DNA of 64,000 nucleotides from a virus (lineage: Duplodnaviria; Heunggongvirae; Uroviricota; Caudoviricetes). A model generated the notes under the pieces. The model had not been told where the DNA came from. It was given only the letters and a program-made list of their open reading frames with translations, and made no database searches. Of the stretch, positions 1-64,000 are shown piece by piece; position 1 is the stretch's first letter, and the number at the start of each line of letters is the position of its first letter. The stretch lies in the IMG/VR virus record IMGVR_UViG_3300034091_000309, one strand, 5' to 3'. A program made the position numbers and the translations under genes.

Positions 1-1
1 G

Positions 2-217
2 CAGCCGCCGGCACACACGATCATTTTGAGGCAGGGGCAACCGCTAGGGCTGATCTTTGTTGCGACCGACGAAACCGCGCACGGGTCATGGTCTATGACC
101 AGCTTTGAAGGGGCTGGGCTGACAGAGCGCGACTTGCAGTGGGCGGCGGCTTACGCCATGGAGGCTCTCAAAAGAAAGCGCGCAATGTCCTTGACAGCCG
201 ACGCCGGTCTGCGCTAA
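2..217 (+). CDS. partial CDS (3-prime end) of an upstream hypothetical protein
   Basis: The reading frame is open from the window edge to a stop at 215-217 and looks protein-like; no start codon is required in the window. Confidence 0.3.
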   Translation, partial: QPPAHTIILRQGQPLGLIFVATDETAHGSWSMTSFEGAGLTERDLQWAAAYAMEALKRKRAMSLTADAGLR

Positions 218-325
218 AGTGCAACCATGATGACCCGAGCCCATTTCGCGACCAACCCAACAGCGCAACCGACGTTTGCGCAGGGTACCGCCGTGTGAAG
301 GCTAGGGCAGCATCATTTACACCCC

Positions 326-352
326 ACCCCTGGCCGCGGCCGGGGGTTTTTA
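326..352 (+). terminator. rho-independent terminator-like GC hairpin plus T-tract
   Basis: The sequence cccctggccgcggccggggg is followed by ttttt. Confidence 0.45.
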
Positions 353-374
353 CTGGGGCAAAGGAACGGCGCGG

Positions 375-545
375 ATGGAACTCTGGCAGATCAGCCTCGG
401 CACCGCATGTGCCGGTATCGAGGTGGACGGCCAAGGCGTCGTCGTGAATGCGGCGCCCATCTTCAGGTGGATGGTGGGAAAACGGTTCCTAGAGATCCGG
501 TGTTGGGTTGATGGCAAGAACGGAACCCTACGCAGAGTTGTTTGA
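375..545 (+). CDS. small hypothetical protein (56 aa)
   Basis: An ATG lies after the RBS aaaggaacggcgcgg; the open frame ends at TGA 543-545. Confidence 0.3.
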   Translation: MELWQISLGTACAGIEVDGQGVVVNAAPIFRWMVGKRFLEIRCWVDGKNGTLRRVV

Positions 546-561
546 CAATCGAAAGGCTTGT

Positions 562-634
562 TCCGGGGTAGCTCAGCGGTAGTAGCATCTGGCTGTTAAC
601 CAGACCGTCGCAGGTTCGATCCCTGCCCCCGGAG
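562..634 (+). tRNA. tRNA-Asn(GTT)
   Basis: The acceptor strands tccgggg/ccccgga pair over 7 bp, the anticodon loop is ctGTTaa, the T-loop is ggttcgatcc, and an encoded CCA follows. Confidence 0.7.
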
Positions 635-638
635 CCAA

Positions 639-676
639 CCACCCCAGCGACGAAGACCTGTCGCCGGGGACCCCGG
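639..676 (+). repeat. RPE-like GC-rich palindromic element copy (caccccagcgacgaagacctgtcgccggggaccccgg)
   Basis: One copy of the dispersed ~38-bp hairpin repeat; this is the consensus form. Confidence 0.8.
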
Positions 677-682
677 ATGTAC

Positions 683-753
683 TCCCCGTTCGTTCAACGG
701 CAGGACCGAAGCCTCTGGAGCTTCTGATGGGAGTTCGAATCTCTCGCGGGGAG
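683..753 (+). tRNA. tRNA-Gln(CTG) (atypical D-arm)
   Basis: Acceptor strands tccccgt/gcgggga pair, the anticodon loop is ctCTGga, the T-loop is ttcgaat, and CCA is encoded. Confidence 0.5.
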
Positions 754-844
754 CCAAAAAGTTCTCGTTCTTTGAGGTAGTGACTCAGAGGGGCTACAAC
801 GCCGGGATGGAAGGCCCCGGCGCGGGGGATGTATTCGGCCGTCG

Positions 845-915
845 TTCAATGGCAGGACAATGCCCTTTGGAGGCATGGATCTAGGTTCAAGTCCTGGCGG
901 CCGAGCCAAGGAGGG
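845..915 (+). tRNA. tRNA-Gln(TTG)
   Basis: Acceptor strands tcggccg/cggccga pair and the anticodon loop is ctTTGga; it is a paralog of the preceding tRNA with the same D-arm. Confidence 0.55.
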
Positions 916-1068
916 AAATGCGATGGTCCAAGTTGACGATGATAAGTGGATTTGGAAGACGATCCACAATCCATGGACGCGGGAAACATTTTTTATTGAC
1001 CGTTGGCATGGCAAGTGGCGGATCGTCGCCAAATGGGATGTGTACAGGTTGGCTATTGTGTGTGTTCA

Positions 1069-1140
1069 GCGGTGATCGTACAGCGGCCAGTACGCTTGTC
1101 TGCCAGGCAGGACACACGGGTTCGAGTCCCGTTCACCGCT
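1069..1140 (+). tRNA. tRNA-Gly(GCC)
   Basis: Acceptor strands gcggtga/tcaccgc pair perfectly, the D-stem is gtac/gtac, the anticodon stem cttgt/gcagg carries 2 GU pairs, the loop is ctGCCag, and the T-stem is acggg/cccgt. Confidence 0.55.
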
Positions 1141-1151
1141 CCAGAGTTTGG

Positions 1152-1226
1152 GCACCGGTAGCTCAGTGTGGCAGCAGCAGCGGTTTCGTAAACCGCAGGT
1201 CGGGGGTTCGAAGCCCTCCCGGTGCT
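1152..1226 (+). tRNA. tRNA-Thr(CGT) with expanded D-loop
   Basis: Acceptor strands gcaccgg/ccggtgc pair, the anticodon stem gcggt/accgc pairs perfectly, the loop is ttCGTaa, and the T-loop is ttcgaag. Confidence 0.55.
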
Positions 1227-1335
1227 CCAAATCACCCCAGCGACGCGCCTAGAGGGTACCCGGTGTCGCAGCAGGGCCAGAAACCCATTTCGAATGATTT
1301 TTGTGGCGGAGCCATACACGCCTGGACGGCAAGTC

Positions 1336-1348
1336 CTATAATTGCGGG
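1336..1348 (+). promoter_or_regulatory. leaderless-type promoter -10 (TATAAT tgcgggc ATG)
   Basis: The -10 hexamer lies 7 nt upstream of the ATG; the motif TATAAT-N-GCGGNC-ATG recurs 6 times in the window. Confidence 0.45.
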
Positions 1349-1568
1349 CATGAAGATTTTTTTGAGGGTTGAACTGCCCGATAAGTTAGCGCGGGAGTTT
1401 TGGCAGCAGCTTCGCGACTTCGACGTGAAGCACGACCCGCGCCACGAAGACAAGATCATGATTCGCGCATTGAGCGAATCTGACCATTCGGCGGAAGAAA
1501 TGGAGACCATCTTGCGGACGCTGAGCCCTCCGCCTAAGCACATGCGAACGATTCGATTCGATTCATGA
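1349..1568 (+). CDS. small hypothetical protein (73 aa), probably leaderless
   Basis: The protein-like frame starts MKIFLRVELPDKLAREFWQQLRDF and the ATG sits immediately after the TATAAT element. Confidence 0.45.
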
Positions 1569-1578
1569 GAGGTCAGAT

Positions 1579-1651
1579 GGCGGGATTGGCCGAGGGGTCA
1601 GGCACGGGCCTGTGGCACCCGATACAGGAGTTCGAGACTCCTATCCCGCCC
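1579..1651 (+). tRNA. tRNA-His(GTG)-like (mismatch in anticodon stem, no G-1)
   Basis: Acceptor strands ggcggga/tcccgcc pair, the anticodon loop is ctGTGgc, the T-arm is aggag-ttcgaga-ctcct, and the discriminator is C. Confidence 0.45.
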
Positions 1652-1665
1652 CAAGAAAGGCGTAG

Positions 1666-2094
1666 ATGCACGACATTAAGGAGATCCGCAGAAATCCGGA
1701 AGAGTACAAACGCCGCTTAGCCAGACGAATGGGCGCGGAGGAAGCGGCCGAGATGATGGACGAGATTCTTCGGCTGGATGCGAAGGTTCGCAAACGGGAT
1801 GCGGAGACGCAGGAAGTGCGCACCGAGCAGAATCGCGTCAGCAAAGAAATCGGAGATCTGAAACGCAAGGGCGGCGATACTAGGGAACTGGAAAGGTACG
1901 CTGCGGCTTTGAAAAAGCTATACGTTTTGGCGGAGTACGGGAGACTCGAAGAGTTTCTCTCCGAATGCAAAGCGGAAATCGGCGGAACGGCCAGCATTGC
2001 AAAAAGATGGAAGAGATGGATGTGCCGCTTGGTGGCAAGATGCAAGCGGCTAAAGATCGGGCGCGGATGGGCAGCGCGTGGCTCACCAGCGTGA
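1666..2094 (+). CDS. seryl-tRNA synthetase N-terminal coiled-coil (tRNA-binding arm) fragment; truncated serS-like protein or remnant
   Basis: Residues 1-95 (MHDIKEIRRNPEEYKRRLARRMG...NRVSKEIGDLKRKGGDTRELE...) align to the SerRS N-terminal arm; no class-II catalytic core follows. Confidence 0.5.
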   Translation: MHDIKEIRRNPEEYKRRLARRMGAEEAAEMMDEILRLDAKVRKRDAETQEVRTEQNRVSKEIGDLKRKGGDTRELERYAAALKKLYVLAEYGRLEEFLSECKAEIGGTASIAKRWKRWMCRLVARCKRLKIGRGWAARGSPA

Positions 2095-2412
2095 GGTAAA
2101 CTTGCGCAGAGCGGACAAGGCTTTGGCCGCGCCCGATAGTATGGAGACGAAGATGGACCGAGGAGAACGGCGGTACAGGACGGGAAAGGTGACTGGCAGA
2201 CGGTGGCAACGGGCATTGAAATATGCTGCGTTGCTTCAGTCATTCGGGAGAAGGGGCCCGGCAAGTGTGCAGAAGATGATGCGGCCAGGGCTTTATCGCA
2301 AATGGAATATGACTTGGGACTGCCGTCGTGCTCGGCAATGGTGGGCCCGGCATGAGGGCAGGGAGCAGCAAAGAATTATGGATGCCCGGCATAATGGGTT
2401 GCCGGAAGATGT

Positions 2413-2486
2413 GGGGGCGTAGCTCAGTTTGGGAGAGCGTCTGCTTTGCAAGCAGAGGGTCGCGGGTTCGATGCCTGCCGCCTCCA
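2413..2486 (+). tRNA. tRNA-Ala(TGC)
   Basis: Canonical cloverleaf: acceptor gggggcg/cgcctcc with G3:U70, D-arm gctcagtttgggagagc, anticodon loop ttTGCaa, CCA encoded. Confidence 0.8.
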
Positions 2487-2546
2487 CCACGATAGTGAAC
2501 AGTTATCAGCGGACAGCTTACAATTGAAAGGCTCGATCAACAATTT

Positions 2547-2619
2547 GCCGACTGAGCTAGTGCGGTCATAGCATTGGTCTGAAAAGCCAACCAATCCGGT
2601 CCGACTCCGGAAGTCGGCA
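2547..2619 (+). tRNA. tRNA-Phe(GAA)-like with atypical T-loop
   Basis: Acceptor strands gccgact/agtcggc pair, the D-stem is gcta/tagc, the anticodon loop is ctGAAaa, and the T-stem tccgg/ccgga closes loop tccgact. Confidence 0.4.
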
Positions 2620-2638
2620 CCATCCCCGAGGAGACCGC

Positions 2639-2917
2639 ATGACGCGCTGCAGACAGCCCGTAAAGGATGACGATGTGGAGGTCTTCGTTGTCAACTGCAT
2701 GACGCCGGGCGGCGACGCCACGGTGGGGATTCTCTGCGAGAAGTGCGGCAAGCGGTTTTTCACCCATCCGGAAAACCGCGCTCTGGCCATGGAACGGGAG
2801 ATGAAGGTTCTTTGCCTCTCCTGCGCATTGGAGTTGGCGGCGCGAGAAAAAGAGAAGTTCAGGATCGGGGGCATCGTCCGCAAGGGGAAGATCGTTGATC
2901 GACCACAGCAAGAGTGA
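2639..2917 (+). CDS. small zinc-ribbon protein (CxxC x2), hypothetical
   Basis: RBS gaggag precedes the ATG; the protein carries CEKCG and CLSC motifs. Confidence 0.5.
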   Translation: MTRCRQPVKDDDVEVFVVNCMTPGGDATVGILCEKCGKRFFTHPENRALAMEREMKVLCLSCALELAAREKEKFRIGGIVRKGKIVDRPQQE

Positions 2918-3077
2918 ACGATAGTCGGCAAAGCATCGGAGAGTGGCCACCATATCGGAGAAGCAATGAAGGTCGAGAGACTCAGCAGTACCACCACTAA
3001 GATCATCGAGGAAACAGAGGTTCTGGTTGACGGAAGAAAAGGAAAGTACGTCACAGAATACACAGTGGAGTTCAAAT

Positions 3078-3151
3078 CGGAGAGTGGCCAAGTGGGGAAG
3101 GCCCCGGTTTCGGGAACCGGAAATGCGTGAGTTCGAGCCTCACCTCTCCGA
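3078..3151 (+). tRNA. tRNA-Pro(CGG)
   Basis: Acceptor strands cggagag/ctctccg pair, the D-arm is ggccaagtggggaaggcc, the anticodon loop is ttCGGga, the T-arm is gtgag-ttcgagc-ctcac, and CCA is encoded. Confidence 0.7.
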
Positions 3152-3202
3152 CCAGATTTTTAGTAAGGAGGATGCCATGTCACAGCGGGAAGCGCACAAG
3201 AG

Positions 3203-4096
3203 GTGATCGACGAGATCACCTCTATCATCGAAGACTTCGGCTTAAAGCCAGAGTTCAGAACTAATGTGATTCCACCCGAGGATGATGTCTCGACGTTGTT
3301 CGTCATTGCCGGGATGCAACCGCTGAAACATCGGTTTGCGTCGTCGGATGGTTGCCAGTACGCGAGTTTTCAATCCTGCATACGAACCAATGATCTAAAT
3401 CAAGTCGGCGATGGAATGCACCTGACCAGCTTTACGATGGTCGGTACCTTCGGTTTTGGGAGCCGGAATTATGAAGAGCATTGCGCTCTTTGGGATCGGG
3501 TCGTCAGGCGGTTGGGAATAAGAGTTGATGTTCTCAGATTTCATCCCGACTCAAGCCACCAAGAGATCTGGAATCATCTCGGATACAAAACCGAAGCGGA
3601 CACGAATTGTGTCTGGAGGGCCAGCGAATCGGATGAGGACAGCTACTGCTCGGAGATGTTTGTCGGCGACGTGGAGATCGGGAACCTAGTGAATCCAGGG
3701 CACCATTCGGTCGATGTCGGTTTTGGTTTGGAACGGCTGGTGGCGCTGGTCGAGGGTGTTTCGACGGTGGATGCATCCACGTTGTTCGACCAGCGGTTAC
3801 CGCCAGTAGCGCGGGACCACAAGCGGACGCTGGAGTTGTTGTACGCCAATGGAATACGGCCGGGGAACAAGGGCCGGCAGTACGTCTGTCGCCGATTGCT
3901 GCGCAGACTGATTCGGGAGGCTGGGAATTTTCGGGATTTCAACTTTGCGGAGATGCTGGAGGAGGAGATACGATTTTTCAACCAGCGGCTTTCCATTGCC
4001 CGGCGTGCCTGGAGGAGACAGCAGCACCAGGACGCATCCTTCTGGTGGGAGACTCACGGGATACTGCCGGAGGAGATGGATTTGGTAAAAAACTGA
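3203..4096 (+). CDS. alanyl-tRNA synthetase catalytic-domain homolog (minimal AlaRS-like, 297 aa; no tRNA-recognition, editing or C-Ala domains)
   Basis: Class-II AlaRS motifs are present: TLFVIAGMQPLK, SCIRTNDLNQVGDGMHLTSFTMVGTFGFG, GFGLERLVALVEG, RRLLRRLIREAG. The GTG start overlaps the stop of a 9-codon uORF that has a strong RBS. Confidence 0.6.
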   Translation: MIDEITSIIEDFGLKPEFRTNVIPPEDDVSTLFVIAGMQPLKHRFASSDGCQYASFQSCIRTNDLNQVGDGMHLTSFTMVGTFGFGSRNYEEHCALWDRVVRRLGIRVDVLRFHPDSSHQEIWNHLGYKTEADTNCVWRASESDEDSYCSEMFVGDVEIGNLVNPGHHSVDVGFGLERLVALVEGVSTVDASTLFDQRLPPVARDHKRTLELLYANGIRPGNKGRQYVCRRLLRRLIREAGNFRDFNFAEMLEEEIRFFNQRLSIARRAWRRQQHQDASFWWETHGILPEEMDLVKN

Positions 4097-4118
4097 TCCC
4101 TGACCACTGCTTTTATGA

Positions 4119-4130
4119 TATATTGCGGCC
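4119..4130 (+). promoter_or_regulatory. leaderless-type promoter -10 (TATATT gcggcc ATG)
   Basis: A recurrent motif sits directly upstream of ATG 4131. Confidence 0.45.
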
Positions 4131-4667
4131 ATGATTCGTTTGATTTGTTGGCTGGTCGCCTACGACGAGTGGTTTGCCGGAAGGGTGGAGACATTGCTCA
4201 AGTGGCTGGAGGAGTGGCTCTCTATCAGCCAAAAATACGCAGAGCGAGGGATGATCGCGCTCTATTTGGCATTGATGGAGCTGCAGCCGTCAGTAAAAGG
4301 CACGATCTGGTTGAGAGCCGGGGGTGCGATCTTGATGTCTTATGTCTTGTGGTGGATGCACCGGAGGCCGCTCACCAACCGTGGAACAACAAAGCGTTAT
4401 CCTTTTGCCGCAGTCTCTAGGGTGTTGATCCAGGCATTTCTTTTATTGGTTGCCGCCGACTTTTTTGCTTTCTATTTTTTTGCTTTACCCCATCGCCCTT
4501 CCGTCATCGGCACTGGCACCGCGCAGATCGTCTATCTGGTCTTCATTTACATGACCGACATCGCCTCCAATGGAGATCGCGGGAGACGGCGGAAGCTGGC
4601 CTGGGCGGAGCTGAAGAAACTCTTTGGAACCGAGTGGATACCCAAGCCGCTGCCGGTGCCGCAGTGA
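4131..4667 (+). CDS. integral membrane protein, hypothetical
   Basis: 178 aa containing several hydrophobic segments. Confidence 0.5.
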   Translation: MIRLICWLVAYDEWFAGRVETLLKWLEEWLSISQKYAERGMIALYLALMELQPSVKGTIWLRAGGAILMSYVLWWMHRRPLTNRGTTKRYPFAAVSRVLIQAFLLLVAADFFAFYFFALPHRPSVIGTGTAQIVYLVFIYMTDIASNGDRGRRRKLAWAELKKLFGTEWIPKPLPVPQ

Positions 4668-4708
4668 ACGGTGCGAAAGACAGTGGTCAGTGTGAGTGAA
4701 TTGCGGGC

Positions 4709-4972
4709 ATGAGCAGACAAAAATTTGACGACCAATGCCCAGGATGTCGGCCAGCGATGGTCGACCTTCAAACAGGGAAAGTGCTGCCGGAGCACTCGCC
4801 GCAGATGCAATGTGCACTCGGCGTCTGGGCAGGGACCACACGGGAAGAGCGCGAGGCGTTTCATCGCTTTACCTGTCTAAATTCGAGAACGAAAAGCGAC
4901 ATGCAGACGACGGCGGATTTATCTACCCGCATCCAAAAGGCTCTGGAATTGATGTCGCCGGAGATGTTATGA
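4709..4972 (+). CDS. small zinc-binding hypothetical protein (CPGC motif)
   Basis: Open frame preceded by the leaderless-type motif tgaattgcgggcATG. Confidence 0.45.
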   Translation: MSRQKFDDQCPGCRPAMVDLQTGKVLPEHSPQMQCALGVWAGTTREEREAFHRFTCLNSRTKSDMQTTADLSTRIQKALELMSPEML

Positions 4973-5187
4973 ATGAGCAGACCATGTGCGCTTGCGGAAG
5001 GTCGCTGCACTACAGCGACCCCTTGTTGCAGGAATTTGTGCAGCGGATGGTGGATGAACTGGGGGAGAATATCCGCGTTACCACCAGAGACCGGACGTGG
5101 CTGGTGCCGCGGCACTATCTGGCCCTGCACGGGCTCAAGGCGTGGGAGCTGGAGAAGCTGGGGTTCCCGGAGGCGAAAAATGAATGA
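4969..5187 (+). CDS. small hypothetical protein (73 aa)
   Basis: Its start overlaps the upstream stop in an ATGA arrangement; the sequence MNEQTMCACGRSLHYSDPLLQEF... looks protein-like. Confidence 0.45.
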   Translation: MNEQTMCACGRSLHYSDPLLQEFVQRMVDELGENIRVTTRDRTWLVPRHYLALHGLKAWELEKLGFPEAKNE

Positions 5188-5461
5188 CAAAGAGCGCTAC
5201 CTTGATGCCGCGCACGGGATGCAGAGCGGTGTGGCCTATGTCATGGAGACTGAGCCAGAGCCCAAAGAGACCAGCCTCAAGCATCTGCGCGTCGGCGTCA
5301 ACTCCGCGATGTGCAACCAAGCCGCCCTGGTACGTCTGCTGATCGCCAAAGGACTGTTTACGCCGGAAGAGTACGAGAAAGAGATTGCCGACGAGATGGA
5401 GCGGGAAAGAGACCGATACGCACTGCGAATCGACCCCAGTGGCCGGGTGAGTTTGCACTGA
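5180..5461 (+). CDS. small hypothetical protein (93 aa)
   Basis: An ATGAATGA overlap suggests translational coupling; MNDKERYLDAAHGMQSGVAYVME... is protein-like. Confidence 0.45.
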   Translation: MNDKERYLDAAHGMQSGVAYVMETEPEPKETSLKHLRVGVNSAMCNQAALVRLLIAKGLFTPEEYEKEIADEMERERDRYALRIDPSGRVSLH

Positions 5462-5793
5462 TGGATACCGATTGTTACGTTTCTGAAAACGCTTTTGGTC
5501 GTTGGGTCATCGTGAACGCTGCGAACCGGGACTTGGCGTGGAGCGGCTCCCGTTGGGTGGCGCACAGGAATGGACTTCCGGCCGGCGGAGTGCAGGTTTC
5601 GAACTTTGAGAGAGCCGTAGAGGCATACGAAAACGCTGTTCAGGCCGGCCTAAAGCCTCTTACCTACAGCATTGCGGCCAAAGGCGAGAACATTACCTGC
5701 TTCAAGTGCGGCATGACAAGCTGGAACGAGAACGATGTGCGGGAGAGATACTGCGGGAACTGCCACGAGTTTCACCATCTTGGCCGGAACTGA
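5461..5793 (+). CDS. small hypothetical protein with C-terminal zinc ribbon (CFKCG...CGNCHEF)
   Basis: A TGATG overlap joins it to the upstream gene. Confidence 0.45.
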   Translation: MDTDCYVSENAFGRWVIVNAANRDLAWSGSRWVAHRNGLPAGGVQVSNFERAVEAYENAVQAGLKPLTYSIAAKGENITCFKCGMTSWNENDVRERYCGNCHEFHHLGRN

Positions 5794-5814
5794 TCGGCGC
5801 GCCAAAGGTGGTTT

Positions 5815-6012
5815 ATGGTTGAATTCAGGATCACCGAGCACCGCGTCCTCCCTGCGCAGATCGTTGAGATTTGGGTGGACGGGGTTTTTCGCGGCGCTAT
5901 GTACCCGCAAGAACCGGACGGTATACGTTTGATGAGCAGGTATATTGCTGCTGGACCGGAAAAAGAGCAAAGCGCACCAGACTCCTGGCGCTTTACGTTC
6001 AAAAAACCATGA
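5815..6012 (+). CDS. small hypothetical protein (65 aa)
   Basis: RBS aaaggtgg precedes the ATG. Confidence 0.4.
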   Translation: MVEFRITEHRVLPAQIVEIWVDGVFRGAMYPQEPDGIRLMSRYIAAGPEKEQSAPDSWRFTFKKP

Positions 6013-6017
6013 ATCAC

Positions 6018-6091
6018 GGGGGTATAGCTCAGTTGGAAAGAGCGGCTGACTACGAATCAGCGGGCCGGGAGTTCGAGTCTCTCTACCCCCA
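6018..6091 (+). tRNA. tRNA-Arg(ACG)
   Basis: Acceptor strands gggggta/taccccc pair, the D-arm is gctcagttggaaagagc, the anticodon stem gctga/tcagc closes loop ctACGaa, and CCA is encoded. Confidence 0.75.
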
Positions 6092-6115
6092 CCAGATCAG
6101 TGAAAGGCAACCGGT

Positions 6116-6424
6116 GTGGAGACAACTTCCGATGGTGAGCTGAAGTTTGAAAAGATCAAAGTGCTGGGCATGGAGCTGGAGCAGTGCAGGTACCGCTCCT
6201 GTACCGCAGAGTTTGGCGTCGGGGAGGATTGGGCAACCTTGGCTTTGATCGAATCGACGGAGCCGGGCAAAGGGCACGCCACGGCCCTACTGAAAGCGGC
6301 CAAGGAGCACTATGAGGCCCAAGGCAAACGCTTTGGCGGCTCGGTGGCCTTGAATGAGCGGATGCGGGCGATTTACCGGCGCCTCGGCATCCGGGAATAC
6401 TCCACGGACGAGGATGGTCTCTAA
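6116..6424 (+). CDS. small GNAT-like acetyltransferase-fold protein (putative)
   Basis: GTG start after RBS gaaagg; the C-terminal region is ATLALIESTEPGKGHATALLKAAKEHYEAQGKRFG. Confidence 0.4.
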   Translation: METTSDGELKFEKIKVLGMELEQCRYRSCTAEFGVGEDWATLALIESTEPGKGHATALLKAAKEHYEAQGKRFGGSVALNERMRAIYRRLGIREYSTDEDGL

Positions 6425-6429
6425 ATTAT

Positions 6430-6460
6430 TTGTGCGCCCGTTTCAAAAAGGGTGTATATT
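6430..6460 (+). promoter_or_regulatory. sigma70-like promoter (TTGTGC-N19-TATATT) carrying the conserved box CCGTTTCAAAAAGGGTGTATATTGC; drives the Y-RNA-like array
   Basis: The same box recurs at 12782-12808 and 52547-52569. The predicted TSS coincides with the 5-prime stem of unit A. Confidence 0.55.
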
Positions 6461-6466
6461 GCTTTT

Positions 6467-6547
6467 TGTCGCTGGTGAAAGAACGCGGGTACTTCGCCTT
6501 GAACACGAATCCCGAAAGGGAACCCGAGTTCGCCTGTTCCGCGACAA
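6467..6547 (+). ncRNA. Y-RNA-like ncRNA unit A (long terminal stem with bulge, candidate Ro60-binding helix)
   Basis: The 5-prime sequence tgtcgctggtgaaagaacgcgg pairs with the 3-prime sequence cgcctgttccgcgaca, leaving a conserved bulge tggtgaaa; the unit lies directly upstream of the Ro60 gene. Confidence 0.5.
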
Positions 6548-6600
6548 AATGCCAGGGCTTCCGCAAAGGGGTTCACGTTTGTGGGATGGTAAAGGAATCT

Positions 6601-6680
6601 TCCCGGTAGTGAAGAGAACGGTTACTTCTTCCTTCAAAGAAGCCCGCAAGGGCACAACCGTTTTCGCTTGTTCTCCGGGA
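6601..6680 (+). ncRNA. Y-RNA-like ncRNA unit B
   Basis: The 5-prime sequence tcccggtagtgaagagaacgg pairs with the 3-prime sequence cgcttgttctccggga, with conserved bulge TAGTGAA and internal ttacttc. Confidence 0.5.
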
Positions 6681-6687
6681 TAAAGGT

Positions 6688-6774
6688 TCTCCGGTAGTGA
6701 AAGACAGCGGTTACTTCTTACTGCAAATGAGAGCGCCCCGCAAGGGGCTAACCGAGGTCGCCTGTTCTCCGGGG
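6688..6774 (+). ncRNA. Y-RNA-like ncRNA unit C
   Basis: The 5-prime sequence ctccggtagtgaaagacagcgg pairs with the 3-prime sequence cgcctgttctccgggg. Confidence 0.5.
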
Positions 6775-6827
6775 ATAATTCGGGGCTCCGGCGGCGGGTC
6801 TATGCCGCTGGGGTGAAGGATAAAATC

Positions 6828-6894
6828 TGAGCCGTAGTGAAGGCGGCGCTTACTTCTTTGGAAAGTAAAAGCGCGGCCAAATTGTTCTCGGCTC
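6828..6894 (+). ncRNA. Y-RNA-like ncRNA unit D
   Basis: The 5-prime sequence gagccgtagtgaaggcggcgc pairs with the 3-prime sequence gcgcggcc...ttgttctcggctc. Confidence 0.45.
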
Positions 6895-6902
6895 TCTAAG
6901 TT

Positions 6903-7034
6903 CGGGCTGGTGTAGTTCCGGTTACTTCGCCTCGTAAGCGGGAGGCCGCGGGTTCGAGTCCCGCCATCGTAGCAATACGATGTAGCTCAGTTGGTTAGAG
7001 CGCCTACGTTACCGAAACGCCTGTTCCGCCCGAT
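6903..7034 (+). ncRNA. YrlA-like Y RNA with tRNA-like module (T-arm, loop-closed acceptor-like hairpin, D-arm)
   Basis: The T-arm gccgcgggttcgagtcccgcc is followed by hairpin atcgta-gcaa-tacgat and then D-arm gtagctcagttggttagagc; the terminal stem is cgggctgg.../cgcctgttccgcccg. Confidence 0.55.
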
Positions 7035-7041
7035 CAAACGA

Positions 7042-7068
7042 GAGCCCGGCCGAGGCCGGGCTCTTTTA
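7042..7068 (+). terminator. rho-independent terminator after the Y-RNA array
   Basis: The hairpin gcccggccgaggccgggc is followed by tctttt. Confidence 0.6.
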
Positions 7069-7080
7069 TTGGAGGTAAGT

Positions 7081-8526
7081 ATGCGGACCAATGTAGCAGT
7101 GAAGACGCCGGCGCCCCGGACGCATGAGGGCGCTGTGGCAGCGAGAATCAACCCGGTCGAGCAGTTGCGCCGTTCGGTGATGGCCAACATGCTTTGGGAG
7201 GACGAGTTCTACGAGGAGGGCCAGTCGATCGCCAAGCGCATCCAGGAGACGGTGGCCGAGATTCTCAAGCAGAAGAACGGTCCCCAGACCGTCGCCGACA
7301 TCGCCTACGAGGCGCGCACCCAGATGAAGCTGCGTCATGTGCCGCTGCTGCTGGTGGCGGCGCTGATCCATGCCAATACCAAGGAAATCCGCGCCCTGGT
7401 GGCCGGCACCATCGCCCGCGTCATCCAGCGGCCGGACGAGATGGGTGAGCTGATCTCGCTTTATTGGAATGCAAACAAGCAGAACGACGGTTCTTCAGTA
7501 ATCCAGTCGCGCAAGATGCTGCCCAGTCAGGTGAAGAAGGGCTTGGGAGAGGCCTTCCGCAAGTTCGATGCCTATGCGCTGGGCAAGTACAACTCCGACG
7601 CTGCGGCGGTGAAGCTGCGCGATGTGCTGTTTCTGGCTCATGTGAAGCCCTTGACCGAGGAGCAGGTTGTGCTGTGGAAGAAGCTGACGGAGAAGACTCT
7701 GGAGTCCCCGGACACCTGGGAGGTGGCGCTGAGCGGCGGCGCGGACAAGAAGGAGACCTTCACGCGCCTGTTGAACGAGGAGAAGCTGGGGGCGCTGGCC
7801 CTGCTGCGCAACCTGCGCAACATGCAGCAGGCAGGCGTGGACGAGAGCCTGATCCGCGAGGGGCTGGGCAAGATGAAGACGGAGCGGGTGCTGCCCTTCC
7901 GCTTTATCTCGGCGGCCAAGTATGCTCCACAGTTGGAACCCCAACTTGAAGAGACTATGTTTCGGTGCCTTGCGGCTCAGGAGAAGTTGAGCGGTAAGTC
8001 GATTCTCATTGTTGACTGCTCTGGTTCGATGCACGGACCGATCTCTGGGAAGTCGGAATTGGATCGTCTCAGCGCGGCAGCAGCTTTGGCAATGCTCTTG
8101 CGTGAAGTATGCGAAGAGGTAGCCGTGTACGCTACTGCCGGGGACGACTTGCGCCGAACTCATGCCACGATTCTGATTCCCCCACGGCGCGGATTCGGTC
8201 TGCGGGATTTGCTCTCTTATGAACGCACATCCGGCAAGATCGGCGGTGGCGGAATCTTTTTGAAGGAGGTGATCGAGTATGTTCGCAAGGAAGAGAAGGG
8301 CAAGGCCGACAGGATCATTGTCATTACTGATGAGCAGGACTGTGATTTGGTGAACAAGCCTGCCAGCGCAAAGCCGTTCGGAAAGAACAACTATCTCATC
8401 AACGTCGCCAGCTTCAAAAACGGCATCGGCTATGGGGACTGGGTTCACATCGACGGATGGTCTGAGGCAATCGTGGACTACATCGAGCGCTTCGAGCAGC
8501 TTGACACGGCTGGGGAAGCGGCGTAA
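7081..8526 (+). CDS. rsr: Ro60/Rsr-like ribonucleoprotein (TROVE domain plus C-terminal vWA domain with MIDAS DxSxS)
   Basis: RBS ggagg lies 5 nt upstream; the MIDAS motif reads IVDCSGSMHG; the domain order TROVE+vWA matches Ro60; a Y-RNA-like array lies immediately upstream. Confidence 0.55.
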   Translation: MRTNVAVKTPAPRTHEGAVAARINPVEQLRRSVMANMLWEDEFYEEGQSIAKRIQETVAEILKQKNGPQTVADIAYEARTQMKLRHVPLLLVAALIHANTKEIRALVAGTIARVIQRPDEMGELISLYWNANKQNDGSSVIQSRKMLPSQVKKGLGEAFRKFDAYALGKYNSDAAAVKLRDVLFLAHVKPLTEEQVVLWKKLTEKTLESPDTWEVALSGGADKKETFTRLLNEEKLGALALLRNLRNMQQAGVDESLIREGLGKMKTERVLPFRFISAAKYAPQLEPQLEETMFRCLAAQEKLSGKSILIVDCSGSMHGPISGKSELDRLSAAAALAMLLREVCEEVAVYATAGDDLRRTHATILIPPRRGFGLRDLLSYERTSGKIGGGGIFLKEVIEYVRKEEKGKADRIIVITDEQDCDLVNKPASAKPFGKNNYLINVASFKNGIGYGDWVHIDGWSEAIVDYIERFEQLDTAGEAA

Positions 8527-8646
8527 GGTGGTATTGAGTGGAGAATTCCATGCAGTCCAGATCCCTGAAACACGGCATAATCATTCGCGTCAAGCGGATG
8601 TGGGGGGTCGTGTTTTAGGGGTCTGGAGTTGCAGGTGTACGCCCAG

Positions 8647-8676
8647 ACCCCCGGCTCAGGCCGGGGTTTTTCATGC
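8647..8676 (+). terminator. rho-independent terminator after the Ro60 gene
   Basis: The hairpin ccccggctcaggccgggg is followed by ttttt. Confidence 0.6.
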
Positions 8677-8697
8677 TCTTTGACAATGCGGGCGTAA

Positions 8698-8770
8698 GCT
8701 AACTGCGCAAACTGTCGGTCTCCAAAGCCGAACTTGGGGGTTCGAATCCCTCCGCCCGTGCCAAAAATAT
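8698..8770 (+). tRNA. tRNA-Trp(CCA)-like (irregular D-arm)
   Basis: Acceptor strands gcgggcg/cgcccgt pair, the anticodon stem tcggt/gccga closes loop ctCCAaa, the T-arm is ggggg-ttcgaat-ccctc, and CCA is encoded. Confidence 0.4.
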
Positions 8771-8812
8771 CGCCGGGTTATCGTCAGGTATCGTCAGATT
8801 TTGTTCCGCAGT

Positions 8813-8888
8813 GGCGCCGTAGCTCAGCCCGGTTCAGAGCGGTCGGCTCATAATCGACGGGTCGGAGGTTCAAATCCTTCCGGCGCCA
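8813..8888 (+). tRNA. tRNA-Met(CAT) (elongator Met or Ile-lysidine type)
   Basis: Acceptor strands ggcgccg/cggcgcc pair, the anticodon loop is ctCATaa, the T-arm is ggagg-ttcaaat-ccttc, and CCA is encoded. Confidence 0.7.
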
Positions 8889-8892
8889 CCAT

Positions 8893-8931
8893 GCCACCCC
8901 ACGGACTTGGACTTGTTCGCAGGGAACCCGG
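8893..8931 (+). repeat. RPE-like palindromic element copy (degenerate)
   Basis: The sequence reads gccaccccacggacttggacttgttcgcagggaacccgg. Confidence 0.6.
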
Positions 8932-8941
8932 AAGAGATTGT

Positions 8942-9014
8942 GCGCGCGTAGCTCAACTGGCAGAGCATTCGGCTCTTAACCGACAGGTTGGGGGTTCAAT
9001 TCCCTCCGCGCGCA
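8942..9014 (+). tRNA. tRNA-Lys(CTT)
   Basis: Acceptor strands gcgcgcg/cgcgcgc pair, the D-arm is gctcaactggcagagc, the anticodon loop is ctCTTaa, and there is a 27:43 mismatch. Confidence 0.65.
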
Positions 9015-9052
9015 CCAAACGTCAAGCAGCGATCAGAGGCCAGCAAAACATC

Positions 9053-9123
9053 GGACTCGTAGCTCAAGGGCAGAGCATCTGGCTTTTAACCAGTCGGCGA
9101 GGGTTCGATCCCCTCCGGGTCCA
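9053..9123 (+). tRNA. tRNA-Lys(TTT)
   Basis: Acceptor strands ggactcg/cgggtcc pair with one GU, the anticodon loop is ctTTTaa, the T-arm is gaggg-ttcgatc-ccctc, and CCA is encoded. Confidence 0.65.
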
Positions 9124-9128
9124 CCAGT

Positions 9129-9166
9129 CCACCCCAGCGACGAAGACCTGTCGCCGGGAACCCCGG
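9129..9166 (+). repeat. RPE-like palindromic element copy
   Basis: The sequence reads ccaccccagcgacgaagacctgtcgccgggaaccccgg. Confidence 0.8.
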
Positions 9167-9169
9167 TAC

Positions 9170-9243
9170 GCTGCCGTAGCTCAGGCGGAGAGAGCGGGCG
9201 TTTTCTAAACGCAAGGTCGCGGGTTCGAGTCCTGCCGGCAGCG
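9170..9243 (+). tRNA. tRNA-Arg(TCT)
   Basis: Acceptor strands gctgccg/cggcagc pair, the anticodon loop is ttTCTaa, the T-arm is gcggg-ttcgagt-cctgc, and CCA is encoded. Confidence 0.65.
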
Positions 9244-9270
9244 CCAGATTTCTGCTAGTATCGGGTGCGG

Positions 9271-9343
9271 GGCCCCGTGGCCAAGTGGAGAAGGCACCGG
9301 TTTCCTAAACCGAAGACCGTGAGTTCGAATCTCACCGGGGCTA
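9271..9343 (+). tRNA. tRNA-Arg(CCT)
   Basis: Acceptor strands ggccccg/cggggct pair, the anticodon loop is ttCCTaa, the T-arm is gtgag-ttcgaat-ctcac, and CCA is encoded. Confidence 0.6.
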
Positions 9344-9351
9344 CCATCTTC

Positions 9352-9425
9352 GCGCGTGTAGCTCAGGTGGACAGAGCGCAAACCTCCGGAGTTTGAGGCC
9401 GGCAGTTCGAATCTGCCCACGCGCA
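9352..9425 (+). tRNA. tRNA-Arg(CCG)
   Basis: Acceptor strands gcgcgtg/cacgcgc pair, the anticodon stem caaac/gtttg closes loop ctCCGga, the T-arm is ggcag-ttcgaat-ctgcc, and CCA is encoded. Confidence 0.7.
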
Positions 9426-9464
9426 CCATCTCCCAATGGTCAGTGAACAGTGGTCAGTCACGCG

Positions 9465-9538
9465 GGGTTAGCTCAGTTGGCCAGAGCGCTTCCCTTACAA
9501 GAAAGAGGCCGGGGGTTCGATTCCCTCACCCCGCACCA
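9465..9538 (+). tRNA. tRNA-Val(TAC) (one mismatch in anticodon stem)
   Basis: Acceptor strands gcggggt/accccgc pair, the D-arm is gctcagttggccagagc, the anticodon loop is ctTACaa, and CCA is encoded. Confidence 0.5.
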
Positions 9539-9559
9539 GATTTTTGTTACAGTGCAGCC

Positions 9560-10129
9560 ATGAACGCAGAAGATTTGATACAGATCCCGGCGTTGCCCAG
9601 GGTGTGGAGCGATGAGGCGACCCCGCCGCGGCGCGAAGCGCTGTGGATCAAAGAGGGCAAGAAATGCCACTGGTGCGGTCGGCCGACGCGGCTCACGGTG
9701 GAATCGGCGCCCGATCAGGCAACCACCGAGCACATCATTCCCCGCTACAAGGGAGGTAGCAACGAGCCGGAGAATCTGGTCTCGGCCTGCCGGGAGTGCA
9801 ACGGCCGGCGCAACAGCGAAGACATGAAGGGGCTTCCCGAAGGCGCCCTGAAGCCAGGCGGCAAAGGAAAATCCAAGGTCAAGCGCATTGCCCTGAGTGG
9901 GGATGAGAAGCGGACCATTCTGGCCAGGATTGCCGCCGCGCCGGCGCACTACGAGCCGATCGACGTGGTGCGGGAGCAGCGGGAGCAGGCGCTGAAAACG
10001 GTGATGGAGTTGCGCACGGAGTTGAAGCAGTGGAAGGCGACTGTGGCGGAGCAGGAACGGAAGCTGAAGACCATGACGGTGTGGCAGGTAATCCGGCGGG
10101 ATTTGGTGGAGTTGTTGAAAGAGCAATAA
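9560..10129 (+). CDS. HNH endonuclease (embedded in tRNA cluster)
   Basis: The HNH motif reads CHWCGRPT...TTEHIIPRYKGGSNEPENLVSACRECNGRRN. Confidence 0.7.
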   Translation: MNAEDLIQIPALPRVWSDEATPPRREALWIKEGKKCHWCGRPTRLTVESAPDQATTEHIIPRYKGGSNEPENLVSACRECNGRRNSEDMKGLPEGALKPGGKGKSKVKRIALSGDEKRTILARIAAAPAHYEPIDVVREQREQALKTVMELRTELKQWKATVAEQERKLKTMTVWQVIRRDLVELLKEQ

Positions 10130-10130
10130 C

Positions 10131-10204
10131 GGGCGCGTAGCTCAATTGGCAAGAGCGTTCGCTTGATAAGCGAAAGGTTGGAAGTTCAATCCTTCCCACG
10201 CCCA
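10131..10204 (+). tRNA. tRNA-Ile(GAT)
   Basis: Acceptor strands gggcgcg/cacgccc pair with one C-A mismatch, the anticodon stem ttcgc/gcgaa closes loop ttGATaa, the T-arm is ggaag-ttcaatc-cttcc, and CCA is encoded. Confidence 0.65.
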
Positions 10205-10234
10205 CCAGATGTAAAATGGCCTCAAGGTGAAGCC

Positions 10235-10495
10235 GTGAGCATCTTCTACTTTGAGATCGACAATGATCTATGGCGTCACGCATTTCTTGCGGAAGCCGAG
10301 AATTTCGTTGGAGCCACGATGCAGGCGACGGACTTCATGCGGAAGCTGGACGAGGCGGCTTACGAGGAAATTGGCGAATTAGATTCCAAGATTACGGTGT
10401 TGAGCGACACAGATGCGATGTGGGCGAATGATGCGGCATTAAAGGAATGCCTGGAGATGCTCAAGGAACAGCATCGTTGTGAAGAAGAAGATTGA
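10235..10495 (+). CDS. small hypothetical protein
   Basis: GTG start after RBS aaggtgaag; the 5-prime limit is uncertain because the longer ORF overlaps tRNA-Ile. Confidence 0.3.
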   Translation: MSIFYFEIDNDLWRHAFLAEAENFVGATMQATDFMRKLDEAAYEEIGELDSKITVLSDTDAMWANDAALKECLEMLKEQHRCEEED

Positions 10496-10517
10496 GCGGG
10501 CGTGGCAAGGATTTGTG

Positions 10518-10530
10518 TATAATTGCGGTC
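10518..10530 (+). promoter_or_regulatory. leaderless-type promoter -10 (tgtgTATAAT tgcggtc ATG)
   Basis: Recurrent motif immediately upstream of ATG 10531. Confidence 0.45.
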
Positions 10531-10806
10531 ATGAACACGCATCAGGAGATGTTGGATTCAATTCCAGAACCCTACCGGTCGGCGCACCAGGAGTGCAAGC
10601 GGAATCGGGAGAAGGTGCTGGCGGGCAAGCGCGCCGGGTGTTTTTATTGCTTGGCGATCTTCGATCCTCAGACCATCAGGGAATGGCTTGACGGTGAGCA
10701 GACGGCTCGGTGTCCTATTTGCGGAGTTGATTCTGTTTTGCCGGATTCGCCGACTCTCACGGACGAGTTCCTCAAGCAGATGCACGAAGAGTGGTTTGAA
10801 AAATGA
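10531..10806 (+). CDS. small zinc-finger protein (CFYC...CPIC), hypothetical
   Basis: The ATG lies 7 nt after TATAAT; the protein begins MNTHQEMLDSIPEPY. Confidence 0.5.
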   Translation: MNTHQEMLDSIPEPYRSAHQECKRNREKVLAGKRAGCFYCLAIFDPQTIREWLDGEQTARCPICGVDSVLPDSPTLTDEFLKQMHEEWFEK

Positions 10807-10877
10807 GCGGGCGTGGTACAGCGGCAGTGCCCTGGCCCTCCAAGCCATAGACGCGGGTTCAACCCCCGCCGCCCGCT
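10807..10877 (+). tRNA. tRNA-Gly(TCC)
   Basis: Acceptor strands gcgggcg/cgcccgc pair, the D-stem gtac/gtgc matches that of tRNA-Gly(GCC), the anticodon loop is ccTCCaa, the T-arm is gcggg-ttcaacc-cccgc, and CCA is encoded. Confidence 0.55.
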
Positions 10878-11004
10878 CCAACTACTTTTCCCAGAGAAAA
10901 TCCATCTCCCGTTCGAACCACCGGCCGTCTTCAAGTAGAAGGCGGCGAAGGTATGTGCGCAAAACGGCGCTGTGAACATTTTCAATGAAGATTCCGTCGT
11001 AAGG

Positions 11005-11217
11005 CTACAGGTGTTGGCAGAGGTCCAAAAAACGCTTGAATATCCCCTGCCGTTGGAAGTTCGGCTTGACTTCGATGCTGGCAATGTCAAAGTAGGAACG
11101 AAGTTCACCATTCATACCAAGATGATGACCTTTGCGCACATATACAGACATCTCTCGCGATTCCAGCCAAGCATTGCTGCGTTCCGATTTGAGAAAATCC
11201 TTCAGTTTCTTTTCCAT
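11005..11217 (-). CDS. small hypothetical protein (70 aa)
   Basis: ATG with RBS aggacgg on the minus strand; MEKKLKDFLKSERSNAWLESREMSVYVRKGHHLG is protein-like. Confidence 0.35.
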   Translation of the reverse strand: MEKKLKDFLKSERSNAWLESREMSVYVRKGHHLGMNGELRSYFDIASIEVKPNFQRQGIFKRFLDLCQHL

Positions 11218-11488
11218 CCCGGCCGTCCTCTGCTATAGTAATCCCGCAGGGCGCGCCCCGGTCGTGCCGGGGTGACAAATCGGGAGGGGAAGCACTTGGG
11301 GAGAGCCGCTCTTATCCTTTCTGGCGGTATTCCCCGAAGCAGAGCGGTAACCTCGCAAAACCTTAGTCCGTGGACAGATCCATCCTGGTATAACGGTGAG
11401 CGTACATGATACTTGTGCGGACAGGATGGTCAGGGCCTGTCAACCCCAGCCGGTAGCCAATCCGGCCCCCTGCAACCGAGGAAACGGC

Positions 11489-11653
11489 GATGAATAAAGG
11501 ACGAAAGGCAAAGTATTTCAGACTGTGTGCCAAGAGGCTGCAGGAGGACCGTGAGCGCACCGCCGAGAACCGGCGCAAGCTGCTGGCTACGCTGAAGCCG
11601 GAAGTCAGAGCGCTGGCCATCAGCGAGTTCGCCAAGCTGGGGCTGACGCAGTG
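11489..11653 (+). CDS. small basic hypothetical protein (54 aa)
   Basis: RBS gaggaaacggcg precedes the ATG, and the end overlaps the next gene start in a GTGA arrangement. Confidence 0.3.
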
Positions 11654-12139
11654 AAAAAAGCCGGCGCCATTCCGGCGGTTGTCTCGAAGCGGAACGAGTT
11701 CAGTCCGGCGGACGAGCTGGTCGAGAACCATCTGCCGTACCTGCCCGAGCAGTTCAAGCATCCGGATTTCCGCAAATGGTTGACCCGCTACACGGAGGCG
11801 GTCATCAAGCGGGTAGCGCATCATTTCGCTGTGGCGGCGGAACGAGGGATCGAACAGGCTGCCAACCTGCTCTGCGATCCGGAGTTCTACGAGACGCGGC
11901 GGCAGAGGCGGGCCGAATGGCGTAGAAAGATGCGGGAGAACGAAGCGCAAGCGGAATGGGAGCGGCTGGAGCGGCTGAATTGTCCTACGGCGGAACAGAT
12001 CGCGGAGCAGATCAAATGGTCGGAGCGGCAAGTTGAATATCACCGGGTTGAACTGACTAAGCACGAGGAGAATCTAAAACGGCTGCGCGCGATGACGCCC
12101 AAAAACATTCGGCTGGTGCCCCCGAAAAGCGTCCAGTAA
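11651..12139 (+). CDS. hypothetical protein (162 aa)
   Basis: Protein-like open frame on the plus strand; the longer opposing-strand ORF looks like an artefact. Confidence 0.5.
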   Translation: MKKAGAIPAVVSKRNEFSPADELVENHLPYLPEQFKHPDFRKWLTRYTEAVIKRVAHHFAVAAERGIEQAANLLCDPEFYETRRQRRAEWRRKMRENEAQAEWERLERLNCPTAEQIAEQIKWSERQVEYHRVELTKHEENLKRLRAMTPKNIRLVPPKSVQ

Positions 12140-12206
12140 ATGAAGACTGTCCAGAATCTGGATTGTTGCGCCAAAGGCGCGTATGCTTGGGCGGCAAGCC
12201 CTGTGG

Positions 12207-12218
12207 TATATTGCGGGC
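12207..12218 (+). promoter_or_regulatory. leaderless-type promoter -10 (TATATT gcgggc ATG)
   Basis: Recurrent motif immediately upstream of ATG 12219. Confidence 0.45.
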
Positions 12219-12773
12219 ATGGATTGGAACGAGGAATGCCGCAGGGTGCACCGGGAAGGGCTGGAGGCGCGGGCCAAGATGCCCTACGAAAACGCTGGCC
12301 TCCCCTTCCGGCTGCGGCCGTATGATGAAACGGGAGAACATCCGGATAAGGACTTGGTTTTTCAACAGGGCGTCGACGATGCGCGCCGGGCGCTGTTGCG
12401 GATATTGGTTGTGCCGGTTTTTCGCAAGGTGGGGACGCCGGCGGTGCTGGTCCAGGCCGATGCCCGGATAGGGAAGATGCCAGAGATCGCTGGGCACTTC
12501 GGATGGCCGGCCGATTTGGGGTTTGAGGAGTACGAAAAGCGGTATAGCCGGATTCTGAAAGAGCAGTACGATGGCACCATCGCCAACATGCCGCCGCATC
12601 TGTGGGTGGATGCGATCTTTACCACCATCAAGGGTCCGAAGATCATTCCGTTCATCATCAGCACACCCTACCACGCCGGTGAGCATGGCGAGGTGGTTTA
12701 CGAAGAGGCGATGGAGACCTCCGGGGTTGTATCGCCCCTCCTGCCCGACTGGTGGGAGAGTCCGGTGAACTAA
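12219..12773 (+). CDS. hypothetical protein (184 aa)
   Basis: The frame starts MDWNEECRRVHREGLEARAK and the ATG lies 6 nt after TATATT. Confidence 0.5.
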   Translation: MDWNEECRRVHREGLEARAKMPYENAGLPFRLRPYDETGEHPDKDLVFQQGVDDARRALLRILVVPVFRKVGTPAVLVQADARIGKMPEIAGHFGWPADLGFEEYEKRYSRILKEQYDGTIANMPPHLWVDAIFTTIKGPKIIPFIISTPYHAGEHGEVVYEEAMETSGVVSPLLPDWWESPVN

Positions 12774-12781
12774 ATTTGCGT

Positions 12782-12808
12782 CCGTTACGAAAAGGGTGTA
12801 GAGTGGTT
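12782..12808 (+). promoter_or_regulatory. conserved promoter box (ccgttacgaaaagggtgtagagtgg)
   Basis: Variant of the CCGTTTCAAAAAGGGTGTATATTGC box, upstream of the 12826 gene. Confidence 0.4.
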
Positions 12809-12825
12809 CTTCTGGGAGGAAGACG

Positions 12826-13590
12826 ATGACAAAGTTGCACGAGTTGTTGGCCGCCTACGACAGCACGACCGGCCAAACCACGAAGGTGCGCGGAGAGTTG
12901 GCGACAACCTTCGAGAAGAAGCCTCACCTATTTGAAGGCCGCAAGAAGACCTTCCGGCCTCTGGCGGAGGACGGCGAGGTGGTGGTTGAGGATCAGCAGG
13001 AGATACAATCCACGATCGCCGCTGAAATTAAGTGGATCTCAAAGTACCTTGCCCAAGCCGTCGACGCGGCCTACCAGATTGATTTGGCCAACACCACCGC
13101 CAAAGCGGATGTGGTGGATGAGAATGGGAAGAATCTGCTTACTGACATCCCTACGACCACACTGCTGCAACTGGCCAAGCGCGTTGCCGAATGGAAGGAT
13201 CTGATCGCGGTTATCCCTACGCTTGACCCGGCTAAGGGCTTTACCGAAGATCCCACACACGGCGAGGGCCATTGGAAAGCGCGCGAAGTGGTGAAGCCGC
13301 GCAAGGTCAAGACCAAGAAGGTGTACGTGAAATACGAGGCGACCAAGGAGCATCCGGCGCAGACGGAGCTGGTGGATGAGGATGTGCCGACGGGCACGAT
13401 TCTGGAGCAGGAGTGGAGCGGTCGGATTACGCCGGCGTTGAAGGCCGAGCTGCTGGATCGCGTGGAGAAGTTGTACCGGGCGGTGGTCAAGGCTCGTTCC
13501 AAGGCCAACGACTACGCAATCGAGAAGGAAGACAAAAAGATTGGCGCAACGCTGCTGGAGTATGTTTTCCAGCCGCTGCTGGGCGCGTAA
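12826..13590 (+). CDS. hypothetical protein (254 aa)
   Basis: RBS gggaggaag precedes the ATG. Confidence 0.55.
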   Translation: MTKLHELLAAYDSTTGQTTKVRGELATTFEKKPHLFEGRKKTFRPLAEDGEVVVEDQQEIQSTIAAEIKWISKYLAQAVDAAYQIDLANTTAKADVVDENGKNLLTDIPTTTLLQLAKRVAEWKDLIAVIPTLDPAKGFTEDPTHGEGHWKAREVVKPRKVKTKKVYVKYEATKEHPAQTELVDEDVPTGTILEQEWSGRITPALKAELLDRVEKLYRAVVKARSKANDYAIEKEDKKIGATLLEYVFQPLLGA

Positions 13591-13734
13591 CGGTTTCGCC
13601 CCGGTGCGCTGGGTTCATGCGCCGGGGCATCAAGTTGGGTGGGGCCGCAAGGCCCGATCCAGGCTCAGACTCAGACTTAGGCTGATTTTCAGACTCAGGC
13701 TTTCACCCAAAGGCTTATCGCGGTGATACGATAG

Positions 13735-13792
13735 CGAGGCGGGCGGAATCACTCAAACGGAGGCCGCGGGTTCAAATCCCGCAGGGCGCCCC
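13735..13792 (+). other. tRNA 3-prime fragment (T-arm gcggg-ttcaaat-cccgc, acceptor 3-prime strand agggcgc, discriminator C, CCA)
   Basis: The fragment is incomplete on its 5-prime side, and its acceptor strand is complementary to the fragment that follows. Confidence 0.4.
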
Positions 13793-13805
13793 ATAAAAAT
13801 ATGCG

Positions 13806-13835
13806 CCCTTAGCTCAGCGGTAGAGCATCCGGATC
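13806..13835 (+). other. tRNA 5-prime fragment (acceptor gcgccct plus D-arm tagctcagcggtagagc)
   Basis: The fragment is truncated after the D-arm; its acceptor strand pairs with the preceding 3-prime fragment, giving a permuted or rearranged tRNA. Confidence 0.4.
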
Positions 13836-13880
13836 AGGCTCAGGGTTCCGGGCCGGCAAGCAAGGCGTGGCCGCACAACC

Positions 13881-13952
13881 CATTGACTAGCTCAGTGGCA
13901 GAGCGTCTGATTCATAATCAGAATGTCGTCGGTTCAATCCCGGCGTCGATGA
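13881..13952 (+). tRNA. tRNA-Met(CAT) second copy
   Basis: Acceptor strands cattgac/gtcgatg pair, the D-arm is gctcagtggcagagc, the anticodon stem tctga/tcaga closes loop ttCATaa, and the T-arm is gtcgg-ttcaatc-ccggc; no CCA is encoded. Confidence 0.65.
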
Positions 13953-13988
13953 TACTTGGGGCCGTCCGCGCGGTAGCGGGCGGCCCTT

Positions 13989-14025
13989 CTACTTTCCACC
14001 CCACAGACCAAGACCTGTCTGTGGG
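13989..14025 (+). repeat. RPE-like palindromic element copy with compensatory stem variant (acagac/gtctgt)
   Basis: The sequence reads caccccacagaccaagacctgtctgtggggaccccgg. Confidence 0.75.
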
Positions 14026-14040
14026 GACCCCGGTTAATTT

Positions 14041-14075
14041 GCGCGCATGGGCCGGGAATGTCTATAATCCCCAGC
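14041..14075 (+). promoter_or_regulatory. sigma70-like promoter TTGCGC-N18-TATAAT with ATG 7 nt downstream (leaderless)
   Basis: The sequence reads ttgcgcgcatgggccgggaatgtcTATAATccccagcATG. Confidence 0.5.
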
Positions 14076-14390
14076 ATGGCAACCGAGAACCTGCTTTACC
14101 TAATTGATGTGGAGATTGTGCGGCTGATGGAGGCCCGCAAGATCCTAGAGGCCGTGGCAACGGCTCCCACCAAGAAGCCTGGACCTAGACCAAGCTCCCA
14201 TCACAAAAAGCCGGGGTCCCCAACGACAGGTCCACGTCGTTGGGGTGGTAAGCCGGAAGCCGCAGAGATCCGGAAGCACATCATAACACCTGCGGGGCGG
14301 GCCCGCATCGGAAGAGCCACGCGCCAGCGCTGGGCGGCATTGAGGAGTATCCGGCCAGAGGCTTCCAGGCTGGCCAAACTGCCTTTATGA
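14076..14390 (+). CDS. hypothetical protein with in-frame RPE-derived segment (SPTTGPRRWGG)
   Basis: Leaderless ATG; the RPE copy at 14221-14258 is read through in frame. Confidence 0.5.
   Translation: MATENLLYLIDVEIVRLMEARKILEAVATAPTKKPGPRPSSHHKKPGSPTTGPRRWGGKPEAAEIRKHIITPAGRARIGRATRQRWAALRSIRPEASRLAKLPL
14221..14258 (-). repeat. RPE-like palindromic element copy, inverted orientation, inside a CDS
   Basis: The sequence reads ccggggtccccaacgacaggtccacgtcgttggggtgg. Confidence 0.75.
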
Positions 14391-14620
14391 CCAACGGGCA
14401 ACAAATCTCTGTGGGTTTCGAGGACCAGACTGTGCGCGGCAGGGTGGCACTCGTCTCCGGCAACGAGAAGAGCCTTATGGTGGAACTTGAATCCGGCCTT
14501 CGCGTTGGTGCAGGGTTCTATCTCGACTTCCTTCCTCTGCTCAGGAACGACGCCGGCGAGTATGAGGATCTATTGCAGGGCAGGACGGTGCGTGTGTCAA
14601 CCGAGGAACTAGAGGGCTGA
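14387..14620 (+). CDS. small hypothetical protein (77 aa)
   Basis: ATGA overlap with the upstream gene. Confidence 0.45.
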   Translation: MTNGQQISVGFEDQTVRGRVALVSGNEKSLMVELESGLRVGAGFYLDFLPLLRNDAGEYEDLLQGRTVRVSTEELEG

Positions 14621-14621
14621 T

Positions 14622-15008
14622 ATGCATCAGCAAGAAGCAGATGCCGAGGCCAAGCGGCGGTGGGGGGCGAAGGCTGGCGTTCGCGTTACTGGCACAGGCG
14701 CTTATCTGGTCGCGGCCAAGATCGATCCATTTAAGATGTTCGGACCGTATGGCCAGTCCACCAAGTCCTGGGAAGCCGCTTTTCGGGATGCCGAGGAGCA
14801 CGAAGGGAAGAGGCTGAACGCCCTTGATCTGGCCCTGCCGCATCTGCGCGCGGTGTGCGACCGGATCACCGCCAACTATCCGAACGAACCCTACGGTGTG
14901 TACGATCCCGAGTCACCGAGTCCGTCGAATGTCTACCGGATCGTCCTGGATGCTCTCACGCAGCTTGAATACCTGCAATTGAAGGAGCGGGAAAGATGTC
15001 CGGAATAA
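14622..15008 (+). CDS. hypothetical protein (128 aa)
   Basis: Protein-like frame packed tightly against the neighbouring genes. Confidence 0.45.
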   Translation: MHQQEADAEAKRRWGAKAGVRVTGTGAYLVAAKIDPFKMFGPYGQSTKSWEAAFRDAEEHEGKRLNALDLALPHLRAVCDRITANYPNEPYGVYDPESPSPSNVYRIVLDALTQLEYLQLKERERCPE

Positions 15009-15091
15009 AGAACGGCTCGGGGCTGTTTTTTTTGCTGCTACTGCTGGCGATAGCGGTCCTGGGCGGCCCACGCCGGCGGTGAGGAGGAGGA

Positions 15092-15517
15092 GTGGCGGTC
15101 AACTTCGGTGAAGAGAAACTCGTGTGCCTGATGGTCCTTGACGACTCCTTCGCGCATAAACTGAGTTGCACGGCGGGGCCGGCCTTCTGGCGCGGCTTCA
15201 TCTTGGAGAACCGGACGACGCACCGAATCAGGGCCTTGATGCGCTTCAAATACGAGAACGAGGAAAGAAGCTGGTTCGAGACCAATCCTAGCGAAGAGAG
15301 AGAGCGGGAAGCGGAGATCGCGCGCCTGCGTTGTGGCATCGAAGATGTTTTGAAGATCGGCTTGGCCGTTTGGGGTTTTGAGACGGCGGAGATCGAAACG
15401 GCCATCCACTGCTTCTATCCGCCCGACGACCAGGGAGATCCTCTGAAGACGTTCATCTGGCTGGAGCAACAGGGGCTGATCGAGTTCACGGTTGAAAGAG
15501 ACGGGATCGGATCATGA
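15092..15517 (+). CDS. hypothetical protein (141 aa)
   Basis: GTG start after RBS gaggaggaggag. Confidence 0.45.
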   Translation: MAVNFGEEKLVCLMVLDDSFAHKLSCTAGPAFWRGFILENRTTHRIRALMRFKYENEERSWFETNPSEEREREAEIARLRCGIEDVLKIGLAVWGFETAEIETAIHCFYPPDDQGDPLKTFIWLEQQGLIEFTVERDGIGS

Positions 15518-15900
15518 CGAACGCCGGCAAACCGAAGAGGAGGATCGCGCGGAAGGCGGCATGGAAGGAACCTAGATTGCCGCAGGAGCAGATCGCCGAG
15601 CTGGCGCTGGGTATCTTCACCGGGCAAGTCTTCAGCAGCCGTCAAGTTCCTGAGCACGATCTGCACCTGCTGCCGATGATCTTCATGCCGTTGGCATTGT
15701 TCTCTAGCGAACAAGCGAAAGAGTTGCGCAAACACCCGCCGGCGATGATCTGCGGCCGGATGAAGGACGCAGCGCTGCGCAGCATCAACGGCTACCCGAT
15801 CTTTTTCACGATGCAGATGGTTTATGCACAGGATGCCCGGTTGATCCGGGAGCGGTATGAAAAGCTGCAAGCGGCGGCGAAGGAGATCCTGGCGCCATGA
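15514..15900 (+). CDS. hypothetical protein (128 aa)
   Basis: ATGA overlap with the upstream gene. Confidence 0.45.
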   Translation: MTNAGKPKRRIARKAAWKEPRLPQEQIAELALGIFTGQVFSSRQVPEHDLHLLPMIFMPLALFSSEQAKELRKHPPAMICGRMKDAALRSINGYPIFFTMQMVYAQDARLIRERYEKLQAAAKEILAP

Positions 15901-15924
15901 GTGATGCGGCTCCCGACGAAGACC

Positions 15925-16107
15925 TTACGCCGCCTTCTTGGGCCGGCCGCCGTGGTATTCGGCGCGGGGATGGCTCTTCGCGGCCAGTTTGGAAAAGTAG
16001 TCCGTCCCGCGCTTCTTGAGCAGCTTACGGCCGGCGAGGGCGGCGATCTTAGAGTAAAATTCCGGGTCGGCTTTGGTCAGTTTTTCTGGTTTAGCGGTCT
16101 TCTTCAT
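15925..16107 (-). CDS. small KGG/stress-protein-like basic protein (60 aa)
   Basis: MKKTAKPEKLTKADPEFYSKIAALAGRKLLKKRGTDYFSKLAAKS is protein-like. Confidence 0.35.
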   Translation of the reverse strand: MKKTAKPEKLTKADPEFYSKIAALAGRKLLKKRGTDYFSKLAAKSHPRAEYHGGRPKKAA

Positions 16108-16152
16108 GGGCGCAGCATAAGACAAAGCCAACTGTGCGTCTACACCAATTTG

Positions 16153-16236
16153 CCACCCCACGGACTTGAACCTGTCCCTTCACCCCGCAGCACAGAGATC
16201 GCGTTGCGGGGACCCCGAATCCGTGGGGACCTCGGA
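16153..16236 (+). repeat. composite of two nested or adjacent RPE-like elements
   Basis: The sequence reads ccaccccacggacttgaacctgtccc...gcgttgcggggaccccgaatccgtggggacctcgg. Confidence 0.6.
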
Positions 16237-16307
16237 AAAATCACCCTTGACCCCAAAGGGAAATCGGCTTATTGGTAGGTCACCGAGGAGCGCAGAGGAG
16301 GCGCCCG

Positions 16308-17372
16308 GTGACCGATAAAAACTCACCCGTTCCGTCCATCGATAAAATTACGCCCAAGGCCAAGCAGCGGAAGCAGATCCACGTCTCCGGGATCAACATG
16401 GCCAACGATTGCGGGCAGCGGTTTCTCTTCCGGTATATCTTGGGCATCAAATCCCCGCCCAGCGCCTTCCTGCTGGTGGGCAAATCCACGGATGAATCGG
16501 TTACGCGGGATCTCGACCACAAGATCGAGACCGGGGAGCTGCTCAAGCGCGAGGACGTGCTGGAAATCTCCGCGGCCAAATTCGACGCAGAGCAGAAGGC
16601 CGAACCGATCGAGCTGGACCAGGAAGAAAAAAAAGAAGGCAAGAGCCTGGACCAGGTGCTCGGAGAGGCAAAGGATAAGGCGGTATGCCTCTCCGGGCTG
16701 CATCACGACGAGGCGGCGCCGAAGATTCAGGCGGTGCGGACGCGGCGCAAGTTCTCCGTGGACATGGACGCCTTTCTGCGCGCACGGGCGAGGGAACTGC
16801 ACTTGGCCGGAGAGCAGGCGCCGGACAAGTACGCAGCCAAGCTGCTGCACGGCCAAGCGCAATCGCTCAACGCCGCCGCTCGGGACGGCATCGACTTCGT
16901 GGGGGAGCAGGACATTCAGGAGGTCATTGGCGACCAGCTCATCATCCGCGATACCAAGACCTCGGCCAAGTCGCCCACGCCCTCGTTCCTGGACGGTAGC
17001 GACAAGGCCGGCACGGCCGACGATTCGGAGCAGCTCACGGCCTACGCCGTGGCCTCGCATGTAATCGACGGGAAGCTCCCTGATCGCATGGTACTCGACT
17101 ACCTGGTGCGGACCAACGCGGCCAAGCCGACGGTCAAGTATGTGCCCACAGCGACGACGCGCTCGATGGATGATGTGCAGGTCTTTTTGAATCGCTTCAC
17201 CAACCTGATCCACGCCATGAAGACGGGAGTCTTTGTGCCAGCAAACCAGAGCTGGTGGGGCTGCAGCGAAAAGTGGTGCGGGTACAGTTCGATCTGTCCG
17301 TACTTCAAACGGCCCAAACTGGTGCAGATCAATGTGGAAGTTCAGACGGACAGAAAGCAGGATGCAAATTGA
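16308..17372 (+). CDS. PD-(D/E)xK nuclease, Cas4/RecB-like exonuclease with C-terminal Cys cluster
   Basis: GTG after RBS gaggagg; N-terminal motif IHVSGINMANDCGQRFLFRYILGI; catalytic motif GEQDIQEVIGDQLIIRDTKTS; C-terminal CSEKWCGYSSIC. Confidence 0.6.
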   Translation: MTDKNSPVPSIDKITPKAKQRKQIHVSGINMANDCGQRFLFRYILGIKSPPSAFLLVGKSTDESVTRDLDHKIETGELLKREDVLEISAAKFDAEQKAEPIELDQEEKKEGKSLDQVLGEAKDKAVCLSGLHHDEAAPKIQAVRTRRKFSVDMDAFLRARARELHLAGEQAPDKYAAKLLHGQAQSLNAAARDGIDFVGEQDIQEVIGDQLIIRDTKTSAKSPTPSFLDGSDKAGTADDSEQLTAYAVASHVIDGKLPDRMVLDYLVRTNAAKPTVKYVPTATTRSMDDVQVFLNRFTNLIHAMKTGVFVPANQSWWGCSEKWCGYSSICPYFKRPKLVQINVEVQTDRKQDAN

Positions 17373-17386
17373 AGACGACGATTGTT

Positions 17387-17566
17387 ATGACCGTGGAAAC
17401 AGATCACGGTTGGGATTCTACGCCCAACGCCGTAGGGATTTTGATCGACATGAAAGAGGCGGTCAAGGAATACCGCCTAGCTTTGGCGCGGAGTGGTGTA
17501 CTCAACCAGACGATAGTTGACCAGCAAACCGGAACTTTCATCAGGGTGGAGGTGTCGAATGCCTGA
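17387..17566 (+). CDS. small hypothetical protein (59 aa) between exonuclease and RecT
   Basis: Protein-like frame; its stop overlaps the RecT start. Confidence 0.4.
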   Translation: MTVETDHGWDSTPNAVGILIDMKEAVKEYRLALARSGVLNQTIVDQQTGTFIRVEVSNA

Positions 17567-18683
17567 AACCGCACTTGCAGTCAATGTGCCGCAACCGGCT
17601 CAGCTTCAGGTGAGCCGGGAGTGGGAGAATCACCTGGAGCTGATCCAGCGCACGGTGGCGCCGGGACTGACCCCGGAAGAGTTTCAGTTGTTTTGCCATG
17701 TGGCCCGTGTCCGCCACCTGGACCCGTTGCAGCGGCAGATCCACGCCGTCAAGCGCACGACTTGGGACCCGGAGAAGAGCGGCTACGTGGAGAAGATGAC
17801 GATTCAGACCGGCATTGACGGCTACCGGTCGATCGCCAACCGGACCAATATCTACATGCCCTCTGACAAGCTGCCACAGGTCGACGACGGCGGCAAACCG
17901 GATCTGCGGGTTACGGTGTGGGTGAAGAAGTTTTCGCCGAATGATGGAGCATGGCACGAGTTCGGCGCCACGGCCTACTACCGCGAGTTCGTTCAGACAA
18001 GAAAAAACAAGCAGAGCGGAAAGGTGGAGCCGAACTCCATGTGGGAGAAGATGCCCATCAACCAACTGACCAAGTGCGCGGAGGCACTGGCGCTGCGCCG
18101 CGGCTGGCCGGAGGAGTTGGGCGGCATCTATGTGGACGAAGAGATGCCCAGCCAGGAGCCAACCTACCTGCCGCCGGAGAACACGAAGCTGGACAAGACC
18201 AGGCGTGAGCTGGGCACACTCAAAACCTCGGCAGAGCCCAACCGGGGCCACGGGAACGAAGGCACACAGCGGCCACCGGAGCAAGAGATTTGCGCCGAGT
18301 GCCGAACGGTCAACGGTCACACGGAGGAGTGCAAGCTGAATTCCAAAAACGCGAAGCAGGCCAACCGGGGTCCCCAGCGACAGGTCCAAGTTGCTGGGGT
18401 GGAGAAGAAAAGCAAGCGGGAGGCCTGGGACAGCTATCCGGGCCACGATCCCAAGACTCATATCTCTTTCGCTGATGGGATTCAGCTCTTCGAGCTGCAG
18501 CGGAAACTGAGCATTGCCGAGGAGCAGGTCAAGGAATTGCTGGACCGGGAGTTCGAGATTCAGCATCGTCCGCTTATCCGGCAAGACCAGTTCCAACTGG
18601 TGCTGGATACCATCCAGAAGCAATTCGGGGAAAAGCCGGAAAAGGGCAACCTGGAGTCTCTGGAAGGTATGTTCTCGGAGTGA
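17559..18683 (+). CDS. recT: RecT-family single-strand annealing protein
   Basis: RBS ggaggtg precedes the ATG; typical RecT core FQLFCHVARVRHLDPLQRQIHAV...IQTGIDGYRSIANRT. Confidence 0.65.
   Translation: MPETALAVNVPQPAQLQVSREWENHLELIQRTVAPGLTPEEFQLFCHVARVRHLDPLQRQIHAVKRTTWDPEKSGYVEKMTIQTGIDGYRSIANRTNIYMPSDKLPQVDDGGKPDLRVTVWVKKFSPNDGAWHEFGATAYYREFVQTRKNKQSGKVEPNSMWEKMPINQLTKCAEALALRRGWPEELGGIYVDEEMPSQEPTYLPPENTKLDKTRRELGTLKTSAEPNRGHGNEGTQRPPEQEICAECRTVNGHTEECKLNSKNAKQANRGPQRQVQVAGVEKKSKREAWDSYPGHDPKTHISFADGIQLFELQRKLSIAEEQVKELLDREFEIQHRPLIRQDQFQLVLDTIQKQFGEKPEKGNLESLEGMFSE
18366..18402 (-). repeat. RPE-like palindromic element copy inside the recT coding region
   Basis: The sequence reads ggggtccccagcgacaggtccaagttgctggggtgg. 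Confidence 0.65.
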
Positions 18684-18768
18684 TTCACGTGATCTCAAAT
18701 AGGCAACGCAGATGACCCCCAAAAAGAAGAAGCCAGAGAAGAAACCCGAGCCAGTCCGCGATTCTGAG

Positions 18769-18888
18769 ATGGAGCCGGACTGGTCCGGCAAGTGCGAAGT
18801 GTGCGGAGAGTCGCCCATCGTCCCTGCGACGGGGCTGTGCGGACCTTGCAGTTTTGGAGAAGCGGAGACGGCTGGCGGAAACTGGTAA
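18769..18888 (+). CDS. possible small zinc-ribbon peptide (39 aa)
   Basis: Contains CEVCGES...CGPC; start and RBS are uncertain. Confidence 0.2.
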   Translation: MEPDWSGKCEVCGESPIVPATGLCGPCSFGEAETAGGNW

Positions 18889-18960
18889 GGATAAATCTAC
18901 GCTCGTGGGGTGTTGATATATGATGTTTTGTGTGCTGAATAGCACCGAGGAGACAGACCC

Positions 18961-19308
18961 ATGGCAGAACTCAAGTTGCAGATGGAGGATTACACCGAAG
19001 CGTTCCCGAGGCGGGTGAATATCGAGCCGTACATGCACATCATCGATGCGGCAAAAGACGCTCCGATGGGTAAAGACAAAATGCCGCGCGTTGTGGTCCA
19101 GATTTATGACACTGTGAAGGAGCTTAACCGGGCGGCGAACACGATCCGCCACTACAGCAACCTGAACAATCTGAATCTGCGCGTGTCGTCGGATGAGCAA
19201 AAGCTGAAGATGAAAGTGTACCGCGGCAAGCCGATGCAGAGGAGGACGAAGAAGGATGTACCCGCCCCGCCGGTAGCCAAAACAACCAGCAACGAAGGAG
19301 CCAGCTAG
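18961..19308 (+). CDS. hypothetical protein (115 aa)
   Basis: RBS gaggag precedes the ATG. Confidence 0.5.
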   Translation: MAELKLQMEDYTEAFPRRVNIEPYMHIIDAAKDAPMGKDKMPRVVVQIYDTVKELNRAANTIRHYSNLNNLNLRVSSDEQKLKMKVYRGKPMQRRTKKDVPAPPVAKTTSNEGAS

Positions 19309-19384
19309 GGTTGCGATCCCCGGCGGCTCGAAACAGCCGCCGGGCGCATCCGCCCATCGTTCCATCTTAAAAACCGAGGCCATC

Positions 19385-19696
19385 ATGTCCGAGCAAGGAA
19401 AGTTTGAAGCCGAGGCCATCGCGGCCAGCCTGGAATTTCATGAAGCGTTGCGGGCATTTTTTGACAAATACAATGTTCACGCCGCAGTCGTGTGTTGGGC
19501 GACAGGTGCCGGTGGGCACGTCGTGTCAATCACCTTGGGCTGTCCACATTGCGGGGGGGTGGCTCTGGCGCACACCGTCTACAATCTTGATTCCACGTGG
19601 AGAGAGTCCTTCGCGGAAGCGTTCAGAGATCAGCTTCAGGGGCGGAGCAATACGAAGGTGATCCACATGCAGATGGGCTCTGAGACGGTGCATTGA
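19385..19696 (+). CDS. hypothetical protein (103 aa)
   Basis: RBS gagg precedes the ATG. Confidence 0.5.
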   Translation: MSEQGKFEAEAIAASLEFHEALRAFFDKYNVHAAVVCWATGAGGHVVSITLGCPHCGGVALAHTVYNLDSTWRESFAEAFRDQLQGRSNTKVIHMQMGSETVH

Positions 19697-20082
19697 CCGG
19701 GAGGCGCCGGGCGCTCTTTCCAGCGGCCGGTGTCCAGATCCTGGACGGCTCAAAAACCAGCGATTCTAAAACGGTCTTGACATGAAACCGGAAGCCACGT
19801 CCAATGCAAATGGCGCGTGTGTCCGCATGTGCGCCGGCCCGGCCGCAGACTTTGGCCTTCAAGCGCTCATTGCTGCGGTTGGACGCTACGACGGGCCGGT
19901 CTCTCCTCGGTGGCCGGCCTGTTGCGTTTGTTGATGACCTCCTCCTTGGTTCGCCCAAATTTTTTCCACAGCCTGTGCAAAACTCAGAATTTAATGATTG
20001 CATCGTGTCTCAAAAAGGGTTAGGCTAACGCAGTTTGGTAATAGTGACCGATTCTTCACCGAAGGTTACTAGGGAGTCGAAG

Positions 20083-20337
20083 ATGAAAGATCTGTATGCC
20101 GAACTGCTGGTTGAGCCGACGATTGGACCCGAGGAGGTGGCGAAAATCCTGGGTATTTCGCGCCTGACGGCGCATCGTTGGGCCCAGCAAGGCCGGTTAC
20201 CTTCGTTTGCGCTCCCCTTTGGCTCACGAGGGAAGTGCCAGTACCGGTTCCGGGTATCCGAACTGGAGAAGTACCTGCAACAGCACGCGCACTCGGCGAA
20301 CGAGTTCGCTGCGGGTAGCCCAGTTGAAGGCGGTTGA
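20083..20337 (+). CDS. xis: excisionase-like HTH DNA-binding protein (Xis/MerR-type)
   Basis: RBS agggag precedes the ATG; HTH EVAKILGISRLTAHRWAQQGRLP; located immediately upstream of the integrase. Confidence 0.55.
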   Translation: MKDLYAELLVEPTIGPEEVAKILGISRLTAHRWAQQGRLPSFALPFGSRGKCQYRFRVSELEKYLQQHAHSANEFAAGSPVEGG

Positions 20338-20590
20338 TGGTTCCCGTTTGGGCATGGTGGCATTTTTGGTGGCATATTGACCAAAAGACCCGCAAACACC
20401 ATATATTTCAATAACATATAAATCCCTGGGGGGCAGCCAAGGACTACTACTTTTCTCGACCTGTTACCACCCATCTCGACTCAATGACCCCCTTTGAAAC
20501 CCAATAACCATGGGCTTTCCCGCATCTCAATCTTGTTCAGGACGTGCGGGGAGACACGAGGCGATTTTTCCGCAAACAGCTATTTACTGG

Positions 20591-20675
20591 TGCTATTTTT
20601 TGGCGTACTATCGAAAAATAGCACCACGGCTGGTGGTGCTATTTCAAGGGGAAGAGAAAAATAGCACCACCGAGG
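20591..20675 (+). repeat. three copies of AAAATAGCACCAC (one inverted) upstream of the integrase; candidate arm-type or operator sites
   Basis: The repeats read tggtgctatttt / aaaatagcaccacggctggtggtgctattt / aaaatagcaccac. Confidence 0.5.
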
Positions 20676-20683
20676 AGAAGACG

Positions 20684-21934
20684 ATGGCAGCCAACCGAGA
20701 ACTGACCAACCTGCATTGCGCCAAGGCCGCGCCCGGCGCCAAACCCTACCGCCTCGCCGACAAGGGAGGCCTCTACCTGCTGGTCACCCCGGCCGGGGGA
20801 ACACTGTGGCGCTGGAAGTACCGCTTCGAGGGTAAGCAAAAACAGATGGCCCTGGGCAAGTACCCCGATGTGTCGCTGGCGCAGGCGCGGCTGCTGCACG
20901 CCGAGGCGCGGGTTAAACTGGCCAGCGGCATCGACCCCATGAGCCAGCGCAAAGAAGAGAAGCTGGCCATCCGGGTCAGCCGCGCCGGGAAAGAAAAGCG
21001 GAGGGCGCTCACCTTTGAAAAATTGGTGCGCATGTGGTATGCCGAGAAATGGCGCAGGGGCAAGAACCCGCGCTATGCCGCCAATGTGCAAAGACGGCTG
21101 GAAACCGATGTCATCGCCCGGCTGGGCCGCAAAGACGCCGCCGCGATCACATCGGCGGATGTGGTGGAACTCACCAAAGCCGTGGATGGCCGGGGGGCCC
21201 GCGACATCGCCAAGCGCAACCTGCAGTTCATCCGCAAGATCTACAGATGGGGAAAGACCAACAACTATTTGGCCAGGGATGTAGTGAACCCGGCGGCGGA
21301 GATCGATATGCAGGATATTCTCTCCAACCACACCCCGGTCAAGTTCGCCCATCTGACCATCGCCGAGGTGCCGGAGCTGCTGCGCCGGATGCAGGACTAC
21401 AGCGGCAATGTGCTGACGCGGATAGCCATGGAGCTGATCGCCTTGACCTTCGTGCGCACCGGAGAGCTGATCGCCGCGGAGTGGAAGGAGATCGACTGGA
21501 AGAACCGCCAGTGGCATCTTCCCGCCCAACACATGAAGATGAAGCTGCCACACATCGTCCCGCTCTCCCGCCAGGCGATCACGCTGCTTCAACGGCTCCG
21601 CGCCATCAGCGAAAGGACGGGAAGACTCTTCCCCGATTACAACGGCGGGGCGGGCACGATGAGCAACAACACCATCCTCAAGGGGATGGAGCGGATGGGC
21701 TACAAGGGGCGCATGACCGGACACGGCTGGAGACACATCGCCAGCACCTACCTGCGCGGCCGGGGCTACGACAAATACTGGGTGGAGATGCAACTGGCCC
21801 ACAGGGAAGGCGGAGTTGCGGGGATCTACAACGAGGCGGAGTATCTGAAGCAGCGCACAGGAATGATGCAAGCCTGGGCCGACGCCCTGGACGAGATGCG
21901 CGTCGCCGGCGCCGGCAGTCTGCGCGCGGCGTGA
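20684..21934 (+). CDS. int: P4-like tyrosine integrase
   Basis: N-terminal arm-binding domain KPYRLADKGGLYLLVTPAGGTLWRWKYRFEGKQKQMALGKYPDVSLAQAR plus a C-terminal catalytic domain. Confidence 0.8.
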   Translation: MAANRELTNLHCAKAAPGAKPYRLADKGGLYLLVTPAGGTLWRWKYRFEGKQKQMALGKYPDVSLAQARLLHAEARVKLASGIDPMSQRKEEKLAIRVSRAGKEKRRALTFEKLVRMWYAEKWRRGKNPRYAANVQRRLETDVIARLGRKDAAAITSADVVELTKAVDGRGARDIAKRNLQFIRKIYRWGKTNNYLARDVVNPAAEIDMQDILSNHTPVKFAHLTIAEVPELLRRMQDYSGNVLTRIAMELIALTFVRTGELIAAEWKEIDWKNRQWHLPAQHMKMKLPHIVPLSRQAITLLQRLRAISERTGRLFPDYNGGAGTMSNNTILKGMERMGYKGRMTGHGWRHIASTYLRGRGYDKYWVEMQLAHREGGVAGIYNEAEYLKQRTGMMQAWADALDEMRVAGAGSLRAA

Positions 21935-21971
21935 GACATCCAGGAGCCTGAAAGAGAATCGAGGGCAGATG

Positions 21972-22002
21972 AACGGGGAACCGGAATCCGGTTCCCCGTT
22001 TC
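21972..22002 (+). terminator. rho-independent terminator after the integrase
   Basis: The hairpin aacggggaaccggaatccggttccccgtt is followed by t. Confidence 0.55.
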
Positions 22003-22141
22003 AGTAGATGGGATAATTGCTAGTTCATTCATAAACGGTTTCGACGTAACTGAACCCCTTACTTTTATCTTCAACTTAGTGATACACCGCACCGCTTGCA
22101 AAGGGATTTATAGCGTGGATAATCGCCATGGAGTTTCTTGG

Positions 22142-22179
22142 CACCCCACGGGCGATAGACCTACCCGTGGGGACCCCGG
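22142..22179 (+). repeat. RPE-like palindromic element copy
   Basis: The sequence reads caccccacgggcgatagacctacccgtggggaccccgg. Confidence 0.7.
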
Positions 22180-22194
22180 AAGAGCAAAGATTTC

Positions 22195-22419
22195 GTGGCC
22201 AGCAAAAACGCAAAGCCCATCCAGAGTTACCGGCCGCCGCTGGTGCTGCGCAAGAAGCAGGTGCTCGAAGCCATTGGCCTGAGCGCCAGCACCATCTTCG
22301 CGCTGCAGAAGGCGGGCAAGTTTCCCGCGCCCATCAGGCTGAGCCAGAGGGCGACGGGGTGGCTGAGCGCCGATATCGAACGATGGATTGAAGCCAGGGC
22401 CGCGGAGAGAGCGGCATGA
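22195..22419 (+). CDS. alpA: AlpA-family phage transcriptional regulator (HTH)
   Basis: GTG start; VLEAIGLSASTIFALQKAGKFPAPIRLSQRATGWLSADIERWIEAR. Confidence 0.55.
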   Translation: MASKNAKPIQSYRPPLVLRKKQVLEAIGLSASTIFALQKAGKFPAPIRLSQRATGWLSADIERWIEARAAERAA

Positions 22420-22464
22420 GACAGCTTCTAGCTCTTAGCTGACAGCGAACAGTTAGAAGCTAAC

Positions 22465-22482
22465 AGCCAGCGGCTGTTTTTC
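22465..22482 (+). terminator. rho-independent terminator
   Basis: The hairpin cagccagcggctg is followed by ttttt. Confidence 0.5.
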
Positions 22483-22588
22483 ATTCCCTTGACAGCGAAG
22501 CCGGAGGAGCAGGCTCCCCGGAGGGCTGGGTGCCCCCTGGGCAAGGGAGCGTTTGCTTTTTTAGAAGGATGGGCGGGGAGAACCGCAA

Positions 22589-23995
22589 GTGATTTCTGCT
22601 CGCGCTTTTTATAACGAGATCGACCCGCTCAAGGCCGAGATCCTGCGGGAGGTCATCAAGGCGGGCGCCATCGCGCCGGGGGATGTGGATGAACGATCAA
22701 TTGCAGATGTTCAACCCGGAGACCTCGCTGGATACACTCAAGCGCACTGGTTCGCTGGAGGAGGATTTTGGAGTCTTGCCCTCCGCCAAGCCGGCTGGCC
22801 CGACGAGCGCGAGGTCTGGACGGGAAGCTGCCCCTGCCCCAGCTTTAGCGCGGCGGGCAAAAGAGCGGGGTTTGACGATCCTCGCCACCTCTGGCCTGCT
22901 TGGGCGCGACTCATCCGCGAGTGCAGACCTCCAACAATCTTTGGAGAGCAGGTTGCTGCCGCGATTGGACATGGCTGGCTCGACCTTGTTTGCACAGACC
23001 TGGAGGCGGAAGGCTACGCCGTTGCGGCGGCGGTACTGGGAGCACACAGCGTCGGCGCTCCGCACATCCGGCAGCGGCTGTACTTCGTGGCCGGAGTCGG
23101 ATGCTTGCAGACGAGGCGGCGAATATGCGGACCCGGAGAAGGCTGCACTGCGGCGGGAACAGGGCCATCAGGTGAACCTCTCGGAGTCGGCGCAGATGGC
23201 GGTTTGGACGACGCCCCAGGCGCACGATGCGACGGGACGCTCGAAGGGTCAGAAGGCGATTCACGGGACGAAACACGGCTGCGCGGACCTGGTAGCGGAT
23301 GCGGCTCTGGCGGCTTGGGCGACGCCAGCCGAGCGGGACTGGAAGGACACGCCGGGGATGGCCGAGACGGGAACCAATCCAGACGGCTCAGAGAGAACGC
23401 GGCTGGATATGTTGCCGAGACAGGCGCATCTGGCATGCTGGCCGACGCCGCAGACAGCAGACGACAACCTGAGCCGGATGAAAGATCCGCAAGCCTACGC
23501 AGAGTGGAACCAGGGGCGACCGAACGCAGGGTCCAATCTGGCGACCTATGCGCAGAACCTGGCGAGCTGGCCCAGCCCCTGCACGCCGAGCGGCGGCCGT
23601 TCCGTCTCGACGGAGAAGATGGACGCGACGGGGCGGACGGAGGACGGCCGGAAACACGCGGCGACGCTGGAACATGCGATGAAGTTCGCGGGGTGGACGA
23701 CTCCGAGCCATACGGATTCCGAGCGAGGCGGGACGATGACCCCGGCCATGTCAGGATCATCACTCGTTCAGTTAGCGTCGGAAGTCCGCCCGTGCGGCCA
23801 GCGCCGCTTAACGGCTGGTGGGCGGATGCTGACTGGATCGGATGCCGGGATGGAAAGTTCCGGCCAGTTGAACCCGGAACATTCCCTTTGGCTACAGGGT
23901 ATCCCTGCCGTGTGGGTCTCCTTCGCCTTGCGGGCGATGCAATCTGTGTCCCGGCGGCGCAAGCGTTCATCGAAGCGTACTTAGAGACAGTGTGA
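22589..23995 (+). CDS. dcm: DNA (cytosine-5)-methyltransferase with apparent double frameshift (N- and C-terminal motifs in one frame, W-x-T-P repeat target-recognition region in +1 frame)
   Basis: Motif I is FAGGGF, the PC motif is CPCPSFSAAGKR, motif VIII is HIRQRLYFV, and motif X is GDAICVPAAQAFIEAY, all in frame A. The middle region WTTPQAHD/WATPAERD/WPTPQTADD/WTTPSHTD lies in frame +1 (ORF 22683..23984). Confidence 0.55.
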   Translation: MISARAFYNEIDPLKAEILREVIKAGAIAPGDVDERSIADVQPGDLAGYTQAHWFAGGGFWSLALRQAGWPDEREVWTGSCPCPSFSAAGKRAGFDDPRHLWPAWARLIRECRPPTIFGEQVAAAIGHGWLDLVCTDLEAEGYAVAAAVLGAHSVGAPHIRQRLYFVAGVGCLQTRRRICGPGEGCTAAGTGPSGEPLGVGADGGLDDAPGARCDGTLEGSEGDSRDETRLRGPGSGCGSGGLGDASRAGLEGHAGDGRDGNQSRRLRENAAGYVAETGASGMLADAADSRRQPEPDERSASLRRVEPGATERRVQSGDLCAEPGELAQPLHAERRPFRLDGEDGRDGADGGRPETRGDAGTCDEVRGVDDSEPYGFRARRDDDPGHVRIITRSVSVGSPPVRPAPLNGWWADADWIGCRDGKFRPVEPGTFPLATGYPCRVGLLRLAGDAICVPAAQAFIEAYLETV

Positions 23996-24057
23996 GTGCC
24001 AGTGAACAAGTGAAGCAGTGAATCAGCAAAACGGGTGACGGATGAAGGGCACATGGA

Positions 24058-24936
24058 ATGGGGAAGCTGCCGGCGTTTCAGTTCTACCCCGGAGACTGGC
24101 GGAAGGATGTCGGGGTGCAGTCGCTCAACTACTTTGACCGAGGAGTGTGGCACGAGATGCTTTGCCTGATGCACGAGTCCGAGCGCCGCGGGGTGCTGAC
24201 GCTGAACGGTCAGGCCATGAGCGACGACTCTCTCGGCCGGCTGCTTGGTTTGGATAAGCAAACTCTAACCACCACCTTAAACACCCTGCTAACCTCCGGG
24301 GTGGCCAGCCGCGAGGCCCAGACCGGCGCCATTTTCTGCCGGCGGATGGTGCGCGATGAAAAACTGCGCGAAGTGCGCGCTGCGGCGGGAAAACTCGGCG
24401 GAAATCCTCTTTTGCTTAATCAAAACCGAACCACCCCAGATAACCATGCCACCAAACAAACTCGAACCCCTTCATCTTCATCTTCAGTTTCATCTTCAAA
24501 AACAGAAATACCGGAATCGGCAAAGAACGCCGATTGCTCACCTGATGCTCAGGATCATGAACTCTTCACAGAGAAAAGCGGAGCCCCAACGGCAAGCCGG
24601 TTCCAGGATGCGGCATTGCGCGAGGTCTTTGCCTACTACCTGACCGTGATGCGGCGCAACCGGGCCACCTACACCTTCAGCGCCCTGCGGCGCAAGAAGG
24701 GACTGGCGCGCCTGGAAGAGGCGGTGCGCATGGCGCATGGCAGCTTGGTCGGCGCGGTGGAGCTGATGAAGGCCGTCGTCGACGAGGTGGCGCAGTCGGA
24801 GTTCCACATGGGCCGGGACCCCAAGACCGGGGGCAAGAGCTATTGCGAGTGGGAGGATCACCTCTTCCGCTCGACGGAACAATTTGAGAAGTGGGTGCAA
24901 CGGTACCAAGAGGCTGTAGCGAGAGAACAGAGGTGA
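24058..24936 (+). CDS. phage replication initiation or organizer-like protein (DUF1376-like N-terminus YFQFYPGDWRKD)
   Basis: N-terminal MGKLPAFQFYPGDWRKDVGVQSL; positioned upstream of the helicase. Confidence 0.45.
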   Translation: MGKLPAFQFYPGDWRKDVGVQSLNYFDRGVWHEMLCLMHESERRGVLTLNGQAMSDDSLGRLLGLDKQTLTTTLNTLLTSGVASREAQTGAIFCRRMVRDEKLREVRAAAGKLGGNPLLLNQNRTTPDNHATKQTRTPSSSSSVSSSKTEIPESAKNADCSPDAQDHELFTEKSGAPTASRFQDAALREVFAYYLTVMRRNRATYTFSALRRKKGLARLEEAVRMAHGSLVGAVELMKAVVDEVAQSEFHMGRDPKTGGKSYCEWEDHLFRSTEQFEKWVQRYQEAVAREQR

Positions 24937-25004
24937 GTGGTCAGTGCGAGTCACCAGTGCGCCGCACACTCCACTCTCACACCGAGAACCGAGGAGGACA
25001 TGGA

Positions 25005-25211
25005 ATGGCCAACGTGGCAGTAACCGTGACCATGAACCCGCTGGAGTTGAAACTCTTCCGCCGGGCCGTCGCCAAGGCCGCCGATGAGGGGCAACTGGAG
25101 CGCACGGCGGCACTGAAGCGGATCTGCGAATTGGACACGCTGCGCTGGAAGGAAGAAGAACGAATCAGCAAACCAGCGAGACAGCGGAGTGGAAGACGAA
25201 GAGCGGCATGA
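25005..25211 (+). CDS. small ribbon-helix-helix-like protein (68 aa)
   Basis: RBS gaggagga precedes the ATG; paralog of the N-terminus of the 44440..44895 regulator (LELKLFRRAVAKAADEGQLERTAALKRI). Confidence 0.45.
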   Translation: MANVAVTVTMNPLELKLFRRAVAKAADEGQLERTAALKRICELDTLRWKEEERISKPARQRSGRRRAA

Positions 25212-25513
25212 AAGAGAGGATCACGCGAGGCAAGTGGATCGTCATGCCGCGCAGCGGTGCGGCCGGGGCCTCGGTGCACTCGACGGACGGATACTTGGTG
25301 GCTACGGTGGTGAGCCGAGCCTCGATCACGGAGACCAACGCCAACGCGCGGCTGATCGGCAAGGCGCCGGAGATGAAACAGATGCTCAAGCGGTGCGCTC
25401 GGGCGCTTTGCCCCTGCGACCCGAAGATGGTGGCCAAGAGCGGGCATGGAGACGGCTGCGCGGCCGTCGAGATCGAGGAGCTAATCGCGGAGATTGACGG
25501 AGAGATGGAATGA
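25208..25513 (+). CDS. hypothetical protein (101 aa)
   Basis: ATGA overlap with the upstream gene. Confidence 0.45.
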   Translation: MKERITRGKWIVMPRSGAAGASVHSTDGYLVATVVSRASITETNANARLIGKAPEMKQMLKRCARALCPCDPKMVAKSGHGDGCAAVEIEELIAEIDGEME

Positions 25514-26985
25514 GCGAGATCGACAACTACCGGCTTCCCGACAAAGCGCCTGAGCCCCCCGAGGATGATCTCACCTTGGACGAAGGTCTTTCACCCCTTC
25601 GATATGGACCCATCGCCGGGGACCCCGAGTTGCCGGCCAATGTGGACGCCGAGAAGACCATCCTGGGCGCGATCCTGCTGGACAATGCGGCCTTCCGCGA
25701 AGCTGCGGAATGTCTGGAGTCGGACGACTTCAGCCTGGACTCACACCGCCGCATCTTTCTGCGCATGGCCGAGCTGGTCGACACCGATCACGCAGTCGAT
25801 ATCGTCACCCTGGTGGCGAAACTGAGCCAATACAAGGAAGTCGCAGCCGTGGGCGGCGTAGCTTACCTGGCCGACCTGACGATGGGGCTACCGCGGCGGC
25901 CGGTGATCGAGGAGTACATCCGCATCGTCAAGGACAAGAGTCTGCTGCGCAAGGTCATGGGCATCTGTTCGACGGCCATTGCCCGCGCGGCCGACCAATC
26001 GGAAACCGCCCTGGAAGTCTTGGGAGCGGCGGAGTTGGCTCTTGCCGACCTGTTGCCAAAGTACATCCGCTATCGGCCGGAGGAGATTCTGGTCAGCGCC
26101 ACGGATTTCGCGGCCGACGCGCCCAGGGGTGTGGACTGGGCGGTGTGGGGAGTGATGCAGAGGGGGGGCAACGGGGTCATTGCGGCGGACGGCAAGACGG
26201 GCAAGAGTTTGCTGGCCATCCACCTGGCGCTCCATCTCGCCACGGGAACGGACTGGCTGGGTTTGCCGGTGACGCGGCCGGTGCAGGTGGCGCTCATCAG
26301 CCGGGAGGACGATCCGGGAGAGACGGCGCGGCGCATCGGCTCTATGGTGGCGGGCTCGGCTGCGGAGTTGAGGTATCTGGCCACGCTGGATGAGCGGTTC
26401 TGGCTCTCGACGCGGGCGCAGATGCCGACCTTCCTGCTGGAGAACAAAAAAGAGGTGCGGGAGATCACGGAGGCGCTGAAACACCGCAAAGTCGAGATCG
26501 CCTTCTTCGATGTCTTCCGCAGCCTGTGGACGGGGGATGAGAACGACGCCCAGGAGGAGAGCAAGGTGCTGGAGGTGTTGCGGGGGATTCAACGGGAGGC
26601 GGGCTGCTCGGTGGTCCTGCTGCACCACTTGAACAAGGGCGACAGCGTGAACCCTTTTCAGAAGCTGCGCGGTTCGACGGCGCTGAGCGGCTGGTGGGAG
26701 TGGGGTATGGGCATCTCCATCGTGAACCAGGAGGAGGACGAGACGGCCTGGGTGCGGGAGATCCGCTTCCAGACCAAGGCGGCGCGGGCGCACAGCCGCA
26801 TTCACTACCGGATCGCGGGGCCGGAGGAGGCCATGCGCATGGAGCGGACGGAGGCGCCTGAGCGGGCAGAGGCACGGCCGCGGCGCAAGGTGGCGGAGAT
26901 CGTCTCAGGGGGCAGAGATCAAGGGGCAGTGGTCAGAGAGATGCCACCGCCGGTCAAGAACTACTACGAAAAGGAAGAAGCATAA
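25510..26985 (+). CDS. replicative helicase: DnaB N-terminal domain fused to RecA-like/AAA_25 (RepA-type) ATPase
   Basis: DnaB-N sequence AEKTILGAILLDNAAFREA...; Walker A DGKTGKS; an RPE copy is read in frame at 25592-25629. Confidence 0.65.
   Translation: MSEIDNYRLPDKAPEPPEDDLTLDEGLSPLRYGPIAGDPELPANVDAEKTILGAILLDNAAFREAAECLESDDFSLDSHRRIFLRMAELVDTDHAVDIVTLVAKLSQYKEVAAVGGVAYLADLTMGLPRRPVIEEYIRIVKDKSLLRKVMGICSTAIARAADQSETALEVLGAAELALADLLPKYIRYRPEEILVSATDFAADAPRGVDWAVWGVMQRGGNGVIAADGKTGKSLLAIHLALHLATGTDWLGLPVTRPVQVALISREDDPGETARRIGSMVAGSAAELRYLATLDERFWLSTRAQMPTFLLENKKEVREITEALKHRKVEIAFFDVFRSLWTGDENDAQEESKVLEVLRGIQREAGCSVVLLHHLNKGDSVNPFQKLRGSTALSGWWEWGMGISIVNQEEDETAWVREIRFQTKAARAHSRIHYRIAGPEEAMRMERTEAPERAEARPRRKVAEIVSGGRDQGAVVREMPPPVKNYYEKEEA
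25592..25629 (+). repeat. RPE-like palindromic element copy read in-frame within the helicase N-terminus
   Basis: The sequence reads caccccttcgatatggacccatcgccggggaccccgag. Confidence 0.65.
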
Positions 26986-27016
26986 CGAAGGACATAGGAA
27001 CCAAGCTGGAGTTGAA

Positions 27017-28807
27017 GTGAGTTACCGGGTCTTGGAGGGAGACGTGATGGAGGTACTGAAGACACTGCCGGATGAGTCGGTGCAGTGCTGCATCACTTCG
27101 CCCCCCTATTTTGGACTCCGCGATTATCAGATTCCGCCCAGCGTGTGGCCGAAACCCAGTAGTCAGTTGTCAAAGATCAGTTGTCAGCATGAGTGGATCA
27201 CCGAAGAGGTGGAGCGGGAGATGCGGCGCGGGCTGGGACTGAAAGACTCGCCGGCCAGCACACGTGGCGGGGCGATCAAATGCGCCGAGGTGGAGACGCA
27301 GCGCTTCGAGCGGGGCTTCTGCCGGCATTGCGGAGCCTGGAAAGGCTGTCTGGGGTTAGAACCCACGCCGGAGCTGTACGTGGCGCACATGGTGGAGGTC
27401 TTCCGCGAAGCACGGCGGGTGCTGCGGTCGGACGGCACATTGTGGCTGAACTTGGGGGATTGCTACGCGAACGATGGCAAATGGGGCGGCGAGACCGGCG
27501 GGAAGCAAGCCTATCTCGACGACGACAATCGCAAGCGTGTCGGCCGTGAAAAGCGGCTGACCGGGCTCAAGCCCAAGGACTTGGTGGGCATTCCCTGGAT
27601 GCTGGCCTTCGCGCTGCGCGCCGATGGCTGGTGGCTGCGCTCCGAGATCATTTGGTTTAAGCCGAATCCATTCCCCGAGAGCGTGACGGACCGGCCGACA
27701 AAAGCGCATGAGCAACTTTTCCTGCTGACCAAGAGCGCACGGTATTTTTACGACGCCGAGGCGATCAAGGAGCCGGGGGTGATGAAGCCGCAGGCCCGGC
27801 TTACGCCGCGGGATTTTGTGAACGGCAAAGACGCAGGGCGGCGGGCTGACCGGAGGCCGAATTATCGTCTGCGCGAAGCGGCCGAGCAAGAGAACGCGAT
27901 GCGCAACAAGCGCGATGTGTGGACGATTGCCGACGAGTCACCCCAACGATATGGACCTATCGTTGGGGACCCCGACGATACTCCACCAGCTCAAGGGAAG
28001 TGGTCCGGTGAAAACCCGCAAGCAGCAAGCCGGCGGATGACGGACAATGTGCGGGCTGCGAGAGCTGCGGGCGGAGCGCACGACAATCCCTTTTCACCCC
28101 ACGGACGTGGACCTGTCGTTGGGGACCCCGATTTCAGCACTGGCAGCAAGCATGGCCGCGGTATGACGCCACGGCACACACCGTATACGACGAGTTGCGA
28201 CCAATCGGGTCTGGATTCTGTTGAGCGCGGCGCCGGCCGCAACAAGAGAAGCGTGTGGGAGATTGCCACGCAGCCTTGGCCGCAGGCGCACTTCGCCACC
28301 TTCCCCGAAAAACTTGTTGAGCCCTGCATTCTGGCCGGCACCAGCGAGAGAGGCTGCTGTCCGCAGTGCGGCGCACCGTGGAGGCGGCCAACTTTCCGAG
28401 CCTGTAAAGAGTGTGGAGAGCCAATCCCGACGCAGGCCGACGAATGCGGCAACTGTGGTCACGTCAACGACTGGAAGAAAGGCCGCGTTGTCTCGGCGGA
28501 GATGCTGGCCACAGACTTTCATACGCCTGGACGCAGTGTGCCCCGCTACCCCGGCGGATTCGAGAACAAGACGCAGAGCGGTGATTGGCAGCCGACCTGC
28601 TCTTGCGGCGCGGAAGTTCCGGTGCCCTGCACGGTGCTGGACTGCTTCTGCGGTTCGGGGAGTTGCGGCGTGGTGGCGCTGCGCTATGGCCGGGATTTCA
28701 TTGGCATCGAATTGAATCCCCAGTATGCGGAGATGGCGAGAAGGCGCATTGAAGGCGATGCGCCGTTGTTTAATACGCCATCCGGAGGGGAGAGCGATGC
28801 TGCTTAA
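27017..28807 (+). CDS. DNA methyltransferase (N6-adenine or N4-cytosine; SPPY and FCGSGS motifs) with zinc ribbons and two in-frame RPE insertions
   Basis: Motif IV reads SPPYF and motif I reads LDCFCGSGS; in-frame RPE copies lie at 27939-27975 and 28095-28131. Confidence 0.65.
   Translation: MSYRVLEGDVMEVLKTLPDESVQCCITSPPYFGLRDYQIPPSVWPKPSSQLSKISCQHEWITEEVEREMRRGLGLKDSPASTRGGAIKCAEVETQRFERGFCRHCGAWKGCLGLEPTPELYVAHMVEVFREARRVLRSDGTLWLNLGDCYANDGKWGGETGGKQAYLDDDNRKRVGREKRLTGLKPKDLVGIPWMLAFALRADGWWLRSEIIWFKPNPFPESVTDRPTKAHEQLFLLTKSARYFYDAEAIKEPGVMKPQARLTPRDFVNGKDAGRRADRRPNYRLREAAEQENAMRNKRDVWTIADESPQRYGPIVGDPDDTPPAQGKWSGENPQAASRRMTDNVRAARAAGGAHDNPFSPHGRGPVVGDPDFSTGSKHGRGMTPRHTPYTTSCDQSGLDSVERGAGRNKRSVWEIATQPWPQAHFATFPEKLVEPCILAGTSERGCCPQCGAPWRRPTFRACKECGEPIPTQADECGNCGHVNDWKKGRVVSAEMLATDFHTPGRSVPRYPGGFENKTQSGDWQPTCSCGAEVPVPCTVLDCFCGSGSCGVVALRYGRDFIGIELNPQYAEMARRRIEGDAPLFNTPSGGESDAA
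27939..27975 (+). repeat. RPE-like palindromic element copy in-frame in the MTase (encodes SPQRYGPIVGDP)
   Basis: The sequence reads caccccaacgatatggacctatcgttggggaccccga. Confidence 0.75.
28095..28131 (+). repeat. RPE-like palindromic element copy in-frame in the MTase (encodes SPHGRGPVVGDP)
   Basis: The sequence reads caccccacggacgtggacctgtcgttggggaccccga. Confidence 0.75.
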
Positions 28808-29231
28808 CTACACCACCAAAGTGGCCTCGGCCAAGACGGTCGCACAGATCCAGGAGATTCTGGGCGGCAAGGGCGCATCGCACGTCTCCGTGGACTATGC
28901 CAACGGCAAGGCTACCGCAGTGATCTTCGGGTTGAAGATCGGGGCTAACGCCATCCATTTCCGGTTGCCCTGCAATGTGGCCGGAGTGAGCGCGGCGCTG
29001 AAGAAGTCCAGCCAGCGCAGCGCCATCTGGCGGGATCAGCAGCAGTGCGAACGCATTGCTTGGCGCATCGTGAAGGACTGGGTGGAAGCGCAGATGGCTC
29101 TGGTGGAGGCCAACCAAGCGGAGATGGGCGAGGTGTTTCTGCCCTATGCGATTCACTCCGACGGGGAGACCTTCTTCCAGCACTTCAAGAACAAGCAGTT
29201 GGCGCTGGGGGCTGGAGAAACTGACAACTGA
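28797..29231 (+). CDS. hypothetical protein (144 aa)
   Basis: RBS ggaggggagagcg precedes the ATG, and the start overlaps the MTase stop. Confidence 0.5.
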   Translation: MLLNYTTKVASAKTVAQIQEILGGKGASHVSVDYANGKATAVIFGLKIGANAIHFRLPCNVAGVSAALKKSSQRSAIWRDQQQCERIAWRIVKDWVEAQMALVEANQAEMGEVFLPYAIHSDGETFFQHFKNKQLALGAGETDN

Positions 29232-29269
29232 CGGCTGACAACTGTATTCAAACAATCGAGGAGGGCAAG

Positions 29270-30196
29270 ATGGCGAGCGCGGCGATAGATCAGGTTGCAG
29301 AGATCAGAGATCAGAGATCAGTAGGCGGCGCCCTGCGGGATGCAGAGCTGGCGCCGGTGATAACCATGCCCAGCCGTGTGCTGGGAGATGAGTTGCGGGA
29401 ACAGGTGCTCACCACCCCCGCGACGGTGGACTTGTCGCCGGGGACCCCGGAAGGAACGGGCACCCTGCGGGATGCCGAACTGCGAGAAGCAGTTCTGGAG
29501 AGCGACCGCTGCATCCGGCGGACCTGGATCAACGTAAGAAAGCAGTCGATGGAGATCGGCTGGGAGGCGGCCTTCCTGGAGCGGCATAACGCTTGGCAGT
29601 TTCTGGGCTTCAAGCACCAGCACGCCTACCGCATCGCGGTGGGCATCGGGCGCTCCAACTGGTACCGCCTGATGGCCATCGCGCAGAAGTTTCCCGAACT
29701 GTCGAAAGAGCAGTTCCTGGCCATGTCGATCGAGAACGCGGAGCGGCTGGGCCTGGAACCCAAGGAGGTGCGCTACGACCCGGAGCTGTTGTTGAAGGCG
29801 GCCACCCGCCAAGCGCGGGATTTCAAAGACGAGCTGACCACTCTGGGAGCGCACCGCGAGGGCAGACCCTTGCACGAGCACTGGGTAACGATGGAATGGC
29901 GGCTGCGCGAGGAGCAGCGCGCGGCTATCGAGAGGGGCTTGGGAGAGTGGCAGCAGGAGCATGGCATCGACGATGAGGGCTACGCGCTGGAGCTGCTGAT
30001 CGCCGAGTACCGGGAGCGGCCGACGCTGGTGGGCTTCATCAACGAATCCATCTACCGGCTCAAGCGCGAGGTTGAGGAGGCCGAGGACCTGGGCCGGCTG
30101 CGCGGGAGCTGTCTGCTGCTGGCCAGGGACATGGGCGAGATTTTGAAGGTTTGCTGCGGGGAACAAGACAGGGAACTGTGTGAGGGAAGAGTGTGA
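29270..30196 (+). CDS. hypothetical protein (308 aa)
   Basis: RBS gaggag precedes the ATG; an RPE copy is read in frame at 29412-29450. Confidence 0.5.
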   Translation: MASAAIDQVAEIRDQRSVGGALRDAELAPVITMPSRVLGDELREQVLTTPATVDLSPGTPEGTGTLRDAELREAVLESDRCIRRTWINVRKQSMEIGWEAAFLERHNAWQFLGFKHQHAYRIAVGIGRSNWYRLMAIAQKFPELSKEQFLAMSIENAERLGLEPKEVRYDPELLLKAATRQARDFKDELTTLGAHREGRPLHEHWVTMEWRLREEQRAAIERGLGEWQQEHGIDDEGYALELLIAEYRERPTLVGFINESIYRLKREVEEAEDLGRLRGSCLLLARDMGEILKVCCGEQDRELCEGRV

Positions 30197-30420
30197 GTGC
30201 GGAGTGTGGAGAGTGAGGCGCACTCTGACCACTGTTGCCGGAGGCAACCCATGGGTTTTGACTTGGTCCTTCTTGCAGCGATTTTAGTCGTGTTGGCGAC
30301 TTGGCTGGTGCCACCGCGCGAAAAGTGAACCAGGGAAGAGTGTGAGTGCGGAGTGTGAGTGTGCGGCGCACTGAGGGCTCACACTGACCACTGTTCACTG
30401 ACAACGACAACTGTGACGAA
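30181..30420. repeat. intergenic GT/TGA-rich hairpin spacer motifs (GAGTGTGAGTGCGGAGTGTG...CGCACTC...CACTGACCACTGTTCACTGA), two copies
   Basis: Members of a family of more than 15 intergenic spacers that share GTGAGTG and CACTGTTCACTGACCACTG words and are dense in TGA codons in all frames. Confidence 0.5.
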
Positions 30421-30435
30421 CGAAGAGAGGAACTT

Positions 30436-31242
30436 ATGAGCCGAGAGAAAGTGATCGCGCCCGGCCGCAGACTGGGACGCAAGGCAATCAAGACCGATAC
30501 CCGCACATTGCGGCTGGCAAAATACCTCATGCCGGCCCTGCCGGCGCCGCCGGCGCAGCGGGACTGGACCCAGGGAGTGACGGATTGGGGCATGATGCTG
30601 AACGACACGCTGGGCGACTGCACCATCGCCGGCTGCGGCCACGCGGTGCAGGTGTGGACGCTGAACACAGCGAACGAAATGACGGTCGGGGATGACTCGA
30701 TCCTGGCGGCCTATGAGCAGTGGGACGGCTACGACCCCTCGGACCCGAGTACGGACCAGGGCGGGGTGGAACTGGATGTGCTGACCGACTGGACAAACTC
30801 CAACTTTCCACCCCAGTCGCAAGGACCCGCGTCCGGGGACCCCGGTTTCGCCAAGCATGTGCTGACCGGCTTTGCCGCGGCGAATGTCTTGAACCTGACC
30901 GAGATCCAACAAGCCATCGATTTATTTGGAGGCGTCTACATCGGCGTGGAGTTGCCGCTGACGGCGCAGGAGCAGAGCGAGTGGGATGTGGTCCCGGAGG
31001 ACGGTTCGGGCGCGAGCGCGGCGGGAAGCTGGGGCGGCCACTGCGTTTATGTGCCGGCCTACGACCAGACAATCTTTACCTGCATCAGTTGGGGCGCGCC
31101 GCTGACGATGACGATGGCCTTTTGGCGGGCTTACGTGGACGAGGCCTACGCGCTGTTTTCGCCGGACTGGATGGGCACGGGAACGGCGCCCTCGGGCTTC
31201 GACCAGGCGCAGTTGGCGGCGGACTTGGCGGCGATCTGCTGA
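30436..31242 (+). CDS. hypothetical protein (268 aa)
   Basis: RBS agagagg precedes the ATG; an RPE copy is read in frame at 30808-30845; the identity call is uncertain. Confidence 0.45.
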   Translation: MSREKVIAPGRRLGRKAIKTDTRTLRLAKYLMPALPAPPAQRDWTQGVTDWGMMLNDTLGDCTIAGCGHAVQVWTLNTANEMTVGDDSILAAYEQWDGYDPSDPSTDQGGVELDVLTDWTNSNFPPQSQGPASGDPGFAKHVLTGFAAANVLNLTEIQQAIDLFGGVYIGVELPLTAQEQSEWDVVPEDGSGASAAGSWGGHCVYVPAYDQTIFTCISWGAPLTMTMAFWRAYVDEAYALFSPDWMGTGTAPSGFDQAQLAADLAAIC

Positions 31243-31360
31243 CAGTGTGAGTGGTCAGTGTGGGTGTGCGGTGGTCAGACCCGGTTTTTCACACTGTGCA
31301 CTGACCACTGTTTTTAAGTTTTACCGTTCTGCATCTCCCGCTGCCGGCGGGAACGATCTG

Positions 31361-31399
31361 TTACCCCAACGGCGATAGACCTACCGTTGGGGACCCCGG
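31361..31399 (+). repeat. RPE-like palindromic element copy (intergenic)
   Basis: The sequence reads ttaccccaacggcgatagacctaccgttggggaccccgg. Confidence 0.7.
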
Positions 31400-31518
31400 A
31401 AACCGCTGCTGCCCGTGGTTGTTTCTGGATTGGCGGATCGCAGGAACGGATTGAAAGACAGTTTTTAGCCACTAGCTTCTAGCTTTGAGCTGAAGGCTAG
31501 GAGCTGGAGGCTGTCCTT

Positions 31519-31560
31519 AGCGGGGGTTCAGTTCATAAGTGGTCTGAACCTCCGCTTTTT
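31519..31560 (+). terminator. rho-independent terminator
   Basis: The hairpin gcgggggttcag...ctgaacctccgc is followed by ttttt. Confidence 0.6.
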
Positions 31561-31604
31561 AACTGGCAGCGGAGAAGATTGAAGGCTGCACCGGGAGGAG
31601 ACAG

Positions 31605-32441
31605 ATGAGAAAGACAATGATGGCGCTGTGTGCGGCGATTGCGCTGTGCGGATTAGCGGGTTGCTCCATCGCATCGCCAGATGCGGGCCACGAAGCGGTA
31701 TGGGTGGAGAAGCCTCTCTTCTTCGGCCACGGGGGAGTGGATCAAAGGCCCGTCATGCCGGGAAGAGAATTTGGGGCGATCACAAGCGATGCGATTGATG
31801 TCAATATGCTTCCGCAGCGCGTAGATGTGGAGTTTGATGACATGATGACCAAAAGCGGCGTCCCTGTGAGTTTTCATGTCGTAGCCACCTTTACTATTAC
31901 TGACGCCGTAAAACTTGTCAGTAAATTCGGCGCCGATTCCGACGTTAAAGGCGGGTGGGGTTTTTGGAATCGCAACATCGATCAACCACTGCGTACCGCC
32001 GTTCGTGATTCTGTGAAGCAGCGCGACATGCAGGAGATGGCGATTTCACAGACAGCGGCAGACGCCGTCGGCAGCGAAGTTTCCACTGCGGCGCTAAAAA
32101 TCGTTCAGCAGACGGGAGTGCCCATTCTCTTCTCAGCTATCAACGTGGGGCGCGTGAATCCGCCCGACGCCATCAAGAACCAGAGAATCGAAACCGCCGC
32201 GCAGGAACAGCGGGCCATCACCGAGCAGCAGAGAAAGCTGGCCGAGGATCAACGCAAGGCAGCGGAGCAAAGCCGGGCGGCGGCCGACAACGCCTACCGC
32301 GAGGCCATGCAGCTATCTCCCGACCAATTCCTTCAACTGGAGCGGATCAAGATGCAGCGGGATGTTTGCGCTCAGGAAGGGAAATGCACATTCTTTATCG
32401 GCAGCGGGCCAAGTCCGGTCATTGACGTGGGCAAACGATGA
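31605..32441 (+). CDS. lipoprotein (lipobox LAGC) with SPFH/band-7-like and coiled-coil region
   Basis: Signal peptide MRKTMMALCAAIALCGLAGCS followed by a Q/E-rich coiled-coil segment. Confidence 0.5.
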   Translation: MRKTMMALCAAIALCGLAGCSIASPDAGHEAVWVEKPLFFGHGGVDQRPVMPGREFGAITSDAIDVNMLPQRVDVEFDDMMTKSGVPVSFHVVATFTITDAVKLVSKFGADSDVKGGWGFWNRNIDQPLRTAVRDSVKQRDMQEMAISQTAADAVGSEVSTAALKIVQQTGVPILFSAINVGRVNPPDAIKNQRIETAAQEQRAITEQQRKLAEDQRKAAEQSRAAADNAYREAMQLSPDQFLQLERIKMQRDVCAQEGKCTFFIGSGPSPVIDVGKR

Positions 32442-32481
32442 ACACACTGACCACTGATTTCTATTGAAAGGATTTTTCGAT

Positions 32482-32709
32482 ATGCCGTTGCCGGCTAATG
32501 CCGAGGCCTTGCGGAAGGCGGGCTATGTCTTCCTCGATCACGGAGAGTGCGAGGTCTGCGGACGGTCGATCACATGGTGGCTCAACCCCTGGAAGCGCCG
32601 TGTGGCGATTGAGTTTGCGCTGGAAGAGGGCGATAACAGCTTGGCGCTGGCGCACTGGATGATGTGCGGTGCGACAAAGCAGAAAGAAAGTGAAAAGGTG
32701 AAAGGGTGA
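32482..32709 (+). CDS. small hypothetical protein (75 aa)
   Basis: RBS gaaagga precedes the ATG. Confidence 0.4.
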   Translation: MPLPANAEALRKAGYVFLDHGECEVCGRSITWWLNPWKRRVAIEFALEEGDNSLALAHWMMCGATKQKESEKVKG

Positions 32710-32757
32710 ATCCACTTCACTCGCTCACTGGTTCACTCGTTCTGTGAGGAGTCACGC

Positions 32758-34101
32758 TTGAACGAACTGACACAATTCGCTAAGACCCTGCCGCCTTGGG
32801 CAATTCTCTTCGCCGGCGTGGCGGCGGGTTGGCTGCGCAACTTCTGGATGTGGCTCTACAACCACACGCTAGGGATGGCCGCGCGGCGGATCATGGTCAG
32901 CGTTGAGGTGGAGGAGTGCGACCATGCCGATGCTTACCTGTGGCTGCAGGCGTGGGTGGAGCGCCGGCTGAGTGAGCGCAGAATCTCCGCACTGCAACTG
33001 CGCAGAAAAGCCGGAGTCTACTACAACTATGAAAAACCGATGGGCGCGGGCGACGAAGACGGGGAGGACCGCGATGCCTATGAACTCGTTCCTACCTATG
33101 GGGTCTATCCCTTCCGCTGGCGGAGACGCTACCTCATTATCTTCGCATCGCAGAAAGCCGATCAGACAGCGCCCAGTGGCGGCGATTTCCGCTCCTTCGG
33201 GTTGCCGCGGCGCAACGTCACTCTTTCCATCTGGGGCACACGGGAGCGCCGGTTGCTGCTGGAACTCATTGCCGAGGCCCGTGAGCAATGGCTCCTGAGC
33301 CATCCAACTGCCCTCGAATACTTCTTCCATCGCTACAGCTACTGGAAGTCCCGGCCCATGGCGCAGCGCCCACGCCATACCGTTTACCTGCCCTATGGTC
33401 TGCTCGACGAGATTCTCTCCGATGCGCGGGGCTTTCTGGAGCAGAAGGCCATTTTCCAGTCCCTTGGCATTCCCTGGCGCCGCGGCTATCTACTCTACGG
33501 GCCGCCGGGAGGCGGCAAGACGACTTTGGTCCAATGCATCGCCACGGAGCTGCACCTGCCGCTCTATTACCTGAGCCTGGCCTCTCTCCGCAGCCGCGAA
33601 GATCTGGCTGAGTTGCTGGACTCGGTGGCGCCAAACTCCATTTTGCTGATTGAAGACATTGACTGCATTACGGCGGCGGTTAGCCGCATGAACGCGGAAA
33701 ACGCGGGGCAGAAGGGCGCCGAGCATCCGCAGCCGACCTTGACCGCCGATGGAGCATCTCTTTCTGAACAGAAGATCACGCCCTCCGATCTGCTCAACTT
33801 TATCGACGGCATCATTGCCTCGCAGGGGCGTTTGCTGGTGATGACCACCAATCATCCTGAGAACCTTGACCCGGCGCTGGTGCGCGCCGGCCGCGTAGAC
33901 AGGAGATGGGAGATCACCTACGCAGCGCGGGAAGAACTCCGGGCCTTCCACGCCGCCGTTTGCGATGCGGGAGTTCGAGCGTTGCCCTTCGCCGAGTTTT
34001 TAACCGAGCTGCCGCACCCATGCACGATCGCCGATGCGCAGGCGAAGGTCTTCCGAGCGCGGGCAGCAGAAGAGTGTGAGTATGAACCCTGCAGCCGTTG
34101 A
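32758..34101 (+). CDS. BCS1-like AAA+ ATPase
   Basis: TTG start after RBS gaggag; BCS1-type N-terminal domain followed by an AAA module (GYLLYGPPGGGKTTL...SQGRLLVMTTNHPENLDPALVRAGRVD). Confidence 0.6.
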   Translation: MNELTQFAKTLPPWAILFAGVAAGWLRNFWMWLYNHTLGMAARRIMVSVEVEECDHADAYLWLQAWVERRLSERRISALQLRRKAGVYYNYEKPMGAGDEDGEDRDAYELVPTYGVYPFRWRRRYLIIFASQKADQTAPSGGDFRSFGLPRRNVTLSIWGTRERRLLLELIAEAREQWLLSHPTALEYFFHRYSYWKSRPMAQRPRHTVYLPYGLLDEILSDARGFLEQKAIFQSLGIPWRRGYLLYGPPGGGKTTLVQCIATELHLPLYYLSLASLRSREDLAELLDSVAPNSILLIEDIDCITAAVSRMNAENAGQKGAEHPQPTLTADGASLSEQKITPSDLLNFIDGIIASQGRLLVMTTNHPENLDPALVRAGRVDRRWEITYAAREELRAFHAAVCDAGVRALPFAEFLTELPHPCTIADAQAKVFRARAAEECEYEPCSR

Positions 34102-34432
34102 GCCGAAGCGGGAGCCGATAAGGGTGTTGCGGGACGGGCGCGAGATCTTGAACCTGCTTACCAAGGCGGGGCGCGACGAATACATGCGCCGCATTCGCGC
34201 GATGTGGGAACGGCAGGGACGGCGCTGCTGCCTGGAGGGCTGGATCGAGGGCTGCCCCGGAAAACTAAGGCTGGCCGACGCGGTCTTCGAGCACCAGGAG
34301 GGCCGGGGCATGAACGGAGGCCACCGCGACGACCGCATCGAGAGAAACGGGAGACCCTTGAACGGCGCGGCGCACGCTTGGTGCAACAGCATGAAAGGGT
34401 CGAGGAAGATCAATTATCACGAAGTGCCGTAA
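34082..34432 (+). CDS. HNH-like endonuclease (putative)
   Basis: Contains CCLEGWIEGCPGK...GGHRDDRIERNGRPLNGAAHAWCN. Confidence 0.4.
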   Translation: MNPAAVEPKREPIRVLRDGREILNLLTKAGRDEYMRRIRAMWERQGRRCCLEGWIEGCPGKLRLADAVFEHQEGRGMNGGHRDDRIERNGRPLNGAAHAWCNSMKGSRKINYHEVP

Positions 34433-34467
34433 CAGCGAACGGTTAGGAGCTAGGAGTTAGGCGACCA

Positions 34468-34749
34468 ATGACCATCAAACGAGTTCCGGTATGCACGATC
34501 TGCGGGCAGGAGTGTTCGGGCGCCAACCGCTTTTGCGCTTGGCAGTATCCGAATACGCTGGTCATCCGGCGCTGGCAGCACACGGTGGACACCGACAGGT
34601 TGAACGACGAGGACACCATTCACCTGTGCGGGCAGGGATGCGCGCACAAATTGATGGATAGATTCCTGGGCGGGACGGGCAAAACAGAGGCAGGCTCCGC
34701 GATAGGAGAGAAGGAGGACGAGGATGGCGGCGAAGGGAAAGCTATTTGA
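34468..34749 (+). CDS. zinc-binding hypothetical protein
   Basis: Contains CTICGQECSG...CGQGCAHK. Confidence 0.4.
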   Translation: MTIKRVPVCTICGQECSGANRFCAWQYPNTLVIRRWQHTVDTDRLNDEDTIHLCGQGCAHKLMDRFLGGTGKTEAGSAIGEKEDEDGGEGKAI

Positions 34750-34948
34750 GTACGCGGTGATTCATCACCCCAAGGCCAAGAAGGATCTGGCCGGCAACGA
34801 GGAAACGGTCAAGAGCGCGATCTTGACCGACGTGACGCGGATTCTGGCGGTGACGCTGGAGGAAGTGTCGATTTTGGCGGCGCGGACGATTCCCGAGGAG
34901 TACCTGGACAAGCTGGAGCAGGTGGAGATCGTGGTGCGCCCTTTTTAA
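34724..34948 (+). CDS. small hypothetical protein (74 aa)
   Basis: RBS ggaggacgagg precedes the ATG. Confidence 0.4.
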   Translation: MAAKGKLFEYAVIHHPKAKKDLAGNEETVKSAILTDVTRILAVTLEEVSILAARTIPEEYLDKLEQVEIVVRPF

Positions 34949-34949
34949 C

Positions 34950-35028
34950 GCCCCAAGCACGAAGGCCTGTGCTTGGGGACCCCGCATTAGTACCCCAGGG
35001 ATGTGGACCTATCCGTGGGGGCCCCGCG
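34950..35028 (+). repeat. two adjacent RPE-like elements (intergenic)
   Basis: Copies cgccccaagcacgaaggcctgtgcttggggaccccgc and taccccagggatgtggacctatccgtgggggccccgcg. Confidence 0.65.
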
Positions 35029-35258
35029 AAATCGGACAAGGGCGAAGGGGAAAGAGAGGAACGGCACAAACAATCCATGGAACGTGGAATGATGGCCCAA
35101 TCAGCGGGAGACGCAGCACTTCGGACGGATGCTCTGGCACCATGGGCTTATCCGCTAAGCAGCTTGAACACCGGCAGTTTGAGCGGCGCCAACAATGTGA
35201 GCTACACGGTCTCGGCCACATCGCCATCGACTGCCTACAACGCAGCGCAACTGATCCA

Positions 35259-35296
35259 CAACCCCACGAACTGAGACCTGTCCGTGGGGACCCCAA
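35259..35296 (+). repeat. RPE-like palindromic element copy
   Basis: The sequence reads caaccccacgaactgagacctgtccgtggggaccccaa. Confidence 0.65.
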
Positions 35297-35309
35297 TTGG
35301 AGTGAATGT

Positions 35310-35834
35310 ATGAACAGACGCGAAGTATTGAAATGGGGCGGAGCCGGAGTGACTCTTACCTGCCTCTCGCCCACCATCCTTCTGGAGGGCTGCGGGGTAT
35401 CGACGATTCAAGCCTACATCATCGCCGTGGATACGGCGGTCACCGGCGTTCTCGATCTGCTGGGCGACAGCGCCCTGGCTGAAAAGATTCAAAACGCCGT
35501 GAATGCGGTCAACAAGGCCCTCAGCAACTGGACCTCGGGCACCATCCCGCAGATGGTGGTGGAGGCACTGAACGCTCTGCAGGCGGTGCTGGATACCGTG
35601 CCCATGTCGAATCTGCTGACCACAGCGATCAACATTGCGATCACGGCCATTGATGCGATCCTGGCTGTCTCCGGAGGGGACAAGATTATGTCTCTGGCGA
35701 CGGCGCGGCTCCATAAGCATCCGAAGCCGAACGAAGAACTCAAGACCCACCGGCAGTTCGCCAAGGCGTGGAACAGCGCCATCGATAACGCAGGTCTGCC
35801 GGCCAAGGCCAAGGTGCCGGTGCCGTTCTTTTAA
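35310..35834 (+). CDS. secreted hypothetical protein (Tat-like signal MNRREVLKWGGAG)
   Basis: RBS ggagtgaatgt precedes the ATG. Confidence 0.5.
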   Translation: MNRREVLKWGGAGVTLTCLSPTILLEGCGVSTIQAYIIAVDTAVTGVLDLLGDSALAEKIQNAVNAVNKALSNWTSGTIPQMVVEALNALQAVLDTVPMSNLLTTAINIAITAIDAILAVSGGDKIMSLATARLHKHPKPNEELKTHRQFAKAWNSAIDNAGLPAKAKVPVPFF

Positions 35835-35917
35835 GCAAAGCAGTGAAGAGTGTGCGTGTGGAGTGTGAGTGCGCCGCGCACTGTTCACTCACACACGCAA
35901 TCAAAAGGAGGAGAACC

Positions 35918-36670
35918 ATGCCCAATCTTGTGAATTTTGTTCCCAGCCCGTATGAAGCCCAATCGAATTTCTGGACCAGTTACTGGGACAGTGCGCGTTT
36001 GGGAGCCTACAGCTTCGGACTGGATGGCGGCGGTCAAATCCAGTCGGTGACGGTCACGAATCCGCGCACGGGTTGGTTTGAAAACGTCTACGCAACCGTG
36101 ATGCAAGACGCCGGCCGCAGCAGTGGGCCAAGCACCGCTGCGGGGACGGTCGTGGAAGCACCCGAGCGGACGATGCTCAAGCGGGTTCCGGTGGAGGTCC
36201 AGGATCTGGACTTGAGCCATCCCCGCCAAGCTCTGGCCGCAGCCGCCGAGGATCTGCTGGGCTACACACCCTTGCGCCAGGAGCTGCGCGCGCCGGGAAG
36301 CCTGAAGCGGGCGCTGGCCAAACTGGAGATCGAGATTCTGGATCAGGCCAGCGTGGACCAGTACAAGGTACAGATGGCGGAACATTATTGGACGACGGGC
36401 AAGATGAAGGACCCTACTTGGCGGTTGACCAAGCTCGGCAACTACACCCAACCGGTGCCGGAGTTCGTCCTGCAGAAGGCCGTCGAGATCAAGCGCGAAG
36501 TTCCCGCAGCCGCGTTCTACGTGGACCAGTTGGCGGTGGACCCCTTCCTGATCGTCAGTTTGGGGCCGCTCAAGGACTGGGTCGTCAATGCGCCATCGCG
36601 GGCGCTGGACCCGGAGACGGCGGCGTATGTGGAGGTGTGGTCGGAGCCGAAGTTCGAGTCCAGCTTGTAA
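35918..36670 (+). CDS. hypothetical protein (250 aa)
   Basis: RBS aaaaggaggagaacc precedes the ATG. Confidence 0.5.
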   Translation: MPNLVNFVPSPYEAQSNFWTSYWDSARLGAYSFGLDGGGQIQSVTVTNPRTGWFENVYATVMQDAGRSSGPSTAAGTVVEAPERTMLKRVPVEVQDLDLSHPRQALAAAAEDLLGYTPLRQELRAPGSLKRALAKLEIEILDQASVDQYKVQMAEHYWTTGKMKDPTWRLTKLGNYTQPVPEFVLQKAVEIKREVPAAAFYVDQLAVDPFLIVSLGPLKDWVVNAPSRALDPETAAYVEVWSEPKFESSL

Positions 36671-36692
36671 GCTGGACTCGAACGGTGGTCAG

Positions 36693-36730
36693 CCACCCCA
36701 GCGACGTGGACCTGTCGCTGGGGACCCCGG
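36693..36730 (+). repeat. RPE-like palindromic element copy
   Basis: The sequence reads ccaccccagcgacgtggacctgtcgctggggaccccgg. Confidence 0.75.
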
Positions 36731-36960
36731 ACAGTGGTCAGCGGCCAGGGAACGGGCGGGGACCGGAACTTGTCGACCGGGGCTTGCCTCTCGGAGAGGA
36801 GAAGGCAAACCCCGATCTACCCCAACGGCGCGCCGCGCCCGACCAAGGGGCATTCGGCGCTCCCCTACTGCGACCCCCAAGAATCGAAGATCAATTCTTA
36901 GGGGCCGCGGCCGTCAGGGACTTCGATCCCCACAATCGACTCTTTCTTGCCCGGCAGGGA

Positions 36961-37197
36961 TTAGAGGTCGGCGACCAGCGTGCTGCTGATGATGCTGAAC
37001 GCAGAGTTGAGGCCCTTGGCCAGTTGTGTCATGCCGACGACTGCGCCAAAGGCGATGAGAGCGACGACCAAAGCATACTCGACCAGGTCCTGGCCTTCCT
37101 CAGCGCCCCACGGACTTAGACCTGTCCGTGGGGGCCCCGGAACGCGGTTCTTCAGCTCCTGGAACGTCACATACAGCTTGAGAAGCAGGTTGTTCAT
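36961..37197 (-). CDS. flp: Flp/Fap-family type IVb pilin with an RPE-derived insertion in the leader peptide
   Basis: RBS gaggag precedes the ATG; mature-like segment QDLVEYALVVALIAFGAVVGMTQLAKGLNSAFSIISSTL; the leader contains VPGPPRTGLSPWGAEE encoded by the RPE copy at 37104-37140. Confidence 0.55.
   Translation of the reverse strand: MNNLLLKLYVTFQELKNRVPGPPRTGLSPWGAEEGQDLVEYALVVALIAFGAVVGMTQLAKGLNSAFSIISSTLVADL
37104..37140 (+). repeat. RPE-like palindromic element copy (inside the Flp pilin leader on the opposite strand)
   Basis: The sequence reads cgccccacggacttagacctgtccgtgggggccccgg. Confidence 0.7.
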
Positions 37198-37572
37198 GAA
37201 TGTTCTCCTCGGTTCGATCTTCCCAGCCCATCAGGTTCTCCTGCGGGCAAATGCGCGTCCGTGGCGTAATCGACAGATTGGGTTATCTTCTGTATACACC
37301 CTTTGGCCCACGGGCGCAAATTACCGGGGTCACCGGTGCGCGAGTTTTGTGCGCTGGAGCGAAAGTGATGCTGGATGGAGCATCTAAGCATTCAGGCGCG
37401 CAGATTTTTGTGGACAAAAAACGGCTGCTGTGTTTAGAGTAGGCGGGTAGGCACCCATTTTGAACCGGGGTCCTTGGACAGTGGTCAGTGCGAGTGGTGA
37501 GTGCGAGTCAGCAGTGCGCCGCATACTCCACACTCTTCTCTGTTCACTGATCTCTACTAAAAGGAGCTTGCG

Positions 37573-38718
37573 ATGCGCAATACGACGATGCGGGAAAAGT
37601 TGGATGGGATTCTGACGCCCATGGGGTTGGAGTCTGCGGATGCGCTGGTCGCCAGAAGCAATGACGAGATATTAGCTACGGTGGGAGCGATGCGACGAAA
37701 GCAGAGTAAGGTCATCAGAAAACCAGGGTTCCCGGAAGCGGATTTTGGCAGAAAAGGTAAAAAACATGGGCTCGAAGCAGGTTTACCTCCCCGTTATGTG
37801 CCTCCGCCCAGACTCGCGAATCCATTCTCAGTTCATGCTCACTCCATCGCAGTAGTTCCACCCCCGCCGGAAGCTGCCAAGCCGGGGTCCCCGACGACAG
37901 GTCCTAGTCGTTGGGGTGAAAAGCCGGTCCTGGTTCCTGCGCCGGCCGCTTTGGAAGACAAATCTAAAACAGTCCTTCCTATCAAACCAGAGGTCGTTCC
38001 TTCCGATGTGCAGCAGCCCGCCAAGGATGAAGCGTTGCCAACTCTTCTTGGCGATAAACCTGCCGCGGCTGAGACCGCGCCCGCGCAAAGCGCTGATCGA
38101 CTAACCCTCATCCATCCTCTTTTCGAGCCCCAGTTACCCTCCCCATCTTCTGAACCGCTGGCAACTCCGTCTGCGCCGCCCAACCTGAATTGGCCGCAGA
38201 AGCCTTCGCCCTTCGACGCCGACCTGAAACCCATCGAGAGCAAACTCAGGGATGCGCGAACAAGGGTCGCTTTTACTCTGGAACAGTTGCGGGAGCAGGA
38301 GAAAAACCTGGACACGCAACTCTGCGGTGTGCGGTCGCAGCTCGAAAAGTACAGGGAGCGTGTGCGGCAGATCAACGAAGCCATCGCCGCCTGCGTCTTG
38401 CTGGCCGAGCAGTCCGCCGGCCTGGAGCCGGGGCTGCTCGCGGCCGGGGGGACGCATCATAAGACGCCGGGCTTCGCAACGGGGACACCGCACATTACCA
38501 TGCCGGACAAGAACGATCCCACCATCCTGCGCATGGAGGATATGCGCCAGTTCTTCAAGGAACACCCAGGCAAGGAATGGTCGGCAGGAACGATTCTACC
38601 CCGATTGCCGGTTGAGAAACAGGCTCACGCCAAATCGTACCTTCCCTCCGCACTTACCAATCTGAGGAAGATGGATGAAATACGGTGCGTCAGCAGGGGA
38701 AGATATCAGGCGAAATAA
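37573..38718 (+). CDS. proline-rich hypothetical protein (381 aa)
   Basis: RBS aaaaggagc precedes the ATG; an RPE copy (minus orientation) is read in frame at 37882-37918. Confidence 0.5.
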   Translation: MRNTTMREKLDGILTPMGLESADALVARSNDEILATVGAMRRKQSKVIRKPGFPEADFGRKGKKHGLEAGLPPRYVPPPRLANPFSVHAHSIAVVPPPPEAAKPGSPTTGPSRWGEKPVLVPAPAALEDKSKTVLPIKPEVVPSDVQQPAKDEALPTLLGDKPAAAETAPAQSADRLTLIHPLFEPQLPSPSSEPLATPSAPPNLNWPQKPSPFDADLKPIESKLRDARTRVAFTLEQLREQEKNLDTQLCGVRSQLEKYRERVRQINEAIAACVLLAEQSAGLEPGLLAAGGTHHKTPGFATGTPHITMPDKNDPTILRMEDMRQFFKEHPGKEWSAGTILPRLPVEKQAHAKSYLPSALTNLRKMDEIRCVSRGRYQAK

Positions 38719-38736
38719 CGAGATCAGAGATCAGGG

Positions 38737-39393
38737 ATGGTGAAAAAACGCTGGTCGCCAACCGAGGACGAAGTTTTCCGCCGGCTCTATCCGCAGAGCA
38801 AGACCGAGCACCTGGCGCTCTACTTTGGCTGTAGTGTGTGCTGCCTGTATAACCGGGCCGCGCTGTTGGGGATCAGGAAAAGCGCGGAATGGAAGGGTAG
38901 CGACGAGGGTTGCTTTCTGCGCCGGCATCCGGAGGCAGGGGCGCCAATGCGCTTCAAGCCGGGCCATGTGCCGCCCAACAAAGGCTTGCGGCGACCGGGA
39001 TGGGCGCCGGGGCGGATGGCCGAGACGCAGTTCAAGAAGGGGCAGATGCCGTGGACTTGGGTGCCGCTGTGGTCGGAAAGGATGAGCAAGGAGGGCTATC
39101 TGGAGATCAAGTTCCGGGAGCGCAAGGGCCGGCACGGCAATTGGGCTAGTGCGCATGTTCTGCTCTGGGAGGACAGGCATGGCCCGGTCCCCAAAGGCCA
39201 CAAATTAGCCTTCAAGGACGGGGACAGGGCGCACATCGCTCTCAACAACCTGGAGCTGGTCTCGAACGCAGAGATGATGCGGCGCAACTCGGTGCACAAC
39301 CTGCCCAAGGAGTTGCAACTGGTGATTCAATTGAATGGGGCGCTGAAGAGAAAGTTAAGAGAGTTGTCAGAGGACAGTGTGAAAAAGCGGTGA
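38737..39393 (+). CDS. HNH homing endonuclease (HNH_3 family)
   Basis: Contains NWASAHVLLWEDRHGPVPKGHKLAFKDGDRAHIALNNLELVS. Confidence 0.55.
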   Translation: MVKKRWSPTEDEVFRRLYPQSKTEHLALYFGCSVCCLYNRAALLGIRKSAEWKGSDEGCFLRRHPEAGAPMRFKPGHVPPNKGLRRPGWAPGRMAETQFKKGQMPWTWVPLWSERMSKEGYLEIKFRERKGRHGNWASAHVLLWEDRHGPVPKGHKLAFKDGDRAHIALNNLELVSNAEMMRRNSVHNLPKELQLVIQLNGALKRKLRELSEDSVKKR

Positions 39394-39480
39394 ATCGTGT
39401 GAGTGTGAGTGTGGAGTGTGTGGTGCGCTGATGACTCGCACTCACTTGACCCCTGCCTTCTCAGGCACGAAAGGAAGCAA

Positions 39481-39744
39481 ATGCCAAGAGACTTAGCGAC
39501 GCTGTATGACCATCTATTTCGCTCTCTGGATCTGCTTAGGGAGAGCAAAAACGTGGAGTTGGAGGCCAACATCAAGCGGGCGGCGGCGGTGCGGCAGACG
39601 GCGCAGGCGGTGATCGAGGCCGCCAAGCTGGAGGTAGCAGTACACAGGCTGAAGAAGTCGTCTTCTCTGGACGGCTTGTTTCCGGACCTCAAGCAACTAG
39701 GCGTGAGTGGAAAGCAGTTGGGCGCCGGCGATGGAAAAAAATGA
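39481..39744 (+). CDS. small hypothetical protein (87 aa)
   Basis: RBS gaaaggaagcaa precedes the ATG. Confidence 0.45.
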   Translation: MPRDLATLYDHLFRSLDLLRESKNVELEANIKRAAAVRQTAQAVIEAAKLEVAVHRLKKSSSLDGLFPDLKQLGVSGKQLGAGDGKK

Positions 39745-40159
39745 GATGGAGACCTGGACGGAGGAGCTGCCCTGGATCGGGCAGTATGTGCTGGACGAGC
39801 GCGGTGAGCCGATACCGGCGACCAGTCTGCTGCAATGGGGCAGATGGATGGAGATTGCCGCCCGTCATGTGGCGCTGACGGTGTTTCCTGGGGGGCGGGT
39901 GTCGACGATCTTCCTGGGGTTGGACGTTAATTTCTGGCGGCGGCCGGAGGATGTTCCACTGGATTACCAGCCCCTCTTATGGGAGACGATTGTCTTTCGC
40001 GGAGGAGAGATCGAGGAGCAGCGGCGCTATACCTCGCGCGCAGATGCCTTGGAAGGCCATCGCGCCCTGGTCAAAGAGCTGAGCGGATATGAGCGGGCGG
40101 CGGCGACCTGCATAGACTTCTGGCGGGTCACTATGCGCTGCTGGAAAGGGCTGAGATGA
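39731..40159 (+). CDS. hypothetical protein (142 aa)
   Basis: Its start overlaps the upstream stop. Confidence 0.45.
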   Translation: MEKNEMETWTEELPWIGQYVLDERGEPIPATSLLQWGRWMEIAARHVALTVFPGGRVSTIFLGLDVNFWRRPEDVPLDYQPLLWETIVFRGGEIEEQRRYTSRADALEGHRALVKELSGYERAAATCIDFWRVTMRCWKGLR

Positions 40160-40389
40160 GCAAGGATGCGGAGCGGTGTCTGGAGTGCGGCAGCACGAAG
40201 ATTACCGAATCGATCAAAACGCAGGAGTTCCGGTACGGCTCTTCGGACGAGCGGGTGACGTTGACTGCGACCATGCCGGTGTTTACTTGCGCGGAGTGCG
40301 GATATGAGAACTTCGACGAGAGAGGAGAGGCGGCGCGGAGCGCGGCCGTCTTCGCTTATCTCGACCGGCGCAAGCGGGAGAAAGCGTGA
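40156..40389 (+). CDS. YgiT-type zinc-ribbon protein
   Basis: Contains CLECGSTK...CAECGYENFDERGEA; ATGA overlap with the upstream gene. Confidence 0.45.
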   Translation: MSKDAERCLECGSTKITESIKTQEFRYGSSDERVTLTATMPVFTCAECGYENFDERGEAARSAAVFAYLDRRKREKA

Positions 40390-40390
40390 G

Positions 40391-40470
40391 ACCGCTTCCA
40401 ACCTTTAGCTGAAAGCTAAAAGCTGCCCTTCTAATCCCTGACCACTGTTCACTGACCACTGAAAACTGTC
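40391..40470. repeat. stop-codon-dense spacer (ttagctgaaagctaaaagctg) plus a CACTGTTCACTGACCACTG word
   Basis: TAG, TGA and TAA are spread across all three frames immediately after a gene stop. Confidence 0.45.
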
Positions 40471-40483
40471 CCCTGTTTTTGCC

Positions 40484-41692
40484 TTATTGCTCCTGGACGA
40501 ACAAGCAGCCGCCGCCTTCGCAGAGATGCGCGACCACGGTGGAGTAGGCGGAGTCCTGATTGGCTCCCAGGCCGTCGCCGAAGCCGATGGCGCGGGGCAA
40601 CGTGTCGCCCTGGACACGGATGCCGATGAGTACATAGCCGTCGGTATCGTTGCCGCCGAAGGCGCTGATGGCGTAGCCCGCGCCAGCCAGGGTGGATGCC
40701 GCGGATTCCACGCCAGCCCACATCGATGAACTGCTGCCCGCCGGGACGATGAGGGTTTGGGTTTCATAGACGGTGGTGGTGTCGCCCGTCCAGCCGTAGG
40801 AGATCAGGTTGGCGTTGCCCGAGGCGTCGAAGGAGGCGGCGGTAATGATGCGGCTCAAGGCGCCGTCCGCGGCGACCGTGGCCTGAATCTCGGCCGGCGG
40901 AACGATTTCCAGGCGCTGATCGAAGCCTCCGGTCTGCGCCGTCTCCACCCACGACACACCCATGACGCCATTAGCAGACTCCATGTCCATGGAAGTGAGC
41001 ACGAGATTAGGGGCGGCGATCGAGGCCAGATAGGAGGTAAACGGCATCTCTGTCGCCGTAAAGTCTTCTTGGTAATACATGGCGAGACCGGGGGCAGGAC
41101 CGAAGGTCTCCCAGGGCCATGCGCAGTCGTTCACAGCGGGGCAATCGTAAGCCGATCCCAACCCCAGGGGAGCGCCCACAGAGTTGCTGATCCAATAGTT
41201 GGCGGTCCAGAGGAAACCTAGCCCATTTGCGTTAAAGCCCGGAAGATCCACTTGCTGGAAGAGCAGATAACGCAGGTCCCCCGGTTTGGGTGAGCGCGCC
41301 CCCGCCTTCAGCGTAACGGTGTTGCTGGCGACGGAGTTGACGGCGTTGCTGACGGTCACCTGAAAGGAGCCGATGAGGGTCGAGTCATTGTCGCCGAGAG
41401 CGATGGCGGGAGTGGTGTAGGAGGCATCGACGGCGCCGGGAATCTCCTGGCCGTTCTCGCTCCACTGGTAGTTGAGCGGCGCGGTACCGGTGGCGGTCAC
41501 GGCAAAGGTCGCCGTTTCGCTGATGGGGACGGTCTGGCTCAGCGGCTGGACGGTGATGACGACCCCCTGGGGCGGCGGCGGCGGCGGACTGGATTTGCCT
41601 CCGCAGCCGGCGAGCGGAAGCGCGGCGCAAGCGAAGAGAATTACCAGCGCAGGACGAAGCATAGAGATGAGCCTACAGGACGACAAAGGCAT
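40484..41692 (-). CDS. lipoprotein with Ig-like/beta-rich domains (lipobox LAGC)
   Basis: RBS gaggag precedes the ATG; signal peptide MPLSSCRLISMLRPALVILFACAALPLAGCGG. Confidence 0.55.
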   Translation of the reverse strand: MPLSSCRLISMLRPALVILFACAALPLAGCGGKSSPPPPPPQGVVITVQPLSQTVPISETATFAVTATGTAPLNYQWSENGQEIPGAVDASYTTPAIALGDNDSTLIGSFQVTVSNAVNSVASNTVTLKAGARSPKPGDLRYLLFQQVDLPGFNANGLGFLWTANYWISNSVGAPLGLGSAYDCPAVNDCAWPWETFGPAPGLAMYYQEDFTATEMPFTSYLASIAAPNLVLTSMDMESANGVMGVSWVETAQTGGFDQRLEIVPPAEIQATVAADGALSRIITAASFDASGNANLISYGWTGDTTTVYETQTLIVPAGSSSSMWAGVESAASTLAGAGYAISAFGGNDTDGYVLIGIRVQGDTLPRAIGFGDGLGANQDSAYSTVVAHLCEGGGCLFVQEQ

Positions 41693-41709
41693 GGCGATTC
41701 TCCTCAAGG

Positions 41710-42219
41710 TTACTTCTTCGGTGTCGAAATGCTCAGCGGGAAGGTGGCAATCTCATAGACGGCTTGATCGCTGTCAACCGGATCAAAAAACAAGTTCAGC
41801 CCGGACTGTCTTTCAACAATTCGCGCATTGAAGTAATAAACCTTTCCCGCCTCCGCCGTGAAATGCAAGAGCCCCACGAGACCCCCATAACCGGATTGCA
41901 TGTACGCGCAGAGATGATGTTCCCCCGGCTCCACGGAGACGGAGAAATAGGAATTGTTCCAGTTCGCGCCCACCCAGGCTCCATCCAATCCGATATTGGC
42001 TACCGGGAAGATAAACACATTGGGGCCATCTATGCCTTTGTCCTGGACGAAGTAAACCCGCGCCCTCCCCGCTTCGGGCTGGGCCACCGTGTGCTGGGTT
42101 TCATCCAGCTTCACTTTGAAGATGACATTCTTTGGGCCGCAGGCCGCAGGAAGACCCGGAGGTGGGCTCTGGGCCCAGGCGGCGGCGGCAAAGAACAATA
42201 CGATGAAAGCGGCTTTCAT
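41710..42219 (-). CDS. secreted hypothetical protein (169 aa)
   Basis: RBS aaaggag precedes the ATG; signal peptide MKAAFIVLFFAAAAWAQS. Confidence 0.55.
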   Translation of the reverse strand: MKAAFIVLFFAAAAWAQSPPPGLPAACGPKNVIFKVKLDETQHTVAQPEAGRARVYFVQDKGIDGPNVFIFPVANIGLDGAWVGANWNNSYFSVSVEPGEHHLCAYMQSGYGGLVGLLHFTAEAGKVYYFNARIVERQSGLNLFFDPVDSDQAVYEIATFPLSISTPKK

Positions 42220-42304
42220 AGATCTCCTTTCGTGAGATGCTGCGCTGTTGCGCCGCGCGGATCGCTTGCGGGGCGATCCGCCCGGCTGTTATCCGAGAGC
42301 AGGA

Positions 42305-44020
42305 CTATGGACAGTCAGCGACGCCTGTCGGCACCTGAAAGGCAAAGGTATGGTAGAGGGTGTCCTCGTAGATGTTGACGTATTCGTCGCACGCGGGAGT
42401 CGTTGTGCTGAGATTGACGGACATGGTGTTCCCCTGGCCGGTGGAATGCCCCGTACTCTCGCTGTCCGTCCAGGTCCATGTCTGTGAAGACGACGCACCA
42501 AAAAGTTTGAACCAGTTGCTGCTCATCGTGATGCCCGTGCTGTAGGACTGGGATGCGGTGGTGGTCAGCGCCGAGGTTGTCGAGTCCGACTGCGTAAAAG
42601 AGTTGTTTGCCGACCCGTTGAGCGGCACGGGCTGGGGCGTGACGCTTCCCATTTGGACGGGAACGGCCACATAGCGGCAATCGGAGCCGGCGGGGATGGG
42701 ATTCTGCCCACAAATTGTAAGCCCGGATGCGTCCAGATCTATCGGGTCCACAGTGCCAGCGAGGGGATTTGCCTGATAAGTGGCGGGGTTGTATTGCAGA
42801 AAGGGGTCCATGGCCAGAATGGCCGAAAAATCGCTGGGGACGCATCCGCATTGATTTTGCTGGTTGCAGATTTGGGGTGGGTTATTCGGGTTCGCCAGAT
42901 CGGCGGCGAGCTGCTGCGCGTAAAGCGAACTGCTTCCCTGCGTCAGGGTGGCCGCGCAGATGGCGCCCAAGCCGGGCATGTAAGCATTCACGTCGCTCTC
43001 GGTTCCATAGGGCTGCGGCTCCAGCGTCGAAGAAAGGACGGTGGTGACGTAGTGGTAGCCGGTGATGGGGACATACTCAGCCGAGTACCCCGTCCAGTCT
43101 CTCACTACATGACCCTCCATGTCGGCTGCCGGGACCGGGGGGAGGATGTCGGCCATGGGGGTTAAGATGCCGGCCGTGGCTGCGGAATGCACGGTGTAGG
43201 TGATGGGCGTGGTGCCGGCCGACAGAATCGAAACATAGGGATTGAGCCAGAGGACGAATCCGTCGAGGTTGTGATTGATGGCGTTGGTGCCGGTGGGGTT
43301 GTACAGAGTGTTGTAGTTGTCGTTGGTCGAGAGGCCGACGGCGTCAGAAAAGGAGGTGGTGAAGGCGCTGCTGTTTCCCAATGAGGTTGAGTACCCGGTA
43401 CTTGAACCAGAGCCCCAAGTCATGTTCTCGTACTCTGCTCCAACAGAGTAGCCCATATTGGTCGCAAAAGTGAAATTGTTTCCGATGCTGGTCGTGGAGG
43501 CCTCTGTGGTGGTGTCGGCGTAGCCCTGGCTACTATGGTTGCCGGGCGGCGAGTAAAGGATGGACTCGATCTTGTATGCCGGGTAGACCTGGCTGGTGGT
43601 GAGGGTGGGGCAGGAGAGATAGCCGCTTCCGCTGGAGAAGGTGTAGGTGCAGTTGCCGGCGGGGATGGTGGTGCCGTTGGTGTTGGGAAGGGTGAAGGTA
43701 AGAGAAGAGGGTTCGGTGAAGTTCGGGCAGCTCGTATTGTTGGTGCCTTGATCGATCTGTTGCGAGCCGTTGAGCAGATAGACGGTGCCCCCGATCTTGA
43801 ATCCGAATGCGGTGTAGTAGTTCTCCGAGTAGGTCGCGCCGGGGCCGCAGGAGTTACCGGTGGAGATGTAGTCGGTCCACGACAGTGTTCCGCCCGCGAC
43901 GTTGACAGAACCGCCAGTGGGTGTGCCTGATTGCGCCCGCGCCGCGGTGAGGCCGGAAGTGAGCAGGAGGAGTGTGAGCAGAGTTGAAAGTCTGCGTAGA
44001 GTGCTTGCAATGGGAATCAT
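42305..44020 (-). CDS. secreted Ser/Thr/Gly/Asn-rich protein (571 aa), hypothetical
   Basis: RBS aaggag precedes the ATG; signal peptide MIPIASTLRRLSTLLTLLLLTSGLTAARAQ. Confidence 0.55.
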   Translation of the reverse strand: MIPIASTLRRLSTLLTLLLLTSGLTAARAQSGTPTGGSVNVAGGTLSWTDYISTGNSCGPGATYSENYYTAFGFKIGGTVYLLNGSQQIDQGTNNTSCPNFTEPSSLTFTLPNTNGTTIPAGNCTYTFSSGSGYLSCPTLTTSQVYPAYKIESILYSPPGNHSSQGYADTTTEASTTSIGNNFTFATNMGYSVGAEYENMTWGSGSSTGYSTSLGNSSAFTTSFSDAVGLSTNDNYNTLYNPTGTNAINHNLDGFVLWLNPYVSILSAGTTPITYTVHSAATAGILTPMADILPPVPAADMEGHVVRDWTGYSAEYVPITGYHYVTTVLSSTLEPQPYGTESDVNAYMPGLGAICAATLTQGSSSLYAQQLAADLANPNNPPQICNQQNQCGCVPSDFSAILAMDPFLQYNPATYQANPLAGTVDPIDLDASGLTICGQNPIPAGSDCRYVAVPVQMGSVTPQPVPLNGSANNSFTQSDSTTSALTTTASQSYSTGITMSSNWFKLFGASSSQTWTWTDSESTGHSTGQGNTMSVNLSTTTPACDEYVNIYEDTLYHTFAFQVPTGVADCP

Positions 44021-44439
44021 CGAAATCTCCTTATGTGTGTTTGCTGGGGGAGGAAGGTCCATCCCCGACAGAATTGTATGACAAAAATTGCGCCCGTGGG
44101 GGAAAACGGAATCATTTTGTGTTACCAAAGTTCAAGACCGGAAGAGGGACTTTCGTAACCTTGTGTTAGGGTCTGCTAACACTACCTGGACGGCGGCGAC
44201 GGGAGCCAGTTTTTCTCAGTTCGAGGAATGAGGAGCGACGGATGCCGGGTGTATCCTAGCGACGATTGACGAAGAAATGGGGGAAATTGGCCCCGTCCCT
44301 TCGGGTTGCGGCGAAAATCCGGCCATACTTCATTCTCGCCCTCGACGGTGGACCCGCCACAGCCTTCGGGCTCGGCTTCGTCTGGCCGGATTTTCTCACG
44401 CAACGCCATCCGCTCAGGTAGTGTTAACAGGCCCTGGGT

Positions 44440-44895
44440 TCATGGCGCAGTTTGCGGGGGCTTTTTTTTGCCGAAGAAGCGGGCGATGGTGGGCTTGGAG
44501 ACACCGCAAGCCTCCGCGATCTGGGCATAGGAGGCCGGCCTCGGCCTCGCGCGCATCGCCCTGGCCTTCTTCCTGTCAAACTTCACCGGGGGCCGGCCGG
44601 GACCCAAGTGTCCGGCCGGGCCTGGCTTTTTCGTCAGCCGCTGCCGTTCCAGGCCCGCACGGGTGGCCTCCGAGATCTTTGCCCGTTGCCGCCGGGAGAG
44701 TTCTTCGGCCTCTTCCGCTTGCCAGCCGAGTACCTCCAGCTCACCGATGCGGCGCATGGCCACTGCGCGTTTGAGCAGCCCCTCTTGGGCGGCGCGGGCC
44801 AGGGCGCGCTGAAAGAGTTTCTGCTCCTGCAGGCTGAGCGTGATGGTAATTTTAGGATAGGGTGTCATTCCAGGGTTCAGGGGGAGTGTATCCAT
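44440..44895 (-). CDS. transcriptional regulator (N-terminal RHH-like plus C-terminal HTH)
   Basis: Contains LQEQKLFQRALARAAQEGLLKRAVAMRRI and the C-terminal HTH SYAQIAEACGVSKPTIARFF. Confidence 0.5.
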   Translation of the reverse strand: MDTLPLNPGMTPYPKITITLSLQEQKLFQRALARAAQEGLLKRAVAMRRIGELEVLGWQAEEAEELSRRQRAKISEATRAGLERQRLTKKPGPAGHLGPGRPPVKFDRKKARAMRARPRPASYAQIAEACGVSKPTIARFFGKKKPPQTAP

Positions 44896-45007
44896 CCAAC
44901 GCTCAAGACCGTTGAATAATTCCACGGTGGAAATGTGGAGCACTTTACCGGCGTAACCTATGCTGGCGCGGGAGGGTAACCCAGCATCCGGTACTCGCAG
45001 TCCTTTC

Positions 45008-45043
45008 ACCCCAACGGCATGGACCCGTCGTTGGGGACCCCGA
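45008..45043 (+). repeat. RPE-like palindromic element copy
   Basis: The sequence reads caccccaacggcatggacccgtcgttggggaccccg. Confidence 0.75.
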
Positions 45044-45102
45044 TCAAGGCTCACGCTTTCCGCTATGAGAGCGTTCCCTGCCACTTCACTGCCCTCCTTT
45101 AC

Positions 45103-45140
45103 CACCCCCGCGAACAAAGATCGTTCGCCGGGGACCCCGG
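45103..45140 (+). repeat. RPE-like palindromic element copy
   Basis: The sequence reads ccacccccgcgaacaaagatcgttcgccggggaccccgg. Confidence 0.7.
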
Positions 45141-45654
45141 CTCCTTTCTGGAACAGTGTACCATATTATTTGGCGCGATGTGTCAAATAATATGGCGCGA
45201 TGTGTCAAATGATTTGGCAAGCTGGGAGTCAGTGGTTTAGATTGTCTTTGTGATCGTTGACGGGGAAAATGGAAAAATCTGCATCTGCGACGTGTGCGGC
45301 CAGAATGACCCGCACGGCCGGTGGATTTACCAGCCGGGCGACGAAGAGCGGAAACGGTGCAGAAACCGGAAGTGCCGGCGCGTCGGCTGGAACTCGGGCG
45401 GCCAGGACCGGCGCACTTGGCCGCGGGTGGACCCGGCCTCACTCACGAAAAACGGCAAACAGTGAAGAGTGGGAGTGAATCGTGTGAGCGCGAGTGGCCA
45501 GTGCGCCACCCTCACACTCACGCTGCCCTCTGTTCACTGTCCTCCTGGAAAAATTGCACATCTTGCAACCCATGTGCCGGGGCGGGCGCAATTTTTCCCC
45601 CACATCGGTTCTAAATGGGTTAATGTGTTATGAGCGCAATTTTGGAGGCTTGGG

Positions 45655-46059
45655 GTGGAAAAGAAGCAACGCCGGTCGCGGAAGGGCGCCCAGAGGCGGA
45701 GCCGGATGCTGGCGCTGCGCTGTACCCCCGAGCAGTTCGAGATGCTGAGACGTGCGGCAAGATCGCAGGGGCGGTCGATGTCGGCGTGGGTGCGGGAGGC
45801 GATTGCCGCAATGTGTCATCTCATGGACCTTCATCCCAACGGCATGAACCCGCCGTTGCCACCCCGAGAAGCAAAGACCGCTTCTCAGGGGGGGGATAAG
45901 TCTTCGTCCGTGGGGTGGAATGAAGCAGGTGAAATCGTGCGCTGTGAGTTCTGCTACTTGGTTCAGTACAGAACCATCAACTCCCTTTGCAGAAGATGCG
46001 GTAAGCCTCTGTCTGTGGAGAAGGGTGGAAAGAAAACCGGTAAGGAGAGAAGGGGATGA
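45655..46059 (+). CDS. ribbon-helix-helix (CopG-like) protein with C-terminal zinc ribbon and an in-frame RPE segment
   Basis: GTG start after RBS ggaggcttgggg; RMLALRCTPEQFEMLRRAARSQGRSMSAWVREAI; the in-frame RPE copy lies at 45832-45868. Confidence 0.45.
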   Translation: MEKKQRRSRKGAQRRSRMLALRCTPEQFEMLRRAARSQGRSMSAWVREAIAAMCHLMDLHPNGMNPPLPPREAKTASQGGDKSSSVGWNEAGEIVRCEFCYLVQYRTINSLCRRCGKPLSVEKGGKKTGKERRG

Positions 46060-46352
46060 AGGATCAGGTGCAACTGCTGCTGGACCTGCGCGGGATGAGG
46101 AGAGAGGCCGGGATGCCGCTGGCGGAGGTGGTGAAACTGTCGGGCGTCTGCAAGTCGAATTACGAGCGGCTGCAGAACGGCGCCACGCCCAGCCTGGACA
46201 ATGCGCTGAAGTTGGCCCGCTTTCTGCGGATGCCGGTGGAGGAGATCTGGAAGTTGAAGGAGAGAGAACAACCATCCCACGGACGCGGAGCTGCGGGACA
46301 CACACGAAGTGGGTCGGGGGCTCCCGCTCAGAGATCAGGCGGAAAGAGGTAA
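46056..46352 (+). CDS. XRE-family HTH transcriptional regulator
   Basis: Contains LAEVVKLSGVCKSNYERLQNGATPSLDNALKLARFLRMPVEEIW. Confidence 0.55.
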   Translation: MKDQVQLLLDLRGMRREAGMPLAEVVKLSGVCKSNYERLQNGATPSLDNALKLARFLRMPVEEIWKLKEREQPSHGRGAAGHTRSGSGAPAQRSGGKR

Positions 46353-46354
46353 GA

Positions 46355-46711
46355 ATGGAAGCTCAAGTGAAGCTGCTGCTGGATCTGCGCGGACTGAGAA
46401 AAGAGGCCGGGGTCAAGCTGGAAAAAGTCTTGCAACAGTGCGGGCTGGAACGCTCGGTTTACGCGCGGTGTGAAAAGGGCGCCGAGCCCAAGTTGGGGAC
46501 GGCGCTCAAGGTGGCGCGCTTGCTGCAGATGCCGGTGGAAGAGATCTGGAGCCTCGCGGATGAACCACCCCAACGACGTGGACCTATCGTTCCCACCCCA
46601 AGAATCGAAGACCAATTCTTGGGGGCCCCGGTTGTTGGGGACCCCGGCGATGAAGGAACGGAAACGGGAGCGGAGAGCGAAAAGGAAAATGACCAATCCG
46701 CATCATTGTGA
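46355..46711 (+). CDS. XRE-family HTH regulator (tandem paralog) with an RPE-derived C-terminal tail
   Basis: Contains LEKVLQQCGLERSVYARCEKGAEPKLGTALKVARLLQMPVEEIW; the tail PPQRRGPIVPTPRIEDQFLGAPVVGDPG is encoded by the composite RPE at 46565-46647. Confidence 0.5.
   Translation: MEAQVKLLLDLRGLRKEAGVKLEKVLQQCGLERSVYARCEKGAEPKLGTALKVARLLQMPVEEIWSLADEPPQRRGPIVPTPRIEDQFLGAPVVGDPGDEGTETGAESEKENDQSASL
46565..46647 (+). repeat. composite RPE-like element including the variant hairpin CCCCAAGAATCGAAGACCAATTCTTGGGGG
   Basis: The same variant hairpin also occurs at 36876-36915. Confidence 0.65.
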
Positions 46712-46886
46712 GGAATGTGGGAGTGACGGGTCGCTGTACCTGCACTCGCGCTGCCACACCACCGTGCCGACCTGGGCGGTGCTGAGCGGCGACATACTGA
46801 CCATCGAGTGCGCACTGTGCAAGAAGGTGATTGTGCGCTTCCGGGTGGTAGCCGAAGAAAAGGATGAGGAAGCCGCGCATGTCTGA
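46650..46886 (+). CDS. small zinc-finger protein (78 aa)
   Basis: Contains HHCEECGSDGSLYLHSRCH...CALCKK. Confidence 0.4.
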   Translation: MKERKRERRAKRKMTNPHHCEECGSDGSLYLHSRCHTTVPTWAVLSGDILTIECALCKKVIVRFRVVAEEKDEEAAHV

Positions 46887-47673
46887 GAACGTATTTACTC
46901 CCTATGAGGTGCTCTCGCTGAATGAGTACCAGAACTCCAGCGTGATGCACCCGTTTACCTGCGGTGGCGGCCACCGGACCGAGCATCCCGACGGGGAGGG
47001 CCTTCTGGTGGCGACGACGCAGGGATGGATCTGTCCTTATTGCGAATATCGCCAGGACTGGGCGCACGATTGGATGAAGAACGGCGATTGGCGGAAGCTC
47101 AGCATCCAGAGGCGCGTGAACGCTCAACAGGGAACCGTTACACGGTTGAAGACGGAACTCAAAGAGGAGGAAGATCTGCGTGAGCGGATGAGGAAGATCC
47201 TTGATGAGACGGCCAATGCGCTGCACGGCGGTCCCATGAAGAACGGCCTGTGGTCCTGGCACGATCTGCCGGCGCTGGCGGAAGAAGCGATGGCCCACCT
47301 GCGCAAGTACCGCGAGAGCCCCATGAACCACAGTTGCTGCACAACGTATGACCCGACCTTGGGCAGAGAGATCGACAGCCGCTGCGGCACCTGCAAAGCG
47401 GTTGACTTCATCCTCAACCGGCCTCGGGTGCAAGCGCGCAAGGTGAGCCAGGAGGAGTACGATTGGCGACTGATTACTCCGGATGACCTGCCCGGCTTCG
47501 ATGATCTGCTCCTGCAGGATATGTTGCCGCCGGAGGGCGCCTGGTCGGTTACCAACAAGCACTACAATCGTCCGGTCTCTTACGAGGAGTGGATGAAATC
47601 AGGCTTCCTCTGGTTCGCCAAGATGCGGCGGCCCAAAGTCTTTCCCGAGGGATATGGCCAGGAGCAGTCATGA
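46879..47673 (+). CDS. hypothetical protein (264 aa)
   Basis: Its start overlaps the upstream stop. Confidence 0.5.
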   Translation: MSENVFTPYEVLSLNEYQNSSVMHPFTCGGGHRTEHPDGEGLLVATTQGWICPYCEYRQDWAHDWMKNGDWRKLSIQRRVNAQQGTVTRLKTELKEEEDLRERMRKILDETANALHGGPMKNGLWSWHDLPALAEEAMAHLRKYRESPMNHSCCTTYDPTLGREIDSRCGTCKAVDFILNRPRVQARKVSQEEYDWRLITPDDLPGFDDLLLQDMLPPEGAWSVTNKHYNRPVSYEEWMKSGFLWFAKMRRPKVFPEGYGQEQS

Positions 47674-48029
47674 AAGTGATCTTGGGCGGTAGCCGGAGTA
47701 TTAACGACATCGAAGCGCTCTACGCGGCCATCCGCGAGTCGGGCTTCGAGATCACCGAAGTCGTCTGTGGCGAGGCTCGCGGCGTGGATTTGATGGGCCG
47801 CTGGTGGGCGCAGCAGAACAACATTCATATCGCCAGCTTTGCGGCCGACTGGGCGGCCGATTCCCGGATGGCGGGCTACATCCGCAACCAGAAGATGGCC
47901 GACTATGCCGAGGCGCTGATCGCCGTCTGGGACGGCAAGAGCGTGGGCACTGCGCACATGATCGGCGTGGCCTTTGCTGCGGGGTTGAAGATTCATGTTC
48001 ACCGGACAGACAAGAAAGACAGCCTCTAG
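47670..48029 (+). CDS. DUF2493/SLOG-like (DprA-like Rossmann) protein
   Basis: Contains ILGGSRSI...VVCGEARGVDLMGRWWAQQ...ALIAVWDGKSVGTAHMIGVAFAAGLKIHV. Confidence 0.5.
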   Translation: MKVILGGSRSINDIEALYAAIRESGFEITEVVCGEARGVDLMGRWWAQQNNIHIASFAADWAADSRMAGYIRNQKMADYAEALIAVWDGKSVGTAHMIGVAFAAGLKIHVHRTDKKDSL

Positions 48030-48030
48030 T

Positions 48031-48080
48031 TTCTAGCTGATAGCTAAAGGCGAAAAGCTGACCACTGTTTACTGATCACT
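48031..48080. repeat. stop-codon-dense spacer (tagtttctagctgatagctaaaggcgaaaagctgaccactgtttactgatcactgactg)
   Basis: Same word family as the spacers at 22421, 31465, 34431, 40391, 60911 and 61301. Confidence 0.45.
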
Positions 48081-48103
48081 GACTGCTGGCGCCGGAAGAT
48101 GCG

Positions 48104-48931
48104 ATGAGCGAAGAATTGTTTCCAACAGAACCGGAAGCGCGGCAGCGGATTGTGAGTTGCCGGCCAATCAGCTTTACCTCGGAGAGCATCCACGGGATTG
48201 AGAAGGGGCTGAAGAGCCAGACGCGGCGGGTGATCTATCCCCAGCCCGAAGGAGCGATTGAGCCGCATCCCGAAAAAGTTGGCCGATGGCGGAGGGTCCA
48301 GGAAGCCGATCACCCCGCCGACGAAGACCTGTCGCCGGGGACCCCGCCCGACGGCCCTTTGTGGAAATGCCCTTACGGTGTGCCGGGCGACCGGCTGTGG
48401 ACGCGGGAGATCTGGGCGCGCGTGGAGCCCTATTCCACCCCCCGGACGAAGACCTGTCCGCAGGGACCCCGGCAAAATCCGGATGTGCTGGAAAAGTACG
48501 ATCTGCCGATTGCTTGGCGGGTGGAGAAGGACCCGGCGCTGCTGGAGTTCTGGCGAAAGCGGGTGATCTACTTGGCTGACTTTCCCGGCAAAGAACCCCA
48601 GGAATGCGGGCGAGGGGCGAGCGATAACAAGTGGCGCAGCCCGGTGACGATGCCCCGGTGGGCCTCGCGGCATCTGCTGGAGGTGGTCCAAGTGCGCGCC
48701 GAACGGGTGCAGGAGATTACGGAGGAAGATGCGCGGGCGGAAGGTGTGGAGTTTAGGAAGATAAGCGGGCGGAGGATTCACTTCCGGAACTATACTCCCC
48801 GGCTCATTGAGTTCGACTGCTACACCGCCGTTGATAGTTACAGAACTTTATGGGATGCGATCAACGGCCGCAAAAATCCCTGGGCGGCGAATCCCTGGGC
48901 TTGGCCCATCACCTTCAGAAGGCTCCCATGA
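48104..48931 (+). CDS. ASCH-like domain protein with two in-frame RPE insertions
   Basis: Contains ISFTSESIHGIEKGLKSQTRRV...PYGVPGDRLWTREIWA; RPE copies lie at 48311-48346 and 48435-48472. Confidence 0.45.
   Translation: MSEELFPTEPEARQRIVSCRPISFTSESIHGIEKGLKSQTRRVIYPQPEGAIEPHPEKVGRWRRVQEADHPADEDLSPGTPPDGPLWKCPYGVPGDRLWTREIWARVEPYSTPRTKTCPQGPRQNPDVLEKYDLPIAWRVEKDPALLEFWRKRVIYLADFPGKEPQECGRGASDNKWRSPVTMPRWASRHLLEVVQVRAERVQEITEEDARAEGVEFRKISGRRIHFRNYTPRLIEFDCYTAVDSYRTLWDAINGRKNPWAANPWAWPITFRRLP
48311..48346 (+). repeat. RPE-like element copy in-frame (encodes HPADEDLSPGTP)
   Basis: The sequence reads caccccgccgacgaagacctgtcgccggggaccccg. Confidence 0.75.
48435..48472 (+). repeat. RPE-like element copy in-frame
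   Basis: The sequence reads ccaccccccggacgaagacctgtccgcagggaccccgg. Confidence 0.7.
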
Positions 48932-49116
48932 GCGAACGAAAACTACCGGAAGGTAAAACCAATTTCACAATTCTCTTGGATAGGGAGACCCTTGAGTGGC
49001 TTCACAAGAAAGCCGAGGAAGATGATCGCTCGACTGGAAGATACGTTGGGCGTCTGCTGAGAGAGATGCGTCGGAAAGATGAGAGCGAGTGGAAGGGTGA
49101 GCGGCATGACGGATGA
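48928..49116 (+). CDS. small ribbon-helix-helix-like protein (62 aa)
   Basis: Contains TNFTILLDRETLEWLHKKAEEDDRSTGRYVGRLL. Confidence 0.4.
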   Translation: MSERKLPEGKTNFTILLDRETLEWLHKKAEEDDRSTGRYVGRLLREMRRKDESEWKGERHDG

Positions 49117-49336
49117 CGCTCCCATGAGCGAGAATGTTACCATCACTCCCGTGAACGGAAATTGGTTGTGTGATGGCATCCAATTGCGCCCGCGCAAGTT
49201 CGTGCCGCGCTGGTTTGGAGATTTGCTTCTCTGGATATTCTTTCATCGCCTGGATACCAGCACACAGGTTATCTTGAGCGGATTCACGGAGGTTCGCGCA
49301 GCGTTGGCGGAGGCGAAGAAGTTGGGGGTGGAGTGA
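49106..49336 (+). CDS. small hypothetical protein (76 aa)
   Basis: Its start overlaps the upstream stop. Confidence 0.4.
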   Translation: MTDDAPMSENVTITPVNGNWLCDGIQLRPRKFVPRWFGDLLLWIFFHRLDTSTQVILSGFTEVRAALAEAKKLGVE

Positions 49337-49599
49337 TGGCCCTGATAGGTTCTGACTTCGTTTCTGTTGTGCAGAAGCGCAAAACTCGCTGCTCTGAGTG
49401 TCACGCGGATATTCCTGTGGGCGCCATTGCTCTCGAATCCATCAAAGACGGCAAGTGTAAAAAGCGCGTGTGTTCTGAGAAGTGCCGCCTAGACTTTGAT
49501 GATGCGTTCTGGCAGGGCGTGGCGTTCAAGGATAAGAGGCAGTGTTGCGTAAGTGCAAACGAGCAGTTAGGAGCTGTTCCGGAGAGGAAGCCGCGATGA
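49333..49599 (+). CDS. small zinc-finger protein (88 aa)
   Basis: ATGA overlap with the upstream gene; contains CSECHAD...CKKRVCSEKC. Confidence 0.4.
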   Translation: MMALIGSDFVSVVQKRKTRCSECHADIPVGAIALESIKDGKCKKRVCSEKCRLDFDDAFWQGVAFKDKRQCCVSANEQLGAVPERKPR

Positions 49600-49934
49600 G
49601 GACGCTCAGGTCGTACTCCACCGAGGAGGTCATGGGCCTGCCGGCGCAACTATGGGTGGATGCCGCCGAGCACCAGATGCAGGTGCGGGAGCTGGAGCGC
49701 GAGATGACCCTGATGTTTCCCGAGGGCGAGATGCTGAGGGCGGTGGAGGCCCGCAACACGGCGGAGAAGACGGTCTCGCTCTACGAGAAGGCCCTTCAGT
49801 TGATCGCCGGCGCCGCCGGGCGGCAGTTCAACGGCAATGGAGAGCCGGCCCAACTGGAGGCCCTGGCCCGGCAGGTGGCCGCAGAACTTGGTCTATTACG
49901 TGAACTCAAAGAGAAAAGGAAAAAGAAGCGATGA
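49596..49934 (+). CDS. hypothetical protein (112 aa)
   Basis: ATGA overlap with the upstream gene. Confidence 0.4.
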   Translation: MRTLRSYSTEEVMGLPAQLWVDAAEHQMQVRELEREMTLMFPEGEMLRAVEARNTAEKTVSLYEKALQLIAGAAGRQFNGNGEPAQLEALARQVAAELGLLRELKEKRKKKR

Positions 49935-49992
49935 TCGAACAAGATTGAAGAAACAACCGGCCACGGAGTTGTGGCAGACGGAGGAAGGGAGC

Positions 49993-50646
49993 ATGGACGG
50001 ATTTTTGCACAAACTGCGGACGGTGACCCTGGGCGCGGCCCACGATCTGCTGGACAAGGCGATCGACATGAATTCGCCATCAATGTTGCGGCAATACGTC
50101 CGCGATCTCGAAGACGCTATCGGCAAGATGAACACCGAAGCGGCCATCCAGAGCGGCCAAGTGCGCACCTTGAAGCGGGAACAAGGGGATCTGGAAGCGA
50201 AGATCGCCGCAGATACCGAGGCGGTGAAGAAGATACTCGACTCCAACCCGCAATTGGCGCGCAGCAAGGGCGCCCTGATCGTCCAGAACCGGCAGCACTT
50301 GGCGCAGATGGCGACTGACATCGCTAACCAGCAGAAGGTGGCCGATGATCTGACCCTGGCGGTCTCCAATCTACAGGCCAGACACGATCTGATGGTCTCG
50401 CGGGTGCGGGAGCTGGAACGGATCGACCGGGACAGCAAGGCCAAGGAATCGGCGACCGAGGCGCTGAACGCAGCCGGGTCTCTGACCGGCAGCGTGGACG
50501 CGCAGTCCGTTGACGACCTGGAAGAGCGGATGCGGCGGCGCAACGATGTGGCCAGCGCCAAATTTGAGCAGTCGATGGCGGCGGTACCCGAGGATAACAC
50601 AAACAGCGAGGCGGTGGATGCGCTGCTGGCCTCTTTGAAAGGATGA
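49993..50646 (+). CDS. pspA: PspA/IM30 (phage shock protein A / Vipp1) family protein
   Basis: RBS ggaggaaggg precedes the ATG; the coiled-coil architecture and the N-terminal MDGFLHKLRTVTLGAAHDLLDKAIDMNSPSMLRQYVRDLEDAIGKM are typical of PspA. Confidence 0.6.
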   Translation: MDGFLHKLRTVTLGAAHDLLDKAIDMNSPSMLRQYVRDLEDAIGKMNTEAAIQSGQVRTLKREQGDLEAKIAADTEAVKKILDSNPQLARSKGALIVQNRQHLAQMATDIANQQKVADDLTLAVSNLQARHDLMVSRVRELERIDRDSKAKESATEALNAAGSLTGSVDAQSVDDLEERMRRRNDVASAKFEQSMAAVPEDNTNSEAVDALLASLKG

Positions 50647-51866
50647 CGATGAGAAAGATTTTTCTGAGATTACTGCCTGCTGTTCTTGCGCTGGCCTTGC
50701 TGACGGCCATCTGCGCACACGCCCAAGCGTTCAGCCGCTCCTGCGATTCCGCCTTGTTCGCCAACCCGAGTGCAGCCTTGACCAGCGAACAGGGAGCGCG
50801 AGTGTTGGGCGCCGAAAACCAACTCAGCGCCAAAGGCGCCGATCCCCGCGTGATCCTGGACGACACGGCTTGGCTGACGCCGGAGCAATACGTTGCCGTC
50901 CTAGAGAAGGCTTGTCCGTCGTGGCAGTCGGCCGATGGCGGCGTGAAAAACAACCTGATCGTTTTCCTGGTCTTTCCCAAGCGCCGCAAGGTGGGGCTCT
51001 TCGTGGGCAACGAGTTCGGCAAGGCCATTAACGCCTCCGTGGTGCGCAGCCAGTTCATGGCACCGGCCTTCCGCGACGGGGATTACGCGCGCGGATTCAT
51101 CGCAGGGATCAATGAGGTGGGAGTGGAGATCGAAGCCTTTCAGACGGCCGCGCTTCATCCCACGACAACAGTGGTAAACCGGCAGGCAACCGACTTCTCC
51201 GGCTTGTGGAAGTGGTTGGATGGGCTGCTGATTCTTGCCTTTCTGATTGGGGCTTGGGGTTTGGCCGTTTACTACCGCAACCGGCGCAGGGAGGCTAGGG
51301 ACGCGCAACAGCGGGCGGTTCAGGCACGCAACGAGGCAGCAGAGAGGATCAATGTCCATCCCGACGGGCCAGGGGCGGAAGAGTTTGCGCACTTTTCTGC
51401 GAGCGAAACATATAATCCCGATACCAACGGGCTTTCTGTGGCGCAGTACAATGCGATCGCGGAAAAGTACAATGATCTTGCTAGGAGTAGCCCGGCGGGA
51501 AACGAGCCAGCCGCAAAGAAAGGGCATAGATCGCCAGCCATGGCTTCGATGCGGGAAACGGCTGCATCTTCTCCTGCGCCGTCCCGGACCGGCGTAGCCC
51601 CTTCGTCGCCAATCTCGACAACGGTCATTGAGCATCATACCACGGTGATCGACCGGGACTATGTTCCCGTGCCCGTGATTCTTGATGAACCCTATCGCGC
51701 GTCCGCGAGGGAGCCGGAACCAAGTGATAGTGAGCCATCAAGCGGATGGAGCGACAGCTCATCTTCGAGCGACTTTGGCGGTGGAGGAGGTTTCAGCGAC
51801 AGCTCGTCTTCAAGCGACTTTGGCGGTGGTGGCGGAGATTTTGGCGGTGGCAGCAGCGATTTCTAA
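50643..51866 (+). CDS. TPM-domain (YgcG-like) membrane protein with a Gly/Ser-rich C-terminal tail
   Basis: Signal peptide, TPM-like domain, transmembrane helix LLILAFLIGAWGLAVYY, then tail SSSSDFGGGGG; ATGA overlap with pspA. Confidence 0.55.
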   Translation: MTMRKIFLRLLPAVLALALLTAICAHAQAFSRSCDSALFANPSAALTSEQGARVLGAENQLSAKGADPRVILDDTAWLTPEQYVAVLEKACPSWQSADGGVKNNLIVFLVFPKRRKVGLFVGNEFGKAINASVVRSQFMAPAFRDGDYARGFIAGINEVGVEIEAFQTAALHPTTTVVNRQATDFSGLWKWLDGLLILAFLIGAWGLAVYYRNRRREARDAQQRAVQARNEAAERINVHPDGPGAEEFAHFSASETYNPDTNGLSVAQYNAIAEKYNDLARSSPAGNEPAAKKGHRSPAMASMRETAASSPAPSRTGVAPSSPISTTVIEHHTTVIDRDYVPVPVILDEPYRASAREPEPSDSEPSSGWSDSSSSSDFGGGGGFSDSSSSSDFGGGGGDFGGGSSDF

Positions 51867-51873
51867 ACAGGCC

Positions 51874-52533
51874 ATGAAGATCGCAGCCATTGCCGACACG
51901 CACGGGATTCCCTTCGAGATTCCAGAGGCTGAGGTCTTCATCCACGGCGGGGATATGACTGGGTGGGGCAATTGGGCGGAGACGGCGGCTCTGGGCAAGC
52001 ACTTGGGCGAGGAAGTGAGCGGCCATGTGCTGCTCATTCCGGGCAATCACGACAATGCCTTTGAGGAGTTCCCCAGGGCTGAGATGTATCCCTTTCAGCC
52101 CTGCGTCCATCTGCTCATCGATCAGGTCTGGGAGTACAAGGGGCTGGTCTTCTACGGTTCGCCCTGGACGAATCTCTTTGAGAATGTCAACCCGCGCTGC
52201 AGGGCCTTCATGCGCACGGAAGATGATCTGCGGCGTTGCTTCCTGAAGATGCCGGCGGAGATCGATGTGCTGGTGACCCACTCGCCGCCACGGGGAATTC
52301 TGGACGACGGCAAGGGGTCCATAGCCCTGCGGGAGGCCATCAAGAGGCGCAAGATCCGTAGACACCTCTTCGGGCACATCCACGAGTGCGGCGGGCGCTC
52401 TCACATCGAAACTCAAAGTGAGGGCGCAGGGCGAGAGTTTTACAACATTTCTGCGATTGCCATGAAACCGAGAGAGGGCTTCCGGAACCGCATCCGCACT
52501 TATTGCGGGCCGCCGCTCCAGTTAGAGTTTTGA
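51874..52533 (+). CDS. calcineurin-like metallophosphoesterase
   Basis: Carries the GDMTGWG, GNHDN, HSPPRG and GHIHE motifs. Confidence 0.6.
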   Translation: MKIAAIADTHGIPFEIPEAEVFIHGGDMTGWGNWAETAALGKHLGEEVSGHVLLIPGNHDNAFEEFPRAEMYPFQPCVHLLIDQVWEYKGLVFYGSPWTNLFENVNPRCRAFMRTEDDLRRCFLKMPAEIDVLVTHSPPRGILDDGKGSIALREAIKRRKIRRHLFGHIHECGGRSHIETQSEGAGREFYNISAIAMKPREGFRNRIRTYCGPPLQLEF

Positions 52534-52540
52534 TAACGCG

Positions 52541-52569
52541 CGTAATTTTGTTGACTCGCCGTTTCAAAA
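52541..52569 (+). promoter_or_regulatory. sigma70-like promoter TTGACT-N17-TATATG with the conserved CCGTTTCAAAAAGGGTATATGC box
   Basis: The sequence reads ttgactcgccgtttcaaaaagggtatatgc. Confidence 0.55.
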
Positions 52570-52618
52570 AGGGTATATGCTGCACAACAGTGGACAGTGA
52601 ACAGTTAAGGAGACAAGC

Positions 52619-53116
52619 ATGAGCGAAGAGAATGCATTCAGCGCGGCAGCGCACCAGGAGCCCGGCGCACAACCACAACTCTTCACCTGCCCGGAGTGCG
52701 CAAGAGCCGGCATCCACACCGTTTTCGCCGACGCCCGCGGACGGGGGACGCACCGGCGCATCAAGCATGGGGTAATGGGCACATCTTCAGCGGCGGTGGC
52801 TTACAGAGAAAAACGGGCCCAAATAGCCAAGGCAACCAGACGAACGGCCAGGCCGGGAGCCAAGCCGGGAGCCAGACCGGTAGGCCGGCCCAGGGGGAGC
52901 GTCACCAAGAACCCAGCGCCGGGGCGGGGCCATGCGGCGGGATCAATTGTGCCTGTTGCTGCGGGTTCCGCGGCGCAGATGTCGCAGGCGCTGCTGGGCT
53001 ACGCCGTCGGCCGGCTGGTAGGCATGGCGGAGCGCATAGCGCGCGAAAACGATCTGCCGGAGACGGAGTTTACCCGGCGGGCCGCCGCCCTGTTCGCCGA
53101 GCTGAGCGCGCGCTGA
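52619..53116 (+). CDS. hypothetical protein (165 aa)
   Basis: RBS ggagacaagc precedes the ATG. Confidence 0.45.
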   Translation: MSEENAFSAAAHQEPGAQPQLFTCPECARAGIHTVFADARGRGTHRRIKHGVMGTSSAAVAYREKRAQIAKATRRTARPGAKPGARPVGRPRGSVTKNPAPGRGHAAGSIVPVAAGSAAQMSQALLGYAVGRLVGMAERIARENDLPETEFTRRAAALFAELSAR

Positions 53117-53138
53117 GAACAGAGGTCGCGAAGCGACG

Positions 53139-53447
53139 ATGGAGAACGACTCGACCGTCCCGCCCCATATTCTGATGTCGCAATGGGTGGTCTATGCGCA
53201 TCCGCGCGACTACGCGGACAAGTATGTGCTGCGGCGATGGGATCTGCGGAGAATCTCTGGCGAACCACCCCACGGACGTGGACCTGTCCGCGGGGACCCC
53301 GATAGCGAGGAACCAGTGATGGTTCCGACCGACGAGATGGCGTTGGCGACGACGCTGGAGGAGATCCGCAAGCAGGTTCCGCCGGGATTGTTCCGGCTGA
53401 GACGCTTCGCCGACGACGATCCGTGTATTGTGGAAGTGTGGGTATGA
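53139..53447 (+). CDS. hypothetical protein with in-frame RPE segment
   Basis: An RPE copy is read in frame at 53265-53301. Confidence 0.4.
   Translation: MENDSTVPPHILMSQWVVYAHPRDYADKYVLRRWDLRRISGEPPHGRGPVRGDPDSEEPVMVPTDEMALATTLEEIRKQVPPGLFRLRRFADDDPCIVEVWV
53265..53301 (+). repeat. RPE-like element copy
   Basis: The sequence reads ccaccccacggacgtggacctgtccgcggggaccccg. Confidence 0.75.
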
Positions 53448-53448
53448 G

Positions 53449-53525
53449 CACCCCAACGGCATGGACCCGCCGTTGGGGGCCCCGCACACACGCCGCGCCG
53501 ACGTGGACCTGTCGGCGCGGGAAAA
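53449..53525 (+). repeat. two adjacent RPE-like element copies
   Basis: First copy gcaccccaacggcatggacccgccgttgggggccccgc, then a degenerate cgccgacgtggacctgtcggcgcggg. Confidence 0.6.
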
Positions 53526-53569
53526 GCAAAAACGCCATCACAGAGACTTGCCTACCAGAGAGATTGTCA

Positions 53570-54220
53570 ATGAGTGAATTGGAATTGAGACGCTGGAAGC
53601 AGTTTTCGCTGCGCATGGCTCATCGAGGTTTCAATCTTCGGCTGCGCAAGAGCAGACGCCGTCTGGCATGGTTTGTGAAGGACTTTTTCCGCGCTCTGGA
53701 CTGCGAATACTTCGCCGTTAACGAAACGCTTCCCGTGAGGCTCGATCCCAAGTGGGGCTTTGATTTCAACGACCACACCCAGGAATTTCTGCGTGATCGC
53801 ATCGTGGATTGGGATCATACAGAAGATCATCCCACATGGCGCGACCAGTACGGTCATTCAACCTGCGGGCCTTTCATCTGTGATATCGTGACGATGCGAA
53901 TGGAGTATTGGAACCCGTTTTACTGGGGAGATGATCGCCGCTATCGGCAATGGGATGAGCTGTGGGGCACCCGGATTCGTTGCTGCCTTCGCGCCGGTAT
54001 GGACATGGCTGTATCTCCATCGATGGGCGTCATGGGCTTCACTGCCGGTGATCTGCGGCGCATGTACCGTGGCTCCGTCCCCGATTGGGTGATGGGCACC
54101 GAAGCTCTGGAAATCCAGCATTGGGCTGGAGTGGTTCCGGGTGTAGGCTTGGTACCAGGACCACGCGAGATCAACGGAGTCTTTGCCTCGGTGCCGGATG
54201 AGGCTCAGCTCTGGCTTTGA
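53570..54220 (+). CDS. hypothetical protein (216 aa)
   Basis: Protein-like frame. Confidence 0.45.
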   Translation: MSELELRRWKQFSLRMAHRGFNLRLRKSRRRLAWFVKDFFRALDCEYFAVNETLPVRLDPKWGFDFNDHTQEFLRDRIVDWDHTEDHPTWRDQYGHSTCGPFICDIVTMRMEYWNPFYWGDDRRYRQWDELWGTRIRCCLRAGMDMAVSPSMGVMGFTAGDLRRMYRGSVPDWVMGTEALEIQHWAGVVPGVGLVPGPREINGVFASVPDEAQLWL

Positions 54221-54255
54221 CAAAAACCGAAGAAAAATCCGGGGAGGTTCAATCG

Positions 54256-54764
54256 TGAAGGCGGCGATGGTTGGCAAGCGGTTAGGCGATGTGTGCGCGC
54301 GGGGATGGAAATGTCTACGGCCGAGGATCAAATCCATCCTTGATGCTGGGGTTGAAGTGATGGGTGTGGTGTGCCTCTGCCTGTGCGGAGCCATTGTGGC
54401 CCTCGATTGTCTTCAACATCGCTGGGAGGGATGGGTCGTCGGCGTTGTGATGCTTGCCTTGTGCGTGGTGACGGTGCTGCGCAATACCGCTCAGAAAAAT
54501 CTTGTGCAGGTCCAGAAGCAGTACGTCGGGTTTCTGCAGACCGAAAACCGCCAGCTCCGGGAGATCGCCCTGTCGGCCGTGGCCTTGAAGATCGCCATCG
54601 AACATGGCTTCAAGCCGAACCTGGAGGCGCTGAACCGGGATCTGGATGCGGTGTTTACGATCCAGAAGGTGGATATTCACACCGTCCCGCCAGACCCCCA
54701 CCCAGATGAATTAGCACCCCAACGACGAGGAGCTGTCGTTGGAGACGCCGAGGCCCCGGTTTGA
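54256..54764 (+). CDS. membrane protein, hypothetical
   Basis: GTG start after RBS gggaggt; hydrophobic segments are present; an RPE-derived tail lies at 54714-54750. Confidence 0.4.
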
Positions 54765-54870
54765 GAATAGAATAGAGACGGCAAAGGCCAGATCGGAAGT
54801 CTGGCCTCTCCCTTGAAACTTTGCTGCTGGCGCAGCTCTGTGAACATTCTATCGCGGAGCGCGCTAACCT

Positions 54871-55575
54871 GTGCAAATTTCTTCCCTTTCCGACCGCCCC
54901 AAGGATCAAAGACCGATCCTCGGGAATCCCAGCGAAACTCCTTCCCTGATCTTGCGTGAGCGCCGGGCGCGGGCGGCCGGGATCTCTCTGCCCCAGCGCG
55001 AAGAACAGTCTGCTCTCTCTTCTCCACCGCCGGCGCCCTGCCTTCCCCTGCGCAGCCCAGGCCCGCTCATCATCGACCTCTACCGCCGCGATTTGGCGGG
55101 GAAGAAGTGTCGCCGTGTGACCAAGGCGGACGGCGACGAGGCGCGGCGGCTGATCCAGGAGATGATCGCCTTCTGCCGGGCTCATGACGCCGCCGGATTG
55201 GCGGCGCCGCAGGTGGGGGTCTATGTGCAGTTGGCCATCGCCATCATGGCGCCCAAGTCTGTCGAAATCCTTGTGAACCCGGAGATCGTGAACCTGGGGG
55301 GCCGGGAGCTGCTGGAGTACGAGGGCTGCCTGAGTCTGCCGCCCCCCGACCAGAACCAAGCGCGGGTCTGGCGCAGCGAGATCGCGCAGGTGCGCGGCGG
55401 GACGCTGGAAGATCCGGAGGCCGGCCGGGTGAAGGTCTACAAGGGCTGGCCGGCGCGCCTGGTGCAGCACGAGATCGACCACCTGCAGGGGCGCTTCTTT
55501 ATCGACCGGTTGAAGCCGGTGGCGCGGGGGCTGGTGCTCAGGCGGTATGAGAAGTTCTTGAAAGAGCAGTTGTGA
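54871..55575 (+). CDS. def: peptide deformylase (5-prime start uncertain; probably a non-ATG start further downstream)
   Basis: Def motifs GLAAPQVG, EGCLS and QHEIDHLQG are present. Confidence 0.6.
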   Translation: MQISSLSDRPKDQRPILGNPSETPSLILRERRARAAGISLPQREEQSALSSPPPAPCLPLRSPGPLIIDLYRRDLAGKKCRRVTKADGDEARRLIQEMIAFCRAHDAAGLAAPQVGVYVQLAIAIMAPKSVEILVNPEIVNLGGRELLEYEGCLSLPPPDQNQARVWRSEIAQVRGGTLEDPEAGRVKVYKGWPARLVQHEIDHLQGRFFIDRLKPVARGLVLRRYEKFLKEQL

Positions 55576-55588
55576 GCGGAGCGAAGCG

Positions 55589-57172
55589 ATGGTGCGGATT
55601 TTGGAGGGCGACGCGCGGGAGGTGCTACGGAGGCTGGCGGAATCTTCTGTGGATGCGATCGTGACCGATCCCCCCTATGAGTTAGGCTTCATGGGCAAGG
55701 TATGGGACAAAAGCGGAATCGCTTACTCTGTCCCGATATGGGCCGAAGCTCTGCGGGTACTCAAGCCGGGTGGGCATCTGCTGGCCTTTGGCGGGAGCCG
55801 CACCTATCACCGGCTGGTCTGCGCCATCGAGGATGCGGGCTTTGAAATCCGCGACCAGATTATGTGGATTTATGGGAGCGGGTTTCCGAAGAGTCTGGAC
55901 GTGAGCAAGGCAATCGACAAGGCGGCGCGAGGCGTTCCGCAGGGCGGGGCTGATCCGACCAGCGCGAACCACGGAAAGTTCAAAGGCGGTTGTTCCGAAA
56001 AGAATCCATCGGGGCGAGGCTTCGGTGCCGGGCCGGGGCAGTTCATGCGCGAGAAAGTTAAACGGGTTCGCTTTGACGGAAAACCCACGCGTAGTAGTGG
56101 TGGAACTTTTATGAGCGGCTGTGATGTTTCTATACAAAGCGGACCGCCAATCACCGAAGCGGCGAAGCAGTGGTCTGGCTGGGGGACGGCGCTCAAACCC
56201 GCGCATGAGCCGATTGTGGTGGCGCGCAAGCCGCTGGTGGGGACCGTGGCGGCGAATGTGCTGCAGCACGGGACCGGAGCACTGAATATCGACGGGTGCC
56301 GGGTTTCTGGAGAATTGCCGCACCACAATTACGGGCGAACCAGCGGCGAGAGGTCGTTTGTCGGAGAGAGCAGTAGACCGTACAACACCCCGGAACTGGG
56401 CCGCTGGCCGGCCAACGTCATCCACGATGGCTCGGAGGAGGTGGTGAGCTGCTTCCCGAACGCGCCGGGCCAATGCGGGGCGGTACGGCCAGATAGCGGT
56501 AGCGGTCAGAAGACAGATGGTATTTATGGAAGGTTTGCGACGAATAGCGACCATGACCCGCGCGGCGATTCCGGCTCGGCGGCGCGCTTCTTCTATAAGG
56601 TAGAACCTGATAGCGGAGATAGCGGGGTTAGCCAGTTAGCAAATCAGCGGGTGGGTGAACCGAGCGCGGAGCGGACTTACGAGGAGCGGGGCGGCACCAG
56701 TTTCACCCTGAAGCCGGGGGCGCGGCGCTTCGACATGGGATCGCCGGCGCGGTTCTTTTACTGCGCCAAGGCCGACCGGGAGGAGCGCAACCGGGGATGC
56801 GAGGAGCTGGGCAAGAAACCTCTGCTCTGGTCCGCCGGCACACAGTCGCCGGGAACCTTTCAGCGTGAGGGAGTCGACCGCAGCGCACAGAACAACCATC
56901 CCACGGTCAAGCCGGTGGCCCTGATGGCGTATTTATGCCGGCTGGTCACGCCGCCCGGCGGCACAGTGCTGGATTGCTTCATGGGCTCGGGGTCGACGGG
57001 GATCGCGGCGCTGCGGGAGGGCTTTCACTTCATCGGCATCGAGGTGAATCCCGCCTATGCGGAGATCGCGCGGCGGCGCATTGCGGGGGATGCGCCGCTT
57101 CTGAACCAAGCAACAGAGAAGGGAGAGACAAGCGATGAAGATGGCGCGCAAGCATATTCTGGCGGCGATTGA
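55589..57172 (+). CDS. DNA methyltransferase (N6-adenine or N4-cytosine; DPPY and FMGSGS motifs)
   Basis: Motif IV reads TDPPYE and motif I reads LDCFMGSGSTG. Confidence 0.65.
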   Translation: MVRILEGDAREVLRRLAESSVDAIVTDPPYELGFMGKVWDKSGIAYSVPIWAEALRVLKPGGHLLAFGGSRTYHRLVCAIEDAGFEIRDQIMWIYGSGFPKSLDVSKAIDKAARGVPQGGADPTSANHGKFKGGCSEKNPSGRGFGAGPGQFMREKVKRVRFDGKPTRSSGGTFMSGCDVSIQSGPPITEAAKQWSGWGTALKPAHEPIVVARKPLVGTVAANVLQHGTGALNIDGCRVSGELPHHNYGRTSGERSFVGESSRPYNTPELGRWPANVIHDGSEEVVSCFPNAPGQCGAVRPDSGSGQKTDGIYGRFATNSDHDPRGDSGSAARFFYKVEPDSGDSGVSQLANQRVGEPSAERTYEERGGTSFTLKPGARRFDMGSPARFFYCAKADREERNRGCEELGKKPLLWSAGTQSPGTFQREGVDRSAQNNHPTVKPVALMAYLCRLVTPPGGTVLDCFMGSGSTGIAALREGFHFIGIEVNPAYAEIARRRIAGDAPLLNQATEKGETSDEDGAQAYSGGD

Positions 57173-57287
57173 GGCCGGCCGGCTGCTGTTCTATCCGAAG
57201 TATGCGATCAAGGCGGTGTACTACACGGGCAAGGACAAGAGAATCGGCGAGTTCGGGTGGCACATTGCTGTGCTGCCCCGGCGCTAA
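57135..57287 (+). CDS. small hypothetical protein (50 aa) overlapping the MTase 3-prime end
   Basis: Begins MKMARKHILAAIEAGRLLFYPKYAIKAVYYTGKDKRIGEFGWHIAV. Confidence 0.3.
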   Translation: MKMARKHILAAIEAGRLLFYPKYAIKAVYYTGKDKRIGEFGWHIAVLPRR

Positions 57288-57344
57288 AGGCGTTCAAACT
57301 GATCTCTGATCTCTGAAACCTGATCCCTGTTTTGCGGAGGCGGA

Positions 57345-57449
57345 ATGAAATCGATGTTTCGGATTGCGCTGCTCTTTGCTGTTGGCCTCCTGATTGCCTT
57401 ACTTTGGCCGGTGATCGTGGCTGTGGTCAATGCCTTGCTGGCGAAGTGA
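57345..57449 (+). CDS. small hydrophobic peptide (34 aa), possible lysis-associated membrane peptide
   Basis: RBS gcggaggcgga precedes the ATG; MKSMFRIALLFAVGLLIALLWPVIVAVVNALLAK. Confidence 0.35.
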   Translation: MKSMFRIALLFAVGLLIALLWPVIVAVVNALLAK

Positions 57450-57559
57450 CGGCGGGCCGGGTTGGAGGAACGGTGTGAGTGTGGAGTGTGGCGCGCTGAC
57501 GACTCGCACTCGCACTGGCCACTGTTTCACTGTCTCTTTCACTGTTCTGGAGGAACTCA

Positions 57560-58113
57560 TGGCTGACTTCGATGTGGCGGTGGAGGTGGTGCTGGAGCAC
57601 GAGGGAGGCAAGGGTACTCTGCCCGGCGATCCCGGCGGGCCGACGGCCTTTGGGTGGTCGCAGGCCGCTTGCGAGGCCTGGGGGATCGCGCAGCCCGCGA
57701 CGGCGGCTGAGGCCGCAGCGCTCTACCAGAAGTATTTCTGGAATCCGCTCTACAACCAGATCGCCAGCCAGGAGGTAGGCACCAAGATTCTGGACGATTG
57801 CGTGAACCAGGGGACGCCGGAGGGCAGCAAGCACCTGCAGGAGGCGCTGGTCCGCTGCGGGCGGATGGTGGCGGTGGACGGGATCTTCGGGCCGGCGACG
57901 CTCACGGCCGTGAACCAAGCGCCGGAGGAACTTCTGCTGGGTTATTTCCGCTTGATCCAGTATCAGAGCTACGCAGCCTGGATCGCCGAAAACCCGGCGC
58001 GGGAGGCACTGCGCGTGGGGCTGGCCCGGCGGGCGGCTTGGCCGGATGACGCAGAGGGCACGATCGCGGCGGCGCTGCTGGCTGGAACGTATCAGCCGAC
58101 AGTGAACGAGTGA
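57560..58113 (+). CDS. endolysin, GH108 N-acetylmuramidase with PG_binding_3 domain
   Basis: RBS ggagga precedes the ATG; GH108 signature LEHEGGKGTLPGDPGGPTAFGW. Confidence 0.65.
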
Positions 58114-58228
58114 ACGGCTCCGGATTCACTTCTTCACCGCTTTTTTGGTGTTGACTTTGTGCGGGCGAAGCCGCAGGATAGGCGGCAGGACAAGAGCAGG
58201 AAAGAGCGCTGGCCCACGAGAAACGAAG

Positions 58229-58250
58229 AGGCCCGTGGGCCGTTTTTTGC
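58229..58250 (+). terminator. rho-independent terminator
   Basis: The hairpin ggcccgtgggcc is followed by gtttttt. Confidence 0.5.
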
Positions 58251-58287
58251 ACCCCAACGACATGGACCCGTCGTTGGGGACCCCGGT
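58250..58287 (+). repeat. RPE-like element copy
   Basis: The sequence reads gcaccccaacgacatggacccgtcgttggggaccccgg. Confidence 0.75.
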
Positions 58288-58307
58288 TTTTGCCTGACCA
58301 CTGTATT

Positions 58308-58499
58308 TCAGTGCCAGAGGCCCAGCCAGATTCCCCAGCCATGAATGACGGCGACGGGGAAAAAGATCGCTCCCGCGATCAAAAACCCGTAGAGGCGTTC
58401 GTTGAAGCAGGTGTAGAGATGCTGGCACCAGCCAGCGAACGAGAGCAGGAAGATGCCGCCGAAGAACAGGCATCCACAACCCGAACTGCTGTTGCTCAT
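58308..58499 (-). CDS. small membrane protein (63 aa), holin-like candidate
   Basis: RBS aaaggaa precedes the ATG; two hydrophobic segments. Confidence 0.4.
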   Translation of the reverse strand: MSNSSSGCGCLFFGGIFLLSFAGWCQHLYTCFNERLYGFLIAGAIFFPVAVIHGWGIWLGLWH

Positions 58500-58543
58500 C
58501 GCAGATTCCTTTCTCACACTGTCCACTGTTCACTGACCACTAC

Positions 58544-58816
58544 CTACTGTCCCCTGGAAGAGCCGGCCGGCCAGATTTTCGAAAGCAGGGCTTGAATCCG
58601 CTCGGCAAAGGTGAGCGCCACCGGGCACTCGCAGTATACCTGGCGATTGAGCGCCTTGAGCAACTGCATGGCCTGCACCCGGCCGTCGAGTGCCGAGAGC
58701 TGGTCGCCTTCTTGGACAAATTCGTCGGCCAGGTACTCGATGGCGTGGCTTAGGATCACCAGCGCGCGTCCCGCCTGGGGAGTGATGCGCCGGCGGCGAT
58801 TGAAGCTATTCTCCAT
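58544..58816 (-). CDS. hypothetical protein (90 aa)
   Basis: RBS gaggagg precedes the ATG. Confidence 0.5.
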   Translation of the reverse strand: MENSFNRRRRITPQAGRALVILSHAIEYLADEFVQEGDQLSALDGRVQAMQLLKALNRQVYCECPVALTFAERIQALLSKIWPAGSSRGQ

Positions 58817-58932
58817 TGTTCCTCCTCATAAAAAGCGAGATCCCAAACGGGTGGGTCTATCGCCCGTGGAATGGTAAATGCGCATCTCAAGCGAATGTGA
58901 GGCGCAGGTCATGTGTTTTTCCGGCCGGGCGA

Positions 58933-59625
58933 TCATTCGATGCTCCTGACCTTATCCGGCCTGGGCAGTTTGATGGCGCCTTTCGCCATCTGGCAGACGG
59001 TGCATTTGCAGCCCAGGGCGTGTCCAGTGCCGGCGGGTCTGGCGATGGTCACGCGCCCGCCCGTTGTGGCGATGGCGTCCGTCTGCTGCCCCGGCGACTT
59101 GGCGCCGGCCTGACCATTGTCGACTGTTCCCTGTCCACTGTTTTGTTCCGCTATCAATGCGCTGGGATCGGGAGCCGGCAAAGAGGGCTGGCGCCAGTCC
59201 TTGCGGCGGCGATCAACTATCAGTGCGCTGGGATCAGGAGCTGGCAGGGAGGGTTGACGCCATTCCTTGCGGCGGCGATCGACGCCATTCCACGAAGTGC
59301 GGTGGCACCATTTGCAGTGGCTACCATGTTTGGGCTCAACCCGCGTGTCCCAGGGCTTGCCTTTGCCGGGGCAGCCGGGGAGTTCGCAGGTGCAGCGATA
59401 GAAGGTCAGCAGAATCTTTTCCGGTTTCTGGGCGGCGACTGCGTTTTTGTTACGGCGGTCGACGCCGTCCCAGCGGTGGCTGTGGCAGGTGGGGCAGACT
59501 TGGGGGCGCTTTTCCTTGCGCGCCGTCCAGCGCCGGCCCTGGCGCGGGCAGCCGGGGGCCTGGCAGCGCCAGCGGTATACGGTTTTGGTGGTGACTTTTA
59601 CGCTCACGGCTGTTCTGCCCCCCAT
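58933..59625 (-). CDS. zinc-finger repeat protein with internal tandem duplication
   Basis: Repeated CPTCHSHRWDGVDRRNK / CKWCHRTSWNGVDRRRKEWRQPSLPAPDPSALI, with the latter unit duplicated. Confidence 0.5.
   Translation of the reverse strand: MGGRTAVSVKVTTKTVYRWRCQAPGCPRQGRRWTARKEKRPQVCPTCHSHRWDGVDRRNKNAVAAQKPEKILLTFYRCTCELPGCPGKGKPWDTRVEPKHGSHCKWCHRTSWNGVDRRRKEWRQPSLPAPDPSALIVDRRRKDWRQPSLPAPDPSALIAEQNSGQGTVDNGQAGAKSPGQQTDAIATTGGRVTIARPAGTGHALGCKCTVCQMAKGAIKLPRPDKVRSIE
59161..59290 (+). repeat. about 60-bp direct tandem duplication inside the CDS
   Basis: The unit ctatcagtgcgctgggatc.ggagc.ggcaa/gggaggg.tg.cgcca.tccttgcggcggcgatc.ac occurs twice. Confidence 0.5.
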
Positions 59626-59858
59626 AGGGATTCGAGAAGGTTCTTGAGACTCTGCGTCAGCTCGTCCATCCTCAAGTCGCCGATGACCGCTCCGCGGAAT
59701 GATCGCTGCAGGAAGGCCAGAAGCAGGGCGCAGTTGCGCAGATCCCGCGGGGTCGGCCGGGACGGCCACTTCTCCGCCGCGAAGAACTGGAAGAGGAATA
59801 CACCGGCAGCACCCAAAAGCGCGCCTCCAACCGCTACGAGAAAGATGGTCCAATTCAT
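59604..59858 (-). CDS. small membrane protein (84 aa)
   Basis: RBS ggaggg precedes the ATG; MNWTIFLVAVGGALLGAAGVFLFQFF. Confidence 0.45.
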   Translation of the reverse strand: MNWTIFLVAVGGALLGAAGVFLFQFFAAEKWPSRPTPRDLRNCALLLAFLQRSFRGAVIGDLRMDELTQSLKNLLESLWGAEQP

Positions 59859-59968
59859 TGTGCTGGCCCTCCAGAAACCGGGTTTTTACACGGTACGACG
59901 AGTGAACAGTGTGAAAACACGGCGCTGCACACTCGCACTCAACACTGGTCACTTCTTCATTGTCTTCC

Positions 59969-60319
59969 TCACACTTCAATCCTCGACTCCACGGCGCGGT
60001 TGGGCTGCACGAAGGCCACCGTCTTGCGCTCCGGCTGGTAGAGTTTGTGCTCGTCGAGATCCACCACGTCGATCTGCACGGGCTGGGGGTGCATCAGGTC
60101 GATGACTTCGGCGACGATCTTGAGATCGGCGTAGAGGCCGGCGAAGGTGACGGCTAATTTCGAGTCGCGTACCAGCATCAGCCAACGGGGCGGCTCATCA
60201 GGGATTTGCCAACCTTCCCGCGCGGGCGCATTGGCCGGGATGCACTCGTCGATAGTTGCGCGGCGGGCGGCGAAGTCGGGCTGGTTGGGGGCGATGCTAC
60301 GCTTTACTTGATCGCTCAT
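59969..60319 (-). CDS. hypothetical protein (116 aa)
   Basis: Protein-like frame. Confidence 0.45.
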   Translation of the reverse strand: MSDQVKRSIAPNQPDFAARRATIDECIPANAPAREGWQIPDEPPRWLMLVRDSKLAVTFAGLYADLKIVAEVIDLMHPQPVQIDVVDLDEHKLYQPERKTVAFVQPNRAVESRIEV

Positions 60320-60322
60320 GGT

Positions 60323-60505
60323 TCACCGCTTTCCTGCAAAGCATGGCGGACATAGGCCGCCTTGCAACTTATGGGGCCGCGTCGGGGTTCCGCAAAGGTT
60401 GCATTTGACCTTGTTGTCTGGCGCCCGCCGCGCCGCTTTCTTAGCGAACGCCTCCGGTCCACGCTTTTTGCGGGCTGCGTAATTGTCGCGATGTCCCTTT
60501 CCCAT
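60323..60505 (-). CDS. small basic zinc-ribbon protein (60 aa)
   Basis: RBS gaggaagg precedes the ATG; CNLCGTPTRPHKLQGGLCPPC. Confidence 0.4.
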   Translation of the reverse strand: MGKGHRDNYAARKKRGPEAFAKKAARRAPDNKVKCNLCGTPTRPHKLQGGLCPPCFAGKR

Positions 60506-60519
60506 GATCTGTTCCTTCC

Positions 60520-60804
60520 TCAGTTCTGCCCGGATCGCCGGGCGGCGTCGTCGGCCAGTTCGCCCGCCGTCTTCGAGTCGGGCCAGCAGGTGTAGACTTC
60601 TTCCCTGCTCAGCAGACGTTCCCGGAACTCCGGCGGCGGAAGAGGAACATTGAGCTTGGAAAGCGGAGCGGCCAGCACCTCGCCGCCGGGGTTGATCTTG
60701 AGCGCATGGGCTTCCCGCACCGCGTCGGCCGGGGAGGTGGCGCGCACCAAACAGGCGCCGCGAAAGCCGCCGCCGGCAAACGACAGGTACCACCATTCGG
60801 TCAC
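60520..60804 (-). CDS. hypothetical protein (94 aa)
   Basis: Protein-like frame. Confidence 0.45.
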   Translation of the reverse strand: MTEWWYLSFAGGGFRGACLVRATSPADAVREAHALKINPGGEVLAAPLSKLNVPLPPPEFRERLLSREEVYTCWPDSKTAGELADDAARRSGQN

Positions 60805-60828
60805 TTCGTATCCCTCGGATTTCTGAGC

Positions 60829-60864
60829 ATCCCAGCGACGAAGACCTATCGCCGGGAGCCCTGC
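60829..60864 (+). repeat. RPE-like element copy
   Basis: The sequence reads catcccagcgacgaagacctatcgccgggagccctg. Confidence 0.65.
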
Positions 60865-60880
60865 TTTGCCCTGCCGGGCT

Positions 60881-60911
60881 GGGTTGGTTTTGGTTCGCTA
60901 TCAAAAGGCAG
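60881..60911 (-). promoter_or_regulatory. conserved upstream box for leftward genes (plus strand ...GGTTCGCTATCAAA; minus strand TTTGATAGCGAACC...)
   Basis: One member of a family of 6 copies, each 25-60 nt upstream of a minus-strand start codon. Confidence 0.5.
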
Positions 60912-60939
60912 CTCCTAGCTCTCAGCTAAAAGCTCAAGG

Positions 60940-61239
60940 CTAACGACTCTGCTTCACGGGCACGGGCAGCGCATCGCACATCACGATCAGCGGCTCACCG
61001 GAAAATTTGGGAAGGTCCACATGCAGATTCCCGGCCGGCGCCTCACAGGGCGGGGTCTGGACCCAGATCGTCCATTGGCCGCCGGCGAGCTGGGGGCTGG
61101 TGCGCCAGCCGACGCGGGGAGCTGGTCTGGACAACAAAGCGACCGCCAAGATGAGAAGGGCAGTTGCCGCCAAGATGAGAAGGGCAGTTGCGGCAAGAAA
61201 ACCACTGACGACCATGACGATCAAAGGTTTGTTCATCAT
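60940..61239 (-). CDS. small membrane protein with internal tandem repeat (ATALLILA x2)
   Basis: A 24-bp direct DNA repeat gatgagaagggcagttgc.gc.aag occurs twice at 61141-61190. Confidence 0.45.
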   Translation of the reverse strand: MMNKPLIVMVVSGFLAATALLILAATALLILAVALLSRPAPRVGWRTSPQLAGGQWTIWVQTPPCEAPAGNLHVDLPKFSGEPLIVMCDALPVPVKQSR

Positions 61240-61265
61240 CTTTGCTTCTTTCTGGCGCTGCGCAC

Positions 61266-61305
61266 CCGTTATGTTGCGTTGATTTGGCCCGCTATCAAAG
61301 AGCAG
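61266..61305 (-). promoter_or_regulatory. conserved upstream box (minus strand TTTGATAGCGGGCCAAATCAACGCAACATAAC), a TTGATA-N17-ACATAA-like promoter
   Basis: Family member, upstream of the gene 60940..61239. Confidence 0.5.
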
Positions 61306-61333
61306 CTCTTCGCTGTTAGCTTCTAGCCAGAGG

Positions 61334-61633
61334 CTAATGGTTGATGGTGATGGTTTCGGCGCCGATCGACTGCAGGGTGCGCTCGACTTCAAGAAGGAAG
61401 CGGTGGTAGTTGCAGACGTAGAGACTCCCCTGCCGCGAGGCCCAGACGGCATCCTCTCCGCACATGCCCACGCGGTCGCACTCGATCGGGGCCGGTCGCG
61501 CGTCTGGACTCGGGGTCCCCAACGATGGGTCCATATCGTTGGGGTGATGATCGATGGCCCGCCAGACGGCGTCTTCGGCCATCGGCGGAAGGCCGGCTAA
61601 AACCTTGGCTCGGTATTCCTTGCCTAAATCCAT
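61334..61633 (-). CDS. hypothetical protein (99 aa) with an in-frame RPE segment (HPNDMDPSLGTPSPD)
   Basis: RBS gaggcaac precedes the ATG; an RPE copy at 61511-61549 is read in frame. Confidence 0.45.
   Translation of the reverse strand: MDLGKEYRAKVLAGLPPMAEDAVWRAIDHHPNDMDPSLGTPSPDARPAPIECDRVGMCGEDAVWASRQGSLYVCNYHRFLLEVERTLQSIGAETITINH
61511..61549 (-). repeat. RPE-like element copy, inverted orientation, inside a CDS
   Basis: The sequence reads cggggtccccaacgatgggtccatatcgttggggtgatg. Confidence 0.7.
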
Positions 61634-61654
61634 AGTTGCCTCAGTTTTCTTGGC

Positions 61655-61686
61655 GCTGTGCGCCGGTTGGTGGTGCGTTTAGTCGC
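61655..61686 (-). promoter_or_regulatory. conserved upstream box for leftward gene
   Basis: The plus strand reads gttggtggtgcgtttagtcgcctatcaaacc. Confidence 0.45.
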
Positions 61687-61694
61687 CTATCAAA

Positions 61695-61732
61695 CCACCC
61701 CAGCGACGTGGACCTATCGCCGGGGACCCCGC
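61695..61732 (+). repeat. RPE-like element copy
   Basis: The sequence reads ccaccccagcgacgtggacctatcgccggggaccccgc. Confidence 0.75.
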
Positions 61733-61831
61733 TATCAAATACGGTGCGCTTCTCGGAGTAGAATGTCAACTACATTCGTACTTGAGCATGGATTATTGCC
61801 GGTCGTCCAGAATTCGGACGGGCTGATTTGG

Positions 61832-61858
61832 TCCGCTATCAAAAACGCCGCGCGGGAT
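61832..61858 (-). promoter_or_regulatory. conserved upstream box for leftward gene
   Basis: The plus strand reads gctgatttggtccgctatcaaaaacgc. Confidence 0.45.
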
Positions 61859-61867
61859 CTCGGCCGG

Positions 61868-62935
61868 TTACTCGTTGACGATGTGGGGTGACTGGGGCTG
61901 GTAGTCGAGCTGCACCCGTCGTCCGCACTCGCAGCAGGTGCCCTCTTGCCAAGGAAGCGCTGTGCCATCGGCTTGGTACTGGGTCTCGATGGGGTCCCAC
62001 TCCACGGTTTCATGGGCGCAATCATCCAGAGCCTTCCATGTGTCATTCGCCGCATTGTAGAAAAGTTCGGCGCCGCATCTCTCGCACACGGTCTGCATCA
62101 CGCCCTGGTTACGGGGGATGTGCTCACAGGGCCGGGCGGGCGCCGGCGGGGCTGTAGGCGCGCCGTGCCGGTAGGCGGTTTCCAGAGCCGCTTTCACTTG
62201 CCAGACCGCTACTTCGTGAAAGTCGAGACGGTCAGAGTTGCGGGTCTCCAAGGTTTCAATCCCGAGCTGCGTCTTGGCAATTCCGGCGATCAGATCGGCC
62301 GGCGCCGGGTTTGGGGTAGCCGCGAACTGGCGAACGTGTAAGCTGTGTTCTGCTTCTACGTGTTCCCTCGTCACCTTTCCCGTAGAAGTGAAACTCCACC
62401 CGCCGCATGAGCAAGAGGCTTGGCCGTCTTGCAGGGAAAAGACAAGCAATTGATGGTCTGTGGTGTTGGCCGGGGCGGCGTCTGCCACTTCGTCAGCTTC
62501 GCTATACTGCGCTGCCGCGTCCAGCATGGCCGGCGTGATTCCGGCCGCCTCAAAGTTGGCCTGCTGCTCCGCAAGGATGCCGTGGTCGGCGGGCGTGGTT
62601 GCCGAGGCGGCGTCTGCAACGTTGATGGTTTCCAGTACGCCTTGGGTCAGGCAGAAGAAACCCGTGGTCTGGGTGATGGGCGCATACTGTCTGCCGGTGT
62701 CCAGATCCCAGACGGTTACAGCGGTGCGCTGGGTGTCGCTGGCGTCAATCTCAACGGCCATTACCTTCAGGGTTTCAGAGTTCATGGCCCACAGAGGTTC
62801 ATCGGCTGTTTCTATGGCCAAGTAACGGGCGGGGTGCTCGGGTATCTCCCAACCGTTTTCGACCGGGTGGGAATCATAGCCGATCTTGCTCAAAAGCAAG
62901 GTGAGCCGGGCGGCGTAATTGATTGCTGAGTTCAT
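61868..62935 (-). CDS. hypothetical protein (355 aa)
   Basis: RBS gagga precedes the ATG. Confidence 0.5.
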   Translation of the reverse strand: MNSAINYAARLTLLLSKIGYDSHPVENGWEIPEHPARYLAIETADEPLWAMNSETLKVMAVEIDASDTQRTAVTVWDLDTGRQYAPITQTTGFFCLTQGVLETINVADAASATTPADHGILAEQQANFEAAGITPAMLDAAAQYSEADEVADAAPANTTDHQLLVFSLQDGQASCSCGGWSFTSTGKVTREHVEAEHSLHVRQFAATPNPAPADLIAGIAKTQLGIETLETRNSDRLDFHEVAVWQVKAALETAYRHGAPTAPPAPARPCEHIPRNQGVMQTVCERCGAELFYNAANDTWKALDDCAHETVEWDPIETQYQADGTALPWQEGTCCECGRRVQLDYQPQSPHIVNE

Positions 62936-62958
62936 TTCGATCCTCGTTTTTCTCCCGG

Positions 62959-62988
62959 CCGGGCCGGGGGTGTGTTTGGTTGGCTATC
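62959..62988 (-). promoter_or_regulatory. conserved upstream box for leftward gene
   Basis: The plus strand reads ggtgtgtttggttggctatcaaatgacagc. Confidence 0.45.
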
Positions 62989-63015
62989 AAATGACAGCGT
63001 ACAGCGGCCGGCGGC

Positions 63016-63906
63016 TCAGGCCGCAGCCGATTCCAGGCTCTTGAGGGTTTCGTTGGGGTTGATGCGGGTGGGCGGAAAGACCCAGGTTACGCCGGGGTAG
63101 GGCTCTTCCTGGCCGTTGCCGGTGAAGCGGGCCACGGGAAAGTACGCCTTGATCTTTCCGCAGTGGAGCAACTCATACCAGGCGCGGGGATCGGGCTTTC
63201 GGATCTCCGCCCGAAGGGAGCGCATGGAATAGACATAGGCCCCGTTGACGCCGCTCCCGGCCGGCGTGTAGCGCTTGCCGCCGATGAGATAGGCGCAGAC
63301 AGAATGGCGGTCTTCCAATGGCGCCAGCCCTAGATACTCTTGTGTGTTCAGCCGGTTCTGGCGGGGGTCTTTTTCGATCTCGGGAAAGTGTTTCCATGCC
63401 ATGTGACCGCAGCGCTCCAGGTTGGGACCGCATTCCAGGGCGGGAAAATCCGGTGCGCTATCAAAGGTCATGTCGCCGATATGCCGGGTAGGGTGGGGGC
63501 CGCGGCGCAGGTCCAGGACGTGTACTGCGTTGGCGGCGGGGTTGAGGATGTAGACCCATTCCAGATCCGTGTCGGCCAAGTCGGCCTGGGTGAAGTAGTA
63601 GGTTTCATCCAGGGGCGTATGCTGGTGATGCTTGCAATGGGGATCGGGAACCTTGCCCGGTTTGGCCTTGCTCATCAAACCCAGCGCAATATCGTGGGGC
63701 TGGCTGGCGACCTGCCCGCAGTATTCGCAGACGCCGCCCTTGAGATAGTTGCGCCAGTCATCGAATTTCAGGATGGACTCGCCGATCTCGGCGAGAGTCT
63801 GTTGGCCTTGGGTCATCTGCCGGATCAGATGCTCATAGAGTTCCCGGCCCAGCTCCGTGGGGTAACTGTCGAAATGGTTGTAGACGCCGCGCCATTCCGC
63901 GCTCAA
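63016..63906 (-). CDS. hypothetical protein (296 aa)
   Basis: TTG start after RBS ggtaggag. Confidence 0.45.
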   Translation of the reverse strand: MSAEWRGVYNHFDSYPTELGRELYEHLIRQMTQGQQTLAEIGESILKFDDWRNYLKGGVCEYCGQVASQPHDIALGLMSKAKPGKVPDPHCKHHQHTPLDETYYFTQADLADTDLEWVYILNPAANAVHVLDLRRGPHPTRHIGDMTFDSAPDFPALECGPNLERCGHMAWKHFPEIEKDPRQNRLNTQEYLGLAPLEDRHSVCAYLIGGKRYTPAGSGVNGAYVYSMRSLRAEIRKPDPRAWYELLHCGKIKAYFPVARFTGNGQEEPYPGVTWVFPPTRINPNETLKSLESAAA

Positions 63907-63953
63907 CTCCTACCGCTCCCCGTGTACTCATGGGGTGTACTCACTTTCTGGGG

Positions 63954-63990
63954 CTGTGCCCCGGTTATGTTGCGTTTGGTTTGGCCGGCT
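63954..63990 (-). promoter_or_regulatory. conserved upstream box (plus strand gttatgttgcgtttggtttggccggctatcaaaatga)
   Basis: Near-identical to the copy at 61266-61305. Confidence 0.5.
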
Positions 63991-64000
63991 ATCAAAATGA

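Follow-up and report, generated by a model that had tools for sequence, protein, structure and literature searches.

A short strand-specific box before genes of an accessory block in an uncultivated large phage and its relatives

Why do successive leftward genes at the end of a 64,000-nt stretch of phage DNA (the window) lie downstream of nearly the same short sequence, and what could that sequence do? The original prediction took it for a sigma70-like promoter repeated gene by gene, and hence for the mark of a co-regulated gene set, with a binding site for a phage-encoded factor as the fallback.

The box and its copies in the window

The repeat is 17 bases long, TTTGATAGC-N3-CCAAA, and precedes successive genes of one accessory block in this uncultivated large phage and in its relatives. 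With at most one mismatch allowed, the pattern TTTGATAGSNNNNYMAA matches the window seven times, always on the minus strand and only within the last 5 kb, against 0.21 matches expected from shuffles, and the bare heptamer TTGATAG is found 12 times against 2.9 expected. Six of the seven pattern matches are intergenic (first T at 63996, 62991, 61843, 61694, 61299 and 60905); the seventh, at 59158, is degenerate and lies within an ORF, and an extra, truncated intergenic copy is found at 61739-61729. The predicted repeat before successive minus-strand genes is therefore real, apart from the copy at 61843, which precedes only a 7-codon ORF, and the six positions first proposed, given as low-end coordinates, agree with these within about 10 nt. 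Pattern, heptamer and model searches found no box on either strand in window positions 1-59000. The series continues past the window end with at least four more copies just outside, as four tandem box units before a 604-aa gene (L001 5533-5595); tandem units lie 14-17 nt apart and include arrays of the TTGATAGCGGG half. In the 73 kb or more examined, every box falls within a single block of about 7-8 kb, and the regions for replication, methylases, tRNAs and lysis have none. Rfam covariance models gave no match at E up to 1 in positions 58000-64000, and only tRNAs matched across the whole window.

The window copies and their surroundings are as follows.

63979..63996, minus strand: box E, TTTGATAGCCGGCCAAAC, before the 296-aa gene (14.2 bits)
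63944..63962, minus strand: hairpin of leader E, GGGGC-ACA-GCCCC, then AGAAAG
63016..63931, minus strand: 296-aa gene, long ORF from TTG 63906
62974..62991, minus strand: box F, TTTGATAGCCAACCAAAC, before the 355-aa gene (16.2 bits)
62954..62968, minus strand: hairpin of leader F, CCCGG-CCCGG-CCGGG, then AGAAAAACGAGG
61868..62935, minus strand: 355-aa gene (DUF6900 domain)
61826..61843, minus strand: box G, TTTGATAGCGGACCAAAT, orphan (17.8 bits)
61729..61739, minus strand: box H, truncated, TTTGATAGCGG (7.9 bits)
61677..61694, minus strand: box I, TTTGATAGGCGACTAAAC, before the 99-aa gene (14.5 bits)
61652..61664, minus strand: hairpin of leader I, GGCGC-ACA-GCGCC
61334..61633, minus strand: 99-aa gene
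61282..61299, minus strand: box J, TTTGATAGCGGGCCAAAT, before the 99-aa membrane protein gene (15.7 bits)
61254..61266, minus strand: hairpin of leader J, GGTGC-GCA-GCGCC, then AGAAAG
60940..61239, minus strand: 99-aa membrane protein gene
60889..60905, minus strand: box K, TTTGATAGCGAACCAAA, before the 94-aa gene (17.0 bits)
60868..60879, minus strand: hairpin of leader K, GCCC-GGCA-GGGC
60520..60804, minus strand: 94-aa gene
45920-46711: 263-aa HTH protein
16272-18683: RecT and PD-(D/E)XK pair, recombination machinery
adjoining the block: 77-aa HTH_3-like protein, gene divergent from the block

On alignment, the copies have only about 17-22 nt in common, TTTGATAGC-N3-CCAAAyC, and their flanks cannot be aligned. 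The element is compact (about 20 bits), bipartite and strand-specific, with the 17-nt consensus t-TTGATAG-(C/G)NRa-CCAA-(a/c) and conserved blocks about 10 nt apart, centre to centre. Among the window copies only TTTGATAG and the C and AAA of the CCAAA block are invariant; six of the seven boxes read TTTGATAGCG/C..., and box I reads TTTGATAGGC, with G at position 8. The 33-nt consensus with conserved spacer and flanks that had been proposed is recovered at a single site when up to three mismatches are allowed, and its 3' half, CAACGCAACATAAC, which includes the supposed -10, is common only to the copies at 63996 and 61299. Since the flanks do not align, the copies are independent boxes, as predicted, rather than parts of one duplicated segment. 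Partial exceptions are the copies at 63996 and 61299, whose leaders (E and J) are homologous over 53 nt at 87% identity with compensatory stem changes, and those at 61299 and 60905, which have an AGCT-rich upstream stretch in common.

Measured from their first T, the window boxes lie 56-101 nt before the starts and not the 25-60 nt first given, and the range narrows to 56-65 nt after two corrections: the 296-aa gene is taken to begin at ATG 63931, its ancestral start, which is followed by a 1-nt frameshift, and a 44-nt insert in the leader at 60905 is discounted. This insert (60824-60867), 3' of the leader K hairpin, is a copy of a genome-wide hairpin element, another copy of which (61692-61728) adjoins box H. 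The distance from upstream stops to the boxes varies (25-218 nt), and no window box contains a Shine-Dalgarno sequence. In this phage a hairpin starts 1-15 nt after the box, and in the predicted folds, the z-scores of which are unremarkable, box and Shine-Dalgarno are single-stranded with the hairpin between them. Leader F also precedes a 385-aa gene at L001 7565, there without a box, the hairpin of leader I recurs identically in a leader of the relative L187, and downstream of box G there is, beside the 7-codon ORF, only the hairpin GTCCGAATTCTGGAC.

Relatives, leaders and cassette borders

The same box is present before unrelated genes in contigs L185/L227, L228, L230, L282-L286 and L125 (50-60% GC), where TTGATAG and CCAA are near-invariant and adjacent positions vary freely. 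A box model built on sequence only gave 59 matches in 307 kb searched on both strands, all on the gene-sense strand, and the box is restricted to non-structural genes, in one orientation and joined to unrelated gene families. In the mid-GC relatives, which lack the stem-loop found in this phage and L185 only, the commonest distance from box start to ATG is 37-38 nt (eight different gene families), a spacing that may partly be inherited along with a copied leader instead of being kept by constraint; at other sites in relatives it is 15-59 nt. The Shine-Dalgarno sequence sits inside the variable spacer of the box at five sites in relatives and directly abuts the box at two more, and at about 11 junctions the TGA of the box is the stop codon of an upstream ORF of at least 55 codons.

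Homology between relatives begins or stops exactly at boxes. Such joints are seen between L284 and each of L286, L230 and L283, between E and J within this phage, and between box D and L185. The homology of L284 and L286 extends from box to box, and L286 has 507 nt more between two boxes, a cassette of box plus gene. There are also leader-only homologies of 28-53 nt (85-96% identity) attached to unrelated genes. As cassette homology starts at the box and extends downstream, the box belongs to the leader of the downstream gene.

A portable leader and competing readings

A host sigma70 promoter with TTGATA as its -35, as originally proposed, draws on the identity of TTGATA to TTGACA at five of six positions in nearly all copies and on copies E and J, in which CAACAT at a spacer of 16-17 would place the start at the hairpin base. 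However, TTGATA-N17-CAACAT can be read in only two of the seven window copies, and when a -10 is defined by A2, T6 and at least 4/6 matches at spacer 16-18, only one of 43 boxes from eight related phage contigs has a usable one, which is the background rate (3.6% at random positions); among TTGACA controls, 5 of 27 are good and 14 of 27 have A2 and T6. No sigma70-type site emerged when the 12.5-kb block was scanned with a promoter consensus. Furthermore, in relatives the box is often only 15-38 nt before the ATG and sometimes contains the Shine-Dalgarno sequence or the upstream stop, so that at many sites it cannot act as a -35 for the adjacent gene. The sigma70 reading is thus largely refuted, and we consider it extremely improbable. 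Canonical TTGACA-N17/18-TAnnnT promoters exist separately within the same blocks. The predicted co-regulation is not supported by way of individual promoters; it is nevertheless probable, because the genes of the block carry one common cis signal, and the binding site for a phage-encoded factor survives as a candidate.

We tentatively favour the view, at a probability of roughly 0.37, that the box is a leader element which travels with individual cistrons, exerts its effect on the early polycistronic mRNA and serves at the same time as a joint for recombination. The box would form the 5' edge of a portable leader composed of the box, an optional short GC hairpin, a Shine-Dalgarno sequence and the ATG, which would precede individual cistrons of the early/accessory gene block. 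With the block transcribed from the separate canonical TTGACA-type promoters, the box would be carried on the polycistronic mRNA, and there, we infer, it works cistron by cistron, recognised by one trans-acting factor of phage or host origin. This factor would set the translation initiation of the downstream cistron, or its processing and stability, and the whole accessory gene set would thereby come under common control. As one and the same leader of 17-50 nt recurs at many gene borders, it may also be the joint for cassette exchange, probably through RecT-type recombination by the phage itself. Support for this view comes from the enrichment of the box and its single strand, its spread among relatives, a position tied to the downstream start rather than to the upstream stop, the Shine-Dalgarno sequences and stop codons within boxes, which point to the mRNA, the missing -10, the predicted folds, the cassette borders and the RecT pair. 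Among the scanned proteins, none stood out as a candidate for the binding factor.

The compact, strictly co-oriented element could instead be a promoter for a phage-encoded or phage-modified RNA polymerase (T7-like or otherwise non-sigma70) that starts just 3' of CCAAA, yielding short leaders that in this phage would begin with a stabilising 5' hairpin. The hairpin 1-15 nt after the box, of the kind expected where a stable transcript begins, would suit such a promoter, the relatives would obtain a 20-nt leader containing the Shine-Dalgarno sequence, and an orthologous gene in L185 has a TTGACA promoter where this phage has boxes. We nonetheless think this decidedly unlikely: the proteins scanned in the window and flank, of a genome that extends about 61 kb further, include no RNA polymerase or sigma gene and no ORF above about 610 aa, the boxes are missing from the replication, methylase, tRNA and lysis regions where they would be expected, a tandem spacing of 14-17 nt would be unusual for promoters, and where the Shine-Dalgarno sequence is inside or abuts the box, the box cannot serve the adjacent gene. 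Even less probable to us is that box and leader are kept only as short homology for cassette exchange among co-infecting relatives, with no role in expression. The mosaic joints exactly at boxes, the 507-nt cassette indel, the leader-only homologies and the RecT/nuclease pair are what a mere linker would give, and the orphan, truncated and tandem boxes resemble scars; yet near-invariant TTGATAG and CCAA blocks with freely varying neighbours across phages of 50-60% GC indicate sequence-specific recognition rather than mere homology, and the fixed strand and preferred position relative to the ATG also count against it.

A DNA operator is a possibility that we hold to be unlikely, though less so than these two. 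A monomeric phage repressor would bind the asymmetric double-stranded box at each junction and block elongating RNA polymerase, in the manner of stoperators, so that the accessory block is silenced, for example in lysogeny. The asymmetric bipartite motif with its spacing of about 10 bp would fit a two-domain repressor in successive major grooves, an arrangement seen in the solved repressor of Cluster A phages (PMC9283540). Boxes in short intergenic spaces, the co-orientation of all 59 model matches with transcription, the tandem arrays of the TTGATAGCGGG half, the box-like sequence in the spacers of three TTGACA promoters and the head copy in a non-coding region are consistent with an operator, and the phage has an integrase gene and an HTH gene divergent from the block. 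However, the boxes occupy one block of about 7-8 kb in at least 73 kb examined and are not genome-wide, cassette homology runs downstream from the box and makes it part of the downstream leader, and a distance to the start codon is preferred. The head promoter of the block in this phage has no box, the HTH gene adjoins two copies of its own, different repeat (GCGCTTAAAGTGCGC), and no repressor homologue was found; the only HTH proteins seen were the 77-aa HTH_3-like protein beside the block and the 263-aa protein at 45920-46711.

Comparison with known phage elements

Cluster A stoperators (L5 gp71-type; PMC9283540) resemble the box in being asymmetric sites of about 13-17 bp present in many copies in short intergenic spaces, with their orientation locked to transcription and a -35-like hexamer inside the site. 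They differ in being genome-wide, in early and late operons, whereas the boxes keep to one block and travel with downstream leaders. Stoperators also overlap the early promoter; the head promoter of the block in this phage lacks a box, and promoter spacers in L185 and L284 contain a box-like sequence. The stoperator GGTGGMTGTCAAG reads CTTGACAKCCACC as its reverse complement (compare the box, TTTGATAGCGAACC). In phage T7, RNase III processing sites lie at nearly every cistron junction of the early genes, which host polymerase transcribes from strong head promoters. Like the box, these are conserved RNA signals at the junctions of an early operon, but they are double-stranded hairpins cut by host RNase III, and the box is predicted to be single-stranded, with the hairpin optional. 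A lambda-type nut site was rejected: a boxA consensus is absent, the mid-GC relatives lack the hairpin and each cistron has one box. In the PeSLs (promoter-early/stem-loop mobile regulatory cassettes) of T4-type phages, too, small accessory ORFs are bordered by a repeated regulatory module with a stem-loop, genes are inserted, deleted and replaced with their joints at the module (here L284/L286 and others), and the module has been proposed to drive modular shuffling (PMC2839356; PMC4122927). PeSLs, however, contain a sigma70 early promoter and a terminator-like stem-loop, whereas the box has no -10 and the mid-GC relatives have no stem-loop.

The Start-Associated Sequences (SAS/ESAS) of Cluster K mycobacteriophages, the function of which is still unexplained, although a role in translation is suspected (PMC3203893; PMC11373665), are likewise short asymmetric repeats before the starts of many unrelated non-structural genes, in one orientation and sometimes with the upstream stop codon inside the motif; about half have an inverted repeat, compared with the optional hairpin of the boxes. 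By eye, the G-variant of the box in relatives, TTGATAGGAGACC, equals the SAS consensus GGGATAGGAGCCC at 10 of 13 positions. SAS lie 3-9 nt from the ATG and contain the Shine-Dalgarno sequence, whereas the window boxes lie 56-101 nt upstream, without one, are of the C-variant (TTGATAGCG...) except box I, and have a CCAA block with no SAS counterpart. The SAS definition (13-bp GGGATAGGAGCCC, at most two mismatches, 3-9 bp from the start) leaves the box outside, the nearest variant, in relatives, having three mismatches, and SAS phages are of a different lineage and host. In kind, the box stands closest to SAS, stoperators and PeSLs.

What start-associated sequences do in phages is a long-open question, for which the box offers a second system, independent of SAS. 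Accessory early blocks hold fast-evolving anti-defence and takeover genes. A conserved portable junction box would explain both their co-regulation without individual promoters and their shuffling between phages of different base composition, and model R1 would be a simple search handle for such blocks in metagenomes. As a long shot, the boxes may even amount to an integron-like, recombinase-independent 'leader cassette' system among large temperate phages, in which each accessory gene, probably an anti-defence or establishment gene, carries a 17-50 nt leader that is at once the mRNA operator of a dedicated per-cistron regulator and a RecT homology patch. In that case the control would be a new class of translational control beside SAS, and mycobacteriophage SAS and the box would be two cases of one widespread phage regulatory principle.

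Several smaller observations bear on these readings. Orphan and tandem copies of the box occur without a downstream cistron, which speaks against a leader. A spacing of about 10 nt between blocks is typical of a protein that contacts DNA in two successive major grooves and speaks against recognition as RNA. Three homologous TTGACA promoters in relatives (L185, L284) have a box-like TTTG(A/T)TAG within their spacers; this and a conserved TTGATAGCG in the non-coding head region both hint at recognition at the DNA level.

The minus-strand gene block and its junction repeat

The window (60% GC) encodes 22 tRNA genes dispersed over 0.5-14 kb (562-13952), an integrase, several DNA methyltransferases, a DnaB-like helicase, a lysozyme and, as direct neighbours at 16272-18683, a PD-(D/E)XK nuclease and a RecT annealing protein that make up a phage recombination pair. 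The tRNA array is accompanied by a 297-aa alanyl-tRNA synthetase-related fragment and an RtcB-like RNA ligase (3203-4096, 6991-8526). Several peat-type metagenomes, among them JGI 3300033405 and ENA ERZ27256985, yield the identical sequence as a contig of ~134 kb and the relatives in IMG/VR are viral contigs 43-136 kb long, which, together with the gene content, indicates a large, uncultivated and probably temperate phage. Among GenBank phages, megablast with 24 kb of the phage gave no match, and hence no close relative there. Minus-strand genes fill 58.3-64 kb and the block runs on beyond the window end; 8.9 kb more were obtained from locus L001 (window position = 72936 - x for L001 position x), the overlap being identical save for one mismatch. 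A canonical promoter, TTGACA-N18-TAAGCT, stands at the block head (~L001 3868) and is followed by genes for a DUF932 protein, a 71-aa protein, proteins of 604, 385 and 296 aa, a 355-aa protein with a DUF6900 domain, and ~10 small genes without family matches.

The junctions of this block carry a 17-nt repeat, here called the box. Its core pattern has 7 matches in the window against 0.21 expected, on the minus strand only and confined to 59.1-64.0 kb. These include all six intergenic copies reported in the original prediction; the remaining match is degenerate and lies within an ORF, and a further intergenic copy is truncated.

Boxes of the window (position of the first T for boxes E-K)
63996, minus strand: box E
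62991, minus strand: box F
61843, minus strand: box G
61739, minus strand: box H, truncated
61694, minus strand: box I
61299, minus strand: box J
60905, minus strand: box K
59158, minus strand: degenerate core-pattern match within an ORF

Outside the window, four tandem box units with 14-17 nt spacing precede the 604-aa gene. The 33-nt consensus first proposed did not hold up, since just one site matches it at ≤3 mismatches. When the copies are aligned together with flanking sequence, only TTTGATAG and, within the CCAAA block, its C and AAA prove invariant; the copies are therefore independent boxes rather than parts of a duplicated segment, with the exception of a 53-nt leader shared by E and J. 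After each gene-proximal box follow a CAACC-like motif, a GC hairpin (stem 4-7 bp, loop 3-5 nt), AGAAAG, a Shine-Dalgarno sequence and the start codon. The leaders, which extend from box to start codon, all measure 56-65 nt when a 44-nt hairpin element in the K leader is discounted and the 296-aa protein is taken to start at ATG 63931, its ancestral start according to homologue comparison, which is followed by a 1-nt frameshift. Homologues of this protein begin with MSTRG(V/A)VAVG; ATG 63931 (minus strand) encodes MSTRGAVGVERG, after which a one-base shift leads into the long ORF (TTG 63906). The stretch concerned (63890-63931, minus strand) is identical in the five loci covering it, and the overlap with the window as a whole has a single mismatch. 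Either the frameshift is genuine, as in a pseudogene or in recoding, or a start codon further downstream is used.

Distribution of the box and mosaic joints

Relatives were reached through homologues of the 296-aa protein, followed by pattern and protein scans. The homologues lie either in ICE-like loci, which lack the box, or in a phage contig, L185, that has it. L185, which comes from the same sample series, is a distinct contig with a GC content of 57%; it has several block genes in common with this phage and carries the box ahead of at least nine genes. As the ICE-like loci L183 (within an NCBI bacterial chromosome), L187, L189, L190 and L191 share block genes and are box-less, the box is not a property of these genes. 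It also occurs in the metagenome loci L227, L228 and L230 and in the IMG/VR contigs L125/L286, L282, L283, L284 and L285 (50-53% GC). Box-bearing contigs of IMG/VR include 3300043811_000021, 3300035490_000050, 3300029889_000001 and 3300037108_000012. A metagenome 19-mer search returned 78 loci, of which only L227, L228, L230 and possibly L218 proved to be true relatives. All 11 matches of an 18-mer search across 185,579 species genomes were due to chance and indicated no host, and a 14-base box pattern gave, among the IMG/VR matches listed, single chance occurrences only. None of 57 loci reached via the DUF6900 domain has the box, viral relatives of the 71-aa protein were not found, no Rfam family matches the box, and a literature search on its sequence retrieved primers only. 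The repeat is real and common to a family of phages.

The logo of 51 sites reads t-TTGATAG-(C/G)(G/n)(R)(a)-CCAA-(a/c), with two blocks spaced ~10 nt centre to centre and a content of ~20 bits. A sequence-only model (R1) found 59 matches on both strands of 307 kb, 59/59 of them on the gene-sense strand. The mid-GC relatives have leaders without the hairpin, and their TTGATAG-to-ATG distance peaks at 37-38 nt (12 sites, 8 gene families).

Homology between L284 and L286 spans exactly box to box, and between two of its boxes L286 carries a further 507 nt, one box with its gene, that L284 lacks. In several cases homology is limited to the leader (28-42 nt, 85-96% identity), which is joined to unrelated genes; in this phage, leaders E and J are alike over 53 nt (87%) and the genes downstream are unrelated. 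Similarly, box D of the same phage matches a box of L185 that has a different gene downstream, and some genes preceded by a box in one phage have orthologues elsewhere with a TTGACA promoter or a plain leader instead. The phage-encoded RecT and PD-(D/E)XK nuclease could use such short leader homologies.

Among known systems, the Start-Associated Sequence of Cluster K mycobacteriophages behaves most like the box. It is asymmetric, lies in a single orientation ahead of unrelated non-structural gene families, in some cases with the stop codon of the upstream gene inside it, and often has an inverted repeat alongside; no function has so far been assigned to it (PMC3203893, PMC11373665). The box differs from it in sequence and in distance to the ATG and is not a member. 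Cassette shuffling is shared with the PeSLs of T4-type phages, which, unlike the box, contain real promoters (PMC2839356, PMC4122927). The box is a new form of a kind of repeat, start-associated or at gene junctions, that a few phage groups are known to carry.

Promoter interpretation and candidate roles

The box had been interpreted as a sigma70-like promoter, and a -10 element is readable solely in E and J (CAACAT). With A2, T6, at least 4/6 matches and a spacer of 16-18 required, one of 43 boxes in this phage and its relatives has a -10 element (random positions, 3.6%), against 5 of 27 TTGACA hexamers of the same loci; 14 of the 27 have both A2 and T6. Across the 12.5 kb of the block, a consensus scan detected nothing promoter-like; canonical cTTGACArrCG...TAnnnT promoters exist apart from the boxes in this and related blocks. 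At five sites the Shine-Dalgarno sequence lies inside the variable spacer of the box (e.g. TTGATAGGAGAACAAATG), and at ~11 junctions the TGA of the box doubles as the stop codon of the preceding ORF (≥55 codons). Hence, the box must be carried on the mRNA of polycistronic operons, and these two features and the box-ATG distance mean that in many cases it cannot be the -35 element of the next gene. The sigma70 interpretation is wrong. Comparison of sequences also led us to reject sigma32, sigma28, sigma54, ECF and Bacteroidetes promoter forms, an extended -10 and a leaderless-mRNA promoter, for which the spacer would be 21 nt.

The roles considered for the box are all candidates. We tentatively favour, with a probability of roughly 0.37, an RNA-level element that would control translation or processing, one per cistron, because a site for every cistron is needed by a translational signal and not by a transcriptional one, because the strand rule is absolute and because the box belongs to the leader of the downstream gene and moves with it. 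Against this reading stand, above all, the 10-nt distance between the two blocks and the box-like sequences inside the spacers of three promoters and in the non-coding region at the block head. These features would suit a stoperator-like DNA operator, bound by a two-domain repressor like the one of Cluster A mycobacteriophages (PMC9283540). Candidate binders of the box are the 77-aa HTH protein next to the block (L001 2922-3155), a 224-aa multi-Zn-ribbon protein (58933-59607), a basic 60-aa Zn-ribbon protein (60323-60505) and, from the host, S1 or RNase E. Stoperators resemble the box in asymmetry, intergenic position and orientation but are spread genome-wide, and we regard an operator as a rather unlikely alternative. 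A promoter for a phage polymerase of unrecognised type is improbable, as the boxes are limited to the accessory block, some contain a Shine-Dalgarno sequence, and no polymerase or sigma gene is found among the proteins scanned, which cover the window and flank and leave ~61 kb of the genome outside. Slightest are the chances that the box is a recombination linker only.

Known elements that were rejected from the sequences comprise an IHF site (TTR arm missing), pairing with the 16S rRNA 3' end (helix 45 would have to unwind), RfaH ops (TAG alone in common), the marbox (RYYAAAY fits, the first half does not), the ISDra2 TTGAT target and integron attC (no inverted-repeat structure). On the opposite strand, leader hairpin plus GGTTTGG scores as terminator-like, but the box was rejected as an antisense terminator, as the hairpin is absent in mid-GC relatives and TTGATAG, the best conserved part of the box, would fall past the U-tract. 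The top terminator-like sites of the block consist of the leader hairpin and then GGTTGGTTTGG, on the strand opposite the genes (L001 8972-8988, 9966-9984, 5600-5619), and might stop antisense transcription.

Other repeats of the phage and its relatives

A hairpin family, CACCCC-AACGAC-GTGGACCT-GTCGTT-GGGG-ACCCCGG, has at least 30 window copies, whose stems vary by compensatory changes and which keep the GGACC loop and ACCCCGG tail. Nearly all are on the plus strand independent of gene direction (four are reversed: 14208, 18362, 37879, 61507), and some lie directly 3' of tRNA genes. One copy separates boxes H and I and another, also an insertion, interrupts the leader of the 94-aa gene; the family may be a REP-like or terminator-like element. 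In other parts of the genome, three low-complexity families occupy intergenic sites a short way upstream of start codons, and the AGCT-rich type stands before boxes J and K. A small conserved hairpin without U-tract lies shortly 3' of stop codons in several related phages.

Other repeats (window positions unless a locus is named)
28091-28134, 636-679, 8891-8934, 9126-9169, 58246-58289, 60824-60867, 61692-61735: examples of the hairpin family
58515-58556, 40424-40475, 48058-48095: CAGTG/CACTG heptads
30164-30386, 35833-35894, 39380-39443, 57473-57511: GTGTGAG runs
22423-22461, 31474-31512, 48021-48059, 60910-60948: AGCT-rich TAGCTnnTAGCT
61806-61820; L001 5508-5522, 8727-8741; L185 ~2570, ~6740; L187 ~13815: GTCC(G/A)GAWTCTGGAC hairpin

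L185 also has a CRISPR-like array at ~14300-15250 (~13 copies of the 37-nt repeat GGCGCAACGTACTGAGAGTGCATCCNACCGATGCAAC, spacers of ~35 nt), which adjoins a serine recombinase gene; a fragment of the repeat recurs near 18772. At the block head, the non-coding region (L001 3330-3760, outside the window; L185 1-290; L284 1150-2450) is rich in short repeats, CCCGCCCCGCC in GC-rich phages and CCYATWATCCC in L284, contains a conserved TATGCGCC-N6-TTGATAGCG and is a possible origin or control region. Next to the divergent 77-aa HTH gene at the block head, this phage has GCGCTTAAAGTGCGC in two copies.
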